A stretch of 64,000 nt of DNA. Source: a virus. The translations under genes and the position numbers were made by a program. Numbering within the stretch: the stretch's first letter is position 1; each line of letters begins with the position of its first letter. The notes below the pieces were generated by a model, which saw only the letters and a list, made by a program, of their open reading frames with translations, did no database searches and had not been told where the DNA came from. The stretch covers positions 32,001 through 96,000 of the IMG/VR virus record IMGVR_UViG_3300047554_000255. One strand, written 5' to 3'. Below, in pieces: positions 1 through 64,000 of this stretch.

Positions 1-2
1 AT

Positions 3-848
3 CAGAAGAAAAGTATCTATAAGTTTAAGGACTTCTCAACAGATAAGGGTGGTGGGGCTATTGATTTAGTAAAGCATTTGTACCAGTGTAGCTTTGGACA
101 GGCAAGTGGAACTATTATTGAGGATTACAATGAGTTTATCTTACATAATAATGGAGGCTTTGATGTTCAAGAGTTTAAAAGCTATAGTAAATACCGTGTT
201 AAGGATACAACTACACGGCCCTGGACAACAGCAGATCAATACTACTGGACTAAGTTTAACATAGGCAGTAGATTACTTGATGAGCATAATGTTAGGCCCT
301 TACAATCCTACATTATGGCTAAAGAAGAAGACGGTCAACACAAAGAGCTTGAGATATTAGGCAAGCATTTGTATGGCTACTTTACTAGTGATGATCAGGT
401 GTATAAGATATACCAACCCACTGTAAAGGATAAAAAGTTTATTAAGGTTGCGAACTATATACAAGGTTCAGAGCAACTAAAAGGACATGATTACTTAGTT
501 ATTACCTCTAGTCTTAAAGACTTGATGGCATTAAAATCATTAAAGCTTAGTGTTGATGTGATTGCACCAGACTCTGAGAACACAATGATAAAGCAAGAAC
601 TCATTGATAAGTATAAGACTCAATATAAGAAGATTATTACTATCTTTGACAACGATGAGGCAGGACTTCGAGCAATGAAGAAGTATCAAGAGCATTATGA
701 TATACCTTATGTTCACTTAAAGATGAGCAAAGATTTAGCTGATGCTATTAGAGACTTTGGACCTAGAGAAGTAATGATCAACTTAGTTCCTTTAATAACA
801 AAACACGTAGTAGATAATGAGTCAGACAACTTGGATGCACAAGCGTAA
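3..848 (+). CDS. DNA primase (DnaG-like, TOPRIM), 5'-truncated by the window edge
   Basis: The frame is open from position 3 (QKKSIYKFKDFSTDKGGGAIDLV, typical of the end of a primase Zn-binding region). TOPRIM-like motifs LVITSSLKD and IFDNDEAG...SKDLAD follow. Confidence 0.8.
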   Translation, partial: QKKSIYKFKDFSTDKGGGAIDLVKHLYQCSFGQASGTIIEDYNEFILHNNGGFDVQEFKSYSKYRVKDTTTRPWTTADQYYWTKFNIGSRLLDEHNVRPLQSYIMAKEEDGQHKELEILGKHLYGYFTSDDQVYKIYQPTVKDKKFIKVANYIQGSEQLKGHDYLVITSSLKDLMALKSLKLSVDVIAPDSENTMIKQELIDKYKTQYKKIITIFDNDEAGLRAMKKYQEHYDIPYVHLKMSKDLADAIRDFGPREVMINLVPLITKHVVDNESDNLDAQA

Positions 849-1260
849 AGCTATCACTTCTCTTGATAAGCTTCCTAATTACCACGAACTAGAAGGATTT
901 GTCTATAAGATCACTAACCTAACAACAGGTCAGATCTATATAGGAAAAAAGTCTTTGTACCATACAAAGAAGAAAAGAATCTCAGCACGTAGTAAAGCAG
1001 AAACAAAAACAAGAAAGACATTCGAGTATATAAAGAAAGAGTCAGACTGGTTAAAGTATTATGGATCAAGCAAAGAACTATCAGCAGATGTTAAGTTACT
1101 TGGCGTAGAGCAGTTCTCAAGAGAGATCTTAGAGTTATGTAAAACAAAGAAGTACTTGACATATGCTGAGTTTGCTTGGCAAGTTAAGTTAGATGTATTA
1201 AGAACAAACTCCTATAACGGAAACATACTAGGTAAATGGTATGGTCGTGATATGGAATAA
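817..1260 (+). CDS. GIY-YIG family endonuclease
   Basis: GFVYKITN...IYIGKK motif, followed by W..YYGSS and F.REIL. Confidence 0.8.
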   Translation: MSQTTWMHKRKAITSLDKLPNYHELEGFVYKITNLTTGQIYIGKKSLYHTKKKRISARSKAETKTRKTFEYIKKESDWLKYYGSSKELSADVKLLGVEQFSREILELCKTKKYLTYAEFAWQVKLDVLRTNSYNGNILGKWYGRDME

Positions 1261-1271
1261 ATAAAACTATT

Positions 1272-1616
1272 ATGCCAGAACTACATGAAACACTGATGGG
1301 TCAGAAGCTGATATCAACAAATATCCCTGGTATCCATCACGAATTAAAACGCATTGCAGACTTGTTAGAAACTTATGTTGTGATGCAAACAAAAAAACTA
1401 AGACCTAGCGATGACAGAAGTATTGTTCTCGTAAAACCAGGTATATACAGAGTAACTCTCTGTGGAGATTTATGGACACTAGAACAAGATAGATTCAACT
1501 CAAAAATATGGAGAGGTGTATTAGAAACTAGTGTAAGTACAAAGAAAGTTGGTACATCAGTAAAAGCACAAACAAAAAGAGATGCTCTTATAATGATGGA
1601 AGAAAAGTATAGTTAA
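1272..1616 (+). CDS. hypothetical phage protein
   Basis: 114-aa ORF with an A-rich leader, tiling the operon. Confidence 0.6.
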   Translation: MPELHETLMGQKLISTNIPGIHHELKRIADLLETYVVMQTKKLRPSDDRSIVLVKPGIYRVTLCGDLWTLEQDRFNSKIWRGVLETSVSTKKVGTSVKAQTKRDALIMMEEKYS

Positions 1617-1617
1617 T

Positions 1618-1791
1618 ATGGAAGACCCAATTATTGAAGCTGTTATAGAACAGATGAAGGAAGACTTTGCGATGCAGGATGTAACAGCTATCTATGAATT
1701 ACTAGAGTTCCTTCCAAAGAAAAACTTATTAGGCTATCTACCAGAAGAGGTAGCAGAACAACTTAAACAACAAAAACATGGCGGACAATAA
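1618..1791 (+). CDS. small hypothetical protein (57 aa, not in ORF track)
   Basis: The ATG is 1 nt after the previous stop. It reads MEDPIIEAVIEQMKEDF...KHGGQ* and fills the operon gap. Confidence 0.65.
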   Translation: MEDPIIEAVIEQMKEDFAMQDVTAIYELLEFLPKKNLLGYLPEEVAEQLKQQKHGGQ

Positions 1792-1957
1792 AAACATTGA
1801 AGAAGCTTGTGTTGATTTGATTGGCTTTCTTGAAAGAATAGAGTCAACAACAAACGATAAGATAACAGGTGCTGAGATTCGTAATTACATGTATCAACAA
1901 GGATACTGGTCAAAAGAAGAAGAGCATGATCACAATAATGAATCAACTGGTATCTAA
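1778..1957 (+). CDS. small hypothetical protein (59 aa, not in ORF track)
   Basis: MADNKNIEEACVDLIGFLERIE...ESTGI*. It overlaps the previous ORF and stops 1 nt before the ATG at 1959. Confidence 0.65.
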   Translation: MADNKNIEEACVDLIGFLERIESTTNDKITGAEIRNYMYQQGYWSKEEEHDHNNESTGI

Positions 1958-1958
1958 T

Positions 1959-2957
1959 ATGGAAGAGCAAATATTAATGAATAGCTTCTATGAGAAGCCT
2001 TTTCAGTTTAGTTACAGTAGTCTTAGTAGATTACTATGGAGTCCAAAGTCTTTTAAAGACGTTTATATCAATGGTATAAGAGAAGAGATTGTTGCAGATC
2101 ACCTTATTAAGGGTAAGCTTATACATAATCTGATCTTAGAACCAGATAGTATTACAAAGAACTATATTGTAATGCCCACTGAGTTACCTGCTGCAAAAGC
2201 AAAGATGGTTATCGATAGAGTGTTTGCACACAAGCAACAACTACAAGATGACTCAAGAGAAGAGCTTGATCAGTTTGGTGGAGCTATCTTAGATATCATG
2301 GCTGACATGAACTACTTTCAGAACTTAAAGACTGATGCCCAGCGTCTTGATAAGATAATAACACTTGACCATCAAGTATACTGGTCTTTCTTAAAGATGA
2401 AGAAGGGTAAAGATCTAATCGATCAAGATACTTTAACGTTCTGTACAGAAGCAGTTAATACGATCAAGAGTCATGCAGATATCTGTGAGTTACTTGGTCT
2501 TCACCTAGATAGCATGTCTGGTAATATTGAGACAGTAAACGAGAAGATGTTCTATATAGAGAAGTTTAAAAACTACCCGTTTGGACTCAAGGGTATTATT
2601 GACAACTTAGTTATCGATCATGATAAGAAGATCATCTATATCAATGACTTAAAGACAACATCAAAAGATCTTATTAACTTTGATGGATCTATTGAGCATT
2701 ATGATTACTGGATGCAAGCTGCTATCTATGTTCAGTTAGTTAATGAAAACTATGCTGATCTTATTGGATACACTATTGAGTTTAACTTCGTTGCTATCGA
2801 TAAAAACTACTGCACATATGCCTTTGGTGTATCAGCAGAAAGTATTATTGCATGGACTGAACGATTAATAGATACTTTAAACAAAGCTAAGTGGCATTAC
2901 GAAGAAAGAAACTACTATCTTCCGTTTGAACTTGCAAGTAAAAAAGTATATTTGTAG
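1959..2957 (+). CDS. PD-(D/E)XK exonuclease (RecE/Cas4-like); likely start 1959 rather than 1869
   Basis: FSYSSL, G...H, KGIIDNL...INDLKTT and YWMQAAIY motifs. The ATG at 1959 is coupled to the upstream small ORF. Confidence 0.8.
   Translation: MEEQILMNSFYEKPFQFSYSSLSRLLWSPKSFKDVYINGIREEIVADHLIKGKLIHNLILEPDSITKNYIVMPTELPAAKAKMVIDRVFAHKQQLQDDSREELDQFGGAILDIMADMNYFQNLKTDAQRLDKIITLDHQVYWSFLKMKKGKDLIDQDTLTFCTEAVNTIKSHADICELLGLHLDSMSGNIETVNEKMFYIEKFKNYPFGLKGIIDNLVIDHDKKIIYINDLKTTSKDLINFDGSIEHYDYWMQAAIYVQLVNENYADLIGYTIEFNFVAIDKNYCTYAFGVSAESIIAWTERLIDTLNKAKWHYEERNYYLPFELASKKVYL
2925..2954 (+). promoter_or_regulatory. Bacteroidota sigma70-type promoter (-33 TTTG / -7 TAnnTTTG)
   Basis: TTTG at 2925-2928, an 18-nt spacer, then TATATTTG at 2947-2954, about 20 nt upstream of the ATG at 2975. 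Confidence 0.6.
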
Positions 2958-2974
2958 TATAAAACCAACATACA

Positions 2975-3550
2975 ATGATAGACGCACACAAGATACCATC
3001 GTTATATAGCAGATACTTTCAGAAGTCAAAGACGTTCTTATTACCGTTTGTTCTTACAGATCGTAAGTCAATGACTCAACCTGAGAATGTATACATTGCC
3101 TGGAAAGATAGATATACTGTAAAAGATAAGCGTTTGATTGTTGTTTATAAAGCAGGGAATAAATCCGCTGCGTTCAAGAAGGCGGAGGCTGTACTAACAG
3201 CTTCCCCTTTATTTGAATCAAGAGAAGAGTACAACGATAGGATTATCTTTATCTTTAACTTTACAAAAAAGAGAAGAGACTGGAAGTGTTTTATTGATGG
3301 TAAGTATTCTATGCTTGATGAGGATGCTAAACTAGACATCCTTTACTTCTTTAGAAAAGAACCAAAAGAGTGCACATATATTAACTCATACTTATATCCT
3401 GAATACCACTTTGATCACTACGCAAGCTTACTTGATGTTGATGTTAGAGTACTTCTTGAAGTAGGTGAACTATGTGATAAGTACGACGAAGACAAAGAAA
3501 CACTAACATTAGTTACTGAAGATTTGGAGATCTTAGAAAAAGCTATTTAA
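2975..3550 (+). CDS. conserved crAss-like hypothetical protein
   Basis: 191-aa ORF (SKTFLLP...DWKCFIDGKYS) in the replication module. Confidence 0.65.
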   Translation: MIDAHKIPSLYSRYFQKSKTFLLPFVLTDRKSMTQPENVYIAWKDRYTVKDKRLIVVYKAGNKSAAFKKAEAVLTASPLFESREEYNDRIIFIFNFTKKRRDWKCFIDGKYSMLDEDAKLDILYFFRKEPKECTYINSYLYPEYHFDHYASLLDVDVRVLLEVGELCDKYDEDKETLTLVTEDLEILEKAI

Positions 3551-3574
3551 TTTGTTAAAAAACCAAACAACATT

Positions 3575-3952
3575 ATGACACACAGTATGTTTATCATCTC
3601 CGCAAAGTGGGGAGAACTTGACAGTTTCCGTATGATTCCATCACACATTGACTGTCCTTATTCAGAATGTATCTATGATGCTTCTCAAGGTATCTTAGCT
3701 ATCATCTCAAAAGAGAAAAGACAAAAGTATCACTTCTTACCTAAGTTAGATGACCGTGGTAAAGTTATACCAGTAAAAAGAAAAGCAGGAGATCCAGAAG
3801 AGTTTACACCTTTTGCTGAAGAAAGACGTTTAATGGAATCATCTTACGAGTATTATATTGAGAATGCAGATGAGATCCTTGACTTTATCCAAAACATGCA
3901 TGACAATACTCAAAAGGTTCACAGTGATTACGAATCTTTGATAAAGAAGTAG
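3575..3952 (+). CDS. hypothetical phage protein
   Basis: 125-aa ORF with an AAAACCAAACAAC leader, followed by a terminator. Confidence 0.65.
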   Translation: MTHSMFIISAKWGELDSFRMIPSHIDCPYSECIYDASQGILAIISKEKRQKYHFLPKLDDRGKVIPVKRKAGDPEEFTPFAEERRLMESSYEYYIENADEILDFIQNMHDNTQKVHSDYESLIKK

Positions 3953-3971
3953 TTTAAGTTGCTAATGTACT

Positions 3972-4002
3972 AATGGGAGAGGTTCTGCTTCTCCCATTTT
4001 TT
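3972..4002 (+). terminator. intrinsic terminator
   Basis: AATGGGAGA-ggttctgct-TCTCCCATT followed by TTTT. Confidence 0.8.
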
Positions 4003-4045
4003 ATGCACTATACACGGGGGAACAGCTTAACTGAACAACTGCATA

Positions 4046-5992
4046 ATGAAAACTAAAGCACACTGGGTGATGGACTACGAGACAATCTGTAATTGTTTCA
4101 TGGCAGTCTTCATCCATTACAAGAATGACAAGGTCCGTAAGTACTTTGTGGTATCAGAGTTCAGAGATGACTTTGATGCTTACGTTGACTTCTTAAAAGA
4201 AAACGTTAAAAATCAAGAGTATCATATATCATATAATGGTCTTGGCTTTGACAGTCAGATCACTCAATACGTTCTTGAGAATCATCAAGAGTGGAAAGGT
4301 CTCTCACCTTTAGTTATTGCTCGTATAATCTACGGATATGCTCAGACAGTAATCAATAAGCAAGAGTTAAAAGAGATGCTTGACTATGCACCATACAAGT
4401 TGTCTATCAAGCAGATCGATGTATTCAAGCTTAACCACTGGGATAACCCTGCAAAGATGAGTAGTCTTAAGTGGATCCAGTATAGTATGGATTGGTTTAG
4501 TGTACTTGAGATGCCACATCATCACAATGATCCTATAACATCAGAGGAAACTCAAAGGATGGTACTAGAGTATTGTGTTAATGACGTTGAGAGTACGCGT
4601 AATATTATGGAGATTAGTAAAGAACAGATTAATCTACGTCTTAGCTTAAGCAAAGAATACAAGATTGACTTACTATCTGCATCTGAGCCACGCATATCAA
4701 AAGAGTTGTTTGCTTACTTCTTAACAAATAAGTTAAACATCGAAAAAAGCGTGCTTAAAAAACTACGCACGCCAAGAAAACAAATTATATTAGAGGACTG
4801 TATACTGCCTTATATTAAGTTTAAAACACCTGAGTTTAACAATCTACTTAACTTCTTTAAAAGCAAGGTTGTAGTGGAAACAAAAGGGGCTCTAGACTAT
4901 AAGGTTACATACAAAGGAGTTGATAGTTACTATGGTCTTGGTGGTATCCATGGTGCAACAAAAGCTGGTATCTATGAAGCAAAACCAGGATGGACTATTA
5001 TGTCAAGCGACGTAACGTCTTTCTATCCTAACCTTGCTATTAGAAACGGTTTTGCACCAGAGCATTTACCAAAGAAAGAGTTCTTAGAGTTGTACGAGTG
5101 GTTCTTTGAAGAAAGAAAGAAGATACCAAAGTCAGATCCAAAGAACTATGTGTACAAGATTATCTTGAACTCTACTTATGGTTTGAGTAATGATGAGAAT
5201 AGTTTCTTGTATGACCCACAGATGACTATGCAGATTACTGTAAACGGTCAACTACAACTATCAATGTTGTATGAGATGTTAGCAGAAGCTATACCTGATT
5301 GTCAACCATTAATGCAAAACACAGATGGTCTTGAGATGATGATTCCTGAAAAGGATGTTCAGACATACATGGACGTTTGTGCTGAATGGGAAAAGATAAC
5401 TAATCTTGGACTAGAGCATGATGAGTATAAGAAGATGATTATCGGTGATGTAAACAACTACATTGCTATCTATAAGAAAGAAGGTAAGACACCAAAGTGC
5501 AAGGGTCGTTTTGAGTGGGAAGCATTAAGTTCAAAGAGTGCATCAACGTTGCACAAGAACAAAAGCTTTCTTGTAATACCAAAAGGTATCTATGAGTACT
5601 TTGTTAATGGAGTTAAGCCCGAAGATTATGTTCGTAATCATACTAACTTCTTAGACTTCTGTGGTGGAGCTAAAGCAAAGGGTAAGTGGTTCTTTGAAAA
5701 GTATAGTATTGTTGATGGTGAAGAGAAGTTTGAAAAGCTTCAGAAGATTATCAGATACTATGTTAGCACAAAAGGATCTAAGATCGTAAAGAAAGAACCA
5801 GCATCTGGTAGAGCTATCCAAGTTCTTGCTGATCGATGGTTACTAACTGAGATGAATCTTATTAACGATGACACTGAAACACCAGATGACATCAACTATC
5901 AGTTCTATATTGACAGTATTAACAAAGAGATAGAAAACATCTCAAACATAAAGCAGTCTAACACAGGACAGCTTGAATTATTCGGTTTTTAA
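4046..5992 (+). CDS. polB: DNA polymerase family B with 3'-5' exonuclease
   Basis: Exo motifs VMDYET, SYNGLGFD and YCVNDV. Polymerase motifs SSDVTSFYPN, KIILNSTYG and QNTDG. Confidence 0.93.
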   Translation: MKTKAHWVMDYETICNCFMAVFIHYKNDKVRKYFVVSEFRDDFDAYVDFLKENVKNQEYHISYNGLGFDSQITQYVLENHQEWKGLSPLVIARIIYGYAQTVINKQELKEMLDYAPYKLSIKQIDVFKLNHWDNPAKMSSLKWIQYSMDWFSVLEMPHHHNDPITSEETQRMVLEYCVNDVESTRNIMEISKEQINLRLSLSKEYKIDLLSASEPRISKELFAYFLTNKLNIEKSVLKKLRTPRKQIILEDCILPYIKFKTPEFNNLLNFFKSKVVVETKGALDYKVTYKGVDSYYGLGGIHGATKAGIYEAKPGWTIMSSDVTSFYPNLAIRNGFAPEHLPKKEFLELYEWFFEERKKIPKSDPKNYVYKIILNSTYGLSNDENSFLYDPQMTMQITVNGQLQLSMLYEMLAEAIPDCQPLMQNTDGLEMMIPEKDVQTYMDVCAEWEKITNLGLEHDEYKKMIIGDVNNYIAIYKKEGKTPKCKGRFEWEALSSKSASTLHKNKSFLVIPKGIYEYFVNGVKPEDYVRNHTNFLDFCGGAKAKGKWFFEKYSIVDGEEKFEKLQKIIRYYVSTKGSKIVKKEPASGRAIQVLADRWLLTEMNLINDDTETPDDINYQFYIDSINKEIENISNIKQSNTGQLELFGF

Positions 5993-6002
5993 TAATATAG
6001 TT

Positions 6003-6389
6003 ATGACAAAAGTAAGTATCGATTTTGATGGTACACTCAGTCAACCAGAAGTCCAGGAGTTTGCAAAAGAGCTCCTGGATGCTGGTATTGATGTATGGGT
6101 AGTAACAACACGTTATGACGAGAATCACTTGCATAAGTATGCAATGGATTATCCACCAACGTTAGAAGATTTATGGGAAGTAGTTGAAAAACTGGGTATT
6201 CCAAGATGGAAGGTAAGATTTACCAACATGGAATGGAAGTATACCTATCTATGTGACACTGAGTTTGTCTGGCACTTAGACGATAATGACCACGAGATTC
6301 GTAGGGCTCTTTATAATAAGTGTAAAGTACCAATGATACAAGTTGCTCGCGAAGATTTTAAGGAAGAGTGTTTACGTTTAATCAAATAA
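6003..6389 (+). CDS. HAD-superfamily phosphatase
   Basis: SIDFDGTL (motif I), VVTTR (motif II) and HLDD (motif IV). ATG at 6003. Confidence 0.8.
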   Translation: MTKVSIDFDGTLSQPEVQEFAKELLDAGIDVWVVTTRYDENHLHKYAMDYPPTLEDLWEVVEKLGIPRWKVRFTNMEWKYTYLCDTEFVWHLDDNDHEIRRALYNKCKVPMIQVAREDFKEECLRLIK

Positions 6390-6391
6390 TC

Positions 6392-6820
6392 ATGAAAGTA
6401 AAAGTAAAAAAGCTGCATGCTAATGCAGTAGCCCCTAAGTTTGGAAAGCCTGGTGATGCAGGTGCAGATCTTACAGCTACAAGTATTGATACATCACGTG
6501 GTGGTCAAGTAGTATACGGTACTGGTATTGCTGTTGAGATACCAGAAGGAATGGTAGGACTTGTGTTTCCACGTTCTTCTGTACGTAACTTCCCATTAAT
6601 TATGAGTAACTCTGTAGGTGTTATTGATTCTGGTTACAGAGGAGAAGTTATGGTTACGTTTAATCTTACTTCAAAAGAATGGTTTACTGATCTTTATAAA
6701 GTAGGTGATCGTATTGCTCAATTAGTAATCATGCCTGTACCATTGATTGAGTATATGATTGTTGATGAGTTATCTGAAACTGAACGCGGAACTGGCGGAC
6801 ACGGTTCAACAGGAAAATGA
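6392..6820 (+). CDS. dut: trimeric dUTPase
   Basis: AGADL, PRSS, GVIDSGYRGE, GDRIAQL and RGTGGHGSTG motifs. Confidence 0.96.
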   Translation: MKVKVKKLHANAVAPKFGKPGDAGADLTATSIDTSRGGQVVYGTGIAVEIPEGMVGLVFPRSSVRNFPLIMSNSVGVIDSGYRGEVMVTFNLTSKEWFTDLYKVGDRIAQLVIMPVPLIEYMIVDELSETERGTGGHGSTGK

Positions 6821-7260
6821 CACACCTAAAGACTTGCTTATATCTTGATGATGTACGTACTCCACTAGAAGATAAGCCTGGATATCATCCATGGGTTATC
6901 GTTAGAAACTATGATCAGTTTGTTGAATACATAACTCAGCATGGAGTACCTGACTTTATATCGTTTGACCATGACTTAGGTAAAGAACATACTAATGACT
7001 ACTTTGCTCAAGTATTAGCTCAGGGTTTCCAAGATCCTAAGTACGATGACTATAAAGAAAAGACTGGTCTACACTGTGCTATGTGGCTAACAGAATATTG
7101 CATGGATAATAATGTTCCTCCAAAGACATGTGCTGTTCATAGTCATAATCCTGTAGGATCTAATAACATACAAAGTTGTATTAATAGTTTTAAGAAACAT
7201 CTAGGACTTCCTCAAGATTGTTATCTTGGAAGAGTACCTTTTAAAGTAACTGAAGAATGA
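6817..7260 (+). CDS. cyclic-phosphate-processing receiver-like domain protein
   Basis: LYLDDVR, ISFDHDLG, TG..CA.W and VHSHNPVG motifs. Confidence 0.75.
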   Translation: MTHLKTCLYLDDVRTPLEDKPGYHPWVIVRNYDQFVEYITQHGVPDFISFDHDLGKEHTNDYFAQVLAQGFQDPKYDDYKEKTGLHCAMWLTEYCMDNNVPPKTCAVHSHNPVGSNNIQSCINSFKKHLGLPQDCYLGRVPFKVTEE

Positions 7261-7973
7261 GAAAGAATCTAATAGGTATATCAGGTAAGATTGGTTCAGG
7301 AAAAGATACGGTTGGTAAAATCATACAGTATCTAAGTTCTGAATCATCTCAACAAAGAGGTAGAACGTTTGAAGAGTTTCTTAGAGGGAATAGTAATCCA
7401 GATGCTTATGGTTATTACTACCACTCTGATTGGGAAATCAAGAAGTTTGCTGGTAAACTAAAAGAAGTAGCTAGTTTGCTTACAGGTATTAGCGTACATG
7501 ACTTTGAGGACCAGGAGTTCAAGAAAACTGAGTTAGGTCCTGAGTGGAATCAGACAAGACTTTATAATAGCAATGCTCCGTGGATGACAGGTAATGAAAC
7601 ATACGAAGTACCTTTAACAGTAAGAGAACTCTTACAAAAAATAGGTACTGAGTGTATGAGAGATTGCCTACATGAAAATGTATGGGTCAACGCTTTATTT
7701 GCTGACTATGAATGTACTCACTCAGATCATTCCCCACATGGAGTTGACTGTTCTCAATGGCTTATTACTGATACACGTTTTCCTAATGAAGCACAAGCTA
7801 TAAAAAGCAAAGGGGGGATCATAGTTAAGGTAACTAGACCAGGGGAACAACAAGGTACTCACCCTAGTGAGACTGCTCTTGACGATTGGGACTTTGATGT
7901 TGTTATAGAGAACAACGGATCTATAGAAGATCTAATAGAAAAAGTTAAGATACAGTTAGGAGATATGCTATAA
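7257..7973 (+). CDS. deoxynucleoside monophosphate kinase (T4 gp1-like)
   Basis: P-loop GKIGSGKDT, plus FAGKLKE, RELLQKIGTE, ITDTRFPNE and HPSE. Confidence 0.9.
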   Translation: MRKNLIGISGKIGSGKDTVGKIIQYLSSESSQQRGRTFEEFLRGNSNPDAYGYYYHSDWEIKKFAGKLKEVASLLTGISVHDFEDQEFKKTELGPEWNQTRLYNSNAPWMTGNETYEVPLTVRELLQKIGTECMRDCLHENVWVNALFADYECTHSDHSPHGVDCSQWLITDTRFPNEAQAIKSKGGIIVKVTRPGEQQGTHPSETALDDWDFDVVIENNGSIEDLIEKVKIQLGDML

Positions 7974-7978
7974 TTAAG

Positions 7979-7986
7979 TATCTTTG
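7979..7986 (+). promoter_or_regulatory. Bacteroidota -7 promoter element TATCTTTG
   Basis: Exact TAnnTTTG match in intergenic DNA. The -33 element is weak (TTAG). Confidence 0.5.
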
Positions 7987-8016
7987 TATCACTTGTATGT
8001 TATTGTGTAGTTCGGT

Positions 8017-8058
8017 TGCTACCTACCTTCCAAACGGAGAAAGGCAGCATTTTTTTTT
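8017..8058 (+). terminator. intrinsic terminator-like hairpin
   Basis: Imperfect stem TGCTACCT..TTCC-aaac-GGAG..AGGCAGCA followed by T9. Confidence 0.6.
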
Positions 8059-8076
8059 CACTTAAACTAACAAGCA

Positions 8077-8283
8077 ATGTTTGCAAGCATAGAATTATCA
8101 GTACAGGACCTAGAAGACTTTACGTTTGAACTAGGTATAACTCTTAACAAATACCATGAATCAACAGCTGATCATCAATGGACAAGAAAAGAGCTATCAT
8201 TTGGCTTCTTATTGTTTTCTATAAAGCTAAACTGGATCTTTGACCTAGAAATGTATCAAGGAGAACAAGATGAAGAAGAATAA
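8077..8283 (+). CDS. small hypothetical protein
   Basis: 68-aa ORF, the last gene of the + arm. Confidence 0.55.
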   Translation: MFASIELSVQDLEDFTFELGITLNKYHESTADHQWTRKELSFGFLLFSIKLNWIFDLEMYQGEQDEEE

Positions 8284-8312
8284 AAAAGGGGCCCTTAAAG
8301 CCCCTCTTCTTT
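8282..8312. terminator. bidirectional terminator at the convergence of the two genome arms
   Basis: A6 / AGGGGC-ccttaaa-GCCCCT / CTTCTTTT between the convergent stop codons at 8283 and 8312. Confidence 0.75.
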
Positions 8313-11300
8313 TATCTAACGTTACCCATTCGACCTGAGTAGTAAATTATACGGTTGACGTTATTAACATAAGGTAAGGACTTACTAATCTTTAATAAAG
8401 TTCTCTCACCATCATATTCTAATGTACCCTCTTCATCTGTCTTCTCAACACGAGCAAGATAATATGTTGTTGCTACAACAGCATCTCTTGTTTGATTAAG
8501 AGTAGCTGTTATTGGTACAGCATTCTGTAATAGTTCAGAGAAAGAGAACGGGTTAATATAATATGTTAAGTCACGATTTAATAGAGTAAGCTGATTAAGT
8601 AATATGTTTGCATACTTCTTATCTTCATCGTCCTCATCATCACCTCCAATAGCAAGCTTTAATGCTAAGTAAGTCGCTGCTAGTACTACAATAGCTGCAA
8701 GCTCCATCATCATCTTTCTGATATTTGCAACCTGCATCTTATCTAATCCTTCAACTTCTCCTTTTGTTATAGCATCAATGATCTCTGATATTGATTCCTT
8801 TATTCTTAGACCATCATCGTTTATGAAGTTACCAAAGAATGTTTTATAGTATCCCTCTGTATCTCTCTCTAGTATAGGATCGTGACGCTTAGTCTCAAAA
8901 CGAGTAGCTAATGTTTCAGGCAACCATGATCTAAAGACGAATAAGATACGACCAATGATATTATCTTTACCAGCTAATGACTGAACATCACCAGAGAAAC
9001 CATGAAGCTTCTTTGAGATCTGATTAATCTTTAGCATTGATTTATCATATACTTCATCAAAGGTTTTACCACCATTTGCTTCCATATCCCACTCACCAAA
9101 CTTTTCAGTATCTATGTTAAGATCTTTATCCATGATCTCAAATAGATTAAACTCTCCTTTTGTTGTCTTAACTTTTGTGTTTAACAACATAGCAATAGCC
9201 GTCTGAGATCTAAAGAAATAATCTGTTGACTTCATCAAACTAAATGGACTAGGAATAGCACTCTTGATAGTATCAAGCATACTTCTACCGTTTAATCCTT
9301 TTATTGCATGAGCAAAGGTATTATCTTCTCCTTCAATAGTCTTAGTGTCAAGCATCATACGCAAAATCTTTTCAGACTGCTCTGACTCAATGGTTCCCCA
9401 TGATACATATTTAGCAACAGATGTCTTTAGTATAGAGGTTGCTTTTCTTAGTTGTGCTGAATCAAAGTCTTCTTTACCATAAGCATGTATCTGGTTATTG
9501 ACACCACCAACAGCTAAGTTTCGAACAGCTGAGAATGGGTTTAATGCAATACCTTTCTCTCTTGTAAACTTATTAAAAGCATCAAAGAAGCTACTAATAC
9601 TTAAGTTTCTACCACCAAGTTCATAATAAGCATCTGTCTTTTCTGTTATCTGACGTTCAATACTTTTCCGCTCAGCAGTTGTTAACGAGCGATTGTTCTC
9701 TAACTCTTGTGATAATGCTTCAAGTTCTTTCTCAAGAGCTTTTGCTTGCTTATACTTCTCAGACTTATATGTTCCAAGTGTTAATAACTCAAGTGAGTTG
9801 TAAAAAGGTCTGTCCATTACTCCTTCTGCTTCAGGAGTTATTCTATAGAATGATCTTAGTACAGTACTTTGAACCATCTCTTGTAAGACTTTTGGAGCCT
9901 CACTAACAACAACATCTCCTTTTAAACGTACATTCTTTGTTGAAGAAGTAGCACCTTGAACAATATTGTTGATCGTATCAACAGTATCCTGAACCTCAAT
10001 CTTATGTTTATAGATAAGAGCCATGTCACTGAACAGCTTTGCAATAAGATTTAAGTCTGTACTGCGTTGTTCAACTGGAACGTTCTCGTTTATAAAACGT
10101 GGCGTGAAACCATAACGTGTTACGCCGCTAATAGGATCAGCTTTACCTGCTGTCTTGTAATCGATTGTAGTTAAGTTTTTAAAAAACCACTCATCGATAC
10201 CTTTCATGCCTTCTTTAAGACCAGACAAACCATACTCTTTACTTAATCTTTCTGTTACAACAGGTAAGAAGTTAGACTGCAAAGAGTCAATCTCATCTTG
10301 TGGAAGATAAGACAACTGTTGCTTCATAAAGTCACGGAAGAAAACATAGAACTCATATAAGTCTTTATCTGCTGCAATCCTAGCAAAGTCTTGGTCATAG
10401 TAGTTACTATTAGTACCATTAACTATCTTACGTGGAATCTTGATAGAGTACTTACTGCCTTTTGTTACGGTTGCTCGATCAAACTTTAGCGTACCATTAA
10501 TCAAAGCATTGTATGCTAACGGATCATTGATCTTCTTCCACTCTTCAACTTGCTTCTCTATATACTCTTCGTCAGTACCATCCTCTGGTTGTAATACAAC
10601 AATACCTTTTATAATATCATCTTGCAAACTAATAGAGAATGTTTCTGCATCAGTAAGATACTGAGAGTAACGAGCTCGTGCTTGTTTAACAAAGTCATTT
10701 ATCTCTTCTGCAGTAAAGCCTTGATTCTTAAGATCGTTTATTACATTAAGTCTTTGCTCATCAGTAAAAGCACTTGTGTTAATAAAAGGAGCTGAGTTAA
10801 AAGCAATTGTGTGTTCTTTAACCCATTGGTTATGCTCAGCCCATACAGCAGCAACAACTTCTTTGTTATCTTTTGCTGTATCAAGATTCTCTTTTAACTG
10901 ACGGTATCTTCTTTTTATAGACTCATACCACTCCTGAGAGAAACGACCTTTAAATCCAAGAGTTTTGATAGGTTCACCAAAAGGATTCTTAGTCTCTTGC
11001 TGCTTAATAAACAGATCAAACCCGTTCTCTTTGAACAAAGGATTATCCATGATCTTTGCAGTTGCTTCGTCAATCTTTTTGTGATTACGGTTATGCTCTT
11101 TTTCAATACGCATATTAACCTCAGTGATCAACTTAGCTAGGTATCCAACAAGCTTGTTATCAACAGTTGTGATATCACGAGCTTTTGCTTTCCAATAGCT
11201 GACATCTTTCATTGCTTCGATGTCTTTTATTGTAACCTCTTGACCTTCACCAACATTCTTGTTGATTGCTTTTAGTATCTCGTTCTTTGCAAAGTAAGCA

Positions 11301-12133
11301 ATACGATTGTTAAAAGACTGAGCTGCATCATTAATCTCTATTAGAGTATCCCTAGTAGTAAAAGTACCATCTGAATCAGCAGGTACCTCCATGATGTTTG
11401 GAATATTAAACAAACGTTCCATGTTTGTCCAGGTCTTTATAATATCATCAGCAAGTAATAACTCACTTAATGATACAACAGAACCAGACAACATCTCTTT
11501 TATTGTTTGGATATCAGCTAAACCTTGAGCAACAACAATCTTAATGCTGTTCTCTTTTTGTAATGTATCTATCTGAGTCTCAAGACGTTTGATCAAAGCA
11601 TTATAATACTTTTCACGCTCAATCTTCTGCTCTTTTGAATACTCTTTGTTTAGCTTAGCTCTTTCTCTTGCATCAACATGTTGCTTGATACGATCTTTTA
11701 ACTCATCACGCATCAACTTAACTGTTGGAAGCAATCCTTTTATAGACTTAACTCTTCGTGAAGATAACTTAACATCTAATGGATGAGTGAACTCAATGAA
11801 GTCAAAGATAGAACGAGTAAGTCCATCCTTTGTAATAGTATAATCAGCATTAATCTTTGGCTCTTCTACCCACTGACCATACCATGACTGGAACTTTGGT
11901 GTGTACAACGTAAGATAAATACCTAAAGCTTGCTCACTAGGATCAGTAGTATTCTTTATGTACTTACCTACATGCTTTTGCAACGAAGCATTGATGTTTC
12001 CACCATGCTCCGCTGGAAGACCTTTAGTCTCAATCCCAGATAATATATCGTAATAAGCAGTTGATACTGTCTTCCCATCAGGTAGACGCACATCTGTGAT
12101 TAAGTTATTCTTTCTTTTAATAAGGCAAGCCAT
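8312..12133 (-). CDS. giant virion ejection/cargo protein (third of the crAss giant trio)
   Basis: 1273 aa, directly downstream of the vRNAP gene. It has an N-terminal YTPKFQSWYGQW polyvalent-protein-like motif and a C-terminal hydrophobic helix LAAIVVLAATYLALKLAI followed by DDEDDED. The only Cys is residue 3. Confidence 0.75.
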   Translation of the reverse strand: MACLIKRKNNLITDVRLPDGKTVSTAYYDILSGIETKGLPAEHGGNINASLQKHVGKYIKNTTDPSEQALGIYLTLYTPKFQSWYGQWVEEPKINADYTITKDGLTRSIFDFIEFTHPLDVKLSSRRVKSIKGLLPTVKLMRDELKDRIKQHVDARERAKLNKEYSKEQKIEREKYYNALIKRLETQIDTLQKENSIKIVVAQGLADIQTIKEMLSGSVVSLSELLLADDIIKTWTNMERLFNIPNIMEVPADSDGTFTTRDTLIEINDAAQSFNNRIAYFAKNEILKAINKNVGEGQEVTIKDIEAMKDVSYWKAKARDITTVDNKLVGYLAKLITEVNMRIEKEHNRNHKKIDEATAKIMDNPLFKENGFDLFIKQQETKNPFGEPIKTLGFKGRFSQEWYESIKRRYRQLKENLDTAKDNKEVVAAVWAEHNQWVKEHTIAFNSAPFINTSAFTDEQRLNVINDLKNQGFTAEEINDFVKQARARYSQYLTDAETFSISLQDDIIKGIVVLQPEDGTDEEYIEKQVEEWKKINDPLAYNALINGTLKFDRATVTKGSKYSIKIPRKIVNGTNSNYYDQDFARIAADKDLYEFYVFFRDFMKQQLSYLPQDEIDSLQSNFLPVVTERLSKEYGLSGLKEGMKGIDEWFFKNLTTIDYKTAGKADPISGVTRYGFTPRFINENVPVEQRSTDLNLIAKLFSDMALIYKHKIEVQDTVDTINNIVQGATSSTKNVRLKGDVVVSEAPKVLQEMVQSTVLRSFYRITPEAEGVMDRPFYNSLELLTLGTYKSEKYKQAKALEKELEALSQELENNRSLTTAERKSIERQITEKTDAYYELGGRNLSISSFFDAFNKFTREKGIALNPFSAVRNLAVGGVNNQIHAYGKEDFDSAQLRKATSILKTSVAKYVSWGTIESEQSEKILRMMLDTKTIEGEDNTFAHAIKGLNGRSMLDTIKSAIPSPFSLMKSTDYFFRSQTAIAMLLNTKVKTTKGEFNLFEIMDKDLNIDTEKFGEWDMEANGGKTFDEVYDKSMLKINQISKKLHGFSGDVQSLAGKDNIIGRILFVFRSWLPETLATRFETKRHDPILERDTEGYYKTFFGNFINDDGLRIKESISEIIDAITKGEVEGLDKMQVANIRKMMMELAAIVVLAATYLALKLAIGGDDEDDEDKKYANILLNQLTLLNRDLTYYINPFSFSELLQNAVPITATLNQTRDAVVATTYYLARVEKTDEEGTLEYDGERTLLKISKSLPYVNNVNRIIYYSGRMGNVR

Positions 12134-12135
12134 AC

Positions 12136-15100
12136 TTATTTACATTGATTGTTTAAAGAGTAGTCACTAAGATTATCTGTCGCTGCACTAAACAAGGTTG
12201 TTTGACCTGTAGTATCTGTACTGTCTTCAGTCTTTGTATCAACAACACTAAGCAAGTTAGTAATATTTTTTATACCTTGATCTAATACTGAGTCAGTTTT
12301 TACATCCATACCTAATGCTTTTGTTAAAGCTTGAAGTAAACGCTTTAATATATCAGCAAACTTAAACGTCACTGTCTTCTTTGATGAGTCAACAGAAACT
12401 CCATTCATAAACTCCTGGAACTTCTTATCAGTCATTAACATACTAACAAACTCATGTTCGCTTGTTAAGCCGTAGTACATGCTCTTCTCGTCTTCTGTAA
12501 GAGTGTTAGCATCACTATCTTCAAACACAGAGTTAGAAACTTTTGCAATAACAGCCTTTAGTTTTTCAGCATGCTCTGGATTTGATAATAAAGACTCTCT
12601 TGTTAATAGATATAACTGCTTAATAGAAGCTGCATACATACGCTCTTCTTTAATCTTATAAGCAGAAGCCTTACCACTTAACTTGAACAATGACTGAGCT
12701 GTATATCCATGTAATAACTCATGAACAATAGCATCCTCAAGATTTTCACTTCTTGACTTAGCACTGTTACTTTGTAGTACAAGATCAGGATTAATCACAA
12801 TCTGATTAGTTACTGTATTGTATATCGCAGGATCAGAGATAGTATTTAACAATACAACTGATATTTTATTCACATCACCAGTAAACTTAAGTGAGTCAAT
12901 CAATACTTTGTAGAACTCATTAGATGTATTAGCTCTTACCTTTGTTAGAACAGAAGCAAGTGTATTAACACCTTCAGCATCAGGAATATAATCTTCTATT
13001 ACAGAAGTATCAGATGCTATTGGAGATCCGTTAGAAGCATTTGTATCTTCACCACTTAAGAATATCTCAGGATCAGAAGGCATATCAGCAAAACTAAACA
13101 AGTCCATACTAGCAACTACAACATCATCATCCATCTGAGGAATAAATGTATCCTCAGCAAATAAATCAGTAGGCTCTTGTGTAGGGATAGCTTCTCCGTA
13201 TTCTAGCTTAATATTATTAAACTGACCAATCTCAGAAGCTTTATATCCTTTTGCTTCAAGATAGTTCTTTACAAGAGTATTGATACCTTCTGCTTTACTG
13301 TATAATACAACAGATGCTTTTGCTTTTATAATACTCTCAAGCATTGGAACATATAGATCCTCAAACATTGGAGATAACTTATCAATAGCTTCGTTTCTTG
13401 TAATATGGTTAAGCTTAGCATCAGGTGATAATACCTCAATGAATCGCTCACCAGATACAAGAACTACATCTTTATCAGTATACTCACCTGTATTAATGTT
13501 TCCTTTATAACGTGATGATAAAATATTATGCTTGTTCGTAGGATTGTTAGCATCATAAGGGAATGATACTGCCGTAGTTGCATAATTAGATAACTCAATC
13601 TCATCAACAACAAGACTAGTATTACCTGCAAACCCAATAAATGGATTGGTATCAGCTGTAATAATCTTCTCAAGCTTCTGACTTGGTAACAAGTTACTAA
13701 AGTCAACAGAGCGCATTGTTGCTGGATTAACACCTAACTGATATTCATATGCTGAGTTGTTTCCTAGTGTTTGTATTCTCTTGTATGAGTTTTCTCCAAT
13801 ACGTTTAAATAATAGTATTTGACTATTAACATAGTAACGCAAGAACTTAGGGAATGTTGGTACTGTATTCTTATAACCTTCAAGCGACTGGAAAGAACTG
13901 TTTATAAGCAAATGAGTCATGTTTTTTGGTAAAGTATAAATACTTTCTCCTCTTGAATCTTTTGTTACAGTATTTGCATTTGTCAACGCTTTATATGCAT
14001 CCTTATCAATATAAGAAGCCATATCAGGATTATTCATGATATACTGCTCATAGAAGTTATCAACGTTTTGTCTAAACGTGTCATAGAACTTACCAATGAA
14101 ATCTGTGTGCTGCTTATTAAGCAATCTTACTTCAATAGGAATGTATCTAAAGAACGAAGCTTTATCTGCAACAGATCCACTAACAAACGCATACTTGATT
14201 AAGTCTTTACCAATACTTGCTATCTCAGGATCTTCGTTTAGCATTAAGTCTAAGAAGCCTTTATTGTTTGCAAGCTCGTCAATGTCTTGACTAAATGGAG
14301 ACTTATACTCTACTGATTTAATACTTAATCTTGTTTTACCTGCTGGTATAACGGGTTTTAATCTAGCAAAGAAGTAGTTGTTCTTTAACTCTGGATACTT
14401 GATGTTTAAGGCAAGAATACGCTCAGCTAAAGAAGGATTTTGTTCTGTACCAACAAGAAGTCTATATCTCTCTTCTTCCATATCACCAGTAATAAAACCA
14501 GCTTCTGGGCTACTGTAGATATATGCTTTCAAGTTGCTAAGAACATCTTCAGCTAAAGCATTAAACTTAATTCGACCATAGTTGTCAACACCACCTTTGC
14601 CCTTGTTCTTTTGAGTAACGATCTCTTCTAATAAGTTCTGGAATACTGTATCAAAGTGAATAGGAGATACCTTACTTAATACCTTATATGCTAAGAAGAT
14701 ACTATTCTTCACAGCATGACCAGTCTGAGTAGTTGGTGTAAAGTCAACGCTTTCACTAATTGGATCAGTCTCAAACTTACCAAAGATAGTATCGATGTTT
14801 AATAATCTATCAACAACTACAGGATCTCTTTTTAATGGCTTAATAACAACAGGTAAGCCTTCGCCGTATTGAGTATCAGCAGCTTTTGCAATACTCTGGA
14901 ACTTACGATACTTACTTAGTAAAGTAAACAAGTTAGATCCAATACCTTGACTAATAACGTTACTGTTATTTAATAATGTTGATTGAGGTGTGCTGTAAGC
15001 ATGTAGTGTCTCATAGTAAGTAAGAATAGATAACTGCTTCATGATAAACTCATCAAGTGCTTTTCTATCTTCTGGCTTAAAGTTGATATCTGCTGGCGAA

Positions 15101-18100
15101 TAAGCAAGCATGAGTTGATTCAACTTAGGTCGCAGTACTACTTCCTCTTTTAAAAGATCAAGAAGCTCTTTCGGATTAAGTACTGGCATAGCACCAATAT
15201 TCTCTTCTGTTGCAAGCTCTTTCGCATTTGGACTTAATAGATTAATAAAATGTCTCTTAACATCAGCAATGATCTCAGATGTATACTTCTTTTGTCCAAT
15301 AGCAAAACTATCTTTTGATATCTCTTCTTGTTCGTTAAGATACTTAACAATAAACTGAGGGAAGAAACGTGTTACGTAACGTAAGTCAGCAATCTCACCA
15401 CTGTTAGAACTTAATGACATAAGTAACTTAGCTGGCGCCATTGAGGCACTATTCAAGTTAAATACGTTAAGGTTCTTATTCTTTGCGTTGTCTAATGATT
15501 CGTTAAGAGTAGCAGAAGCATTCTGAGTCTTTGATCTTGTTAATGTCTTACCCGTAGCATCGCTCTTAAATGTAGTATTACCTTCTGCAGTTAGATAGCT
15601 AAGATTTACAATCTCACCGCTATCTTTCTTAATGTTAATACCAGCAGAAAAACCAACAGTCTTTTTGTCTTGATGTTCAGCAAGGAATGATAATAGCTGA
15701 GCAAAGATACCTGTACCTAGTTTACCACTTCTATTATCTAAGAACGTATTAATCTGAGTATTGTAATCAAACGGTAAGAAGTTAACTGGTAATGTTGCAA
15801 TACCTTCTTTATAGAATAACTCTTTCTCATCGTTGTAATCAGACAAGTCAATAGATGACGTAATCTTATCAAACGTTGTTGGGTGAGTAAGTACTGACCA
15901 GTGTATATCTTTATACATCTCAAACAACTGCTCTTCTGATAAAGACTTTGGATCAAAGTTTTTAAAATCGCTAATAGACGACTCGTAAGCAACTGGCTCA
16001 ATAGATTCAATCTGTGACTTCTGTGCTTTTATCTTATCGTTTATAGCAGTTAACTCAGCAGCTCTTTGACTCTTGATCTTATACTTTGTTTGATTAAGCT
16101 TCTTACGCTCCGTACCATTAGCTACTTCATTATAAACAGCAGATCTCTTCTCATACAAACCATCAAGAATACGTTGCTTTTGCTCACGCTCTTTCTCACC
16201 TAGATTCTTATAACCTAAACGAGCTCTATACTTTTCAATACTTTCATTAAGCTTTGCGATCTCGAACTGTTGCTCACTATTAAGAAGCTTTGCTAAATCA
16301 CCATCTACTTTTTCTAACTCTTCTTTGTACTTGTTCTTTATAGCTTCTTTCTCTTTTGTAAGCTCATCTATTAACTTAGATGCAGAATCCTTGTAAGTAT
16401 ACTTAGGATTAGATAGATATGCGTATAACTTATCAACGTCAAAGTCAGAACCCATTTGTGCTGTAATACCATCAGGAACAATAATAGTGTTCTCCATATA
16501 TGATGGTAAGAAACCAGCAACTTCAATAGGAAGCATTGATGAGTGTAGCTGATTTGGAATACGTGCACCAATAAGTTGTAATAACTTTCTTGGAATACGT
16601 GTACTATCAAGAATCAATCTACCGTTCTCATCTTTTGTAGCAAAATCTTTTATGTTTATAAGCTTTCCGTTCTCATCCTTTAAGAACTGAGACATGAATA
16701 CTTGTGCTGCTTGTACTTCACCTTTCTTTACCTTCCCACCTTTAGCTACAGTATCAGCTTCTTTTCTGATATACTGTAATCCTTTTGATGCATCATACAC
16801 TTCTGTATAAACAATCTCACTCTTTAGCTTATCAGATAACTCACCCTCTTTAATCTTTGTACCAACTGCAGATACTTGTACTAATGATGTACCAGTAAGC
16901 TTTAGCTTCACTACTTTACTAAAGATAGATGTAAGTAATCCTTCGAACTTAGAGCTGTTTGATAATAGATATACAGGTATAACTAACTTACCGTCTTTGT
17001 TTGTTGCAATAGAACGGATATCGTTTATACTTAAGTTACGAGAAACTGCTTCTTCTTTTAATAAGTTAGCAAGACTTCTCTCACTCTTGAAAGAAACATA
17101 CTCATCAGTTATTGAAACACCTATTCTATCAAGAAGCTCTTCAGCATTGCCTTCAAATAAAGCAACACGAATCTGTTCTTTCAATCCTTTTAACTGAGCT
17201 GCAGTAAGTTTCTTACCTGCAAACATAAAGTCAAGAACATTATCAAGACCTTCGAATAACTGACGGTCCATCTGACTAACAACGTTAATCATCTCTTTTT
17301 GATGAGGAATCTCTTGTTGTGTACGAAGACCTTCTCTTGAAAGAGTCTGCACGTTAGAAGAGAACTCAGCTTCAGATGGCTCAATAAAGTTACCATTATC
17401 ATCAAACACTTCTAGTGTCGATATTGGAGCACCTGTTTTTGTTGCCGTCTTAAATGCAGCAGAACCAACGTTGTTTTTCTCCATGAATACACGAAGCTTA
17501 TCCATCTCTGAATCGCGTGTGTTATCTGGAATAAGAGGATATGCTGAAGACTTAACGTAGTTAATCTCATTAAAACCATCAGTCTCAGAGTTAGAAGAGT
17601 GTACAGGCTTTGTTGGCTGTAATACAAAACCTAACTCAATATCAGATAAAGAGTAATCAAAGGTTTTCTTCTTACGAGCTTCTGCTATCTTATCAGAAAT
17701 ACTCTCATAAATATCTAAAGGTATTCTACCCTCAGACATCATACGATTAATATGCTCTTGTAATGTAACAAACTCCTGAGCATCCGTTGTTTCAATCTTG
17801 CTAAACTGATCGTTAGACTTAATCACGTCTTTTAACGTAATCATCTTGTATAAAGATACATCAACAATCTTTCCCTTTGTGCTTTGCCAAGTTGTGGTAC
17901 CCTGAGAACCAGGAGCAATAAACATAGCAGCACGTTTTGAGAACTCATCAACTGTACTTAGTACTGTACCGTTAAGAACATCGTTTATAATATTACGTTT
18001 GCTCTGCTCTTCTGGTGTCATCTCAGTTGATACATTGTATGACAATAACTGATTAACAGTCATTGACTCACCAAATACCTCTTTGATTTGATCAGCACTA

Positions 18101-20625
18101 ACAAGCTTTGATTCTTTATAGAACAAAGCCATATCAGCACCTAATACTTGAGTAGTATTGATTTGAGCTCTAAGAACATTATACTTTAAATCTGCAATAG
18201 CAAAGATCGCTTTACTTGAATCTTGTAGCTGTGAAAGCTGATTCATGTAAACATTATTAAAGAAAGGAAAGTAATAAGATGTCTGCACTCTATTTGTCGC
18301 TGGATCAATACTAGTTGGTCCTTTTGATATAATGTTTTTACGCAACAAGTTAGACAACTCTTTTATAACGTCATCTTTTATTGACTCACCAATAAGATCT
18401 TTTAAGTATTGAGCATCTTCTATAGATGGTTCAACTCCTTGATAGATCTTTGTTCTGATCATGTTAAGCTTTGCATCAGAACGATTGTTTAATACTGGGA
18501 ATAAAAAGAACATCTTACTAGCTGTTTCAAAGTTAGCAATGTTCAGCTTTTCTTTCTTAGTATAGTTAGCATACGCAATCATACGATCTATCTCAGCTTT
18601 TGCTAGATCATATAACTTATTCTTGAATGCGTCTTTAAACTGGAATGAATCTCTAACGGTTGGCTTAGTCTTGAAGAAAGCAAAATCAGTTGATGGATCA
18701 AGACTATCTTTTGTTATCTGTATTACCGGAGCAGTTGTCTTATCCGATAAAGTAAACATATTATAGTAACCAGTCTTAGCAAAGTTATTCTGATGCTTTA
18801 AATATGTATCAAGAATCAACTCTCTTGGCGATTGGTTCTTCTTAACCTTACCAATCTCTCCTTTCTTATCTTCTTTTATACTATCTGAATACGATATTGC
18901 ATAAACAAATGATTCGTTATCAGTCTTCTCGTCTTCAAGCAAACGTCTAACTACTTCTGAACTTTTACTATAAGCTCTTTTACTTAATACCTCTAAGAAA
19001 CTCTTTGTCTTTAGCTTCTTCTTTACTGTTTCTAAGTAAGAAGGTTGTACATAAGCATAGATGTTTTTGTTCTCACCATTCTGATAGCTACCAGTTTGAT
19101 AGATATCTGAGTGTAGATCATAGTAAAGACTTGCAAGTATATTAAATACACGCTCGTGAACAATAGGGTTGTTCTTGTCTTCGTAGTTTGCTGACTCAGT
19201 TGTTGTATCAATATCAGCTGTTAACGTATTAAGAATATTATCAACAACATTACCTGTTGCAAGTAAATCAGAGAAGCTCTTTGCTTTAAAGGTTTTGAAC
19301 TTGTTTGCTTTTAATGCTGCTCCAACATGTTTCATGTAAGCATCATCAACAGGAATATTCATTGAAGTAAGTAACTCTTTAAAGAACTCTTGTTTCTTTG
19401 TTAAGTTATTACCAGATCTAATCTCTAAGTACTTCTCTTTCAATGACTTAGCTAACTCAGTGTTTATAACTAAGTTGCCAAACTTATTCTTGTTAACAAG
19501 CTTTGATACTTTTTGTAACTCTAACCAATCGTTTTTTATTTGTCTAACAACACTATTACGATTAGAGCTAATAACCTTAACACTTACACCACCTTCTTTA
19601 ACTTTCTCCCAAAGCAACATAGTATGATCTGTGTATGCTTTGTTTATTACAGTAAGTACTTCGTTTAGTAACTGAACATTCTTTGATGCTTGTAACTCAC
19701 CTAACTTCTTGTGAACGTTTAATAGGTATGGCTTAACTTGAGCTTTCTCTAAAATAGCTTCTTGTAAAGACTCATAAGTAACATGTTGTAATCCTGCACC
19801 TAATACAAGTAAGTCTTCAAATACTTGATCGTAAGGCACGAAATCAGCAAGACCTAATAGATTAGCCTTGTCACTCTTAATACTTGAAAATAACAGCTTT
19901 ACACGAGTCGTAGCTGTATCCTTTGGGTTCATCTGGAATGAACGTGAATCAGAAAAGCTTTCATTTACAGAAGGGTCTTCAACATCAACATCGTCTTCAC
20001 CAAATAACTCACCTGCATCAGCAAGTAAGCTCTCATAATATTCGTTTGTTAAACCAAAGTCTTGGATCTCGTTTTCAGATGTAACCTTTAGTCCTAAACG
20101 ATTAAGCTTAATGATAACTTGCTCTGTGAACTTATCGAAGTTCTCATCATCAGTAACGTTATCTAGCAACTCTCCAAGATAAGAGAATTCCTTGTAGTTA
20201 AGAATACCAAGCTCAGGTATCTTAGAAAGCATATCTTCTGTTGCTGATTCTTTTAAAGCATTATATGCTTCTTCTGAAGTAGCAATATTCTCAGTAAAGT
20301 ACTTAACCTTTAAAGCTGTGTTCTTTAACTTACTCTTTATATCAGCAAATAAAACACGAGATGATTTCTCATACGTACCACCTGGCTTTAACAAACCAAG
20401 CTCATCAACGAACTGTGAAAAGATCGCGTTCGTTATTGACTGCTCTTGTACAAGATTAAATAAGTTGATGTTAACAAAGCGATCTTCAACAGCTTGTTTT
20501 ACAAGATCTAATAATTGTTCATCAGACAAACCTTCATTACCTGGTAGAGTAGCAGCACTCTTTAGAATCTGCTTAACCTCTACTTCTGAAAACTCTGATC
20601 CGCTAATGTTATATAAACATGCCAT
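12136..20625 (-). CDS. virion RNA polymerase (crAss/phi14:2 gp66-type, double-psi barrel) with C-terminal zincin metalloprotease domain
   Basis: 2829 aa. ARIPNQ...QMGSDFDVDKL catalytic motif (D1394, nt 16432-16446). HELLH (H2635, nt 12709-12723) with a downstream EHEF. Confidence 0.9.
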   Translation of the reverse strand: MACLYNISGSEFSEVEVKQILKSAATLPGNEGLSDEQLLDLVKQAVEDRFVNINLFNLVQEQSITNAIFSQFVDELGLLKPGGTYEKSSRVLFADIKSKLKNTALKVKYFTENIATSEEAYNALKESATEDMLSKIPELGILNYKEFSYLGELLDNVTDDENFDKFTEQVIIKLNRLGLKVTSENEIQDFGLTNEYYESLLADAGELFGEDDVDVEDPSVNESFSDSRSFQMNPKDTATTRVKLLFSSIKSDKANLLGLADFVPYDQVFEDLLVLGAGLQHVTYESLQEAILEKAQVKPYLLNVHKKLGELQASKNVQLLNEVLTVINKAYTDHTMLLWEKVKEGGVSVKVISSNRNSVVRQIKNDWLELQKVSKLVNKNKFGNLVINTELAKSLKEKYLEIRSGNNLTKKQEFFKELLTSMNIPVDDAYMKHVGAALKANKFKTFKAKSFSDLLATGNVVDNILNTLTADIDTTTESANYEDKNNPIVHERVFNILASLYYDLHSDIYQTGSYQNGENKNIYAYVQPSYLETVKKKLKTKSFLEVLSKRAYSKSSEVVRRLLEDEKTDNESFVYAISYSDSIKEDKKGEIGKVKKNQSPRELILDTYLKHQNNFAKTGYYNMFTLSDKTTAPVIQITKDSLDPSTDFAFFKTKPTVRDSFQFKDAFKNKLYDLAKAEIDRMIAYANYTKKEKLNIANFETASKMFFLFPVLNNRSDAKLNMIRTKIYQGVEPSIEDAQYLKDLIGESIKDDVIKELSNLLRKNIISKGPTSIDPATNRVQTSYYFPFFNNVYMNQLSQLQDSSKAIFAIADLKYNVLRAQINTTQVLGADMALFYKESKLVSADQIKEVFGESMTVNQLLSYNVSTEMTPEEQSKRNIINDVLNGTVLSTVDEFSKRAAMFIAPGSQGTTTWQSTKGKIVDVSLYKMITLKDVIKSNDQFSKIETTDAQEFVTLQEHINRMMSEGRIPLDIYESISDKIAEARKKKTFDYSLSDIELGFVLQPTKPVHSSNSETDGFNEINYVKSSAYPLIPDNTRDSEMDKLRVFMEKNNVGSAAFKTATKTGAPISTLEVFDDNGNFIEPSEAEFSSNVQTLSREGLRTQQEIPHQKEMINVVSQMDRQLFEGLDNVLDFMFAGKKLTAAQLKGLKEQIRVALFEGNAEELLDRIGVSITDEYVSFKSERSLANLLKEEAVSRNLSINDIRSIATNKDGKLVIPVYLLSNSSKFEGLLTSIFSKVVKLKLTGTSLVQVSAVGTKIKEGELSDKLKSEIVYTEVYDASKGLQYIRKEADTVAKGGKVKKGEVQAAQVFMSQFLKDENGKLINIKDFATKDENGRLILDSTRIPRKLLQLIGARIPNQLHSSMLPIEVAGFLPSYMENTIIVPDGITAQMGSDFDVDKLYAYLSNPKYTYKDSASKLIDELTKEKEAIKNKYKEELEKVDGDLAKLLNSEQQFEIAKLNESIEKYRARLGYKNLGEKEREQKQRILDGLYEKRSAVYNEVANGTERKKLNQTKYKIKSQRAAELTAINDKIKAQKSQIESIEPVAYESSISDFKNFDPKSLSEEQLFEMYKDIHWSVLTHPTTFDKITSSIDLSDYNDEKELFYKEGIATLPVNFLPFDYNTQINTFLDNRSGKLGTGIFAQLLSFLAEHQDKKTVGFSAGINIKKDSGEIVNLSYLTAEGNTTFKSDATGKTLTRSKTQNASATLNESLDNAKNKNLNVFNLNSASMAPAKLLMSLSSNSGEIADLRYVTRFFPQFIVKYLNEQEEISKDSFAIGQKKYTSEIIADVKRHFINLLSPNAKELATEENIGAMPVLNPKELLDLLKEEVVLRPKLNQLMLAYSPADINFKPEDRKALDEFIMKQLSILTYYETLHAYSTPQSTLLNNSNVISQGIGSNLFTLLSKYRKFQSIAKAADTQYGEGLPVVIKPLKRDPVVVDRLLNIDTIFGKFETDPISESVDFTPTTQTGHAVKNSIFLAYKVLSKVSPIHFDTVFQNLLEEIVTQKNKGKGGVDNYGRIKFNALAEDVLSNLKAYIYSSPEAGFITGDMEEERYRLLVGTEQNPSLAERILALNIKYPELKNNYFFARLKPVIPAGKTRLSIKSVEYKSPFSQDIDELANNKGFLDLMLNEDPEIASIGKDLIKYAFVSGSVADKASFFRYIPIEVRLLNKQHTDFIGKFYDTFRQNVDNFYEQYIMNNPDMASYIDKDAYKALTNANTVTKDSRGESIYTLPKNMTHLLINSSFQSLEGYKNTVPTFPKFLRYYVNSQILLFKRIGENSYKRIQTLGNNSAYEYQLGVNPATMRSVDFSNLLPSQKLEKIITADTNPFIGFAGNTSLVVDEIELSNYATTAVSFPYDANNPTNKHNILSSRYKGNINTGEYTDKDVVLVSGERFIEVLSPDAKLNHITRNEAIDKLSPMFEDLYVPMLESIIKAKASVVLYSKAEGINTLVKNYLEAKGYKASEIGQFNNIKLEYGEAIPTQEPTDLFAEDTFIPQMDDDVVVASMDLFSFADMPSDPEIFLSGEDTNASNGSPIASDTSVIEDYIPDAEGVNTLASVLTKVRANTSNEFYKVLIDSLKFTGDVNKISVVLLNTISDPAIYNTVTNQIVINPDLVLQSNSAKSRSENLEDAIVHELLHGYTAQSLFKLSGKASAYKIKEERMYAASIKQLYLLTRESLLSNPEHAEKLKAVIAKVSNSVFEDSDANTLTEDEKSMYYGLTSEHEFVSMLMTDKKFQEFMNGVSVDSSKKTVTFKFADILKRLLQALTKALGMDVKTDSVLDQGIKNITNLLSVVDTKTEDSTDTTGQTTLFSAATDNLSDYSLNNQCK

Positions 20626-20626
20626 A

Positions 20627-23600
20627 TTAGTTACACTTCTTGTTAAGTTTATTCTCGTTCTCTAGTTTCTTAGTAGTAGTTGCTATTGACTTCAACTCAT
20701 CATCGTTACCTTTGATTAGATCTTTGTTAACTGTTTGGTTAGTACCAAACTGTTGTCCAAAGTCCATATCCATGAACTTAGCCAATGCTTCTTCTTGAGA
20801 TAAAGGTGCTTGTGATTTAGATGTATCCGTTACATTAATATACGCAGAATCATTGACTTTAGCCTCCTCTTCAGCAATTAACATAGTGTATCTTGCATCA
20901 ATCTCTTTTGCTTTTTCTTCGTAGTATTTTACTTGCTCAGGTAATGCATTAATTGCTTCTTCTGCAGTATCATACTCATCAATAGTAGAACCATCTGTAT
21001 CATCAATAATCTCATTACCATTAAGAACTGGTTTACGAACCAACTCTAGTTCTTTTGCTTGCTTTTCTTTTAACTTACTAATAGCATCAGATGTAGATAA
21101 AGTAGGAGCTATAGGAGCAGGAGCTTTTGGTGCAACTTCAGGTTTAGTACCTGATGATGGAGTCTCTGAATCTATATTACCAAATACAACAACAGGGTTA
21201 GAGAAGTGTACTAACTCATCAGCATCTGTATTAGCTTCATCGTAAGGACGTCCTTCTTCTAATGTAGTCTCAAGTGTTTGTAACATATATTCGTTATACG
21301 TCATAGGCTGTGATTGCTCTAAAGCACCAGTATCAGGATTGATAGTAAGATCAGTCATTAACTTATCATTACCAATACCTGCTGATTGCTCAGTACCAAA
21401 GCGTATACTGTATCTTAAGTTTGCTGCAATATCGTAAAACTTATTGATTTTTTCTTCTGATATCTCATCTAAGTTTCCGATAATAAGACTATCTTTCTTC
21501 TTATCACCTGTGTTTACTTGCCATATTGATAAGTATCCTTTTGGTGTAATGTTAAAGTGAACCTTACCTTGACTTATTGGATTGTATGCTTTTGAGCTAG
21601 TATGAGTAATATAATCATTAACATACTTGCTTAAACGTGCAAAGTCAGCAGTCTCTCCGTCAATAAACTCAATACCATAAGCTTTGTACACAGCTTGGAT
21701 AATAGCAAGATCACTATCTTTACCATTCTTTCCTGCTGCTACATCAACGTTATAGTTATGAAACGCTCTCCATGAACCAAGAATAAAATCAATATGTCCG
21801 TCTTTTAATACAGGAACTGTAACAAGAGAAGCAAGACGCTTACCTGTTGGAGTTGGTATTATAGCAACTGGCCATCCATTAGCTTTACCGTCAGTAATAA
21901 TGTTTGGTACATAAAGATTACTCTCAGAGTACTTATCAGTAACATGTACTTTACCTTGCTTGATAATAGCAACTTGAGTATTCTTACTTAAAGCTTGCTT
22001 CAATGGTTTCTTTGAACCGTCAGTTCTTAGTACACCAACTGACTTTGCTATTACAGTACTTGTAAATACAGTTGCTTTATCTTTATTAAAGCCGTTGAAC
22101 AATGCTTTTCTATGATCAAGAATAGCTTGACGTTGAATAGCAAGGTTATCAATAACGGTACCGTCAGGTGTAACAATACGTTCTTTTGTGTGAGCTAATA
22201 CTCCTGAGTCAGAATATCTAGCTGTAACAAACTTAACTGTTGGTAAGTATCCAAGCTTTATCTTTTTACCATTATGCATAGTATAGATAGCAACTGGGAA
22301 GTCATCAATAGCTTCTTGTTTTATTTTACCGTCAGCATCAAAGAAGTCTTCTTTCTTACGCTTTGTGATACCAGTTTGTTGAACGTAATCATAATCATCA
22401 AAGTCAGCAATGTTAGAATCAATCTCAAACATTAAAGGAGTACCTTCTTGTATACGAGATGTTCCTAAGATTAATGGATAAGACTCATTACCGTCAGTAC
22501 GCTTTAATCTACGTACACCTTTTTTATCTGTATATACTACAAAGTTATCAGATGCATTGTTAATCTTTGATCCAGAGTTGATTGGAGTTCTTGAATCTTC
22601 CTCAACAGATGTATCAGGATTTGTACCATCAACATAATCAATATCAACATTATCCGTAGTATACTCAAGAGCATCAAGATCAACATCTTCTTCTTGAGCT
22701 TCTTTTGCTTTCTGTACTTCTTTCTTCTGAGCTTCAGTAACCGTAGCTACTGGAGTGACCATTGTTTTTGCTTTTGGATTAGAAGATACAGTAATAGCAT
22801 TGTTTGTAAGGAAATCAGCTAACTGCTTATCTGTAAGCTCATACTCTGATTCATTACCATGTTGTACCCAAACTCTATCTTTACCAACAGAAACAATTTT
22901 GACTACTATCTCTGAACCATCAGTTGGTACTATATAATTACCAAGAACAAACTTAACTCCGTTTACTTCAAGACTATTGTTAGGATTAGCTTCATATTCT
23001 TCTTGCTCAGGATCAAGTTGTTCTTCATCAACAACTACTGGAGTCTCAGTTGGAGCTTCAGCAACTACTGGAGGTTGTTCAACTTGAACAGCTTCTTCTG
23101 GAGTTACTGGTACTGGTTGATCTTCAGTTGATACTTCTAGTGTTGGTTCAACCTCTGTAGGCTCTGCTACTTCAGTTGGAATATTATTAGATGACTTAGC
23201 ACCTGTATAAGTAAACTCAACATCAGTGTAGTTCTCTTTTGAAGGATGAGCAATATTAAACGCTATATCTTTATTATTAACACCGTAGTTTAAAAGAATC
23301 TCTCTACCTTTTGTGCTAAATCCAACAAAAGCAGCAGGGTTCATAACCCCCATACCCTCTTCAGATATCTCTAGTTGTGACTTAATTACTTGGATATAAC
23401 CTTCTTTTAAATCTGCAAGAAGAGCTTCAACATTTATAGTTCCTCCTTCTGGTGCATTTGCTGCATCTTCAACATCTTCTGTTAAGTCAGATGTATCAGC
23501 ATCAGTAACGTTCTCTCCATCTTCTGGTGCTACAGCTCCTGTAAGAGCATCTGTAAATGATTTAGTAGCCTCATCCTTTGCTTCTTTTGCTAACTGCTCT

Positions 23601-26296
23601 TGTACTACTTTCTTTGCAGCCTTCATACGATTAGCTAAAGCAACAATACTTGTTGGATCTGCTAGGAAGTTATAAGCATTAAGATGTTCTTCAGAGTCAT
23701 TGTTTAACTGGATGTACTCTAATAGATCTTCGTAAGTCTCATCAATATCTGTATTAGATAAAAGAGCAGTGTTTAAACCAGCTTCTTCAGTCTTATAGTT
23801 AATGAATCTCTTGTAAGCATCTTTTGCATAACGTTGCTCACGCTTAGACATGTTAGTCTCATCGCGATTAGATAACTTCTCCCATGAGTCTAACCACTTT
23901 GCAATAGCTTGTAGTTGACGCTCTTTATACTTAAGAGTTTGTGCCTCTTCAGGAGTACGCTTCTTTACTTGTTTAAGGTTGTCTATCTCCTTTATAAGAA
24001 GATCCATCTCACCAAGCATCTTAGCTTGAGAACCTAATACTTTATATGCAGCAGAAGCGGCTCCTCCAAGGTTAGGATTAGCAGCAGCTCTTGTGTATAA
24101 GTTATTTGCTCTTTCAATAGCAGACTTTGCTTTGAATGAGTTTGTTGCAAGCATCTCAATATAATCATCAAGAACACTCTTTAACATCTGAGCATCTTTC
24201 TGACCTTGACTACCTTCAGCGTATAAATCTGGTTGGATTAAATCGCCATACTTTTCGTTTAACGTTTCCCATGTTTTGTTAAACGTTTCAACATCATCAG
24301 CAATCTTGTTAAAGTATTCCTTAACAGACTTAGCACTATCAACTGTTGGATCTAAGCCGTATGCTTCTTTTGCATCCTCAACACTAAATGATTCTCCTTG
24401 ACCTCTAATAGTATCAATCAAAGCAGAAACCATACCTGCTTTCTTTGCAGCTGAAACAGCTTTTGCAAATGCAGTATCTCTTGAGTTGTAGTAAGTATAC
24501 TTATCTTTATTACCAACAGCTTCCTGCATTGTAGCAGCAGCCTTATTTTGAACCTTAAAGTTTGCTATCTCATCTTTTAATACAGCATAAGGATTCTTGT
24601 AGAACTCGTTTATCGCAGCAACAGTAGCAGCCTTATCTTTCTTTATCTCTTCTCTCTGCTTATCAGTGGTCATCATACGTTCTTGTACTTTGCCCATTGT
24701 AAAGTTGATTGGAGATAATAATCGACCAGTAACAGCACCCATCAAGAATGTCTTCATTCCTTGAGTATCTGCTAATGGATTCTGAACACTACTCATGATA
24801 GCATCAGTCTTACCAGAGTATCCTTTCTTACCATGATATAAGTCATAGTAATAATCCTGAAGACCCTTGTTAGAACCTTCTTGGAATAACTCTTGTAAAC
24901 CTTCTGATGTCTCCCACTTGAATAAGTTCTTTCCAAGAAACTTACTTACTTGCCATGCTGCTTCCTTTTTACCAAAGTCAGTAGCAATCTCTTTTGCTGC
25001 ACCAAGAGCTCCTAATGAACCAACTTGATATACTTTAGTCAGTTCTTTATCAGCAACCTTACCTGATACCTTTAATACGTCATCAGCATATTGTCCAACA
25101 TTCTTGAATAATCTACGCTCAGCATTAAAGTGACCAAGCATGTTATCAAACTGGAATCTATTAAGAGCAAATAGCATACCAAAGTTAACGTTGAAGTTAT
25201 CTGAGGATGCATCTTTTGATACTCTATCAATACGCTCTAAATCTTCACCAACTGGTAACTCACCTGTTCTTTCAAGATGCTGTTCTGTTAAACGATCTTT
25301 AAGTTCTTTGTATGTACCAGCTGCTTCAAAAATGGCTTCTGAGCGAGCCATGTTAGCTTCACTTAACGTTCTTCTAAACCCACCAAAGGTTAACGCTGCA
25401 ATCTGAGCAGCACCTGCACCATTCTTACCAGCAACAACTGCTTTCTCAATAGCGTTTGTAGTAGATCCAATAGGATTAAACTTCTGGAAACCTTTCCATA
25501 TAGTCTTTGCTAATCCTTCTTGTTTATAAATATCTCCAAGTGATTTGTTTAATCTTGCAAACTCTTCAACGTCTTGAAGCTTATCAACCCCTTTCATGAA
25601 TCGCATTCCAAGCTTTGTAGCTGAGAATAAACTAGATGCACCAAAGGTTAATAACTCTTCTGATAAAGCTTGAGCAATCGCACCAACTGCAAAACCTGAG
25701 TTCTGAACAAGATCACCAAAGAATTGCTTGTTAAACACAGACTTCTCTGAATCAGCACTTCTAAAGATAGCGTACTTATTCATTACATCTTCTTGCATCT
25801 TTGCCATCTGATACATCTCTGTTTCATCTGGTTGTAGCTTTGATGCATCAAAAGAAGTCATTGCATCAGCAAGTCTTCCCCAACCTTTCCATCCTTCAAG
25901 GAATGTATTAGAAGCTAGACGACCTGCACCTGCAAAAGCATTACCCATTGTATCACCCCAAGTTTGTCTTGACGCATACAACTCTTCATTATTTCTTCTA
26001 GGATCAAAACCGAGCTCAGCAGAGTATGATGAGTTAGTATATCTATCTAACTGTGTCTGCTCAGGATTAAAGTTTATTGGCTGCATTTGAGTGGACAAAG
26101 AAGGTCCACCTGCCAATGCTCCTGATAAAAAAGAAGCCGTAGGATCAGCAGTAGATGAGCTAACTAGTTGTTGTGCTTGTTCTTGACCACGTTGCTCAAA
26201 AGGATCGATAAAATCTAACAGCTTTGGCTCTAAGTCTGGTGTTTTAATATCAGGACCTCCAAGGCTATTATTGAGCGAGTTTAATATAGACTCCAT
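20627..26296 (-). CDS. giant virion ejection/cargo protein (first of the giant trio)
   Basis: 1889 aa. Gly/Ala-rich hydrophobic N-terminal segments, an EGLQELFQE motif and acidic Pro/Glu linkers. The only Cys is residue 1888. Confidence 0.75.
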   Translation of the reverse strand: MESILNSLNNSLGGPDIKTPDLEPKLLDFIDPFEQRGQEQAQQLVSSSTADPTASFLSGALAGGPSLSTQMQPINFNPEQTQLDRYTNSSYSAELGFDPRRNNEELYASRQTWGDTMGNAFAGAGRLASNTFLEGWKGWGRLADAMTSFDASKLQPDETEMYQMAKMQEDVMNKYAIFRSADSEKSVFNKQFFGDLVQNSGFAVGAIAQALSEELLTFGASSLFSATKLGMRFMKGVDKLQDVEEFARLNKSLGDIYKQEGLAKTIWKGFQKFNPIGSTTNAIEKAVVAGKNGAGAAQIAALTFGGFRRTLSEANMARSEAIFEAAGTYKELKDRLTEQHLERTGELPVGEDLERIDRVSKDASSDNFNVNFGMLFALNRFQFDNMLGHFNAERRLFKNVGQYADDVLKVSGKVADKELTKVYQVGSLGALGAAKEIATDFGKKEAAWQVSKFLGKNLFKWETSEGLQELFQEGSNKGLQDYYYDLYHGKKGYSGKTDAIMSSVQNPLADTQGMKTFLMGAVTGRLLSPINFTMGKVQERMMTTDKQREEIKKDKAATVAAINEFYKNPYAVLKDEIANFKVQNKAAATMQEAVGNKDKYTYYNSRDTAFAKAVSAAKKAGMVSALIDTIRGQGESFSVEDAKEAYGLDPTVDSAKSVKEYFNKIADDVETFNKTWETLNEKYGDLIQPDLYAEGSQGQKDAQMLKSVLDDYIEMLATNSFKAKSAIERANNLYTRAAANPNLGGAASAAYKVLGSQAKMLGEMDLLIKEIDNLKQVKKRTPEEAQTLKYKERQLQAIAKWLDSWEKLSNRDETNMSKREQRYAKDAYKRFINYKTEEAGLNTALLSNTDIDETYEDLLEYIQLNNDSEEHLNAYNFLADPTSIVALANRMKAAKKVVQEQLAKEAKDEATKSFTDALTGAVAPEDGENVTDADTSDLTEDVEDAANAPEGGTINVEALLADLKEGYIQVIKSQLEISEEGMGVMNPAAFVGFSTKGREILLNYGVNNKDIAFNIAHPSKENYTDVEFTYTGAKSSNNIPTEVAEPTEVEPTLEVSTEDQPVPVTPEEAVQVEQPPVVAEAPTETPVVVDEEQLDPEQEEYEANPNNSLEVNGVKFVLGNYIVPTDGSEIVVKIVSVGKDRVWVQHGNESEYELTDKQLADFLTNNAITVSSNPKAKTMVTPVATVTEAQKKEVQKAKEAQEEDVDLDALEYTTDNVDIDYVDGTNPDTSVEEDSRTPINSGSKINNASDNFVVYTDKKGVRRLKRTDGNESYPLILGTSRIQEGTPLMFEIDSNIADFDDYDYVQQTGITKRKKEDFFDADGKIKQEAIDDFPVAIYTMHNGKKIKLGYLPTVKFVTARYSDSGVLAHTKERIVTPDGTVIDNLAIQRQAILDHRKALFNGFNKDKATVFTSTVIAKSVGVLRTDGSKKPLKQALSKNTQVAIIKQGKVHVTDKYSESNLYVPNIITDGKANGWPVAIIPTPTGKRLASLVTVPVLKDGHIDFILGSWRAFHNYNVDVAAGKNGKDSDLAIIQAVYKAYGIEFIDGETADFARLSKYVNDYITHTSSKAYNPISQGKVHFNITPKGYLSIWQVNTGDKKKDSLIIGNLDEISEEKINKFYDIAANLRYSIRFGTEQSAGIGNDKLMTDLTINPDTGALEQSQPMTYNEYMLQTLETTLEEGRPYDEANTDADELVHFSNPVVVFGNIDSETPSSGTKPEVAPKAPAPIAPTLSTSDAISKLKEKQAKELELVRKPVLNGNEIIDDTDGSTIDEYDTAEEAINALPEQVKYYEEKAKEIDARYTMLIAEEEAKVNDSAYINVTDTSKSQAPLSQEEALAKFMDMDFGQQFGTNQTVNKDLIKGNDDELKSIATTTKKLENENKLNKKCN

Positions 26297-26299
26297 CTA

Positions 26300-29200
26300 T
26301 TACTGGTTATTTAATAAATCTCCTAATGTAACATTACTTTGTTGCTTTGGTGCAGCAGCAATTCTAAAATCTCTTAACCGCTTGTAGTTTTCTATTTTTT
26401 GCTTTTGAATATACTGATACAACTCTTCAGGAGCCATTTGAGCATATGATATGTTTTGCCAACTACCCTCAACAAACTCATTCTCCCCAGCAATAATTGT
26501 TTTACCATCTGGACCAACTTCCTGTCTTAAGTTTTTTTGATCTATCTTAATCATTACACCATCTCCAGTTGAGTTTTGTTTAAGGATGTATTTAAAACCA
26601 CCTACTTCATCCATTTGATTGCTCTTTAGAATCTCACCTTGAGTAAGAACCTTTGAGATATAACCAGCTTCTTGAACAGATGGTGCATTCTTTAACTTAA
26701 TACCATTAGCAAGGTTTACTTCAATACCTAAGCGACCAATAGCAGCAATCGACTTTTCATCTAATATACCACTACCTGACTTACTCTCTTCTTTTAAAAG
26801 CTCTTGCTTATACCCAATGATTACAGAAGGATTACCGTTTTTACCTATTGTTGTATAATCAACACGACCTAATGCATTACCACCATCTCTTGCTGTTGTA
26901 TTAAAGAAGGTGATAACTTTTTCTCTATCAGCACCAAGTTGTACTAAAGCATCAATGTTAGCAACACCGCCATTACCATCAGCTTGTTCAAAGTTACTAC
27001 CAGCTAAAGCTTCAGTAACTAATAACTGACCCTTATCTAAAGTATCACGCTTACCATCTGATGTATAAGTAGTAACCATACCTACTTTACCTAATCTATC
27101 AATATAGTATTTAGCGTTCGGTACAATCTCAGACTGAACAGATTTATACAAGGGAGCTAGTTTTGCAAAGTCATAATCATCTTTAAACTTTGAAATATAA
27201 CCGCTAACATTATACTCCTCACCAGTACTTTTTGATACTACATACTGTCTTCCAGAATGATAGTTTCCTGCTTTATCAGACCATGGTATATCATATTTAA
27301 CAACACCATCACCTGAATATAGCATAGATACTAGATCTTTAGTTGATATCTCCTTAGAACTAATACTATATTTTTTACTTGCAATAGATGTAAGTGTGGA
27401 AGGATCTAATACTTTATAATTACCAGGAGTTCCTGTTCTAATAGGAGCATACTTATCATTAGCAAGAGCCTTATTAACTAAATCTTTTTGCTCTTTACTC
27501 TGTAAGCCCCATTCATTTATAGCATCTCTTGATTGCTCTAACTCATTATATATATCTAACTCGTTATCAGTAGCTTTACCACTCTTGTACTTCTCACTAT
27601 ACTTATTATACATCCAAGATGTAATTGCATTAACTACACGAGTTGGTCCAGAAGCATAGTCATACTTAGCATCAGCAGGTATAATACCTTTTTCTTTTAG
27701 CTTTGTAAAAACCTCATCTTTGTATTTAGTTTTTGCAGAAGCAGGAGTAACACCATCAGCTGCACGTAATGACTTAACAAAATCAGTAGGTAATATACCT
27801 TGTAAATCTGCGTCTTTCTCTATAGCACTAAAGATACTGTTATATGCTGAGTAACGCTGCTTTGTAACATTATCAACATATACTTCATAAGCATTAGCTT
27901 TTGTGATCTGAGCTTGAGTATTGATACCAGTAACCATTGGTGTATCAAACTGAGTCTTTCCTTTTCCTTCTGGAGTAGTATCTTGACCGTTTAATGTAGC
28001 ATTATTACTACCACCTCCAAAACTAATCTGTGGACTACCATCAGGACCAACACCAAGAATAGCTTTACCTGTCCCACTAAAAGGATATTCTCCTCTTGCA
28101 ACAGCTTTTGTAAACTCAAACTGTGCTTTCTTAAGATCAAGATCTTCAAGCTTTACTCTTAAATCATCAGTTGCAAAAAAAGCATCGTTCTTCTTAACAT
28201 CTTGTTTAATATTAGAAGCTAATGCATTTGCTATATCGTTAATCTTCTTCATCTTACCATACTGGGTAAAATAAACAGGACCGTTTGCTGTAACACCTCT
28301 AAGATTAGAATCGTAGTTTTTATCAATATCTGTTAAACGTTCATCATAATCTGAGATCTGTTTGCCATATTGTTTTTTAGCTTCTTCTAGTTCCCTATAC
28401 TTCTGCATTAAAGCTGCAGAGTTATTCGGAGTTACTTTAGTTTTCTTAAGCTCTTCTAACTGTGAATCAATACCAGCAATGTTTGCGGTAAGTTCTACTT
28501 TACCACTCTCATAAGTCTTTCTTGTATCTGCAAGATAATCTTTACCGATCATCTGTTTTGCTTCTATCTCAGATACTCCAAACTGATTCATCTTCTCTTT
28601 TACAGAACGCTCATGAGCAACTGTCATCTCCATTCGTAGATAGTCATCATACTCTGGCTTCCAGTTAGCTTGCATAAAGTTCTTGTAAGATTGTAATGAC
28701 TTAACACCATTTGTTGTGGTTACAATCTGTGGACCAGATGCATCAACTGTTTGTATTTCAAATCCATACTCCTTACGTAGTTTTTCCATATCCCCAGCAA
28801 TATTCTGAGCTCTAATAAAACGACGCTGTTGTACTTTTGCAAAGTCTTCTTCAGTTCTATTTGCTGTACGTAAAGGATCTAAACCGTTCTGAATATACTG
28901 AATAGCAGTATCACTATACGTAGCTCTAATCTTTTCGTCTGTTGAATCTCTTGCAGCAAATGCTTTACTTATTTCAGACTGAGCTTGTTTAGTATAAGCC
29001 ATGTCTTTTAACATAAACTTATCTTGCCAGAATGGAGCAAATACAGACTGAGCCTCATCAACGTTTCTACCTTCAGATAAATCCATACTAGATATATCTT
29101 TAAGACGTTGCTGTGCTTGCTGTAAGTATTGAGTTCTTAAGACTTCGTTATTCTGATTAGTTAATGGAGCATTGACAATAGAATCGTTTGCAGCTTTTAT

Positions 29201-29332
29201 TTGATTAAAGCCTTGCTCATACATAGCTGACCTCCGTTGTAACAACGTGCCTATTGCTCCAAAGTCTGGAGTAAATAAAGGAAGAGGAGCTATTGCGTTA
29301 TTCCCTGAAGGATATGGATTTACTGATGCCAT
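26300..29332 (-). CDS. virion cargo/ejection protein
   Basis: 1010 aa with a coiled-coil N-half and no Cys. It lies between the cargo genes and the giant trio, as in crAss-like phages. Confidence 0.65.
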   Translation of the reverse strand: MASVNPYPSGNNAIAPLPLFTPDFGAIGTLLQRRSAMYEQGFNQIKAANDSIVNAPLTNQNNEVLRTQYLQQAQQRLKDISSMDLSEGRNVDEAQSVFAPFWQDKFMLKDMAYTKQAQSEISKAFAARDSTDEKIRATYSDTAIQYIQNGLDPLRTANRTEEDFAKVQQRRFIRAQNIAGDMEKLRKEYGFEIQTVDASGPQIVTTTNGVKSLQSYKNFMQANWKPEYDDYLRMEMTVAHERSVKEKMNQFGVSEIEAKQMIGKDYLADTRKTYESGKVELTANIAGIDSQLEELKKTKVTPNNSAALMQKYRELEEAKKQYGKQISDYDERLTDIDKNYDSNLRGVTANGPVYFTQYGKMKKINDIANALASNIKQDVKKNDAFFATDDLRVKLEDLDLKKAQFEFTKAVARGEYPFSGTGKAILGVGPDGSPQISFGGGSNNATLNGQDTTPEGKGKTQFDTPMVTGINTQAQITKANAYEVYVDNVTKQRYSAYNSIFSAIEKDADLQGILPTDFVKSLRAADGVTPASAKTKYKDEVFTKLKEKGIIPADAKYDYASGPTRVVNAITSWMYNKYSEKYKSGKATDNELDIYNELEQSRDAINEWGLQSKEQKDLVNKALANDKYAPIRTGTPGNYKVLDPSTLTSIASKKYSISSKEISTKDLVSMLYSGDGVVKYDIPWSDKAGNYHSGRQYVVSKSTGEEYNVSGYISKFKDDYDFAKLAPLYKSVQSEIVPNAKYYIDRLGKVGMVTTYTSDGKRDTLDKGQLLVTEALAGSNFEQADGNGGVANIDALVQLGADREKVITFFNTTARDGGNALGRVDYTTIGKNGNPSVIIGYKQELLKEESKSGSGILDEKSIAAIGRLGIEVNLANGIKLKNAPSVQEAGYISKVLTQGEILKSNQMDEVGGFKYILKQNSTGDGVMIKIDQKNLRQEVGPDGKTIIAGENEFVEGSWQNISYAQMAPEELYQYIQKQKIENYKRLRDFRIAAAPKQQSNVTLGDLLNNQ

Positions 29333-29334
29333 AG

Positions 29335-29350
29335 TACATTAATAATATAC
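29335..29350 (-). promoter_or_regulatory. putative phage late promoter GTATATTATTAATGTA
   Basis: Variant of the motif repeated in - strand intergenic regions (see findings). Confidence 0.6.
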
Positions 29351-29388
29351 ACAAAAATATGTTAAGTTTAAACTTAAACTTATTGGGT

Positions 29389-32300
29389 TTAACGTTGCCC
29401 GAACATTGCTAAGAATGGATTAACAGCACCCATCATACTTGCTACTTGCTTGTCTGGATACCCATCGTAGTTACTATCTGTTGTAGTTCTAGTTGATTTA
29501 CCAGATAACTGTGATTCTGCCCACTTCTCAGCCATTGCTTGAGGCATACCTAATGTTTTAGTTGCATAAGCTAACAAATCAGGATATGTATTCATACCTG
29601 CAGCAGAACTACCAGTTGTTGAGTTAAAAGGATTCTTACCACCTTTAAATGTAGATCTACCAGTAATAGGATCCATTGCAAAGTATGGATTAGATCTATT
29701 AACCATATCAAGCATAGCTCTATTCATAAATGCATTCTGATATGCAGCTAATGTTTGCTTATCAGCAGCATCTCTCATTGAGAAGTTCTCTAAGTTATAC
29801 TTATTAACCATCTCACCTAACATATTAGCAGCTTGTGCTCTTTGTGCTAAGTTTTGATTCTCAAGGGCAGTGTTTGTAGCATTAACTTGATTAGCAATAC
29901 CAACGTTCTGCATGTTTGTTGCAGCACCAATATTTGATATAGCTTCTAGTTGCTTACCTGCTATTTGACTAGCTCCTGCAAGATTAGCTTGTGGTCTACC
30001 AAATGTACGTAAGCCTTGGTTCTGCATGTTTGCTTGTTCAGCAACTGCAGCATACTGTCTTGTAGGATCAGCAAATGCAGCTTCTTGTTTTACATAATCA
30101 GGAGCTTGAACAAACGGAGTCATTGTTGGAACACCAGCTCTTGTAAATAAAGATTGTAGCATTGCTAACTTATCTGGTGTCATATAAGAAAATCTATCAG
30201 CAGATTGCTTTTTAGCTACTTGTTTTACTGAAGCTTGCTTAGCTGCTACTGGTGCTGTTTCTTCAGGTCCCATTTGAGCTTCGTCATCACCTGTCCAATA
30301 AGATACAGGTTTTGTTTGTCCAATAACTGGTTGTTGAATATTAACTGGAAGACCTGGCTTCTTTAAAGGAAGCTTATTATAAGGAGTTAATGAAGGAGTA
30401 CTATACGTTAACTCACCAAACTTATCATCTGTAGCAAGAGGAGAAAGACCCGCTGCTATCAACTGTGGATTAACATACTCTTGGAAAGCTCTTGTAGCAC
30501 CAGGTATTCTTGGATCCCATGTTGGAGCGTTTTGGAAGAACTCTGGGAATCTTTGCTTAAAGTCTGCTTGATGTGCAGCATCCCACCAGTTCTCTTCTCC
30601 GTATACACCAGCTTTAGTTTTTGATTGCATTACAGGAACTGATCCTGGAGTACGTGCGTTCAACGGCATGCCAACATTATAGTTTGGCATCAATGAACTA
30701 AGAGTAGCTTGATCTTGTGGAGAATAAACTGGAACTCTCTGTACTTGACCTGCTGTTTGATATTCAACAAGACCACCATCTTCTTTTGCAAAGTTTCTAG
30801 CAAAGTTAGCTTTCTTAACCATCTCTGGTGAATACTCATCTTTATTTGCTAAGATGTGTGCAGCAGCTTCTTGAGTGCTCATACCCATGCGTGTAGCTTG
30901 AGCTTTGAATGTACCTTTCTTTGATGGATCTAAATGAATACCACCATAAGCCATATTAGATGTAATCTTTTCTTGAACGTAATCTGGTAAAGCTTTGAAG
31001 CCTGGATTATTAATACCACCTTCTTGATACCATGCATTACCTGAGAATGTTGAACCACCACGCTTTTGATACTCCATAGCTTCAGGTGATTGTTCCATAC
31101 CTTGCGGTTCTTGCATTCCTTGTAACTGTTCTGCAATCTCTGGAGGTAAAGCCATCATAGCAGCTTGAGGGATACCTTGAGGGAACCCTTTCTTTGCTTC
31201 TTGAGCTAACGCTAACTGGGCAAGCTTTAACTTGTTGTTGTTCATCATCATCTCAGCAGTACGTTTCTGATACTGATCTGCATTTGGATCTGCTAAGATA
31301 GCTTTATATTTGTTTATTTCATACTGTTTAGCTAAATCAGCAGGAGTATATCCTTTGCTTGAACCAACAGATTTACCAAACTGAGCTAAAGCTTGACCTT
31401 TTAACTTCATGCTTTTTGTATCAGAATAGATAAATGTACCTGGTTGTAAGTTTAATGGAGTACCACCTTGCGAGTGACGCTTACCGCCAATCTTTGAGTG
31501 TTCCATCTCACCATCGTTATCTAAGTCACCATACGCAGTTTCACCACGTTCAGCTTCTAAGTTTGCCATATCTCTTGGTACAGCTTGTAAGGTATCTTTA
31601 ACAACATATGGATCTGGTTGACCCATCTCATTATCAATAACACGAGAACCAAGATCTAAACCAAGACCAGATTGTCCACCGTAAGCCATCATCTCACCGC
31701 CTTCTTCTCTACCAAAGATATTCTGTGGCATATAGAAAGGACGCTTTGAATCCCAACCATCACCCATCTGATCACCAGGTATTCTGTTACGAGTCCAGTT
31801 TGGCATATTAGTAACTACAGGTGTTTGCTTCTTACCTTTTTTTGCAGGTAAGTTTGGATAAAATACAGGACCTTGGATTATTGATTCCCAAACAGATGGA
31901 GCATCATCCCAACCATCTCCATAGTTTGCAGCACCAACAAAAGGTTGTGGGATATATCTAATACCGCTTGCAGGAAGTGGTCCTTGATCTTCCCAAGAAT
32001 TATCAGGTGCTGCTGGTAACGTAGAACGTTTGCTTTTTTTGACTGGTGCTTTACCCCAGCTATCATCATTATTAGTAGCAGGTGCAATATTACCAGGAGC
32101 TCCAAAAGGTTGAGGTATATATCTCATACCACTAGCAGGAGAAGGCATTGGTGTATTCCAAGAAGGATCTGTTGCTGTTGGCAAGCCAGATCTTTTATTT
32201 TTGGATTGAGGAGCTGCTTGTTCTTTTAATAAAGAAGATAAGTCTTTTTGATTTTTAAGCATCTCAAGCATCTGAAGATTTTGCTCTGCCGTACCCTTAT

Positions 32301-32535
32301 AGTTTTTAATCCCAAGGTTCTGAGCTATCTTCTTGCGAGATTGGTAGTCAGCATTAGCTGCTTGACCATGAGCCGCTAAATAGTCATACACCGAAGGATT
32401 AGCTATTGCTTTTGGATATGCAGATTCAATACCTGCTGCTTGAGCCAATAGCTCTTCTTGAGTAAACATCGGCTGACCACCAGCTTGATACTGACGTGGC
32501 TGATTAAGCGTAACTCTTACTTTATACTTCTTCAT
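29389..32535 (-). CDS. modular virion cargo protein with xxxGG-delimited modules
   Basis: 1048 aa with no Cys. It has a DUF3597-like segment (SRKKIAQNLGIKNYKGTAEQN), an EAERGE...HSQGG domain, an IHLDPSKKGTF...KANFARNF module and many [YMK]xxGG motifs. Confidence 0.65.
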   Translation of the reverse strand: MKKYKVRVTLNQPRQYQAGGQPMFTQEELLAQAAGIESAYPKAIANPSVYDYLAAHGQAANADYQSRKKIAQNLGIKNYKGTAEQNLQMLEMLKNQKDLSSLLKEQAAPQSKNKRSGLPTATDPSWNTPMPSPASGMRYIPQPFGAPGNIAPATNNDDSWGKAPVKKSKRSTLPAAPDNSWEDQGPLPASGIRYIPQPFVGAANYGDGWDDAPSVWESIIQGPVFYPNLPAKKGKKQTPVVTNMPNWTRNRIPGDQMGDGWDSKRPFYMPQNIFGREEGGEMMAYGGQSGLGLDLGSRVIDNEMGQPDPYVVKDTLQAVPRDMANLEAERGETAYGDLDNDGEMEHSKIGGKRHSQGGTPLNLQPGTFIYSDTKSMKLKGQALAQFGKSVGSSKGYTPADLAKQYEINKYKAILADPNADQYQKRTAEMMMNNNKLKLAQLALAQEAKKGFPQGIPQAAMMALPPEIAEQLQGMQEPQGMEQSPEAMEYQKRGGSTFSGNAWYQEGGINNPGFKALPDYVQEKITSNMAYGGIHLDPSKKGTFKAQATRMGMSTQEAAAHILANKDEYSPEMVKKANFARNFAKEDGGLVEYQTAGQVQRVPVYSPQDQATLSSLMPNYNVGMPLNARTPGSVPVMQSKTKAGVYGEENWWDAAHQADFKQRFPEFFQNAPTWDPRIPGATRAFQEYVNPQLIAAGLSPLATDDKFGELTYSTPSLTPYNKLPLKKPGLPVNIQQPVIGQTKPVSYWTGDDEAQMGPEETAPVAAKQASVKQVAKKQSADRFSYMTPDKLAMLQSLFTRAGVPTMTPFVQAPDYVKQEAAFADPTRQYAAVAEQANMQNQGLRTFGRPQANLAGASQIAGKQLEAISNIGAATNMQNVGIANQVNATNTALENQNLAQRAQAANMLGEMVNKYNLENFSMRDAADKQTLAAYQNAFMNRAMLDMVNRSNPYFAMDPITGRSTFKGGKNPFNSTTGSSAAGMNTYPDLLAYATKTLGMPQAMAEKWAESQLSGKSTRTTTDSNYDGYPDKQVASMMGAVNPFLAMFGQR

Positions 32536-32548
32536 AATAATATAGTAT

Positions 32549-32564
32549 CTACTCTATAATTTAC
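32549..32564 (-). promoter_or_regulatory. putative phage late promoter GTAAATTATAGAGTAG
   Basis: Variant of the repeated intergenic motif. Confidence 0.55.
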
Positions 32565-32602
32565 TAAAATATTGCTAGTTTAACAAGCTAAACTTCAAGG
32601 GT

Positions 32603-35600
32603 TTAACAGAACTCTACTTTACCACCCATAGCTTTAATCTGCTGTATCTCTTCCATAGTAAGTTCCATCTCACCGCCAAACTGTGATTTACTAAGTGCTT
32701 TCTTATAACTGTTTAGGTTCTTATTAAAGTTTTGACCCCATGTCATTCTATTACCATAGTCTGCTCTTGGGATTTGATTCATTACAGTCATATCTCCTTT
32801 TGCTGCTCTTGAAGCAAACTCAGGATAGTACCATGCACCTAAAGCGTAGACACCATAGTTCTTAATATGATCAACAGCAAGTGATCTAGCAGCTTGATAC
32901 TCAACTTGTGGATCTTTATCAAAGGCTGCTTTAAACGCATTAAACGTTGGGAAGGCATCATTAAACTGATCTTTCTTGTAAATCTGCTTAAGAGTACCAT
33001 CAGTGATTTGGAATGTACCTGAAGCACTAGCTCTCTTACCACCATCTCCAATAAGTTTAGTACGCATACCAACTTTTGATTGTCCTTTCTTTGAACCAGA
33101 TTCTGTACCAGCAATAGCTTCAAGCATCTTATCTGGATCTAATTCTAAACCAGCAACATCAGCAGCAGGTGTTACGTTATATGATTCAGGACTTGCAGGT
33201 GTTGCCACTTCAGGGGATTTTGTTGCTGGCATATCAAAAGCAGCATAGTTTAAATCTGGTGTAAGATTAGGAACCATTGTTGGTGCCATACCTAAAGCAA
33301 CATCAAGACTTGTTAAACCACCATCAGCAAAGAAACCAGGAACACTCATTTGATCTGGTTTGTATAAACCATATGAGCTTGGTCCTTGAGAGTAATCTCC
33401 ACGATTCATTATTGAATCATACTGTTGATTCCATGTAGCATTCTGAGAACGTAACATCTGACGGTTTGCTTCTTCTCTTTTTGCTTGTGCATTAAGATTA
33501 GCTCCACCAATAAATGTGTTAAGTGCAAAGAAAGGATTAAGCATAGGATTAGACTTCTGCTGTTTTTTTTGATCAGTTGTTGTAGCAGTAGCTGCTGTAT
33601 TCTCTTTTAATATCTTACTCTTCATCTGACCTGCAATACCTGCCCCTTCTTGAGATACTGCATCATATACACCAAATGGATTTGTATCAGATGGCATTTG
33701 TGCTTGAGCATCAGCTGCTTCTTGTGCTGGATTAAGATTAGGGAAGAATGGGTTTTGTTTACCAACTTGTGCTTTTAATAAACCACCTTTCTTTTTATAA
33801 GCTAAGCGTTGTACCATCTCGTTATAAGCAGTACCACCTTGTTGCTTTATAAACTTAGCTTTGAAGTCATTAAACGCATCTGCTACAGAACCAGTAACAC
33901 TATTAAAAGTACTAGCTGCTCTATCCATAAGACCAGGCTCACCCATTGCATTAACAACGTTATACTTTGATATACCAGGTAAAGCAATACCATCTTTTGG
34001 ATCATCAATAACATAGAATGCAGGATGATCTTTACTTGATGCTGTACCATGATACATCATACCGTCGCCAAAATAACCAATATGTTCATGACCAGCATTA
34101 TTGCCAGCATACAGCATGCGGTTAGCATAGTCTCTACTATCATTAGCTTCAGCCGTAGTTTTAGCCATCTTACCATCAAAGTTATCTTTACGATTAAGAC
34201 CAACTAATACACCAGATAGTTGTTTAACTTCTTCTGGAAACCCATAACTTCTTGGATTATGTAACGGTTTACCTGCCTCTAGTTCTTCTTTATACCCTGG
34301 GTTAACGTATAGTTCAGGAATGTTACCTCTATATCCCCAAGCATTATTTCTACCAAAGTCATATCCTTTTGCATCGCCAATCTGTCTTGCAATATCAGCA
34401 CATCCTTTCGCGGTACAAACAAACTTAGAACCAGGATACATCTTGTTTAGCTCTTCAGCTTTTGCAATACCTTCAGCATCTAATGCGTTATAACCATACT
34501 CTGATAGATCAATGTATCCTTTCTTTGGTTTAATAACTTGACCAGCTGTTTGATACTTCTGCATGCCACCATACTTTAACTCTGACATCTCTAAGAACTT
34601 CTGTTGATTGTAAGCTACGTCATCACGTCTAAAATCAGACATCATCTGCTTAGCAATCTCAGCACGGTTTTGTGGATCTCTTACTTGTGATAAGATATCA
34701 GCAATACCTTCTACCATCTCGCGTTCATTACGTGTCTGACCACCTTCAGCAAATGGTAAAAACTTATTACCTGGTAGTTGCTGTATTGCTTGATAAGCAT
34801 CTGAGCCTCTACCAGCTGTTCCAATAGCATCAATAGTTTTTGAAAGAGTTGCATTCTTTGGTAAAGCATTATATAATACTTTATCTAAGCCTTTATATTT
34901 TTTAAGATGAATACCCGCTTTAGTTAACTTTCCTAGTTTTCCTAATAAAGGTAAAGCTCCAGCTATTTCAATACCTGTTTCATACCACTTAGAGTTTGGA
35001 TCTACTGCGGAACGATATACATCATCCCAAGAAGTAATTCCTGTTGGGTCAAATACCTCTGCAATATTTTCAAGAGTAGAATCAGTCTGACCTCCATCTT
35101 GCCAAGTAGCTCTAGCAAAAGCTCTGAAGTAAGGATTAGCATCTAAGTTCTTTTTATGACGTGCATAGAAAGCTGCTTTACGTTCTGGATCTTTTGGATG
35201 TTGTCCTAACTTAGAATCACCAAAGTATTTAACTGTACCATCTGGACCAGTTACTTTGTGTGTCTTACCTTTTCTATCAGAGCTTCTTGTAACAGTATAA
35301 CCACCGCTACCAAACTCAGGCATATATCCACCAAAGCTCATCTCTGATAATATCTTATGTTGAACATAGTCAGGCAGTGCTTGAAAACCAGGATTGTTTG
35401 TACCACCCTGACCCATAACTTCCATACCATATTGACCTTTTCTCCAGCCTCCACCATGTGACTTATACCACTTAGCAGCAAATCCATTAGCATAAGCAGA
35501 TGGATATACATCATACTTAGCTTTAGCTGCTGCCTTAGCTCTTGACCATAATGCTGGGTTAGTAGGAACGTTTCCGCCTTTTGCCATTAGTTCTGTTGGG

Positions 35601-36154
35601 TAATCGTAGTTATAATCCATTATATCTCCACCGTATTGTTTTCTTCTATGTTGATAGTTAATACGCTCACTAGAAGTTTTTGATCTCTTAAACTTTTCAC
35701 GTTCAGCACTTGATAACTCACTTGCTGTTTTTGGTGTATCTTCACTTACTCTTTTTGAAGGACGACATGCTGGATAACCTGCTCTGCTTTCACCTTCTTG
35801 TCTACCGCAAGGTTTACCAGTCTTAACATCAACCCACTTCTCTGCAAACCATCTATCTAATCCACCGTGCTGACCACCCTTAGCCATCTCAGCATATTCA
35901 TCCATAAAAGGATACTCCATAACACTACTAGCACCAGGATAAGAATATTGCTGATTAGGATACATCATCTGAGGTTGTCCAACATTAGGAACACCTAACA
36001 CAGGATAGCTAACACCATCCATCGTAATGTTATTAGAAGGGATGTTTGTTACCTCACCAGGATGTTGCCATTGATTCTTTGGAACCTTTGGCTTACTTGG
36101 TTTTTTGTTTAGATCCTTTGTAATCTGTGTTAATAATGATCTGTTAAAACTCAT
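32603..36154 (-). CDS. modular virion protein: small xxxGG-delimited domains + NlpC/P60-like region + lysozyme-like/lytic transglycosylase domain
   Basis: 1183 aa. AIAGTESG...ASGTFQIT...ALGAWY is a lysozyme-fold motif set. GCAD...NAW...HIG resembles NlpC/P60 or CHAP. About 15 xxxGG motifs. Confidence 0.65.
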   Translation of the reverse strand: MSFNRSLLTQITKDLNKKPSKPKVPKNQWQHPGEVTNIPSNNITMDGVSYPVLGVPNVGQPQMMYPNQQYSYPGASSVMEYPFMDEYAEMAKGGQHGGLDRWFAEKWVDVKTGKPCGRQEGESRAGYPACRPSKRVSEDTPKTASELSSAEREKFKRSKTSSERINYQHRRKQYGGDIMDYNYDYPTELMAKGGNVPTNPALWSRAKAAAKAKYDVYPSAYANGFAAKWYKSHGGGWRKGQYGMEVMGQGGTNNPGFQALPDYVQHKILSEMSFGGYMPEFGSGGYTVTRSSDRKGKTHKVTGPDGTVKYFGDSKLGQHPKDPERKAAFYARHKKNLDANPYFRAFARATWQDGGQTDSTLENIAEVFDPTGITSWDDVYRSAVDPNSKWYETGIEIAGALPLLGKLGKLTKAGIHLKKYKGLDKVLYNALPKNATLSKTIDAIGTAGRGSDAYQAIQQLPGNKFLPFAEGGQTRNEREMVEGIADILSQVRDPQNRAEIAKQMMSDFRRDDVAYNQQKFLEMSELKYGGMQKYQTAGQVIKPKKGYIDLSEYGYNALDAEGIAKAEELNKMYPGSKFVCTAKGCADIARQIGDAKGYDFGRNNAWGYRGNIPELYVNPGYKEELEAGKPLHNPRSYGFPEEVKQLSGVLVGLNRKDNFDGKMAKTTAEANDSRDYANRMLYAGNNAGHEHIGYFGDGMMYHGTASSKDHPAFYVIDDPKDGIALPGISKYNVVNAMGEPGLMDRAASTFNSVTGSVADAFNDFKAKFIKQQGGTAYNEMVQRLAYKKKGGLLKAQVGKQNPFFPNLNPAQEAADAQAQMPSDTNPFGVYDAVSQEGAGIAGQMKSKILKENTAATATTTDQKKQQKSNPMLNPFFALNTFIGGANLNAQAKREEANRQMLRSQNATWNQQYDSIMNRGDYSQGPSSYGLYKPDQMSVPGFFADGGLTSLDVALGMAPTMVPNLTPDLNYAAFDMPATKSPEVATPASPESYNVTPAADVAGLELDPDKMLEAIAGTESGSKKGQSKVGMRTKLIGDGGKRASASGTFQITDGTLKQIYKKDQFNDAFPTFNAFKAAFDKDPQVEYQAARSLAVDHIKNYGVYALGAWYYPEFASRAAKGDMTVMNQIPRADYGNRMTWGQNFNKNLNSYKKALSKSQFGGEMELTMEEIQQIKAMGGKVEFC

Positions 36155-39100
36155 CGTTGACTGATTTGTAGCTTAGTGCTTATTATCTTGAATAACATTT
36201 TGGTTGAACCACTCTTTATCTTACGTAAGAATACACGGTTTGCATAGTGTCTAAACTTCTTACGCTCAATCTCTGACTTCTTATAGTCAACATACTTTGG
36301 ATTAAGAGCTCTTGTATATCCGTTTGACGATACATTAAACATAGGAACCTCGTTACCAACAAACTCACCTCTGTTCTTTGTAATATCCCAGAACTGGTTA
36401 AAGCGGTACTTGTTCTCTTCTTTTGAATAGTTGATCTTTATGCTATCAGATTGAACCATTGGATATAGTAACAAGCTTATAGGATCATCCTTTCTCTTTA
36501 AGTTAAGGTCTAAGTAACCTGATACTTGTTCTGAATTATATACTAAAGCTCTATCAAAGTTATCATCAAGAAGATGGAACTTATCATTACCATCATTTAG
36601 ATACTTAAAGCACTCAAGAATGTACTCAACGTTCTTAACAGTAGCTACATTAACACCTGTTGATGCTACATACTCTACTTCAAATGGATAATCAACACCA
36701 TAGAAGTTACAGTATAAGTCAGTTCTGCTGTTATGTCTCCATACACCTTTATCTTGTACAGTCAAGAATGAACTTCTTGCTGGAATAATAAAGTTAGGAT
36801 GCCAGTCATGGATTGATATAAACTGTTCGTTCTTAACATCATAACTCATTGTCCAAGATGCATTCTCAAAATGTAATGGATCTCCAAGAGTTACAGCAGT
36901 CTTTGTTTGTTTAACAACGCCATTATCAATAAACTCTTCTCCTAGTGTGTAGAATCCATTTATTGTGTCGTACTTAAGATCTTTGTTTATTGGCTTGTAA
37001 TCCTTTTTAGTAATGTATAAGATCTCATTAGTATTATCATAGGACATGTTACAACCAACACCAATAAGAGGATTATCGTAGTGAGCAAAGTTTGGAAAAG
37101 CTTTGAGCAACTGTGAAGGAAGATACTTAGCAAACCACCACTTGTTGCCGTTTCTTGAGATTTCTTTATACTGTCCCGCATACTGGAATATTTTACCTTG
37201 TTCCTGAGATACCCAGAATACACCAGCTGGTATACCAACAATAGCATACTTACTCTGACATGAGCCATATTGGTACTCATCATCAGTATTCATAATGTTT
37301 CTCATTGGTTGGTTAAATAAACCTCCATCTCCAACGGTAATCTTGATACCTGCATCTGTTTGTAGTGAGTCAACACCTTGAATCATTATTGGTGATTCAT
37401 TCTCTAACATAATAAGGGCTCCTGTGTGACCAACAGACTTTAAAGCTGTTACTCTACCACTCATATCAATGTAGTTGTTAGGTAAGAAACGCACCCAGTT
37501 ATCTTGCATTTGCTCTTGCTCTTGTGGAAGAGAATACATAATTCTGTTTGGTGAGTAACTATAACATTGCTCAGCTACTTTTGGATCGTAGCTACGAGGC
37601 TGCATTGATCCCCAACTAACATAGTTGTTGTATAACTTAGATACACTAAGAGAGTAATCATACTTGTAGTAGTTACCCTTCTTCATAATGTCTGATCTAA
37701 ACATTGATGTAAGATCAGTATACTTATCCGGATCGTAGTGACGCTTATCAGGAGTCTCATCCCAATCGCGATATGCTAAGTTTACTTCTGACTCTACAAA
37801 GAAGTCTCTAACCCCATTACAGAATAAGTAGAAGTGCCCTCTGTTAACATAAGAATCAACCTCATGTCTATCGTCAAGGTGTGAGAACGCTGTTGTACCA
37901 TCTGTTACTAAACGTTTTGCATCTGTATTCTCTAACCAATATCTTGGGTAAGCAACAGACATTCTTGCACGATAGTCATATAACAACTCATCTTGTTGAT
38001 CATACAACCAATCATGGAAGAATAAGAACGGATTCTTTTCTGTGTAACGACCAATGTAAATATCTCCACCAAATAATACATCAGTTGAATAAACCTTTGT
38101 TTTATCTGGTTGAGTTTGATATACACATGTATATACAGGAACTTGCTTGATAGATTCTAGCTGACCATACTGAGATGGAAACGCTGATTTAATGGCACCG
38201 TAGTATCCTGAGATCGCAGATTTAACCGTTGTATTAAGATCAGTCTGTAACTGTGTCTTTGTGTTTCTACTAGTGTCAACTATTTTTGGAGCATCAAACT
38301 CACGAGTTGTATTAACTAATACATACTTACCTCTATGCAAGTTATTGATTCTATACTCATTGTAAGACTGTAAGTTGTCTCCGATATAGAAAGCATCAGC
38401 TACTTTTCTACGAGCATTATCAACACCTGTGTTAATACTGTAGTTGCTATAGAATCCATGTGAGTCATACTGTGTTGCAAACTGACGCTTTGGTATCATG
38501 CTTGCAACAACGTTTATTACCTTTTCACTGTATTGATCTTTTAATAACTTAGCAGCATAGATTAAAGCAACAACGTTTGCTGTATAGATAGCAAGGTTTG
38601 CAACATAAGCAGCAATTGATATAGCAGTTGTTACAGCACCTGTAGCACCAAAAGCATCTGAAGCAGCAGCAGGAGGAGCTGGAGTTGGAACACCGCCACC
38701 TAAAGAGAACTCGAACGGCTCACCTTCTGTACCGCCAAACTTAATAGTTTTCGCCGCATTCGTAAGGAGATTAGTTGCAATAAGAGTACTAAGTAGATTA
38801 TCAATAGTTCCTTTTGCAGCTTCACTTAAAAGCTTAAACTGTGGGTGTTTGTATACATACTTGAAAGATCCTTCAGATGTACCATATACTTCACTATAAA
38901 CCTTAAGTTCAGATGCTGAAAGATATGGTTTAGAGAATGATGTATCAGGACTATGGAAAGAGAACATGTCTTTTCTATATTCCTTAAGACCATCTTCTAA
39001 ACGATTGTTTCTTGCACCACGATCAATAAAGCTCTTGTTTGACGTTAAGAAAAGATCTTCTCTTAAGTCATTGTATGGATAGTTCTGATACAAACCTTTT

Positions 39101-40749
39101 ACTCCTGGTTGATCAGGCATATCATGTTGACGCATGTTGTTTAATAAACCCTTTGCAACAACAGTCTTATTACCTTCTCTTGAACCTCTAAGGATCTCAT
39201 ATCCAATAATATCATTTAATGGATTACCAGCATTATCTACTGGTACAGAGATATTCTCAAACTTAACTCCAAGAATACGTATCTTATCACCACCTTGTGA
39301 CTGATGATATACTTGTTCAGCTAATGAGTTATCAGGAAACTTATGATGTCTAATCTTTTCTCCACATAAGTTACCCCAAATCTCTGGTTTATTATCTGGA
39401 TAAATCTCTGTAGATTCCCAGAAACCCATCTCTCCTTCAGCAATAACAACACCACCGTCTGCACGTGGTGTATTAGGAACAGATAAAACCTCAGCTGTGT
39501 TCTTTACTTTCCATACTTCGGGTGAATCATCTCCTTCAATAGCACTTGCATCTGCAGAGAATAAGTAATTACGCTCATCTGTACGAGGAGCTCTACCAGG
39601 AATATGGTATGATGCTGACTTATCACCTGTATTGTATATCCATCTGATAAAGAAAGCATACTGCTCATCTCTCATGTATCCTGTATTGTTACCACCTTTT
39701 AAGTAATAGTTTGCAGGATACTCAACACTTGCCCACTTAGTTTGGATCTTATTAGCTAATGGTTGATAATTAAAGTCAAACTTACTTTGTATACCAACTC
39801 TAACAAGATAGTTGTTTAATCTAAATGTTGCATCAGATGATTCAATCGCTGGAGTTACTAATGGAATAAGTTCAAGTGGTACTGTAATAAGATCTGGTTC
39901 AACAGAATCAATATACACACGGTTCTGATTAACTGAGTATATACCTAATCTTTTGGCCGTAGTTTGATTATTTACTACTGAGATGAGTACTAACTCAAAC
40001 TCATCAAAATCTTGGTCTGTATTCGAGATATCAACGGTTAAACTACCCCCTTCTCCATCATGATCAAACAAACCTTGTACTTCAGATACAACAAGATAGT
40101 CAGTAACACGAATACTATTGATTGAATAAGCAATCGCTACTTGATAAGAACCATTACGTAATGTACCAGCAGCTTTACCTTTCTCAATATTAACACATGG
40201 TATAGTTAAGATTTGAGCAAGACGCATCTGCTCAACGTCAAGAACTCCTGTTGATTGTTCAATGTAGCACTCGCCTTGCTTTACTTTCTTTGTAACATAA
40301 GGAACATTATCAAGATCTAATACACGAGATGGATTACGACGACCATCATCAAAGTATACTTTATATCCGCAATCAAATCCTTTACGAGATGCTCCTGTGA
40401 TAAGATTGTTCTTATGAAAGTTTAACCCACGGTCATTAACAACAGTCTTGTATGTTCCAAGGTTAGCATCAAAGATACCAATCTCAGAATCAACGTTGTC
40501 AGTTGTAAATAAAGCCCATGTACCATCTGTAATAGGTATAGAACCAATAAGTGTATATGGTAAGTCAACTGTATGTAGGTTAGCTGGCTCATTACCAAGA
40601 ACACCAACTTGCCCATCATGTGAGTTGTTGACAGCGTTTCGTGCATGCAACCATACGCCTTCACCAACGAAGGTTTCGTTAAGGTCTTTCATCATACCTT
40701 TTGAGAAGGTATTGATTACACTAGCGTTATCTTTTGGTGATGTTGCCAT
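36151..40749 (-). CDS. tail stabilisation/muzzle protein (crAss Tstab, P22 gp10-like)
   Basis: 1532 aa. N-terminal NTFSKGMMKD..., GYMRDEQYAF motif and beta-propeller-like C-terminus. It lies directly downstream of the ring-protein genes. Confidence 0.8.
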   Translation of the reverse strand: MATSPKDNASVINTFSKGMMKDLNETFVGEGVWLHARNAVNNSHDGQVGVLGNEPANLHTVDLPYTLIGSIPITDGTWALFTTDNVDSEIGIFDANLGTYKTVVNDRGLNFHKNNLITGASRKGFDCGYKVYFDDGRRNPSRVLDLDNVPYVTKKVKQGECYIEQSTGVLDVEQMRLAQILTIPCVNIEKGKAAGTLRNGSYQVAIAYSINSIRVTDYLVVSEVQGLFDHDGEGGSLTVDISNTDQDFDEFELVLISVVNNQTTAKRLGIYSVNQNRVYIDSVEPDLITVPLELIPLVTPAIESSDATFRLNNYLVRVGIQSKFDFNYQPLANKIQTKWASVEYPANYYLKGGNNTGYMRDEQYAFFIRWIYNTGDKSASYHIPGRAPRTDERNYLFSADASAIEGDDSPEVWKVKNTAEVLSVPNTPRADGGVVIAEGEMGFWESTEIYPDNKPEIWGNLCGEKIRHHKFPDNSLAEQVYHQSQGGDKIRILGVKFENISVPVDNAGNPLNDIIGYEILRGSREGNKTVVAKGLLNNMRQHDMPDQPGVKGLYQNYPYNDLREDLFLTSNKSFIDRGARNNRLEDGLKEYRKDMFSFHSPDTSFSKPYLSASELKVYSEVYGTSEGSFKYVYKHPQFKLLSEAAKGTIDNLLSTLIATNLLTNAAKTIKFGGTEGEPFEFSLGGGVPTPAPPAAASDAFGATGAVTTAISIAAYVANLAIYTANVVALIYAAKLLKDQYSEKVINVVASMIPKRQFATQYDSHGFYSNYSINTGVDNARRKVADAFYIGDNLQSYNEYRINNLHRGKYVLVNTTREFDAPKIVDTSRNTKTQLQTDLNTTVKSAISGYYGAIKSAFPSQYGQLESIKQVPVYTCVYQTQPDKTKVYSTDVLFGGDIYIGRYTEKNPFLFFHDWLYDQQDELLYDYRARMSVAYPRYWLENTDAKRLVTDGTTAFSHLDDRHEVDSYVNRGHFYLFCNGVRDFFVESEVNLAYRDWDETPDKRHYDPDKYTDLTSMFRSDIMKKGNYYKYDYSLSVSKLYNNYVSWGSMQPRSYDPKVAEQCYSYSPNRIMYSLPQEQEQMQDNWVRFLPNNYIDMSGRVTALKSVGHTGALIMLENESPIMIQGVDSLQTDAGIKITVGDGGLFNQPMRNIMNTDDEYQYGSCQSKYAIVGIPAGVFWVSQEQGKIFQYAGQYKEISRNGNKWWFAKYLPSQLLKAFPNFAHYDNPLIGVGCNMSYDNTNEILYITKKDYKPINKDLKYDTINGFYTLGEEFIDNGVVKQTKTAVTLGDPLHFENASWTMSYDVKNEQFISIHDWHPNFIIPARSSFLTVQDKGVWRHNSRTDLYCNFYGVDYPFEVEYVASTGVNVATVKNVEYILECFKYLNDGNDKFHLLDDNFDRALVYNSEQVSGYLDLNLKRKDDPISLLLYPMVQSDSIKINYSKEENKYRFNQFWDITKNRGEFVGNEVPMFNVSSNGYTRALNPKYVDYKKSEIERKKFRHYANRVFLRKIKSGSTKMLFKIISTKLQISQR

Positions 40750-41660
40750 TACTTAAAGGTAGTATTTGAAGCTGAACTAAACATTGCATAGTATCTATTG
40801 TATTGAGCTTTTCTGTTCTTAGCCCATAGATCATGCATCTCCTGGAAGTTAGGAGTATTAACTATCGATAAAGCGTTATTTCTTGCAGCTCTATACAACG
40901 GTTCAATAAGTTGAATCTGATTAGTAACGGTATTCTCACCGTTCATAAACAAGTTTTCAAGAATACGTTTCTTTAAAGCATACTCATAGTATTCGTTAAT
41001 CATTGGATGATCAAGAACTAATAAGTTACCATCTTCGTCTTCTAATGATCCTTCGTAGTTTATGTAGATCTTACCCTCTGTTAGATTAGTATGAATAAAA
41101 CCATTCTTGATCTCTGCTCTCCAAGCTGTGCTATCTCCTGCAAGCCCCATACTTTGAGCGTAACGAGATAAAAACTTACTTGGGTTCATATGTACTCTTT
41201 CGAAGTGATCGTAGATTCTAACCTCGTTTCTGATCTTCTCAACAAGTATTACCTCTCCACAGTTGTCACCATTTTGTTGAGTTGATGTAGTATATGTATT
41301 ACTACATCCACAAACAGTAGCTTCAGAACCACATGATGCACAAACACTAGGGTCAACAACAAGACTCAACTCTTCTGTTTGACGACCTGCCATTACAGGA
41401 GTCTTTACTTTATACTGACCTAACAACATTGCATTGTTAAGCACATAGAAGTCAAGAGGTAAGCGAGCTTTTCCTTTTGTAATCTCAAGCACTGTCTCTT
41501 TTGTCTTATTGATACGAAGACCAAGATCATAAGAAACACGTTGAGCAACTTTGATAAGATCAGCTGGCTCGATCATCCCCTCAAGATTATACATACGAAA
41601 GTCAGATGACACGGATGCCATCAACTCGTCAAAGGTGCGATATTGTAAGTCAGTATTCAT
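40749..41660 (-). CDS. tail tubular/ring protein (crAss Ttub)
   Basis: GKARLPLDF...IKNGFIHTN...GKIYINY...DEDGNLLV, with a Cys-rich insertion (CASC...CGC...NC). Confidence 0.75.
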   Translation of the reverse strand: MNTDLQYRTFDELMASVSSDFRMYNLEGMIEPADLIKVAQRVSYDLGLRINKTKETVLEITKGKARLPLDFYVLNNAMLLGQYKVKTPVMAGRQTEELSLVVDPSVCASCGSEATVCGCSNTYTTSTQQNGDNCGEVILVEKIRNEVRIYDHFERVHMNPSKFLSRYAQSMGLAGDSTAWRAEIKNGFIHTNLTEGKIYINYEGSLEDEDGNLLVLDHPMINEYYEYALKKRILENLFMNGENTVTNQIQLIEPLYRAARNNALSIVNTPNFQEMHDLWAKNRKAQYNRYYAMFSSASNTTFK

Positions 41661-42337
41661 TATCTAAAGTTGCTTTGTTTATCAGCAGATACATCAGATG
41701 GTATCTGTAAAGTTATACCGAAGTCTTTCATTACGTTTGACTCAATCTCACCATGTAAGAAGTCAGGAACGTTAAACGGTTCTAGTTGTCTGAAGTTGCA
41801 GTCATCAGAAGGATCACAGTTCCAACATCCAACACTATCTTCAAAAGCGGCTTCAATCTTTACAGCATCCCAATCAAGATCTGGAAAGTATAAGTAGTCA
41901 TTCAAGAACCAGAAGTACTTTGTTTTATTATACTTATAGTTCTTCTGCTTTGCAATATTCAAGAACGTTCCTGGAGTTGTTGCTTGTAATGATTCACTGC
42001 CGTCAATAGATGTTATTGAACGAATCAATGGTCCCCAGTATCCTTGCATGAATGCAGGTATCTTTGCTTTTGTGCGTCTAAAGGTAAGACCAGATTTAAT
42101 ACCTGTACACTGTGCCTCAACACGATCAATCTCAACAAGCTCAACATAGTCGAGTGTTTGAAAGATAGAAGAGAAAGACATAATCTTATTCTTTCCGTCT
42201 TCACGCTTCATTAACCACTTAGCATGTTTACTAATAAGACTATAAATAAAACGATCAGTTAAAAAGGCGTCTGATTTGACAGCCTTTAACTGATTACGTA
42301 CTCGTGAGATAACTTCTCCAATAGTGGTTCTTGCCAT
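41660..42337 (-). CDS. tail ring/adaptor protein
   Basis: 225 aa; synteny between the IHF-like and Ttub genes, with YFWFLNDYLY...AAFED. Confidence 0.65.
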   Translation of the reverse strand: MARTTIGEVISRVRNQLKAVKSDAFLTDRFIYSLISKHAKWLMKREDGKNKIMSFSSIFQTLDYVELVEIDRVEAQCTGIKSGLTFRRTKAKIPAFMQGYWGPLIRSITSIDGSESLQATTPGTFLNIAKQKNYKYNKTKYFWFLNDYLYFPDLDWDAVKIEAAFEDSVGCWNCDPSDDCNFRQLEPFNVPDFLHGEIESNVMKDFGITLQIPSDVSADKQSNFR

Positions 42338-42344
42338 GATTGTA

Positions 42345-42929
42345 TTAATCTAAGTCGAACTCATCATAGTTAATGAGGTCTTCAGCTGTTTTCTTATCTT
42401 GTAGATCCTTTCGATTTGATATACGAAACATTCTAGAGACCTGTTGAAAGTTATCGACCACGGGATACTTCTTCCACTCAATCGGATAAGTCTTTGCAAC
42501 AGTACGTTTAAAGTCTCGGACACCAGTAAAGCCCCACATGTGATGAAACTTAAACCTATACTTGACTTCAAAGTTGGTATAGAAGATCTTTGCTACGAAC
42601 TGATCTGACTCCCAGTTTTGTCTTTGTACTTTGACACCATAGATAGCAGACTTCTGATAGTCAGTATTATCTGTAACCTTTCGTTTACATGTACCAATGA
42701 ATAAATAACCAAGATGTTCTGGTAGTTCTACCCCATCTCTATTATCTATAACTGTTTCCCAGAGCTTGCCGTTTATTGCAATAACGATCTCTTTATACTC
42801 TTGGTATGTTAAAGAACGATACTTTGGATTCTTCTGTAAGAAGTTTCTGTAAGTATCCTGACTAAGTATGTTTAGTTTCTTTGGACGATACCGAGGAGCG
42901 TTTAAATCTGGTTGTTTATATACCTTCAT
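42345..42929 (-). CDS. IHF/HU-like protein of the crAss tail module
   Basis: Basic 194-aa protein with GVELPEHLGYLFIG; synteny with the ring and muzzle genes. Confidence 0.55.
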   Translation of the reverse strand: MKVYKQPDLNAPRYRPKKLNILSQDTYRNFLQKNPKYRSLTYQEYKEIVIAINGKLWETVIDNRDGVELPEHLGYLFIGTCKRKVTDNTDYQKSAIYGVKVQRQNWESDQFVAKIFYTNFEVKYRFKFHHMWGFTGVRDFKRTVAKTYPIEWKKYPVVDNFQQVSRMFRISNRKDLQDKKTAEDLINYDEFDLD

Positions 42930-42941
42930 ATAGAGGCTCTT

Positions 42942-42956
42942 CTACTAATAATTTAC
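42942..42956 (-). promoter_or_regulatory. putative phage late promoter GTAAATTATTAGTAG
   Basis: Variant of the repeated intergenic motif, 12 nt upstream of the ATG at 42929. Confidence 0.55.
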
Positions 42957-42975
42957 AAAAAATCTGCCAAGTTTC

Positions 42976-44250
42976 CTATGAAAACATGATGTTCCCTTCA
43001 AGTATACGTTCTGTATACTTCTCAACAATCTCATAACTACAACCTGGTCTGTTAGGTCCAAAGTTTGTTCCTATCCACTTACTGCCTCCAAATAAAGACA
43101 ATACGTTACGGTATCTGAATCCATAAGCTCCTTGACTAGCTGACATATGAAGATCTCCTTTAACTAAAGATACGTAGGATGTATCTGGATCAATCTTATT
43201 ATACATCAAATACTTACGTAAGTAATTCTCAACCTTATCGTTTAGATGTAATGGTAAACCATGCTTCATATCAGCATCATCTTTACCATGAGTAAACATA
43301 AAACAATGATCTCCATACTGTACATGTTCAATAAATCTCTGAAAGATCTTTGTACTTACTTGTGGATACTTTGTATTTACATATATCTCTAAAGCTCTAT
43401 TAACCATATAGTCGAAGTCACCACCATGGTTTGAGTTAGCATTCTGATAAACGTGATAGTTGTTTGCTACATCTGATGCAATCACTGAGTCTATAAACTC
43501 TTTTTCTGCTTCAACTGCTACTTCAAATGCTTCGCGGTTATTCATATTCTGAGGAAGTTTGTGACCACCTCTAGTTGTATAACCATCAAGACCATCCATC
43601 TTATCTCCCAAATCGATAATGAATACGTCCTCGAACTTGCCGAATATACTTTTCTGATAATGTATTTCATGTAATACTTCTGCTAAACGTTTTTTGTATA
43701 CCGTTTTATCATATGAGTTTGCATACATAGCAACCCCACCAACATATGCAGCGATATGTCTGTCAGATAAATAAACAAATAATGCTTTTTGATTTGATAT
43801 CGTTGGATAGAGAGTGACAGGTTTAAAGTTTTTGTCTTGGAATACTCTCGCGATTATGTGCTCTGCGTCTTCTATTGATAAGTCGCCGTCTTTTTTCTTT
43901 ACTACTAATGCTGATACTAACCAGCCGTTTTTCTTTTGTTTGTTCCAGAATCGATTAAGCTCCCACTTTGATAAATCGATCTTTAATACTCTAATGATCT
44001 CTTCTGCTGATTGAGGTTGTTCTGTTGTAGTACCTGTTATCTTTGCAGTACCATCCTTTACGTTCTCTTCAATCTCAATATCGTAAGCTAAGTCAGGGGC
44101 ATCTGGATTGAACTTCTGGTCTAAAAGGACTTGTCGTTTTAACTTCTTGTATTGTAGAAGTGATAGTCCTAGTTTGTCAGCACAATAGGCATTACTCTTC
44201 TTCCAGGTAATGCTCTGTGCTACTAATTCATTGATTGATTTAGTACTCAT
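42976..44250 (-). CDS. calcineurin-like metallophosphoesterase with N-terminal HTH-like segment
   Basis: SDRH, LGDKMDG, NSNHG, THG and GDLH motifs. The N-terminal YCADKLGLS resembles an HTH. Confidence 0.8.
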   Translation of the reverse strand: MSTKSINELVAQSITWKKSNAYCADKLGLSLLQYKKLKRQVLLDQKFNPDAPDLAYDIEIEENVKDGTAKITGTTTEQPQSAEEIIRVLKIDLSKWELNRFWNKQKKNGWLVSALVVKKKDGDLSIEDAEHIIARVFQDKNFKPVTLYPTISNQKALFVYLSDRHIAAYVGGVAMYANSYDKTVYKKRLAEVLHEIHYQKSIFGKFEDVFIIDLGDKMDGLDGYTTRGGHKLPQNMNNREAFEVAVEAEKEFIDSVIASDVANNYHVYQNANSNHGGDFDYMVNRALEIYVNTKYPQVSTKIFQRFIEHVQYGDHCFMFTHGKDDADMKHGLPLHLNDKVENYLRKYLMYNKIDPDTSYVSLVKGDLHMSASQGAYGFRYRNVLSLFGGSKWIGTNFGPNRPGCSYEIVEKYTERILEGNIMFS

Positions 44251-44335
44251 AAGTTACTGTTTTGTTGTTAGTTACACTTATGGAAGATAAAACTGCTAAA
44301 AATATTCCATACTTCCAAGCTTTTGTTAGTTTAAT

Positions 44336-44372
44336 ACAAAATAAAGACCCCCGCCATTTCTAGCAAGGGGTC
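44336..44372 (-). terminator. intrinsic terminator with GAAA tetraloop
   Basis: The - strand reads GACCCCTTGCTA-GAAA-TGGCGGGGGTC-TTTATTTTGT. The G:U pairs fix the strand. Confidence 0.8.
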
Positions 44373-44413
44373 CCGTTTGTCAGAAGAAAACCAACAAAAC
44401 TTCAGACAATGTC

Positions 44414-45376
44414 TTATGAACCAGGTGATGTATCCGATATAGGAAGAGTAATGCTCTTTGTTATACCTGGTGATGTTAATGTCAATAAAAAGTTTTCGAC
44501 TCCTTCTGTTGTTACATCGTTTACGAATGTAAAGACCTTTGAAGCTGTACCATTATTAACTGTGAATGTTCCTGTTAATCCTGCAGAACCAACTGATAAG
44601 TCAGCAGACTGAATACCAGTCACCTCATAGTTAATGTTTGTTCCGTTAGATACGTTTGTTGTTGTTAATACAACAGTAATCGTTTGACCTTCAGCTCCTA
44701 CGTTTGTTTGTGTACCGTAGATATAAGCTTTAAGATCGTATGTTGGAGTTAGTGTACCGCCACCAACTGCACATCCTAATGTTACTTGCCAGCTATCTGT
44801 GATTGTTGCATGTCCAGCATGCTCAACAACAAGATAAAAGAAGCGACCATCGCCTGATGCTTTCGGAAACGTTAATGTTCCTGAAATGTCTGTATTCAAA
44901 GAAGATCCCCAAGGACCAGCGTAATCTGCAACACCAACCCAGTTTGAGTTAGCAACTATATTATTATCTGAGTTATATACAGTAAATCTATTTGGTGTAT
45001 CGTTTGCTATATAGTTTAAAGATATACTTGTTGATGATGAGTTGTCAACATCAATAAGTTCTTTTGGATAGATATAAAAGCTAGGAGATAACTTACTTCT
45101 AACAAGTATGTTTGAACACTTAGTTGATGATAGTGCAGGTACTGACCATAGTGTTGAAGAACTATAATCATTGTTACCACAACTGTTCTCTATAGTACCT
45201 TCAACTGCAACACACATTGGGATGTTTGGTAATACTACTGGTGAACTTGTATAGGTGCCAGCAATAATATAGTTTGCACTACCAACGTTTCTCCAACGTA
45301 CTCTGTATCCGTTTGCAGGAGCAGGAGTAGATGGGTTAAAGTTAATCGTTATAGTTCTAGTAACAGGGCAAGCCAT
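44414..45376 (-). CDS. virion surface protein, FN3-like + Calx-beta/Ig-like domains (likely start MACPV at 45376)
   Basis: ANGYRVRWR..., and a C-terminal EGQTITVVL...VNDVTTEGVENFLLTL module. Confidence 0.6.
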   Translation of the reverse strand: MACPVTRTITINFNPSTPAPANGYRVRWRNVGSANYIIAGTYTSSPVVLPNIPMCVAVEGTIENSCGNNDYSSSTLWSVPALSSTKCSNILVRSKLSPSFYIYPKELIDVDNSSSTSISLNYIANDTPNRFTVYNSDNNIVANSNWVGVADYAGPWGSSLNTDISGTLTFPKASGDGRFFYLVVEHAGHATITDSWQVTLGCAVGGGTLTPTYDLKAYIYGTQTNVGAEGQTITVVLTTTNVSNGTNINYEVTGIQSADLSVGSAGLTGTFTVNNGTASKVFTFVNDVTTEGVENFLLTLTSPGITKSITLPISDTSPGS

Positions 45377-45378
45377 AA

Positions 45379-46371
45379 TTAACAAGTAGGAGTTGTAGGG
45401 CAGAATACTAAACCTGCAGTATTACTAACTGCACAGTTAAAGGTAATATCTTCAGGAACACAGTTTGCTTGACCACAATCAACAACATCGTACTTAGTAT
45501 AATCTAAGTATGCCGTTGCTTGTCCAGCTGGAATAGTAATCGTTTGAGTATATACAGGATCAACACCGCCCCAACACTGATTATACGTAAATCGTAGTAC
45601 TACATCTGTTGATGATGTTCTGGTAGTGTTTATACCGTTTTGATCTTTTATAGTTGCACGTACTCTGTTTGTGATTCTATTATAACTTGTTGATGGATTA
45701 GTACCAGTACACTCCTGTTGACTATCGTTTAACCATCCATCTTCTACAAGAATACATGTAGGTACAGGAGTTGGTTGACTACCGCCTGAGATAGATGTAT
45801 CAACAATAGTACAAGAAACACTTGCACTTAAACCATCAAGTGATAACGTAAAGGTTTCGTTACCTTCTGTTGTTAAGTCAGCAGCAATAGCAAAAGACTT
45901 AGTATCACTATGCCCTGTATTCTCAATAACAAAGTTTCCAGCAAGTGGTGCAGATCCTGGACCTAAATCAGCAAGCTGTAAACCAGTTACTGTATAAGGT
46001 ACTTGAGTATTGTATGCAACATTCTCTGTTACAAGTTTTACTAATATAACAGATCCTTCGTTTGCAGTAGTAATAGGATAACCATTACCATCTGTAATAC
46101 TTAATGTATAACCTGGAGAACCTGGCGTTGGAGGTGTTACTTGACTACCTGTTGTAAAATTAGTTTTTGCACCTGTTGTACCTGCACAATCAACTTGAAT
46201 ATAACCTTCGTATTGAGCTGTTGGATCAACACCAGTAATAACAGCTGGACTAGAAAAGATATTTGCAGGTAAGAAACTATAAGAAGAATCTGTAGTTTTC
46301 TTATAAGCTACCTTATATCCTAGCACTGGTACAGTACCGTTAATAATAAAGTTGACTGTTAATGTTGCCAT
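45379..46371 (-). CDS. virion surface protein, FN3-like + Calx-beta/Ig-like domains
   Basis: GYKVAYKK..., and a NEGSVILV...AADLTTEGNETFTLSL module paralogous to the neighbouring gene. Confidence 0.6.
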   Translation of the reverse strand: MATLTVNFIINGTVPVLGYKVAYKKTTDSSYSFLPANIFSSPAVITGVDPTAQYEGYIQVDCAGTTGAKTNFTTGSQVTPPTPGSPGYTLSITDGNGYPITTANEGSVILVKLVTENVAYNTQVPYTVTGLQLADLGPGSAPLAGNFVIENTGHSDTKSFAIAADLTTEGNETFTLSLDGLSASVSCTIVDTSISGGSQPTPVPTCILVEDGWLNDSQQECTGTNPSTSYNRITNRVRATIKDQNGINTTRTSSTDVVLRFTYNQCWGGVDPVYTQTITIPAGQATAYLDYTKYDVVDCGQANCVPEDITFNCAVSNTAGLVFCPTTPTC

Positions 46372-46634
46372 TAGTAAGTATTACCAGCTGAGATTGAACT
46401 AAAAGGAGTTGGGTTTGTGTAAGTTGTTACACCATTCGTAACACAGATACCCTCAATTGTACCCTCGTATAAAACTGTATTATCGTTTATAGGGATTGTA
46501 ATAACGTTTCCTGCACCAGTATGGATGTATTCTGTGTAACCAGTTGTCCCTACTTTTCTATACCGTATACGTAAACCTCCTGAAAAGTTAGAAGGTGACG
46601 TAGTTAATGATATAGTTAAGAATCCGTTAGCCAT
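46371..46634 (-). CDS. small FN3-like virion protein
   Basis: 87 aa; LRIRYRKVG...YEGTIEGIC resembles the N-domains of the two downstream genes. Confidence 0.55.
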   Translation of the reverse strand: MANGFLTISLTTSPSNFSGGLRIRYRKVGTTGYTEYIHTGAGNVITIPINDNTVLYEGTIEGICVTNGVTTYTNPTPFSSISAGNTY

Positions 46635-46636
46635 TA

Positions 46637-47155
46637 TTAAGCAGCTTTTGTTGTTACGCTAATAGTTACTGAAGAACAGTTAGTACCACCTGCACTAACA
46701 CTAGCTACTTTAAAGTAATAAGTTGTAGCTGCGGTTAATCCAGTAATCTCTTTTGTTGATAATCCAGTAACGACTACATCAGTCCATGTAGAAGCTGATG
46801 ATGTTTTGTATTGTAATGTTAAGCTAGTTGTATCAGCAGCTGTATTCCATGCAACAGTAATTGCACTAGCTGTAATAACAGTTGAGCGTAACTTAGTTAC
46901 ACACTTTAATGTTGGGCTAATACACTCTGGAGCAGTAATACCAACAATAAGCTTTTGCAAGATCTCATCTAAACGTTCTCCGTTTGTAATCTTTGCTTCT
47001 AAGATATTATCTCCTGAGTATTTAACACAACCAAGTAATGCTAACTCTTCGCATGGTTCTCCATCAACACAAGCAGTTGTTATTGCTGGTACTGGAGGAC
47101 AACCTGCACATGGGTTGCAATTAGATAAAGGCAAAGATGAATCGCTGCAGCTCAT
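46637..47155 (-). CDS. Cys-rich virion protein with C-terminal FN3 domain
   Basis: ITVAW...LQYK...W...ITGLTAATTYYFKV. Confidence 0.65.
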   Translation of the reverse strand: MSCSDSSLPLSNCNPCAGCPPVPAITTACVDGEPCEELALLGCVKYSGDNILEAKITNGERLDEILQKLIVGITAPECISPTLKCVTKLRSTVITASAITVAWNTAADTTSLTLQYKTSSASTWTDVVVTGLSTKEITGLTAATTYYFKVASVSAGGTNCSSVTISVTTKAA

Positions 47156-47167
47156 AGTTTAGTGGTA

Positions 47168-48673
47168 TTAAGATACTGTTGGTGTTCCTGCAATCGTTGG
47201 AGGTAATCCGCAAGTTGTAGAACCAGTGTCAGTGTTTAAAGTAGTATATGGAGCAGATGGACAAACTACAGGAGCTAGGCTACCAATAGTTGTTGTTGCT
47301 CTAACTTTGTATGCAGTTCCTTGTAACAAGTTAGTGAATACGTCAGATACAATTGCTTGTGGGTTAGTAAAGGTCTTTGTTGAAAGAACAACATCACCAC
47401 TTGATAATAATTCGATCTTGTATACTGCGTTGTCGTTAATAGGAGGAGCAAACGAGAATGCCATTGTTGTTGCTCCTGGAACTACAGTTAATGTAGGGCA
47501 AGAGTTTGTAGCACTATCAGATCCTTTTGTAATAGTCTTGTTACACTGAACACCAGAGTTTGTCAATGATGAAGCAAGTGTAAACGTTAACTTAGTAGCT
47601 AAGTTCAACGGTGTTCCAGATAACTGAATCACAAGTGGGTTAGCAGAGTTAACAACACCAATAACGTCAACGTAGATTGGGTGTGAGTTACCAAGAGCAT
47701 CTGTAATAGTTAACTTAGATCCTTTTGAATCTGTGTTAGTCCATCCAGTAGGTACAGAGCTGTAACCACTAAAGAACAAGTTAACCGCAGTACCATTGTT
47801 AATCATTGCAGGAGCAAAGTCAACAATAACGTTTGCACAATCTGGCTTGATCAAGTCTTTTATGTTATTGAATGCTGTACGTAAATCAATAAGAGTAACC
47901 CATAAGTTAGAGATAGTATCTGCAACTGTACTAACTGTTGGTTTCCAACCAGTTAAAGCAGACATAGTACCTGTAACAGATAATGCAGGAGAAGTACTTA
48001 ATGAACTTGGTTGTAATCCAGCAGCAGCTGTTATCGCTGAGTTAGTACCTAATGCTGTACGAATACCACAAACCTGAGCTTGTAGATTTAATAAAGCATC
48101 GCTAATAGATTGTGTAGTAGTTGTACCACCACAAGTTAAAGTAACTTGACCCTCTGTAGCTGAGTTTCCTAATACTGCTTGTTCTAATACAGTAATACGA
48201 TTACCGTAAGAACTAAGAGTTGAAGTATGTGCACTAACAGTACCATCAATAGTACAAACCTTAAGCCCAATAAGACGTGTATATTCAGTATGCTGTTTTG
48301 TTGTTATTGGATCTCCATTACTATCTGTTGTTCTGAAACATTGTGCAATAGTAATAAGAGGATCTTCAACAGTTGGTCCAGCACCAATATCATTAATAAG
48401 ATCTTCTAAGGTACACGTTTTTGTAATCAAAAGAGTTAAGATGTTCTCGATTGATTTATCTGTAACGTTAACGCTTGTTAAACAAGACAAGTCAACGTCT
48501 AAGTTTTGATTACCTGAGTTACAGATAAAATCTGCAAGCTTGTATATAACAGATGATACAGTGTCTCCTGTGCATAAACTTAAACATGGTAAGGCAGGAC
48601 CTTGCCAAATAACGCAGTTTGATGATACTGGAGAGCACCCTTGATCTGCTGTATTAGAACGTGTGGGTAGCAT
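47168..48673 (-). CDS. virion/tail fibre-associated protein (Cys-rich N-terminus, coiled coils, FN3-like C-terminus)
   Basis: 501 aa; CSPVSSNCVIWQGP..C N-terminal motif and FTNLLQGTAYKVRA. Confidence 0.6.
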   Translation of the reverse strand: MLPTRSNTADQGCSPVSSNCVIWQGPALPCLSLCTGDTVSSVIYKLADFICNSGNQNLDVDLSCLTSVNVTDKSIENILTLLITKTCTLEDLINDIGAGPTVEDPLITIAQCFRTTDSNGDPITTKQHTEYTRLIGLKVCTIDGTVSAHTSTLSSYGNRITVLEQAVLGNSATEGQVTLTCGGTTTTQSISDALLNLQAQVCGIRTALGTNSAITAAAGLQPSSLSTSPALSVTGTMSALTGWKPTVSTVADTISNLWVTLIDLRTAFNNIKDLIKPDCANVIVDFAPAMINNGTAVNLFFSGYSSVPTGWTNTDSKGSKLTITDALGNSHPIYVDVIGVVNSANPLVIQLSGTPLNLATKLTFTLASSLTNSGVQCNKTITKGSDSATNSCPTLTVVPGATTMAFSFAPPINDNAVYKIELLSSGDVVLSTKTFTNPQAIVSDVFTNLLQGTAYKVRATTTIGSLAPVVCPSAPYTTLNTDTGSTTCGLPPTIAGTPTVS

Positions 48674-48706
48674 AGGGCTTAATATTAGTGTCTGGATTAC
48701 TTCAGT

Positions 48707-48722
48707 CTACATTATAATATAC
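48707..48722 (-). promoter_or_regulatory. putative phage late promoter GTATATTATAATGTAG
   Basis: Exact 16-bp copy of 49363-49378, located just downstream of a terminator. Confidence 0.7.
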
Positions 48723-48741
48723 TTAAATCTGAGGTACTTTA

Positions 48742-48783
48742 CAAATAAAAACAAAGAAGCCATGAATAATATACTCATGGCTT
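48742..48783 (-). terminator. intrinsic terminator
   Basis: The - strand reads AAGCCATGA-gtatattat-TCATGGCTT-CTTTGTTTTTATTTG. Confidence 0.75.
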
Positions 48784-48817
48784 ACTTATACTATATGAGG
48801 AATAATAAGGGTTAGAA

Positions 48818-49333
48818 TTACTCAACTGATGCAGTTGGCTTTTCCTCTTTTTTTGTCTTCAAGAGTTTGAAGAGCACGGGGTAGGACTCGTCTGTTTTAA
48901 AATCAAACGCGGCAATCGTAAATGGATAGTGAGAAACATCTTTTGTTTCACTGAATAACTTATTCATCTCTTCGTTGAACTCAACAAACTTAGGGTTGAA
49001 CTGCTTTAACTCTTTACCGTCTTCTCCTAACTTTGGTTGACCTTCCTCGTCAAGAACTGGAATAGTCATTGGTAAGTTGTATCCACCTTTATCATCAGCT
49101 TCACCAAGCTTCGTGATTAACTCCTCACGTAACTTATCAACTGTCTTTTTGTGAGCAGCGATGGTGTCTGATAAATCAGTTAACCAGTAACGGTGAACCA
49201 TTGATAAAGGATGACCAAGAACTCCTTTTGTAACTTTCTCACCAGTCTGTTGATCGACTTGTCCGTTGATCTCTGACTCAAGTAAGTAAATCTCCCCAAT
49301 GCTTAGGGTAGTAACTAGATTGTTTTTTGACAT
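48818..49333 (-). CDS. hypothetical protein (helical, possible fibre-assembly chaperone)
   Basis: 171 aa and charged, with its own promoter and terminator. Confidence 0.6.
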   Translation of the reverse strand: MSKNNLVTTLSIGEIYLLESEINGQVDQQTGEKVTKGVLGHPLSMVHRYWLTDLSDTIAAHKKTVDKLREELITKLGEADDKGGYNLPMTIPVLDEEGQPKLGEDGKELKQFNPKFVEFNEEMNKLFSETKDVSHYPFTIAAFDFKTDESYPVLFKLLKTKKEEKPTASVE

Positions 49334-49362
49334 GATGGTTGTATTTGGTTTGTAAATATATA

Positions 49363-49378
49363 CTACATTATAATATAC
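49363..49378 (-). promoter_or_regulatory. putative phage late promoter GTATATTATAATGTAG
   Basis: Exact 16-bp copy of 48707-48722. Confidence 0.7.
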
Positions 49379-49393
49379 CTATAATCTGGCAGA

Positions 49394-51691
49394 CTAGCAA
49401 GGCCCCAGCTCATTAGGTGTTGAGTAACTGTATGATACGCTTGTTCCTTCTTTGAAACAGATTGTCAAGAATGAACCATCTGATATAGCATCTGATTGTA
49501 AATGGTTGCTGCAATCAGTCCACTCAATGTAATCAGTTAAGCCAAATCCGTTATAGTTATCCATTCTCCATGAGATACAAGCAGGTGGAGGAGTGTAGCA
49601 GCCATTGCTTACTGAGTTGTATTCAATAACTCTAACACCACAACTTGTTGAAGAACAAGGATTTTGTTGAGCTTGGTTAATAACCCAGTTAGGACCTTGA
49701 CAGTATGCATTACCAGTATCCTGACAGTTAGATGTATAGTTACAAGAAACACCTGTTGGTTGACCACCCACATAAACTTTATTCCCTGCTTGATTCTCAA
49801 CATAGTATTGACCATTTGTTGATGAGCAACTGTTTGTGTCTTTATAAACAGGAGCGTTATAGCATTCGTAACAGCTTGTATAATTCTGATAAGTAAATAT
49901 TGGTGCAGTGTTTCCAGCACATGGATCATAACATCCGTTTGCAACAGAGTTATACTCAATAACACGAACACCACAACCAGCAGAAGAACAAGGGTTAGCT
50001 TGATACTGATTGATAACCCAGTTTGATCCTTGGCAATAAGCTGATCCTGTATCTTGACAGTTAGATGTTGTTGATGGATATGGATTAGATGGATTATTCA
50101 TTAACCATGTACCATTCAATAAATAGATATATGGTCCACCATAACAAGTGTTACTATTCTGGTATACTGGTGTTTGATTAACAGTACCATTACTACAAGT
50201 ATGATATGTACCTATTTGATCTCCTTGTGTCTGTAAAGTTGATTGTCCACAACATCCACCACAATCTGCTGAGTTATATTGATAAACAGCTCCCTGTCTT
50301 GTTTGTCCGTTTGTTGATGAACAAGGACCAGCTATATCTGTCTGAACATAATACTTGTCACATGTACCATAGCAATCATACGTGCCATTATTCTGCCAAT
50401 TAGGAACATCGTCACAACAGTTATAAGAGGTTGTGCGTTGGATTGATCCATTATAAGCTGGAGGAACTGTACACTGAGTTGTTGTACCACCAACATATGT
50501 ATAGACAGCACCATTTGATGGTAACACATATCTATTATTTATACCAAGAGGTACAATAGTTGTAAACGCATAATCAGAAGGACTACAACCGATTAACTCA
50601 TAATACGTTACTGATGGTATTGTAGTATAAGAACTTGTGTTTGTTGTACTTGCTGTAAACGTACCGCTAGTAATTGCTGCAGATACAGTATGATCAGCTG
50701 TACCAGAAGTAGCGTAGAAGAATAACGTATAGTTAAAACCAGAACTAATAGGCTTCTTTAATGTGACACTAATATTACCACCACTTTGATTTTGTTGATA
50801 TGTATCTAAAGTATAATAGTCACTGGTAGGTGCTGGGCATAGTTGATCGTCATAAAGTATTTTTTCAAACGCATCTAGGTATAAACCAGCTGGTAAATCA
50901 ACAGTTAAGGTGCCACCAATAACTTTGCAACCAGTATTTGTAACATTAACTATATAACGTTTTACTGTAGTACAACCAGCAATCGCTTCTTGATCTGTTG
51001 TAATACTAATACCAAGAGTTGTTGGACTTATAGTAAATGTTTTTGCTGCTTCAACAGTAACTAAACCATCACAGCCTAAACCAGAAAAACTAGCTGTATT
51101 TGTATAAGTTGCTCCACCACCTGTTACTCTTGCATTAAACGCTACAGTATATGTATGACCATTACCAATAGGTTTTGCAAATGCAATATCAATATGAGCA
51201 GAGTCTAATGCTACAACTACATAGTAATCAGATGTTGGTAAGGGCCAATCATTAGCACCAGGACCAATAGCTTTACCATCATAGTAGACATATCTAAATG
51301 ATGTAATCTCAATACCAGCAGGAACGTAGTTAAGAAATCTTGGTGAACCACCAGACTTTTGTGTTGCAGCTCCAGCACCAATCTGAAACTTATAAACAAA
51401 CTCATCAGTACAATCTGGTGTTATTACTTCACCGTTTATAGGAGACACAATAGTCTGTGTCATTGTAGGAACAAACTCATCACAAGCAATAGCAACTAGA
51501 TCTTGAAATCTAGGGCATCTATTATCTGTATAAGTAGAAAAGGGACTAACTGTTGTATCAACTGTATAGTAAGTATTAACCTCTCCCTTTGTAACACACT
51601 TGTTATTTATAGGAGGATTAGTACCTGCTTTTACAGGAAAACCCATTGTGCTGAGTTCTTCGAATGTTACAAGAGCATCATTAACCTTCAT
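49394..51691 (-). CDS. Cys-rich tail fibre tip/adhesin with Ig-like domains and internal repeats
   Basis: 765 aa with two beta-sandwich-like repeats and a Cys-rich repeat region. It follows the collagen fibre gene. Confidence 0.6.
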   Translation of the reverse strand: MKVNDALVTFEELSTMGFPVKAGTNPPINNKCVTKGEVNTYYTVDTTVSPFSTYTDNRCPRFQDLVAIACDEFVPTMTQTIVSPINGEVITPDCTDEFVYKFQIGAGAATQKSGGSPRFLNYVPAGIEITSFRYVYYDGKAIGPGANDWPLPTSDYYVVVALDSAHIDIAFAKPIGNGHTYTVAFNARVTGGGATYTNTASFSGLGCDGLVTVEAAKTFTISPTTLGISITTDQEAIAGCTTVKRYIVNVTNTGCKVIGGTLTVDLPAGLYLDAFEKILYDDQLCPAPTSDYYTLDTYQQNQSGGNISVTLKKPISSGFNYTLFFYATSGTADHTVSAAITSGTFTASTTNTSSYTTIPSVTYYELIGCSPSDYAFTTIVPLGINNRYVLPSNGAVYTYVGGTTTQCTVPPAYNGSIQRTTSYNCCDDVPNWQNNGTYDCYGTCDKYYVQTDIAGPCSSTNGQTRQGAVYQYNSADCGGCCGQSTLQTQGDQIGTYHTCSNGTVNQTPVYQNSNTCYGGPYIYLLNGTWLMNNPSNPYPSTTSNCQDTGSAYCQGSNWVINQYQANPCSSAGCGVRVIEYNSVANGCYDPCAGNTAPIFTYQNYTSCYECYNAPVYKDTNSCSSTNGQYYVENQAGNKVYVGGQPTGVSCNYTSNCQDTGNAYCQGPNWVINQAQQNPCSSTSCGVRVIEYNSVSNGCYTPPPACISWRMDNYNGFGLTDYIEWTDCSNHLQSDAISDGSFLTICFKEGTSVSYSYSTPNELGPC
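49595..50068 (-). repeat. 141-bp (47-aa) internal duplication
   Basis: TSNCQDTG.AYCQG.NWVINQ.Q.NPCSS..CGVRVIEYNSV.NGCY at 49928-50068 and 49595-49735. Confidence 0.9.
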
Positions 51692-51694
51692 GTA

Positions 51695-53446
51695 TTACTT
51701 AAGCTTTTCTTGTAGTTCCTGAACTGCTTTTAAAAGTATTGCAATAGTTGATGGGATATCCATCGTGTCGTGATTAACTGTTGCCAGTTCTGCTGGAGTA
51801 TCATCTGCTATAAATCCTATATGTTTTACTGTAGGATCAGCTTTATACGCAAAGTTTACAATCTTAGTCTTGTTGATAATATCTAAGGCAGATGATGTAA
51901 AGTCAGTGATATCAGTCTTCTTTGCTCTTGATGATGTTTGGTAGAATGCTCCTGCATATAAGTTGTTACCACTAACATAGATATTAGGGTTTGTAAATGC
52001 AGCTGTTTCTGTACCGTTTGATATAACAAGAGCATTATTGGTTGCTGGAAAAATAGCATCAAAACCAGTACCAGCAGGTCCTGTATCACCAGTATCCCCT
52101 TTGTCACCCTTATCACCTTTAATACCTTGTGGTATTGTAAAGTCAAATATTGCAGCTGCATTTGTACCACTGTTTGTTATTGCAGCAGCACTTCCAGCGG
52201 CACCTGTGGTAACAGTTCCTAAACTAATAGTAGCAGCTGTTCCTGTATCACCTTTAGCTCCTTTTGGAATAGTAAAGTTGAATATAGCTGCAGCTGTTGT
52301 ACCAGAGTTTGTAATAGCAACATCTGTACCAGCATCCCCAGTTGTTACAGTACCAAGAGCAATAGTTGCAGCAGCACCATTATTACCCGTGTCACCTTTA
52401 TCACCTTTTGCTCCAGTATCACCTTTAACGCCTGCAATACCTTGATCTCCTTTATCTCCCTTAACACCTTGAATACCCTGTGGTCCTTGCGGTCCAACAA
52501 TGTTACCAACGTTTTCCCATGCACCAGCAGATGCACTCCATACATATAAGTCACCATTAGGACTTGTAACAATATATGCATCACCTTGTGTGTTACCAGA
52601 TGCAGGTAAAGAAGCAACGTCTGCAACAGTACCAAGTAAAGTTAATCCTGTACCTGATGCACCGACGGGACCAGGTATACCTTGAACACCTTGTGCACCA
52701 TCATTACCTTTATCCCCTTGAGGACCTCTTGGACCCGCAGGTCCTTGTATACCTGTTTCTCCCTTATCACCCTTGTCTCCTTTTGGTCCTTGTAAACCAG
52801 TAGCTCCTTGTGGTCCAACAGGCCCAACAGGACCTTGTGGCCCCATAGCACCTTCTGCACCAGAACATCCTGGAATACCTTGTAATCCTTGAGGACCAGT
52901 AGCACCAGTTGCACCTGTATTACCACGGTCTCCTTTGTCTCCTTTAAGTCCTTGTGGACCTTGAGGACCAACAGGACCTGGAACTGTACTAGCTGCACCA
53001 GTATCACCTTTTGGACCAGTAGGACCTGTTAATCCAATAGGACCTTGTGGACCAGTTAAACCTGTATCTCCCTTTAATCCTTGCGGACCAGCTGGACCAG
53101 TATTACCTGCGGGACCTTGACCACCGACAATTGTACCCTTTACTACCCATGAGTCACTTTCTTTTCTATAGAAAGTACCTGACGTAGTAATAAGGTACAT
53201 GTCGTTGTTCAAACCAAATGAGTCTAGTGGAGCCGTTGTGCCTGTATACCACTTACTTCCTGTACCAACATTGTATGTTGACAATATATCTCTAACCCAA
53301 GCTGTTGTAGGAACAGTATTTGAGTCATCAAGTACAGATGGAGTATGGGCTTTTATAAACTTTGTAACAGTAAGGTTACCTGGTAATACTATATCACCAT
53401 TGCAATCTTTCTTTATAAAGTCTTTTAGGTTTAACGGCTTATTCAT
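51695..53446 (-). CDS. collagen-like tail fibre with C-terminal intramolecular chaperone (peptidase S74-like)
   Basis: Long Gly-X-Y runs; [10 protein letters not shown]...HIGFIADD...[11 protein letters not shown] at 53446. Confidence 0.85.
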
Positions 53447-53480
53447 TATCAACTAGGGTATACTATAAGATACTTATTTA

Positions 53481-53912
53481 TTAGCAGTCAACTACGTTCT
53501 CTGCTCCAAATAAACCAACTAACTTAGCTTTTAAGTGTGAGTATCCAAATGCAAAGATATCAACACCTTCCGCAGAAGATAAGTCTGGTACTGAAACTGT
53601 AATGGTTTCAACACGGTCAGGTAGTTGATTACCATCAGCATCTAAACCTACTGTTGGATAACTCATTGTACGCTCTTCTTGCTTAGTAAGTTGAACGTAG
53701 ATTGTATCACCAATCTGCTGGTTACGAGCTTGTGATCCAGCCAATGTAGGCATGTTTGGTGTTGATGGAGTTGCATCTGCTTCTGATTGAAAGATCTCAA
53801 TGTGGAATGATGCCGAACCATACTTGTTTAACTGATAGTTAGCAATACGTACATACGCTTCTGCTGTAATACCTTTGTCTGTCCCAATCTGGGTAGTAAT
53901 CTTTAATGCCAT
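53481..53912 (-). CDS. fibre-associated small protein (paralog of the next gene)
   Basis: MALKITTQIGTDKGITAEAYVRI... is similar along its length to 53925-54344. Confidence 0.6.
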   Translation of the reverse strand: MALKITTQIGTDKGITAEAYVRIANYQLNKYGSASFHIEIFQSEADATPSTPNMPTLAGSQARNQQIGDTIYVQLTKQEERTMSYPTVGLDADGNQLPDRVETITVSVPDLSSAEGVDIFAFGYSHLKAKLVGLFGAENVVDC

Positions 53913-53924
53913 AATATATTTTGT

Positions 53925-54344
53925 TTAAACTGTTTCAATGTTTTCTTCTCCGTATAATGATGCTAGTTTTTCACCTAGCTTTTCGTATCCTACTTCAAAG
54001 ATAGTCTTTGTTTCAAATACTGACAAGTCAGATACTTTCTTATAGAAGGTTTCTTCCATCTCTGTATCAACTCCATCAACTTGTTTAGTGATAGTCTTTG
54101 TATAAGCAATACGATTGGTCATCTTTAGATCTAATGATATACCAATCTCTTTTGACTGTAGTTTGTTAGGATGAATAGTAGGAATATACGCTGTATCGTA
54201 GGTAGTTGCATCTTTATCTTTAAAGATATCAATAATGAATACTATATCTCCGTTTTTGTTAATATTGTATCCGCCAATACGAACGTAAGCTCCTGTAATA
54301 ATCCCAGCATCAGTGCCTATGGGAGTGTTAATCTTAAATGCCAT
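53925..54344 (-). CDS. fibre-associated small protein (paralog of the previous gene)
   Basis: MAFKINTPIGTDAGIITGAYVRI... Confidence 0.6.
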   Translation of the reverse strand: MAFKINTPIGTDAGIITGAYVRIGGYNINKNGDIVFIIDIFKDKDATTYDTAYIPTIHPNKLQSKEIGISLDLKMTNRIAYTKTITKQVDGVDTEMEETFYKKVSDLSVFETKTIFEVGYEKLGEKLASLYGEENIETV

Positions 54345-54348
54345 ATGT

Positions 54349-57300
54349 TTAGTTGTTAGTTAATTGTTCTACTAATGCTTCTAGTCTTGTAATCTTTATG
54401 TTTTGTTCTTTTATAGCTTCTGCTAATACTGATACAATTTGAGCATATTCTACGTTGTACTCATCAATCTCTTCTGCATATCTAACTGCTTCAGGTAATA
54501 CTTGTTCTAGTTCTTGAGCAATAAACCCAACTCTCTTACTTTTAGCTTCATCACTAATATAGTTAAAGTATACACCTCTCATGTTAAGTACTTTATCTAA
54601 AGCTCCAGTAATACTTGATATGTTTTCTTTTGCTCTTCTATCAGACCAAGTAGTCCATCCATATTGAGACGAACCATATTTAACACAACGGAAACCATCA
54701 CCTGAATATGTATTATCCGTTCCTATACCCCAACAGTTATTACCTCTATTAAAGAAAAGTTGCCAAGCCCAGTCATCGTTATTATAAAACCCAAAATTAC
54801 CTGAGCTATCTTGCATAAGAATAACTCTATAGTTATTCATTATTGCATATCCTGCGTGACCTCCTGTATTTGTTCCATAAGTAGCTATTGTTCCATACGA
54901 TGTATTATATCCAGCTGCCCTAATCCCTTGACCTTGATTATCCTGATACCATCCTGTATTTCCTCCTGATGAATAAACCCAACCGTCGGAATAAAGATAC
55001 TCACCTTGAACCTTTCTTGCTGACTGAAAAGAACCATCATTATTACACCAAGCTCCCCATCCATCTGAACTATTTAAAAATCCAATACGATTGGAATTAC
55101 AGTGAATGCGCCTTTGTGTTTCATCTGTATCCCCCATCCATATATTACTAGATGTCTGCCCATATCCTACAATAAGATTACCGTGAATATGAGTAGTTTT
55201 TGAGCCATCTATTCTAAGTGCCCAGTTTCTATCAGAAGTTAATATACCAACTTGATTACCAGTATCAGCATATATATATCCTCTAGCAACAGCATCAGAT
55301 GTAGTTAATCTCAATCCGATATTACTTGTTCCTGACCTTAAAAAAATATCATTCGCATTTTCAGGATATATATGCCAACCAGTGTTAGACCAGTATATAC
55401 CATTGTTGTTAGTATGGTTTCTAAACCAGCCACCTGTTGTATATATATCATTTGACCTAAAAGAACCTGTTGCAGTCGCTATACCTTCATAATCTACTCT
55501 AAATCTAACTTCTGGTAAATCAGAACCTGCACCAGATGTACCTGTTCCAGATTTAATAGCCACAACAAAATCCGAGCGTTCTGAACCTGGGGTATCTCTA
55601 TAGTATCCGCCTAACCATATATGAGGAGCAACATCATATGCTGTACTCCCACTATAGTTCATAAGACCGTTAATTGCAATACCTGCATAAAATAATCCAG
55701 CTCCTGTTCTTGTACTATATGGTCCTAAAACAATATTATGACAGTTACCATTTATTACTGATTCACCATTAGTCCAAGAAGAAATTCTTAATCTACCCCC
55801 AGCATTGTTAGCTGCTTGTACTTGACCATTACTTAAATTTACTCGATAAGCTCTAGTCTGACCATCTCCATCAAAAAAATAAGTCCTATCATTATTATCG
55901 TAAAAGATAGTTCCATACATAGCTCCACCAGACTCAATGTAGTTTGGAGCATACATATAGGTACCTGCAATAATACCATCTCTAGCTTTTATATTTCCTG
56001 ATATTGCTGCCAAGAATGAGCCATTTTCCATTACTAGCAAACCGTGCGTATTTAGGTTGCCAGCGACACCTCCTGCATTAGGATGTGACCAAGCTAAACC
56101 ATATAAACTTCCAGTAGAAGAACCATTTAATGGGAGCTTATAAGCATCCCCCATAGCAAAAATACCTTGATAAACAGTTGATGAATAAGCTCCTACTATT
56201 GTAGAACCATAGTTATTATTAAGATATAGATGCTGATTAATAAAAACATTATCACCCGCATCCCATCGTAGATTCCATCCTCCATTCTGTGATTGATGCG
56301 AGCCTCTACCTAGTCTCCAATCGTTTGTACCAAAGTTATTCATTAACCCCCAGTATTGTCCGCCATTATTCATAGCAAAACCACCGTTGTTGTTGTACCC
56401 ATTTGCAACAAATGAATACCCGGCATTTACAGATGTGGTTCCAGTTAATGTGCCTCCCGATAAAGGAAGAGCGTACGATGAATAATTAGCAGAAGACAAC
56501 ATAGTTAACCAGTTGCCCCAACTGCCTGAATAACCTTGTCTGAAATACAATGTACCATTACCAGATGTGCCGTAAGTACCCTGTAATTGCCACATAGTAT
56601 CCGACGCTGCCATATGAAGCAATGGAGCGTATGTTACAGCAGCACCAGAACCGTTTTCATTCCTAAGTACGCAAGAATACCCTCTGCTAAGACTAACGGT
56701 GCCTGTTCCGAGGAAATCTGCATTCAAGCCAGCTACTGTTTGCCCTCCAATATTTCCTGCATCAATTACATCATAAAACGTACTACCGCTTCTTCTTTGC
56801 TTAAATACTCCTTCAGCCCATCCGTTACCATTTGAATTAAGATAAATAGAACCGTTAGTAATTAATCTATAACTAGTATTAATATCTTGACCTATACCTA
56901 TATAATCTGCATAGATTCCATTTACACGAGATGTGCTTGCAAAGTTTCCGTAATAACCAGTGTCATTTATATCATAAAATATTGGAGCCCGCATATCGCC
57001 TGCGGCATAAACTGTAGAGGCAGAATATATATACCCATTATAGTTAGATATCATTGCAGCAATATTGCTGCCAGCAATATATCCTGTCCAACCAGATGGC
57101 ATAGCTATACCAGAGCTGCCACCCATAAACATTAATTCTGCACCAACAGTAGTATAACTTCCAATAGTTTGACCAGATTGACTTCCTCTATTAAACCAAA
57201 ATAACCCCCATTGTTTTGCGTTTTCTTTCCATAGCCAGTTATTATTTTCCGATGCATTAGATTCAAGTATAACTGCTCCATCTGTGTTGTTTACAATAGA

Positions 57301-58020
57301 GCCAGTCATTGTTCCTCCTGACAAAGGAAGCGCGTAAGAAGTTAAAGCAGATGATGTAATATAACCAGAAGGATTACTAGAGTTATAAGGAGTATAACCT
57401 AAAGCACCAGTAACCATACCAGATGTAATACCTGTTATATAGCCACTTGGATTTGATGAATTATATGGAGTGTAACCAAGTGCGCCAGTAACCATTGCAC
57501 TTGTAATTCCGCTAATATATCCACTTGGATTTGTTGCATTGTAAGGAGTAAAACCTAATGCACCTGTTACATCACCTGAAGTTAATGTAATAGCTCCAGT
57601 TCTAGTATTAAACGATGTAACACCTGATGCAATAGTCCAAGCTCTATCAGCACTTAAATCATAAGCAGTGCCGTTGATAGTTATTGTTCTTGACTGAGGT
57701 ACTTTAGTCCCTATTGATGTAGTAATAGTAGTAGCAAAGTTTGGATCATTACCCAAAGCTGTTGCTAACTCGTTTAATGTATTAAGAGTAGTAGGTGCTG
57801 ATGCAACAAGGTCTGCTATTGCAGTTTCAACAGATGAAGCTGTAGCGTAAGATAAAGACCCTACATACGCACGTATCCAAGCAGTAGTGGCAACTTTTGT
57901 TGAGTTGTCAGTACTATCTGGTGTAGGCAATGATAAACCAGCTGGAAGCGTTACTGCTCCAGTAGTATGATCATATTGAAATATGTTAAGTATATGGGAG
58001 GTCTTCCTTTGTTTGTTCAT
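54349..58020 (-). CDS. long tail fibre with C-terminal peptidase S74 chaperone
   Basis: APTTLNTLNELATALGNDPNF fibre motif, ALGYTPYN repeats and WSDRRAKENI...GFIAQELE...VEY. Confidence 0.88.
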   Translation of the reverse strand: MNKQRKTSHILNIFQYDHTTGAVTLPAGLSLPTPDSTDNSTKVATTAWIRAYVGSLSYATASSVETAIADLVASAPTTLNTLNELATALGNDPNFATTITTSIGTKVPQSRTITINGTAYDLSADRAWTIASGVTSFNTRTGAITLTSGDVTGALGFTPYNATNPSGYISGITSAMVTGALGYTPYNSSNPSGYITGITSGMVTGALGYTPYNSSNPSGYITSSALTSYALPLSGGTMTGSIVNNTDGAVILESNASENNNWLWKENAKQWGLFWFNRGSQSGQTIGSYTTVGAELMFMGGSSGIAMPSGWTGYIAGSNIAAMISNYNGYIYSASTVYAAGDMRAPIFYDINDTGYYGNFASTSRVNGIYADYIGIGQDINTSYRLITNGSIYLNSNGNGWAEGVFKQRRSGSTFYDVIDAGNIGGQTVAGLNADFLGTGTVSLSRGYSCVLRNENGSGAAVTYAPLLHMAASDTMWQLQGTYGTSGNGTLYFRQGYSGSWGNWLTMLSSANYSSYALPLSGGTLTGTTSVNAGYSFVANGYNNNGGFAMNNGGQYWGLMNNFGTNDWRLGRGSHQSQNGGWNLRWDAGDNVFINQHLYLNNNYGSTIVGAYSSTVYQGIFAMGDAYKLPLNGSSTGSLYGLAWSHPNAGGVAGNLNTHGLLVMENGSFLAAISGNIKARDGIIAGTYMYAPNYIESGGAMYGTIFYDNNDRTYFFDGDGQTRAYRVNLSNGQVQAANNAGGRLRISSWTNGESVINGNCHNIVLGPYSTRTGAGLFYAGIAINGLMNYSGSTAYDVAPHIWLGGYYRDTPGSERSDFVVAIKSGTGTSGAGSDLPEVRFRVDYEGIATATGSFRSNDIYTTGGWFRNHTNNNGIYWSNTGWHIYPENANDIFLRSGTSNIGLRLTTSDAVARGYIYADTGNQVGILTSDRNWALRIDGSKTTHIHGNLIVGYGQTSSNIWMGDTDETQRRIHCNSNRIGFLNSSDGWGAWCNNDGSFQSARKVQGEYLYSDGWVYSSGGNTGWYQDNQGQGIRAAGYNTSYGTIATYGTNTGGHAGYAIMNNYRVILMQDSSGNFGFYNNDDWAWQLFFNRGNNCWGIGTDNTYSGDGFRCVKYGSSQYGWTTWSDRRAKENISSITGALDKVLNMRGVYFNYISDEAKSKRVGFIAQELEQVLPEAVRYAEEIDEYNVEYAQIVSVLAEAIKEQNIKITRLEALVEQLTNN

Positions 58021-58076
58021 AACCTACTCTTATCTATTTATGTAATCTTATTTTTATACTATGCGTATAGTACAAG

Positions 58077-58424
58077 TTAACTAAAAACTTCCCAGTCATC
58101 AAGAACATAGTTGTAAATATATTCTTGTCCATCATCTGGTTTTGGAGGATATGACCATAAACAAGTCTCCTCATCAAATGTAAATCTAGGACTAGGTTGT
58201 GGAAAATAAAAGGCATCTCTTACTCTATCATAAAACATACCAACACCAGCAAAGTTCTTTCTTAGTGGTGTTCCTCCTAATCTATGTTGTCCTCCGTAAG
58301 TATTGTAAGATGTTTGTATCCATCTTGAGGGATCTCCTACAGCACCTGAGTCAATAAAATCTTGTTCAGCAACTATTACGTTAACAACTATATCATCTTT
58401 ATCTACTAATGCAAAATGTGACAT
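58077..58424 (-). CDS. conserved fibre/adhesin-associated protein
   Basis: MSHFALVD...WIQTSYN...RKNFAG.G..YD...DAF, a pattern commonly found next to Gly-rich phage adhesins. Confidence 0.65.
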   Translation of the reverse strand: MSHFALVDKDDIVVNVIVAEQDFIDSGAVGDPSRWIQTSYNTYGGQHRLGGTPLRKNFAGVGMFYDRVRDAFYFPQPSPRFTFDEETCLWSYPPKPDDGQEYIYNYVLDDWEVFS

Positions 58425-58425
58425 A

Positions 58426-59391
58426 TTATAATAAGTATCTTATTAAAACTATTCCTGATCCACCTGAGCCACCTGTGTTATTTCCCTGAGTTCCTCCTCC
58501 TCCACCACCAGTATTTGCTCCACCATTACCAGGTGTTAAGCCAGGTACACCACCATTACCTCCACCACCAACACCACCTAATACTGTACCGTAGCAAGTT
58601 CCGTAGTAGTTATTTGTTCCAGGTTCACCACCACCTCCTCCTCCACCTGCATAATAGGTAGAGCTACCGTTTAACCAAGTATGTGATTTTCCTGGACCAC
58701 CATTACCTCCTCTACGTCCATATGGACTACAAGTATAACCAACAGAACCAGCACCATTGGCTCCACCGCCACCACCACCTCCGTGTTGTACACCATCAGT
58801 TGCTTCACCACCAGCACCGCCACCGTTTCCTCCTTGACTACCATAACCTCCCCAGCTCCAGTTTGAGTGACCACCACCGCAACCACCATTTGCTTGAGCC
58901 TGAGCCTGGTTTTGATATGGACCATAGATAGCTGATCTACCACCACCTTCGGCAGTTACACTTGCACCACCACCACTAACAGTTGTATCACTACCTTTTG
59001 TATCAACTCCTCCACCACTACCAATAACAATTGTAACGTTACCACTAATGGTTGGATTAGAAGCAACCCAGCCGCCGCCTCCTCCGCCACCACCTGATTG
59101 AGTGCTACCATTACCACCCCCACCTCCGCCAGCAACAGCAATAATCTCCATTGCCTTTGTTCCATTAACAGTTAATGTACCGGAAGATGTAAATACGTGT
59201 ACCCGATATCCTGCGTAATCTGTTACTGATCCACCACTTGCACTAAATGAAGAGTATCCATAGAACTCACTCATAGCATCAGGTGTACCTTTACCTGCTG
59301 CAGCACTAAGTGTTCTTAGCGAGTATGAACCAGATCCTAACTCAGCTCTGATTTGATTAATACTAATAGCTCCTGATGATTGTAACGGCAT
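58426..59391 (-). CDS. glycine-rich adhesin/receptor-binding protein (gp38-like arrangement)
   Basis: MPLQSSGAISINQIRAELG attachment-like N-terminus, VHVFTSSG, polyglycine motifs and terminal GGSGIVLIRY. Confidence 0.75.
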   Translation of the reverse strand: MPLQSSGAISINQIRAELGSGSYSLRTLSAAAGKGTPDAMSEFYGYSSFSASGGSVTDYAGYRVHVFTSSGTLTVNGTKAMEIIAVAGGGGGGNGSTQSGGGGGGGGWVASNPTISGNVTIVIGSGGGVDTKGSDTTVSGGGASVTAEGGGRSAIYGPYQNQAQAQANGGCGGGHSNWSWGGYGSQGGNGGGAGGEATDGVQHGGGGGGGANGAGSVGYTCSPYGRRGGNGGPGKSHTWLNGSSTYYAGGGGGGGEPGTNNYYGTCYGTVLGGVGGGGNGGVPGLTPGNGGANTGGGGGGTQGNNTGGSGGSGIVLIRYLL

Positions 59392-59392
59392 C

Positions 59393-62300
59393 TTAGAATC
59401 CTTTCATTGTTTTTACAATAGCAACTAACTCATCTATCTGAGCTTTTTGTTCTGTGATTTGAGCTTGTTGTTCTTTTATACCTTCTATAAGTAAAGGTAC
59501 TATTCGTTCATATTTAATAGTAAGATAGTTTTCACCACTACGACTAATACCGTTACCATCTTGATCATGACCATCTAAATCAAAAGGGGCAATCGTAACT
59601 ACTTCTGGTAAAACATTCTTTACTTCTTGTGCAATAAGACCTACATGAATCTTATTAGGATTTTCTTTTAATAGTTCTTGTCCTAGACCGTTATGTTTAT
59701 AAGTATAACCAGTTAGTGTTAATATTTTAGCTACTGCATTCTCTATAGGATTTAGCTCATGCTTTAATCTTCCATCTGAGTAATATGCTGTAATATCACC
59801 TGTAGCATAAATCCTTCCGCTACCATAATTGCCACCTGAAGCTTGAAAACCAATTAATGAGGAGCCGTTAATAATCTGATGATGCCAAGTTGCACTGTCT
59901 GCACAGTTCCATAAAGGTCCATATGACTCAGTTAATCTAACACCTGTAGTATTATCAAAAGAAGCTCCTGATCCACCTAAAACTAAAGCAGAACCACCAA
60001 TTAGGTTATAACCCCCTCCTGCAGTACTATATATTCTATATGCTGTTACACCTCCACTTTCTACAGTTAATCTTTCAGAACCACCACCGTAAATAGAAGT
60101 TTTAGTTATGTTACTACTACCACCTAAAATAAATCTGGTACCGCTTTGGTATCTCATTACCTCTGCTTTATTTGGACCAGAATACATAAACATGGCATGG
60201 TCGCGATTATTAGCTGCACTACCTAATATTAATTGATCATCTTGACCTGATTGAGCAACGTGTAATGCAGCTTCTGGAGATGCAATCCCAAATCCGATTC
60301 TACCATTTGCTAAAAATGTAGCTTTTACTGAATACGTTGTTCCATCATATGAACCTATGGTTTGTCTTCCTGCTCCTGCATATCCACCTACACCATAAGG
60401 GAAGTAAACAGAATGTTCATAAGCATTACCTCCCATATCTGTTCCTAATCCCATCCATGCATCAGGATTAGCATCTAGACCATATGTTTGGATTCTAACT
60501 CCACCTGTTCCACCTCTAACTTCTAGTCCTGGTGTATTACTTGCAGTCCCCTTATAAGCTCGTACAAATCCACCACTAGTAATACTAGTACTAAATCTAC
60601 CTGTACCGTTTACATCAAATCTATAACCTGAATCTGTTGTTGTTCCAACCAGTACATTACCTCCTGGAGCAAAACACATTGCCTCAATATTTCCACTTTC
60701 ATCTTTAATGGTTAATCTACCACCTGTTGATGTTGCACCTCCATATATGCCCCAAAACCTAGCGGCCCCTTCAAAATAAATAACTCCATTAGCCCCTGTA
60801 CTTTTTAGTCTAATTGTCTGGTCTGAGGAACCGAGTATATCTATCTTATATATTGGGGCATTATTACCTAAACCGAGGTTACCTGCATTTGTAATACGTG
60901 CTCCTTCAGTAAAGCTAGACGTTGTGCTTTTACCAAATGTAATACCACCTGTAGATGTACCTGATGCCCCAGAATGTATTCTTAACTCGGAATCTTGAAC
61001 TTGTATACCATATCTATCACCACTACCTGTAGTTGTATGATAAAAGTCAATCTTATTACCTGTAACATTTGAAAAAGCTAATAATCCAGTTAATGTTCCT
61101 CCGCCTATTGGTAATGCATAAGAACTAACATTGGCAGCATGAAGTACAGTATTACCATTCCATGTTATACCTGTTCTAGTAATTCGCGCTACTTCTGCAT
61201 AGTTTCCTGTTTGTGCTGTTTTAAAAAACCATCCTGTAGTATCGTTAGCTTCTGCATATTCTACTAAACAAGTTTGGTGACCAGCTGTAAATGTAGGAGA
61301 TGCATCAGTACCACCAATCATTGCTCTAAAAACAATTAAGTGGTTGCTATTATCATAACCTGAAAATATACCATAAGTATTTACACCACCTGTCCTAGCA
61401 ATAATTCTAGCATTAGTTACGGTTAATGTATTATTAATTGATACAGCATCACTTGTAACAGCTCCTCTAGATGTTACACTAGCTAATGTATCAGTCTCTG
61501 TATAAGAACTTATATAACCGTTTGGATTCGTACTATTATAAGGAGTATATCCTAACGCTCCTGTAACATCTCCTGACGTTAAGGTGATTGCACCAGTTCG
61601 TGTATTAAAGCTCGTTACACCCGCAGCAATGGACCAAGATCTATCTGCTGAAAGATCATAGGCTGTACCATTGATTGTAATAGTTCTAGTCTGTGGTACT
61701 TTTGTACCAATACTAGTTGCTATTGTTGTTGCAAAGTTAGGATCATTACCTAATGCAGTTGCAAGTTCATTAAGAGTATCAAGTGTTGTTGGAGCAGAAG
61801 CTACTAAGTTTGATATTGCAGTGTTTACATATCCTTGTGTAGCATAAGAGTTCGCTATTAGATATGCGCTAACGCGAGCATCTGTATAATAAAGATTTGT
61901 ACCTTCAACAATATTTGTTGTTGATGCAGCAATCTTAGTCCATAAACCAGTTGATGCGACATACTTAATCATGTCACCATCTGATGCATTTTTTACAGAA
62001 AGATCGTGTAGCTCATCTAACTCAAAACCGTTTTGTACTTTGACAAAGATCTCACCATTGTTGGATTGTACACGTGTAACAACACCAATAAATACTAAGT
62101 GAGCAGGAGCTGTTGGTTTATTAGCTAAACCAAAGATAAGATTGCCGTTTATACCTAACCATACTGGATCCCCAGCATTAGCAGTTGATGTATCTAAACC
62201 AGCAAGTAAACCTTCTGTTACAACGAATACTTCGTCATTTGCTGCACCACCAGTCTTTAGAAGACCTAGTGTCTTTGATGATGTACCTTCTGAAGCATTA

Positions 62301-63139
62301 GATGCTTTTGATACAATCATGTTTGTACCAGAGCCACCTGTAGAGCCAGATACATAAACAGCTGTACCAGCAGTCATTGCAACACTAAGTTTTACATAAT
62401 GCTGTACCTGACTAGTATAGTTATCTATCCAAGTTGTATCATAACTAGTTGCACTTGCTTTTGCAAGAATCTGACCAGCTAAACCATTTGCAGGAACAAG
62501 ACCTTGATAGTTGGGAATATTAAATACGCCTGTAAGATTATCATACGTTGCTGCACCAGATACTCCAGTTGTTGTTAAAGAGATTGCAGTGCGAACTCTT
62601 GCTGGAGTATAATAAAGATTAACTGTACCTTCTGGAAGACTATCAGTAGTAGCAACAGAACCTTCGCCAATAGGAGATGTAATAATAACATCAATAATAT
62701 CACCAGCTATTGCAGGATCAGCTAAGGTAACAGTACTTCCGTTTGTTGCAGTTGTTTGTCCTGGTGATAGATATACACCATTAAGAAAGACATCGATAAG
62801 CCCAGGAGTATATCCGTTTGCAATAGTGAATATACTTTGACCTTCTGTTGCAGTAAATGTCTGAGTTGACTTTAAAGATACTGATCCGCCTGATACTGAT
62901 AGAACACCAGTAAGTGCATCGATAGCTAAACCTGTACCTACTTTTATACCACCAAGAACGGTAGAAGAAGCAATAGGTAATGTGTATGGTTGCACAAATG
63001 ATCTTACCCATGCAGTTGTTGCAAAGTTAGTAGAGTTATCATTTGATGCTGGAGTCTGACCTGTTGCACTACTGTTGAATACAGCAGCACCATCAACAAT
63101 CAGACCAGCTTTAGCTAGTATGTCAGACAAAAATCTCAT
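59393..63139 (-). CDS. long tail fibre with C-terminal peptidase S74 chaperone
   Basis: EGTNLYYT repeats, APTTLDTLNELATALGNDPNF and YSDGRLK...GLIAQEV...YERIVPLLIEGIKE. Confidence 0.88.
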   Translation of the reverse strand: MRFLSDILAKAGLIVDGAAVFNSSATGQTPASNDNSTNFATTAWVRSFVQPYTLPIASSTVLGGIKVGTGLAIDALTGVLSVSGGSVSLKSTQTFTATEGQSIFTIANGYTPGLIDVFLNGVYLSPGQTTATNGSTVTLADPAIAGDIIDVIITSPIGEGSVATTDSLPEGTVNLYYTPARVRTAISLTTTGVSGAATYDNLTGVFNIPNYQGLVPANGLAGQILAKASATSYDTTWIDNYTSQVQHYVKLSVAMTAGTAVYVSGSTGGSGTNMIVSKASNASEGTSSKTLGLLKTGGAANDEVFVVTEGLLAGLDTSTANAGDPVWLGINGNLIFGLANKPTAPAHLVFIGVVTRVQSNNGEIFVKVQNGFELDELHDLSVKNASDGDMIKYVASTGLWTKIAASTTNIVEGTNLYYTDARVSAYLIANSYATQGYVNTAISNLVASAPTTLDTLNELATALGNDPNFATTIATSIGTKVPQTRTITINGTAYDLSADRSWSIAAGVTSFNTRTGAITLTSGDVTGALGYTPYNSTNPNGYISSYTETDTLASVTSRGAVTSDAVSINNTLTVTNARIIARTGGVNTYGIFSGYDNSNHLIVFRAMIGGTDASPTFTAGHQTCLVEYAEANDTTGWFFKTAQTGNYAEVARITRTGITWNGNTVLHAANVSSYALPIGGGTLTGLLAFSNVTGNKIDFYHTTTGSGDRYGIQVQDSELRIHSGASGTSTGGITFGKSTTSSFTEGARITNAGNLGLGNNAPIYKIDILGSSDQTIRLKSTGANGVIYFEGAARFWGIYGGATSTGGRLTIKDESGNIEAMCFAPGGNVLVGTTTDSGYRFDVNGTGRFSTSITSGGFVRAYKGTASNTPGLEVRGGTGGVRIQTYGLDANPDAWMGLGTDMGGNAYEHSVYFPYGVGGYAGAGRQTIGSYDGTTYSVKATFLANGRIGFGIASPEAALHVAQSGQDDQLILGSAANNRDHAMFMYSGPNKAEVMRYQSGTRFILGGSSNITKTSIYGGGSERLTVESGGVTAYRIYSTAGGGYNLIGGSALVLGGSGASFDNTTGVRLTESYGPLWNCADSATWHHQIINGSSLIGFQASGGNYGSGRIYATGDITAYYSDGRLKHELNPIENAVAKILTLTGYTYKHNGLGQELLKENPNKIHVGLIAQEVKNVLPEVVTIAPFDLDGHDQDGNGISRSGENYLTIKYERIVPLLIEGIKEQQAQITEQKAQIDELVAIVKTMKGF

Positions 63140-63147
63140 TAAGTATA

Positions 63148-63999
63148 TTATTTCTTGATAACTACACGATACGCATTAGAAGCTGGAGCAACTGCAAAGT
63201 TTACAGTAACAACACTTGTTGATGTTAATACAACATCAGTAATAACTTCTTCGTATGTAGCATTATCATATATTGCAACAATAACGTCTCTTGTACCCAA
63301 TCCATGAGTCAAAGCAAATGAAGTGCTTGTTGTATCTCCAACGTTTGCTGCATATCCTCCTGTACGGTTATCTAATAAAGTCTTTAGCTTTAAAGGAGTA
63401 ACAATACGTTGATCATCTGTACCAGCATCTGTTTCAGCTTGTGTCGCAATCTCAGCTAAACCTAAAGCTGATTCAGTCGCTTGATCACGGTTAACCTCTA
63501 ACTGGATCCAATCTGCTGCAGATGATGTTGAAGCAGAATTAGTTTTAGCAATAATAACATCACCAATATTAAAAGCAACTCCTCCTGTTGTACCAGCAGT
63601 AGTTACATACCAGTAGTCACCAGCTTTTGTACCAGCAACTGGAGCGGAACCAACAGGAAAAGATCCTGATGAAGCATCCCAACCACCTTCTAAGTTTCCT
63701 AGTCCTCCAATGGTGCTATCAATATAGCTTTTAATTGCAGCAGAAGTTGCAAGCGATGTGCTAGTTGCATTATCTAAATCATCAACAACTGTTACTTCTT
63801 CTACATTACCCGTAGCACCTGACATGTTACCTAGAACACGTAGATTTGCTATCTGAGCAATCTTATCGAGTGTAACAGCATTACCGTTAATCTTAACTGT
63901 TGTTACTGCACTATTAGCTAATTTACCTGTTGTGATACCAAGGTCTTTAACACGAAGAGCATCGTTATCGATCTCGATAGTTGCATTGTCAACGTTGAT
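63148..63999 (-). CDS. tail fibre/structural protein, 5'-truncated by the window edge
   Basis: The frame is open to the window end (INVDNATIEI...AVTTVKI). It contains an ATESALGLAEIATQAE...IVTPLKL fibre repeat and a C-terminal THGLGT domain. Confidence 0.75.
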   Translation of the reverse strand: MNVDNATIEIDNDALRVKDLGITTGKLANSAVTTVKINGNAVTLDKIAQIANLRVLGNMSGATGNVEEVTVVDDLDNATSTSLATSAAIKSYIDSTIGGLGNLEGGWDASSGSFPVGSAPVAGTKAGDYWYVTTAGTTGGVAFNIGDVIIAKTNSASTSSAADWIQLEVNRDQATESALGLAEIATQAETDAGTDDQRIVTPLKLKTLLDNRTGGYAANVGDTTSTSFALTHGLGTRDVIVAIYDNATYEEVITDVVLTSTSVVTVNFAVAPASNAYRVVIKK

Positions 64000-64000
64000 A

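Follow-up and report, generated by a model that had tools for sequence, protein, structure and literature searches.

Why should three neighbouring giant proteins that contain almost no cysteine keep the few that they have at the ends where one protein faces the next? The question is raised by a 64,000-nt stretch of viral DNA (IMG/VR record IMGVR_UViG_3300047554_000255, positions 32,001 to 96,000), referred to here as the window, in which all of the genes discussed lie on the minus strand. The first member of the chain (1889 aa; positions 20627-26296) has a sole cysteine at the penultimate residue, 1888 (codon 20633-20635), and lacks an N-terminal one. The middle member, a virion RNA polymerase of 2829 aa (12136-20625), contains only Cys3 (codon 20617-20619) and Cys2828 (codon 12142-12144), while the last member (1273 aa; 8312-12133) has its sole cysteine at residue 3 (codon 12125-12127) and lacks a C-terminal one. 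According to the translations, the trio holds four cysteines in 5,991 aa, all at the two facing junctions, and the number of internal cysteines is zero. From the 1.25% cysteine content of the other ORFs of the window, ~75 would be expected (Poisson P ~3e-27), and the probability that every one of the four facing termini has one of the four cysteines no more than 3 residues away is ~1.5e-12. Upstream of the trio lie two cysteine-free proteins of 1010 aa (26300-29332) and 1048 aa (29389-32535), which are read from their position as cargo and form the context of the chain, outside it; the 1048-aa protein has an L-Ala-D-Glu peptidase-like stretch at its N-terminus. The cysteine counts and positions of the trio, and the cysteine-free state of the upstream pair, had been given in a preliminary description of this DNA, and the translations confirm them in every detail.

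The identity of the middle protein places this pattern in a known functional setting. Because it carries the DFDVD catalytic motif of two-barrel RNA polymerases (residues 1394-1398; positions 16432-16446, minus strand), matches PHROG 16227 (E 3e-48) and gives tblastn matches to phi14:2 g066, FpV phages and crAss002, its sequence identifies it as a crAss-type virion RNA polymerase. The layout is that of the Crassvirales cargo module, with giant partners flanking the polymerase downstream of cargo and tail genes and an HExxH motif in the block. Pfam returned zero matches in all three giant proteins. Counterparts in phi14:2 and crAss001 have been detected in virions by mass spectrometry (10.1101/2020.03.07.982082; PMC10172136), and the window proteins would, by homology, also be present in the virion and ejected from it. 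Most likely, the trio is packed and injected by this crAss-like phage with the RNA polymerase in the middle. Both polymerase cysteines, C3 and C2828, are invariant in 23 homologues, and the terminal-only pattern is also found in 120 homologues.

The junctions themselves allow the level at which the pattern operates to be assessed. Junction 1 (20614-20635, minus strand) reads Cys-Asn-stop, a 1-nt spacer and Met-Ala-Cys-Leu; junction 2 (12122-12144, minus strand) reads Cys-Lys-stop, a 2-nt spacer and again Met-Ala-Cys-Leu, and the DNA matches the letters quoted earlier exactly. Two junctions that read alike across spacers of 1-2 nt could suggest that the cysteine codons are a by-product of a nucleotide signal for translational coupling, if not of chance. 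The probability of either is negligible: the placement probability given above speaks against chance, and coupling is at odds with the junctions of relatives, in which TGT and TGC are both in use, the spacer ranges from -8 to +50 nt, the cysteine offset varies, and pairs are retained by partners that lie on opposite strands or have inserts of 0.3-5 kb between them. The gene arrangement of crAss001 contradicts it directly, as the gene for gp47 (Cys at -3) lies on one strand and those for gp50 (Cys5 and a Cys at -9) and gp49 (Cys5) lie on the other. Elsewhere, cysteine-paired partners are kept apart by a GIY-YIG-like endonuclease ORF (assigned by eye), and in other loci by a 5.4-kb insert or by gaps of 265-384 nt. 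Judged from these sequences, cysteine pairing survives gene separation, and the pattern evidently acts on the protein, not the DNA, level.

The tabulation of cysteines across Crassvirales that the preliminary description had envisaged was carried out here, and it finds the pairs conserved order-wide, confined to split genes and missing from fused ones. A set of 74 non-redundant related loci provides 144 adjacent junctions, of which 67 have both cysteines, 74 have neither and three are discordant, one of the latter being a start miscall; these raw counts are inflated by relatedness among the loci. On a polymerase-core tree (MAFFT and FastTree, approximate), at least 13 state changes are needed at junction 1 and at least 11 at junction 2. 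In 116 chain proteins (284,479 aa), 137 of 205 cysteines stand at the termini, and cysteine makes up 0.024% of the internal residues; in most lineages the cysteine lies 1-3 residues from the chain end. Gut crass polymerases are richer in internal cysteine, with 6-15 in cr107_1 and cr8_1. The distribution follows a valence rule, by which first members have a C-terminal cysteine only, middle members have both, last members have an N-terminal one only, and fully fused giants have none. This rule is present in phi14:2, FpV20, crAss001, crAss002 and four gut crass genomes. In the family of the last member (150 representatives), 100 of 108 stand-alone proteins have a cysteine at positions 2-7 and one more at position 8, and a C-terminal cysteine occurs in 0 of the 150; two apparently cysteine-less last proteins (P0132 and P0135) are most likely start-codon miscalls, judging from related loci. 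What the comparison establishes is the cysteine rule, that this rule goes with gene splitting and does not depend on the genes being adjacent, and that there is a split-specific head module. The covariation of tail and head motifs may be mere co-inheritance.

Short additional proteins in two lineages obey the same rule. These mini-links, an ORF of 126 aa (loci L084 and L085) and one of 238 aa (L032), contain exactly two cysteines each, one per tip. The 126-aa mini-link lies exactly between a Cys-tailed and a Cys-headed protein, and the 238-aa one comes directly after a first protein with a cysteine tail; the Cys-headed polymerase lies 4.7 kb downstream of it.

On the downstream side of junction 2, the cysteine of the last member sits in a head module (residues 1-112; positions 11798-12133, minus strand) that AF2 models as a beta-hairpin with helices (mean pLDDT 84.5), followed by a disordered linker at residues 115-132. 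Head modules of junction 1 and junction 2 are homologous between different phages, with 53 matches, each anchored no further in than residue 6 of either module. The module was not found inside vRNAP-containing ORFs of the related loci, fused ones included, and profile matches of the last-member family to fused forms mostly begin past it. By these sequence comparisons, the N-terminal module of the downstream partner is portable and split-specific; Pfam and PHROGs searches with seven head modules gave nothing above threshold. In 30 diverse N-terminal segments of 600 aa, C3 is the only invariant column of the last member, and an alignment of 23 diverse first-member orthologues over their last 400 aa likewise has a single invariant column, the terminal cysteine. 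AF2 models the end of the first member as a folded domain that gives way to low-confidence helices and finally to a flexible terminus. Lysine or arginine accounts for 57% and 52% of the residues adjoining the tail cysteine, against a background of 12.8%.

Split inteins and trans-splicing were considered for this arrangement and rejected. A split intein is recognized by an N-intein of ~100 aa that starts with Cys and by a C-intein that ends in Asn and is followed by Cys, Ser or Thr. The cysteines considered here sit instead at residue 3 or within 1-3 residues of the C-terminus; Pfam gives zero matches in the giants or head modules, and the fused forms lack a cysteine at the site.

Because relatives keep the cysteine pair where the genes are split and not where they are fused, the sequences point to a putative end-to-end disulfide tether in crassviruses. 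The same conserved, split-linked pairs lend good support to the pairing proposed in the preliminary description, in which the tail of protein n would join the head of protein n+1, and cyanophage A4 offers a structural precedent for it. Complex prediction with the C-terminal 270 aa of the polymerase and the N-terminal 220 aa of the last protein, run without controls, gave no answer (score 0.00) and counts neither for nor against the pairing. It is quite improbable that the terminal thiols pair elsewhere, be it in homodimers, in a cyclised polymerase (Cys3-Cys2828) combined with a first-last link, or in attachment to portal or capsid. Such pairings draw on the fact that sequence alone cannot assign cysteine partners in three-part systems, and the particle may contain each cargo protein in several copies, six of each, for example, fitting the volume of the cargo zone (PMC10172136). 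In two-part systems, by contrast, each protein has exactly one cysteine, so cyclisation is impossible there. A lone C-terminal or N-terminal cysteine is almost never seen (3 of 144 junctions), tail and head cysteines are equal in number in every complete locus, mini-links included, and the A4 structure contains a hetero pair (PMC12002296).

A role of the paired thiols in joint metal binding or in other thiol chemistry was considered in view of the zincin-type motif of the polymerase. HELLH (residues 2635-2639; positions 12709-12723, minus strand) lies ~190 aa before junction 2, and alignments A1 and A2 of relatives show no variation at H2635, E2636 or H2639. As an invariant HExxH stands ~180-320 aa ahead of junction 2 in many lineages, the cysteines there could act as a cysteine switch on the zincin. 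This is nonetheless very improbable: junction 1 has the same pair without a nearby protease, a switch needs one cysteine and not a pair, and each junction offers two thiols only, with no conserved His or extra Cys found beside the terminal cysteine.

The explanation to which a modest preference is given is that head-to-tail disulfides re-join a split polyprotein in the virion. The trio would then represent a single giant ejected polyprotein in split form. Once translated, one protein would dock its C-terminal tail, which is flexible, basic and Cys-tipped, on the small Cys-headed module at the N-terminus of its successor, and in the mature particle the two thiols of each junction would oxidise to a disulfide. 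Two such links would turn the first protein, the RNA polymerase and the last protein into one covalent unit of ~6,000 residues, corresponding to the polyprotein that many relatives have as one fused chain. The unit would hold its parts at 1:1:1 for packaging and, because the links lie within a few residues of the chain ends, could leave the capsid as a nearly linear thread; reduction of the links in the host cytoplasm would then free the polymerase. Bond, docking, threading and reductive release are all inferred for crassviruses. Two circumstances speak against the bond: the bacterial cytoplasm is reducing, so that it could form only inside or after assembly, and the surroundings of gut phages are anoxic. 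No thioredoxin gene was found in the 111-kb genome record.

A broader version of the tether is possible but somewhat doubtful, namely a modular dock-and-lock system in which a Cys-headed N-terminal domain that is portable and a basic Cys-tipped tail would allow splitting into two to four genes, a redox-cleavable pseudo-polyprotein, ordered threading and cytoplasmic release of the polymerase. Links of 126-238 aa tipped at both ends, and packing at a fixed ratio, are also covered by this version.

In the human gut, crassviruses rank as the most abundant phages. If the tether is real, it would explain how three giants made separately remain associated in equal numbers, how these genes fuse and split freely in evolution, and how release of the polymerase could do without a protease. 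The cysteine rule makes the order and coupling of cargo ejection testable. The signature is also a simple sequence aid by which chain members can be annotated, and start codons corrected, in metagenomic crass genomes, and a natural tail-head pair might serve as a redox-reversible tool for protein coupling.

Among the systems closest to the trio are the relatives themselves. The proteins g067-g066-g065 of phi14:2 and gp47-gp50-gp49 of crAss001 are homologous to the window trio and have the same order and the same cysteine rule, with only 24-31% identity in the polymerase core. A crystal structure exists for phi14:2 g066 (10.1101/2020.03.07.982082), and structural disulfides are present in crAss001 virions (PMC10172136); neither report mentions these cysteines or an inter-protein link. 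Fused crAss giants (e.g., L018, L057, L061, L067 and L071; 4,700-5,200 aa) are collinear with the trio through both junction sites. Unlike the trio, they are a single peptide chain with zero cysteines, have a variable linker in the junction region and mostly lack the head module; fully fused giants as a whole span 4,700-7,400 aa and are without terminal cysteines.

The structural precedent comes from cyanophage A4 (Anabaena phage A-4L), in whose cryo-EM pre-ejectosome Cys1715 (position -3) of gp27 is disulfide-bonded to Cys5 of gp26 in the virion (PNAS 2025, PMC12002296). Like the window, A4 has neighbouring genes for giant ejection proteins with a lone cysteine near the upstream C-terminus (gp27, 1717 aa, sole Cys at -3) and the downstream N-terminus (gp26, 1114 aa, sole Cys at 5). 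Unlike crassviruses, it has one link rather than two or three, and an RNA polymerase has not been identified in its chain. BLASTP found nothing below E 0.1 to A4 gp26 or gp27, the PDB yielded zero sequence matches to the last-protein profile or to the first protein, and Foldseek against PDB with the N-terminal 600-aa model of the last protein returned large-helical-protein noise from which the A4 chain was absent; as sequence and Foldseek similarity were not found, the A4 pair is an analogue and not a homologue of the window proteins. The view that the mechanism was undescribed thus holds in part: the A4 head-to-tail disulfide has been published, while a description of the crass-wide terminal-cysteine rule was not found in the literature searched, and the A4 report mentions neither the sole-cysteine status of gp27 and gp26 nor any split-versus-fused generalisation (PMC12002296).

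The A4 structure also bears on an unlikely explanation, in which the same disulfides would only staple a folded internal core, or pre-ejectosome, in the capsid, stabilising packing and DNA spooling without any single-chain thread. The A4 bond sits in a folded pentameric ring, where a cleft of gp26 accommodates the C-terminal helix of gp27 (PMC12002296), and predictions for the RNA-polymerase proteins of crAss001 are of folded, helical proteins stored in the cargo zone of the capsid (PMC10172136). Yet cysteines 1-3 residues from the ends in most lineages, together with the common fused forms, suit chain continuity better than a staple set side by side, and the doubly tipped mini-links resemble links of a chain.

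Schitoviridae provide the remaining comparison. Their virion RNA polymerases (N4 gp50 and DEV gp71; ~3,400-3,500 aa) are, like the window polymerase, giant, ejected and marked by near-total avoidance of cysteine, and the earlier remark that N4-type polymerases are free of it is backed by the same source (PMC11445570). Unlike the window polymerase, they are a single chain from which terminal cysteines are absent. Their polymerase fold is also different, being T7-like. The window trio shares the near-absence of cysteine with ejection proteins of the Schitoviridae type, and the terminal cysteines are the difference.

Three giant ORFs abut on the - strand of the window and together encode exactly four cysteines. 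The first (20627-26296; 1889 aa) has its sole Cys at residue 1888, the second (12136-20625; 2829 aa) has Cys at residues 3 and 2828 only, and the third (8312-12133; 1273 aa) has its sole Cys at residue 3; the translations of two proteins upstream of the trio (1010 and 1048 aa) contain none. Spacers of 1 nt and 2 nt separate the giant genes, and the Cys positions, the Cys-free upstream proteins and the junction DNA, spacers included, read as the preliminary description had given them. At the 1.25% Cys content of the remaining window ORFs, ~75 Cys would be expected in these 5,991 aa (Poisson P ~3e-27), and the probability that four Cys fall by chance at the four facing tips is ~1.5e-12. Cys avoidance in N4-type ejection proteins, invoked earlier as background, is documented (PMC11445570).

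Sequence identifies the 2829-aa protein as a crAss-type virion RNA polymerase, with a match to PHROG 16227, DFDVD at residues 1394-1398 and, at 24-31% identity, tblastn hits in phi14:2 g066, Flavobacterium FpV phages, crAss002 and others. An HExxH zincin motif (12709-12723, - strand), invariant in homologues, lies ~190 aa ahead of its C-terminus and of junction 2, the boundary between the middle and last genes; in many relatives the distance from motif to junction is 180-320 aa, and the zincin is a possible candidate for the proposed processing protease of fused polyproteins. The 111-kb IMG/VR virus record holding the window is an estimated 91% complete, with tail-fibre and tail genes farther along the giants' strand and a DNA polymerase on the opposite one. 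The 1048-aa protein (29389-32535, - strand), taken for cargo from its position, has an L-Ala-D-Glu peptidase-like N-terminal stretch (PHROG 2307, residues 34-114), which suggests an ejected, cell-wall-cutting protein. Upstream of the cargo genes, a 1183-aa protein (32603-36154, - strand) ends in Cys, contains four others, and falls outside the chain rule because the following protein lacks an N-terminal Cys. Quite unlike the Cys-free cargo, a 765-aa ORF among the tail genes (49394-51691, - strand) has 39 Cys (5.1%), and its neighbours of 501 aa (47168-48673) and 172 aa (46637-47155) have 16 and 10. The 765- and 501-aa ORFs have no PHROG matches, and all three may encode disulfide-stabilised particle parts.

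Among 120 polymerase homologues (28-100% identity), Cys is nearly always confined to residues 3-5 and/or the last three, and some proteins have a Cys at just one of the two ends, N- or C-terminal, or at neither. Many contain inserted helicase-type domains (PF13604, PF13245; P0018-P0068 and others), and some DUF1768 (YbiA-like), AlkB-like or RNase H domains, with lengths to 4,900 aa. From 79 related viral loci, + strand ORFs of at least 400 aa were tabulated, revealing four architectures: three parts, first two fused, last two fused, and all fused. A junction was scored as having both Cys when one lay within the last 15 residues upstream and one within the first 7 downstream; in 74 non-redundant loci, adjacent junctions had both Cys in 67 cases, neither in 74, and were discordant in 3, one of which (L043) is a start miscall and in fact concordant. 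Facing terminal pairs are thus conserved across orthologous trios, as the preliminary description had anticipated. Apparent exceptions (L007, L010, L012, L015, L016) have their sole Cys 7-15 residues before the end. Of the 205 Cys in 116 chain proteins totalling 284,479 aa, 137 are terminal, and the internal Cys frequency is 0.024%. Independently, a profile search run with the N-terminal half of the last protein yielded 1,038 proteins. In the 150 top-ranking representatives, Cys occupies positions 2-7 in 100 of 108 stand-alone proteins and position 8 in one more, the remaining seven being fragments or carrying extra N-terminal sequence. Terminal Cys is absent from 31 of the 42 long fused forms in this set, and a C-terminal Cys from all 150. 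When diverse orthologues are aligned, the terminal Cys is the sole invariant column in both the first protein's last 400 aa and the last protein's first 600 aa. Terminal thiols might instead bind metal or pair with other partners; both readings fit these data poorly.

Cultured and named phages display the same arrangement. In phi14:2, g067 (1797 aa) has Cys at the last residue only, g066 (2180 aa) at 3 and 2179 only, and g065 (1421 aa) at 3 only. FpV20 gp33 (4419 aa), in which the first two proteins are fused, has Cys4418 only, and gp34 (1596 aa) has Cys3 plus one internal. In crAss001, gp47 (2341 aa) has Cys2339 only, gp50 (2412 aa) has Cys at 5, ninth from the end and one internal position, and gp49 (1349 aa) has Cys5 only. 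The rule is also obeyed in crAss002, cr107_1, cr111_1, cr8_1 and cr50_1 (Intestiviridae, Steigviridae, Suoliviridae), and gut crass polymerases have more internal Cys. For crAss002 gp33 (L083 10899-23636), the true start probably lies 32 codons downstream of the annotated one, since the cr107_1 start gives Met-Ser-Cys, in line with the rule; P0132 and P0135 apparently have the opposite error, with starts called too far downstream. Thioredoxin genes are annotated in cr111_1 and cr8_1 (L088 27403-27672, L089 27179-27448); a search of the window's own 111-kb record yielded none.

Split pairs align collinearly with fused proteins across the junction, where fused forms have a Cys-free linker, variable and gapped, in keeping with the predicted loss of the pairs on gene fusion. 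Changes of split/fused state on a polymerase-core FastTree tree number at least 13 at junction 1 (first-middle boundary) and at least 11 at junction 2, rough minima since the tree is approximate and unrooted. Even so, the counts reveal numerous independent split/fused transitions, with both Cys gained or lost at each. One giant ORF (L072 3854-22411) is broken just ahead of the catalytic motif into 3167 and 2989 aa with no terminal Cys, probably the result of a frameshift or faulty assembly and not of a true split. In L084 and L085, a 126-aa ORF is flanked, at 1-nt spacers, by a Cys-tailed polymerase protein on one side and a Cys-headed last protein on the other; it has just two Cys, at residue 3 and at the final residue. 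A 238-aa ORF of L032, immediately after the Cys-tailed first protein, has Cys only at residue 4 and the penultimate position. These doubly tipped mini-links leave heads and tails equal in number, which a chain demands. A scan of the coding strand for doubly tipped ORFs of at least 100 aa found no other credible one.

The Cys codons might also have a DNA-level origin, a poor fit to the variation observed: tails use TGT 55 and TGC 12 times, heads TGT 52 and TGC 15 times, the Cys sits anywhere between -1 and -15 in tails and between 3 and 6 in heads, and spacers vary from -8 to +50 nt. Tips are retained in crAss001, where gp47 lies on the strand opposite to gp50/gp49 and adjacent to neither, over 265-384-nt gaps (cr107_1, L084) and over a 5.4-kb insert (L032). 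Such patterns argue that the pairing acts on the protein, not the DNA, level. In L034, an ORF (17494-18162) judged by eye to be GIY-YIG homing endonuclease-like sits exactly between Cys-tailed and Cys-headed partners; mobile elements may land at such junctions.

Compared with split L048, fused L053 lacks ~16 tail and ~81 head residues. Junction-1 head modules of some phages are homologous to junction-2 head modules of others (53 significant matches, identity up to 54%, with every match beginning in residues 1-6). The vRNAP-containing ORFs of these loci, whether split or fused, yielded no internal copy of a head module; profile matches to fused forms start mostly downstream of the module, and no Pfam or PHROG family covers it. 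In the AF2 model of the window's last protein, the head (residues 1-112) consists of a beta-hairpin and helices, and a disordered linker (115-132) leads on to a helical body; the first protein's C-terminal 190 aa are modelled as low-confidence helices with a flexible tip. Immediately before the tail Cys, 57% of residues are Lys or Arg, and immediately after it 52%, compared with a background of 12.8%; such residues there would favour a reactive thiolate.

The simplest account is that a head-to-tail disulfide at each junction would restore the continuity of a freely split and fused polyprotein. The tail would dock on the head and the bond form, the linked proteins would pass as one thread, and reduction would release them. 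The crAss001 atlas (PMC10172136) describes disulfides of the tail and the portal vertex, assigns gp47, gp49 and gp50 to the cargo zone of the capsid without mentioning their Cys, and collected mass spectra both reduced and non-reduced; the phi14:2 polymerase preprint (10.1101/2020.03.07.982082) does not mention Cys, and no description of the rule was found in the literature searched. Cryo-EM of the cyanophage A4 pre-ejectosome revealed a gp27 Cys1715-gp26 Cys5 disulfide (PMC12002296); in the A-4L genome these are the sole Cys of gp27 (1717 aa) and gp26 (1114 aa), which have no BLASTP similarity to the window proteins. The A4 bond was thus seen, whereas we infer the crassvirus one, and the main rival to a thread is an A4-like static staple in a folded capsid core. 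We found no earlier description of the crass-wide rule, of a proposed chain of two to four members that includes the polymerase, of the mini-links or of the portable head module; the kind of link is already known, from one phage, A4.

Follow-up and report, generated by a model that had tools for sequence, protein, structure and literature searches.

Two genes of a crAss-like (Crassvirales-type) phage encode strings of small domains punctuated by a double-glycine junction with the consensus [M/Y/F/W/K]-[A/Q/K/E]-x-G-G-[E/Q/Y]. The junction is restricted to these genes, which occupy a defined genomic slot; it lies at module borders, is conserved in homologues, delimits mobile cassettes and recurs in thousands of related phage proteins. 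We tentatively favour the view that it is an uncleaved element of beads-on-a-string proteins that would be ejected from the virion.

Genomic context of the two genes

The window, a stretch of 64,000 nucleotides from a genome of 111 kb, comes from a crAss-like phage, since the genome gives Pfam matches to the crass-type muzzle, ring 1, ring 2 and major capsid proteins. It contains both open reading frames reported in a first-pass annotation, one of 1183 amino acids (protein 1) and one of 1048 (protein 2) (Table 1). The muzzle gene lies directly upstream, so the two genes occupy the crassvirus cargo slot, which is that of the PhicrAss001 cargo proteins and agrees with the label "cargo" given earlier. 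In at least 40 related contigs the motif-rich ORFs are the one to three genes immediately after the muzzle gene. We infer that both products are virion cargo proteins that are packaged and ejected.

Table 1. Features of the two string proteins and their surroundings (positions in the window).
Feature	Position	Strand	Basis or remark
Muzzle protein gene	36151..40749	-	directly upstream of protein 1; PF25731 crAss_MUZ, E 8e-24; phrog_37948
Predicted cargo string protein 1	32603..36154	-	ORF and translation; AlphaFold model
N-terminal beta-rich domain, residues 25-85 (NQWQHPG...)	35900..36082	-	pLDDT 87-94
Junction MAKGG, residues 90-94, first junction motif	35873..35887	-	at a block border
DUF5872 C-terminal-half cassette, residues 95-176, basic, ends KQYGG	35627..35872	-	Pfam PF19197
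DUF5872 N-terminal-half cassette, residues 195-251	35402..35572	-	PF19197, phrog_27331
NNPGF... mini-cassette and MSFGG / YMPE / FGSGG tandem junctions, residues 252-285	35300..35401	-	
DUF5754-like basic cassette, residues 286-355, ends WQDGG	35090..35299	-	PF19058, sub-threshold
Two modules: 356-472, ending FAEGG; helical 473-530, ending LKYGG, then YQTAG	34565..35089	-	
Papain-like, NlpC/P60-like domain, residues 540-765	33860..34537	-	pLDDT 85-93
Conserved C-terminal tail, residues 1162-1183	32606..32671	-	GG junction before tail
Predicted cargo string protein 2	29389..32535	-	ORF and translation; AlphaFold model
REEGG/MAYGG junction pair (276-287), then conserved core (288-470)	31126..31710	-	pLDDT 80-88
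Cassette insert, residues 490-596	30748..31068	-	GG-delimited
HExxH (HELLH), residue 2635 of 2829-aa giant cargo protein	12709..12723	-	regex

A context-specific double-glycine motif

All 22 pentapeptides listed in the first pass as a recurring xxxGG motif are present at their residues. Protein 1 carries fourteen: MAKGG(90), KQYGG(172), MAKGG(190), MGQGG(247), MSFGG(272), FGSGG(281), WQDGG(351), FAEGG(468), LKYGG(526), YQTAG(534), KQQGG(770), KKKGG(787), FADGG(942) and SQFGG(1157). The eight of protein 2 are YQAGG(16), REEGG(276), MAYGG(283), QKRGG(490), YQEGG(503), MAYGG(528), KEDGG(584) and YQTAG(592). Three modules placed earlier at nucleotides 35642-35872, 35438-35572 and 35102-35299 correspond to residues 95-171, 195-239 and 286-351 of protein 1. 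Further GG pairs, omitted from that list and situated within folded or conserved parts, occur at residues 97, 234-235, 883, 1038 and 1177 of protein 1 and 350, 357 and 965 of protein 2.

Compared with shuffled sequences, plain GG is weakly enriched in protein 1 (19 against 12.1 expected, p=0.03), the corresponding values for protein 2 being 10 and 7.3 (p=0.18). In contrast, [FMYWLI]xxGG, a pattern picked post hoc, is found 14 times in the two ORFs against 4.4 expected (p<2e-4), and [FMYW]xxGG 12 times against 2.6. The latter is not enriched in the 109 other ORFs of the 111 tested in the genome (24 against 21.7 expected). Met, Tyr and Phe are preferred at position -3 and Glu, Gln and Tyr after GG, where Pro occupies 3.9% of sites (0.63x background). 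The motif is present in 10-16 copies per protein (10-20 junctions by another count in this analysis), with tandem copies 9-10 aa apart spaced by a conserved Y-[IM]-P-E. In the AlphaFold models nearly all listed motifs fall in linkers with pLDDT below 50, between folded parts. Our literature search found no paper describing this junction motif.

Junctions coincide with the borders of mobile cassettes

In 120 homologues of protein 1 the motif was counted 1348 times where 319 were expected, and 27% of these sites have Met at -3 (6.9x background); for 119 homologues of protein 2 the count is 454 and the expectation 180. In aligned homologues, identity reaches 86-88% at the junction GG, 69% at the other Gly and 59% at other positions. 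The residues at -1 and -2 are variable, and the codons at the junctions are conserved no further than the usual Gly codon choice of these genes would give. Among 541 internal BLAST block borders on protein 1, 51% lie within 5 aa of a motif, as against 8% of positions. Each small cassette, counted in 46-159 copies, is bordered by GG on either side in 77-100% of them (93-100% except on the C side of the DUF5872-N cassette, 77%), whereas the large core domains are GG-flanked in just 2-34%. GG-flanked cassettes are found anywhere in their host protein (relative positions 0.0-0.96). The motif is therefore real, conserved in homologues and, as first proposed, located at module borders.

The resemblance of the modules to small stand-alone phage proteins also holds, as modules do occur on their own. 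About 40 stand-alone DUF5872-C proteins lack the motif, which ties it to the string rather than to the module. In nature some strings are broken up at junctions into several genes, so a free module is viable. Genes that are split or hold one module retain a short basic leader with the motif behind it, and the motif lies within the first 30 aa in 39% of 360 proteins.

Architecture of the two proteins

Protein 1 has at least 577 homologues, 650-2071 aa long. Behind its conserved beta domain come five or six small cassettes delimited by GG and an NlpC/P60-like domain; then follow a low-complexity stretch, a region putatively like lytic transglycosylases and, at the C terminus, a conserved tail. 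The beta domain is the N-terminal address module of the family; 94 homologues have it, in most cases at their N terminus (median relative position 0.03), and in 89% a GG comes shortly after it. The 20-aa bin at the first junction collects 53 block starts and 50 block ends, and identity at its GG is 0.86/0.91 against 0.1-0.5 for neighbouring residues. The suspected likeness to DUF5872 is confirmed (HMM 69.9 bits, cut-off 27.5), but the domain is divided in two and the order of the Pfam model inverted: the C half (profile positions 54-111, E 2.2e-15) precedes the N half (positions 1-45, E 2e-4). The C-half cassette shares 68% identity with a stand-alone protein (86 aa) of Prochlorococcus phage P-SCSP2 and is GG-flanked in 100%/96% of 112 copies (N side/C side); the N-half cassette, between MAKGG and MGQGG, is GG-flanked in 99%/77% of 156. 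The NNPGF mini-cassette, common to proteins 1 and 2, is found in 96-132 proteins and always flanked (100%/100%). The DUF5754-like assignment fell short of threshold (E 0.026, 15 bits, cut-off 27.4); this cassette has 159 copies with identity up to 92%, flanked in 99%/100%. The helical module 473-530 (pLDDT about 75) has 46 copies, flanked in 100%/93%.

The model of residues 540-765 matches many NlpC/P60, LytE, CwlO, MepS and Tae chains (Z 4.7-5.4, 100-112 aligned residues), and no sequence match was obtained in Pfam, PHROG or PDB. Inspection of the secondary structure of the model singles out Cys585, His691 and His702 as candidate catalytic residues. The C-terminal tail is common to most family members, as judged from the C termini of the 120 homologues, and its 16 close copies are all terminal.

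Protein 2, whose family comprises 2131 clusters at 50% identity, begins with a short basic leader and YQAGG, after which come a small helical domain, a disordered region of repeats, the conserved core, the cassette insert and a long helical C-terminal part. Homologue coverage rises from 26 to 110 exactly at the REEGG/MAYGG junction, and the core HMM matches gp041 of Cellulophaga phage phi17:2, a virion structural protein (E 2e-8). The insert reads, in order, QKRGG, YQEGG, NNPGF mini-cassette, MAYGG, IHLDPSKKGTF...ANFARN cassette, KEDGG and YQTAG; its helical cassette has a pLDDT of about 80 and its junctions lie below 50. The IHLDPSKKGTF cassette matches gut crassvirus proteins, where it is GG-flanked too; across its 98 copies the figures are 100%/100%.

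Role of the junction

In our preferred reading, to which we give slightly less than an even chance, the junction is a short linear motif that stays uncleaved and serves as a hinge or docking element. Conserved address parts (the N-terminal beta domain and C-terminal tail of protein 1, the core and long helical C-terminal part of protein 2) would frame a variable run of cell-wall enzymes and small, independently folding cassettes: the two DUF5872 halves, the DUF5754-like module, the NNPGF mini-cassette and the IHLDPSKKGTF module. The junction, a Gly-Gly hinge with a short hydrophobic anchor, would keep the cassettes structurally independent, let the chain be stored and pushed out through portal and tail while extended, in the manner suggested for gp45 of PhicrAss001, and mark where cassettes enter, leave, are exchanged or become genes of their own. 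The Y-[IM]-P-E-spaced tandems fit better with a repeated linear motif than with single cut sites, and both the depletion of Pro after GG and the hydrophobic position, which mismatches known GG-protease sites, favour the same reading. In gp45 (cargo protein C1; PDB 7QOG/7QOI/7QOJ/7QOL/8CKB), the resolved portal-bound domain, given in the paper as residues 425-552, begins AFGGWL, so that the virion chain would be continuous across that GG (PMC10172136). A stretch of 179 residues has been proposed to pass through the portal (PMC10172136), and all five gp45 junctions at 209-428 are located within it or at its ends. The PhicrAss001 virion bands of 150, 270 and >300 kDa (PMC6235969) fit with uncut giant cargo proteins. 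Against this, gp45 offers a single site with an atypical Trp after GG, its motif is weaker (9 against 3.7 expected, p=0.014), and its homology to the window's proteins is statistically non-significant. A passive hinge also leaves the residues preferred at -3 and after GG unexplained; some partner must read the motif, and a protease is one candidate.

Maturation of a polyprotein is a real if doubtful possibility: a peptidase would cut the strings at or next to the junction, after packaging or ejection, and free small basic proteins and wall hydrolases. The motif is indeed sequence-specific on both sides of GG, nearly every small cassette is flanked on both sides, and the natural splits, together with the leaders kept even in single-module proteins, which look like propeptides, speak for cleavage and against an uncleaved string. 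The enzyme might be the papain-like domain of protein 1, a host enzyme or the HExxH domain of the 2829-aa protein. HELLH is the only HExxH in the genome (regex, all 111 ORFs), and its sequence makes this region, which matched no Pfam family, a candidate co-packaged zincin peptidase. HExxH also occurs in cargo-block ORFs of 23 of 48 loci and near the C terminus of PhicrAss001 gp47; such a conserved, co-packaged domain, sometimes inside the motif-rich strings, likewise weighs against the uncleaved reading. Zincin-mediated processing has been predicted for polyvalent proteins (PMC5512222), and a zincin cutting before the hydrophobic residue could leave the AFGG stretch of gp45 intact. However, many strings have no peptidase domain of their own, and Pfam scans of the structural block gave no adenain-, Ulp-, C39- or prohead-type protease. 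The hydrophobic residue is at P4 in sites of the adenain, ubiquitin-like and double-glycine leader kinds. Here it stands three residues before the first Gly, at P5 if the cut follows GG, a spacing unlike adenain, Ulp/DUB, PLpro or C39 sites, so the adenovirus and ASFV analogy drawn in the first pass misfits in detail. In addition, the gp45 model as reported spans one junction, the giant PhicrAss001 cargo proteins run full-length, and tandem sites so close together, with conserved spacers, would be odd as cut sites.

We consider it unlikely that the hydrophobic-x-x-GG elements act as stickers, binding a repeated virion partner (capsid interior, portal or tail lumen, DNA, or the strings themselves) and concentrating the strings in a cargo zone. 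The copy number, the tandem arrays, the Met and aromatic residues in otherwise disordered linkers and the confinement of the motif to the genes right after the muzzle gene would suit such docking, as would the DNA-excluding cargo zone of PhicrAss001 and the junction-adjacent gp45 segments bound to tail rings and portal (PMC10172136). Yet one tag per protein would suffice for packaging, and exact two-sided flanking of every cassette would not be required. A compositional accident, or a recombination signal that acts in the DNA and has no function for the protein, is very improbable: plain GG is weakly enriched, but the enrichment is context-specific across hundreds of homologues and absent from the rest of the genome, GG is conserved above other Gly next to variable -1 and -2 residues and with normal codon use, and block borders coincide with motifs that flank the cassettes.

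Comparison with known systems

PhicrAss001 gp45 is likewise a virion cargo protein, and its gene, too, immediately follows that of the muzzle protein. A short basic leader runs into FDTGG, aromatic-x-x-GG junctions enclose small cassettes, one of them related to the IHLDPSKKGTF cassette, and a junction immediately precedes the portal-bound domain. On the other hand, its sequence relationship with the window's proteins falls short of significance (hhalign E 0.096; hmmsearch E 0.08-0.3), its motif is weaker and it has a Gly-rich predicted membrane helix, whereas the strings of the window number two and hold far more cassettes and enzyme domains.

The polyvalent proteins of phages and conjugative elements are also large packaged or injected chains that combine many unrelated effector domains, some targeting peptidoglycan, in shuffled arrangements and often with a zincin-like peptidase domain (Iyer et al. 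2017, PMC5512222); the words "linker", "glycine" and "crAss" do not occur in that article. In contrast, the units of the window's proteins are mostly 20-80-aa cassettes with a fixed junction motif.

Adenovirus adenain cuts at (M/L/I)xGG-x, and ASFV pp220 and pp62 are cut at GG-x. As there, the units of proteins that lie inside the virion and are often basic are separated by a recurrent GG with Met or another hydrophobic residue upstream; here that residue is one position farther from GG, cleavage is a hypothesis, and no C5-, C63- or C48-type protease was found in the structural block of the phage.

T4 internal proteins and phiKZ inner-body proteins combine a capsid-targeting leader with sites ending in Glu (L/I-x-E; S/A/G-x-E), cut by an assemblin-like prohead protease. 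The likeness lies in head-packaged, injected cargo with short N-terminal leaders before a conserved short site; no assemblin-like prohead protease was detected in the structural block of our phage.

In polymorphic toxins, VENN in CdiA and DPxGL in Rhs mark a single border before one C-terminal toxin. These are also short conserved motifs at the border of exchanged variable cassettes, whereas in the window's proteins the 10-20 junctions per protein bound every cassette.

Enrichment of a Gly-Gly junction motif in two predicted cargo proteins

Translation of the two string-protein genes placed every xxxGG pentapeptide that had been listed for P0001 (1183 aa) and P0002 (1048 aa) at its stated residue. 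The first-pass annotation had itself proposed comparing this motif with the frequency expected from Gly content. Plain GG exceeds that frequency only weakly in shuffled-sequence comparisons (19 versus 12.1 expected, p=0.03, in P0001; 10 versus 7.3, p=0.18, in P0002), whereas enrichment of GG in a specific context is strong. We therefore discarded the GG count by itself as the basis of the finding, which is carried by the context-specific test. The pattern [FMYWLI]xxGG, picked after looking at the data, occurs 14 times in the two proteins against 4.4 expected. Across the genome, [FMYW]xxGG was found 12 times in P0001 and P0002 versus 2.6 expected, and 24 times versus 21.7 in the remaining 109 ORFs: its enrichment is confined to these two proteins. 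It extends to their relatives, with 1348 motifs versus 319 expected in 120 P0001 homologues (more than twofold in 115 of them; Met at position -3 in 27% of the sites) and 454 versus 180 in 119 P0002 homologues.

A logo built on 2962 non-identical sites is dominated by position -3 relative to the first Gly (0.88 bits; M 29%, Y 13%, K 11%, F 7%), followed by positions -2 (A/Q/K/E) and -1 (Y/E/D/Q/N), with 0.45 bits each. The residue directly after GG is preferentially E (20%), Q (18%) or Y (12%), and additional Gly around ±9-10 corresponds to tandem copies of the motif. YQxAG, present in both proteins, is a variant of YQxGG. Junction codons follow the usual Gly codon use of the genes while adjacent codons vary, and chance or a DNA-level signal as the origin of the motif is rejected. 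Internal translation starts behind the Met at -3 were dismissed because Tyr, Phe, Trp or Lys substitute for it and, by inspection, a start context is absent. A literature search retrieved no paper joining DUF5872, DUF5754 and crassvirus cargo with a Gly-Gly motif or processing, and no description of the junction motif was found in the searchable literature.

Junctions at the borders of mobile cassettes

The motifs had been described as falling at module borders, and the block borders, flanking sequences and GG identity in homologues all bear this out. Comparison of P0001 with its non-close homologues yielded 541 internal BLAST block borders. For 51% of these a motif is no more than 5 aa away, as against 8% of positions overall; in the first 560 residues these values are 55% and 14%. 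Precisely at REEGG/MAYGG, the number of homologues covering P0002 climbs from 26 to 110. Every inter-motif segment was then queried against more than 350 family proteins for GG within ~12 aa. The small cassettes (DUF5872-C, DUF5872-N, the NNPGF mini-cassette, the DUF5754-like one, helical 473-525 and IHLDPSKKGTF) are preceded or followed by GG in 77-100% of 46-159 copies, the only flank below 93% being the C-side of DUF5872-N, and they occur anywhere in their host proteins (relative position 0.0 to 0.96). As a baseline, GG flanks only 2-34% of the copies of the large conserved P0002 domains. In aligned homologues of at most 90% identity, the junction GG is 86-88% identical, compared with 3-50% for the residues at -1 and -2 and 69% for other Gly. 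In the AlphaFold models, whose mean pLDDT is 52.8 and 60.3, almost every listed motif falls in a stretch below pLDDT 50 that lies between folded parts. Some relatives consist almost purely of cassettes and junctions, such as a 400-aa protein with 10 motifs. The junction motif and its position at borders are confirmed and general.

Module content of the strings

A DUF5872-like module had been suggested, and P0001 indeed matches PF19197 at 69.9 bits, above the gathering cut-off of 27.5 (E 3.7e-19). The match is not one colinear domain: residues 95-176 correspond to profile positions 54-111 and residues 195-251 to positions 1-45, so that the halves stand in reversed order with two junctions between them. 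DUF5872 therefore comprises two separable modules; in the related loci L005 and L055 each half has its own gene, next to that of the other. An 86-aa stand-alone protein of Prochlorococcus podovirus P-SCSP2, whose gene sits between the scaffold and capsid genes, shares 68% identity with the C half. About 40 stand-alone versions of this half (78-85 aa) begin directly with the module and lack the motif, which is thus a property of the string architecture and not of the module. The suggested DUF5754 module fared less well: residues 286-355 are a sub-threshold relative of PF19058 (15 bits versus a cut-off of 27.4, E 0.026), and genuine DUF5754 cassettes occur in homologues at other positions.

Residues 540-765 of P0001 are predicted with high confidence to adopt a fold that matches many NlpC/P60 chains over 100-112 residues (Z 4.7-5.4). 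In the model, Cys585, His691 and His702 are suitably placed for the arrangement of this fold, in which the Cys begins a helix and the His lies on a following strand. No HMM or PDB sequence match was obtained for this region, and with these modest Z scores we regard it as a putative papain-like domain of NlpC/P60 type. Residues ~1000-1156 were considered as a lytic transglycosylase and rejected, this assignment coming from short motifs in a region of low pLDDT with no Pfam, PHROG or PDB match. The P0001 family has in common an N-terminal beta domain (pLDDT ~90) and a C-terminal tail of 22-25 aa; within this framework homologues carry YkuD, glucosaminidase, amidase_2, LysM, DUF3597, zincin and SET domains. 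The SET domain of P0087, a 1217-aa P0001 homologue of a related phage, spans residues 56-101 (PF00856, 32.4 bits), at the N terminus and ahead of the usual GG-delimited cassettes; as judged from sequence, it would be an injected lysine methyltransferase.

In P0002 the GG-cassettes are inserted between a conserved core (288-470) and a long C-terminal part that is helical; the P0002 family comprises 2131 clusters at 50% identity. Pfam and PHROG searches with its segments gave weak matches and nothing more, and the ESM Atlas returned just small unnamed viral clusters for the IHLDPSKKGTF cassette (score 0.88). Foldseek found no match to either model at E<=0.001, and apart from the NlpC/P60-like match VIA-align of both gave nothing but generic helical hairpins. 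The long disordered region of P0002 contains two copies each of PASG[MI]RYIPQPF and GDGWD, separate from the GG-junction system.

Coordinates of the features discussed, in the window or in the record named
Feature	Record	Positions	Strand	Remark
P0001	window	32603-36154	-	1183-aa string protein, predicted cargo
P0002	window	29389-32535	-	1048-aa string protein
Disordered region of P0002	window	31711-32217	-	residues 107-275; pLDDT ~30
Giant protein	window	12136-20625	-	2829 aa
HELLH	window	12709-12723	-	residue 2635 of the giant protein
Fibre-like proteins (three)	window	51695-53452; 54349-58020; 59393-63139	-	each ends in a Peptidase_S74 intramolecular-chaperone domain
321-aa ORF	window	58426-59391		33% Gly; PF21722
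Split string	L055 (IMGVR_UViG_3300033076_000279)	2838-7419		genes of 388, 96, 198 and 734 aa
gp042	Cellulophaga phage phi17:2 (L054)	20434-22653		two HExxH motifs
gp041	Cellulophaga phage phi17:2 (L054)	22653-25340		annotated virion structural protein
338-aa string	Synechococcus phage S-BM3 (L002)	713-1726		T4-like cyanophage protein

Genomic setting

The P0001 and P0002 genes are adjacent on the same strand of a contig of 111,220 bp that encodes a crass-type major capsid protein (PF23898). Upstream of P0001 lie a muzzle gene (PF25731, E 8e-24) and those of ring 1 (PF24228) and ring 2 (PF25702); downstream of P0002 are four giant ORFs of 1010, 1889, 2829 and 1273 aa. With their genes placed right behind those of muzzle and rings, the two proteins occupy the Crassvirales cargo slot (C1/C2 class). 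The same synteny was found in more than 40 related viral contigs, where the motif-rich ORFs are always the first 1-3 genes after the muzzle and the next large ORF is without motifs. The arrangement matches the cargo block of PhicrAss001, in which the muzzle gene gp44 is followed by the cargo genes gp45 and gp46 and then by those of the virion RNA-polymerase proteins (PMC10172136). The nearest cultured relatives by muzzle are distant, at ~25% identity: Leptolyngbya phage Lbo-JY46, Cellulophaga phages phi17:2 and phi4:1, and Flavobacterium phages. Elsewhere in the window, one of the three fibre-like proteins has collagen repeats, and the 321-aa ORF lies beside them.

P0002 and gp45 could not be linked as homologues by BLAST (not significant), hhalign (E 0.096) or hmmsearch with a 233-sequence core HMM (E 0.08-0.3), and whole-model fold searches bearing on likeness to gp45 and gp46 were dominated by other domains; we retain gp45 as a positional and architectural analogue. 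Clear sequence homology of P0002 was obtained only with phi17:2 gp041 (E 2e-8). The latter combines a P0001-type N-terminal domain with the P0002 core and has junctions FQAGG, YQNGG, FQIGG and FQSGG; gp042 is encoded just before it. Phi17:2 is a cultured system in which junction cleavage is testable.

Cleaved or uncleaved junctions

The junction had been read as either a protease site or a docking tag. Our best, tentative reading is that it is not cleaved: Gly-Gly would serve as a hinge, accompanied by a hydrophobic anchor, and some partner would recognize the element. The junction would separate small cassettes in proteins stored and extruded as extended chains, and would be the site of cassette exchange.

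That the strings are polyproteins cut at their junctions by a peptidase is less probable, yet a serious contender. On either side of GG the motif shows residue specificity. N termini can carry a short basic leader and then the motif; this holds even for a 96-aa single-module protein and for three of the four genes into which the L055 string is split at junctions. Such splits imply that free modules are viable. HELLH, near the C terminus of the giant protein, is the only HExxH of the genome. HEAFH occupies a similar place in PhicrAss001 gp47 and several relatives, and cargo-block proteins at 23 of 48 loci contain HExxH, sometimes inside motif-rich strings. No Pfam match was found for the HExxH region of the giant protein, which may hold a conserved zincin-like domain missed by Pfam. 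The occurrences of HExxH fit the zincin-mediated processing proposed for polyvalent proteins (PMC5512222). In its fullest form, a crass-like polyprotein system in which strings are packaged through conserved end modules and cut at the hydrophobic-x-x-GG junctions by a co-packaged zincin or papain-like peptidase, freeing small basic effectors and wall hydrolases as an exchangeable cocktail, is likewise possible rather than probable.

The arguments against cleavage are indirect. Compared with adenain, ubiquitin-like, PLpro or double-glycine leader sites, the junction has its hydrophobic residue shifted one position away from GG. When late genes were scanned with Pfam, neither a protease of these types nor a prohead protease was detected, the only protease family among the late and structural ORFs scanned being the Peptidase_S74 of tail fibres. 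Pro follows GG at 3.9% of sites, only a mild depletion. Motifs that recur in tandem at a distance of 9-10 aa, the spacer being a conserved Y-[IM]-P-E, resemble a repeated linear motif. A further variant, in which the junction serves multivalent docking or condensation, is unlikely in our estimate.

Further arguments come from PhicrAss001 gp45, whose homology to P0001 and P0002 is not established and which has junctions of a like kind (9 aromatic/Met-near-GG sites versus 3.7 expected, p=0.014). For its portal-bound domain the reported residue range is 425-552 (PMC10172136), which opens with AFGGWL. Judged from this range, the chain appears to cross AFGG in virions, at a site whose Trp after GG is atypical. 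According to the authors' proposal (PMC10172136), the portal is threaded by the 179 residues that separate the tail-bound helix (214-245) from this domain, and the five gp45 junctions at 209-428 all lie in or at the ends of the threading stretch. PhicrAss001 virion bands of 150, 270 and >300 kDa (PMC6235969) fit uncut giant proteins; the supplement of that 2018 paper gives no band assignment for gp45.

Uncut junctions would represent a new linear motif, one linked to the way proteins are stored and then extruded via a phage tail. Cut junctions would define a new phage polyprotein maturation system, a counterpart of adenovirus and ASFV core maturation with a new site rule, and gp45 would then consist of separate tail and capsid fragments instead of one portal-threaded chain. 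Crassviruses are among the most abundant human-gut phages, with relatives common in water, and they pack and eject several megadaltons of protein. A fixed junction around each small cassette provides a rule for parsing unannotated giant proteins, cataloguing exchangeable payloads and designing experiments; in one of the two families alone it is present in about 2,100 protein clusters or more, and it already resolves Pfam DUF5872 into two independent modules.

Comparison with known systems

The analogy with adenovirus and ASFV drawn in the first-pass annotation fails at the level of the site: the adenain and ASFV consensus has its hydrophobic residue at P4, whereas the junction carries it at -3 from the first Gly, with A/Q/K/E at -2. 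A 338-aa string of Synechococcus phage S-BM3, encoded between the small terminase gene and a hypothetical gene, combines DUF5872-type and other small basic modules without the hydrophobic-x-x-GG junction. Like polyvalent proteins (Iyer 2017), the strings bring together effector domains of several unrelated kinds within a single phage chain: two DUF5872 halves and an NlpC/P60-like domain in the window, and YkuD, glucosaminidase, amidase_2, LysM, SET and zincin domains in homologues. For the zincin-like metallopeptidase associated with polyvalent proteins, the candidate in the window is the HExxH of the 2829-aa neighbour, which has no Pfam match. The protein class is known from crassvirus cargo and polyvalent proteins; the novelty lies in the junction rule and the cassette system.
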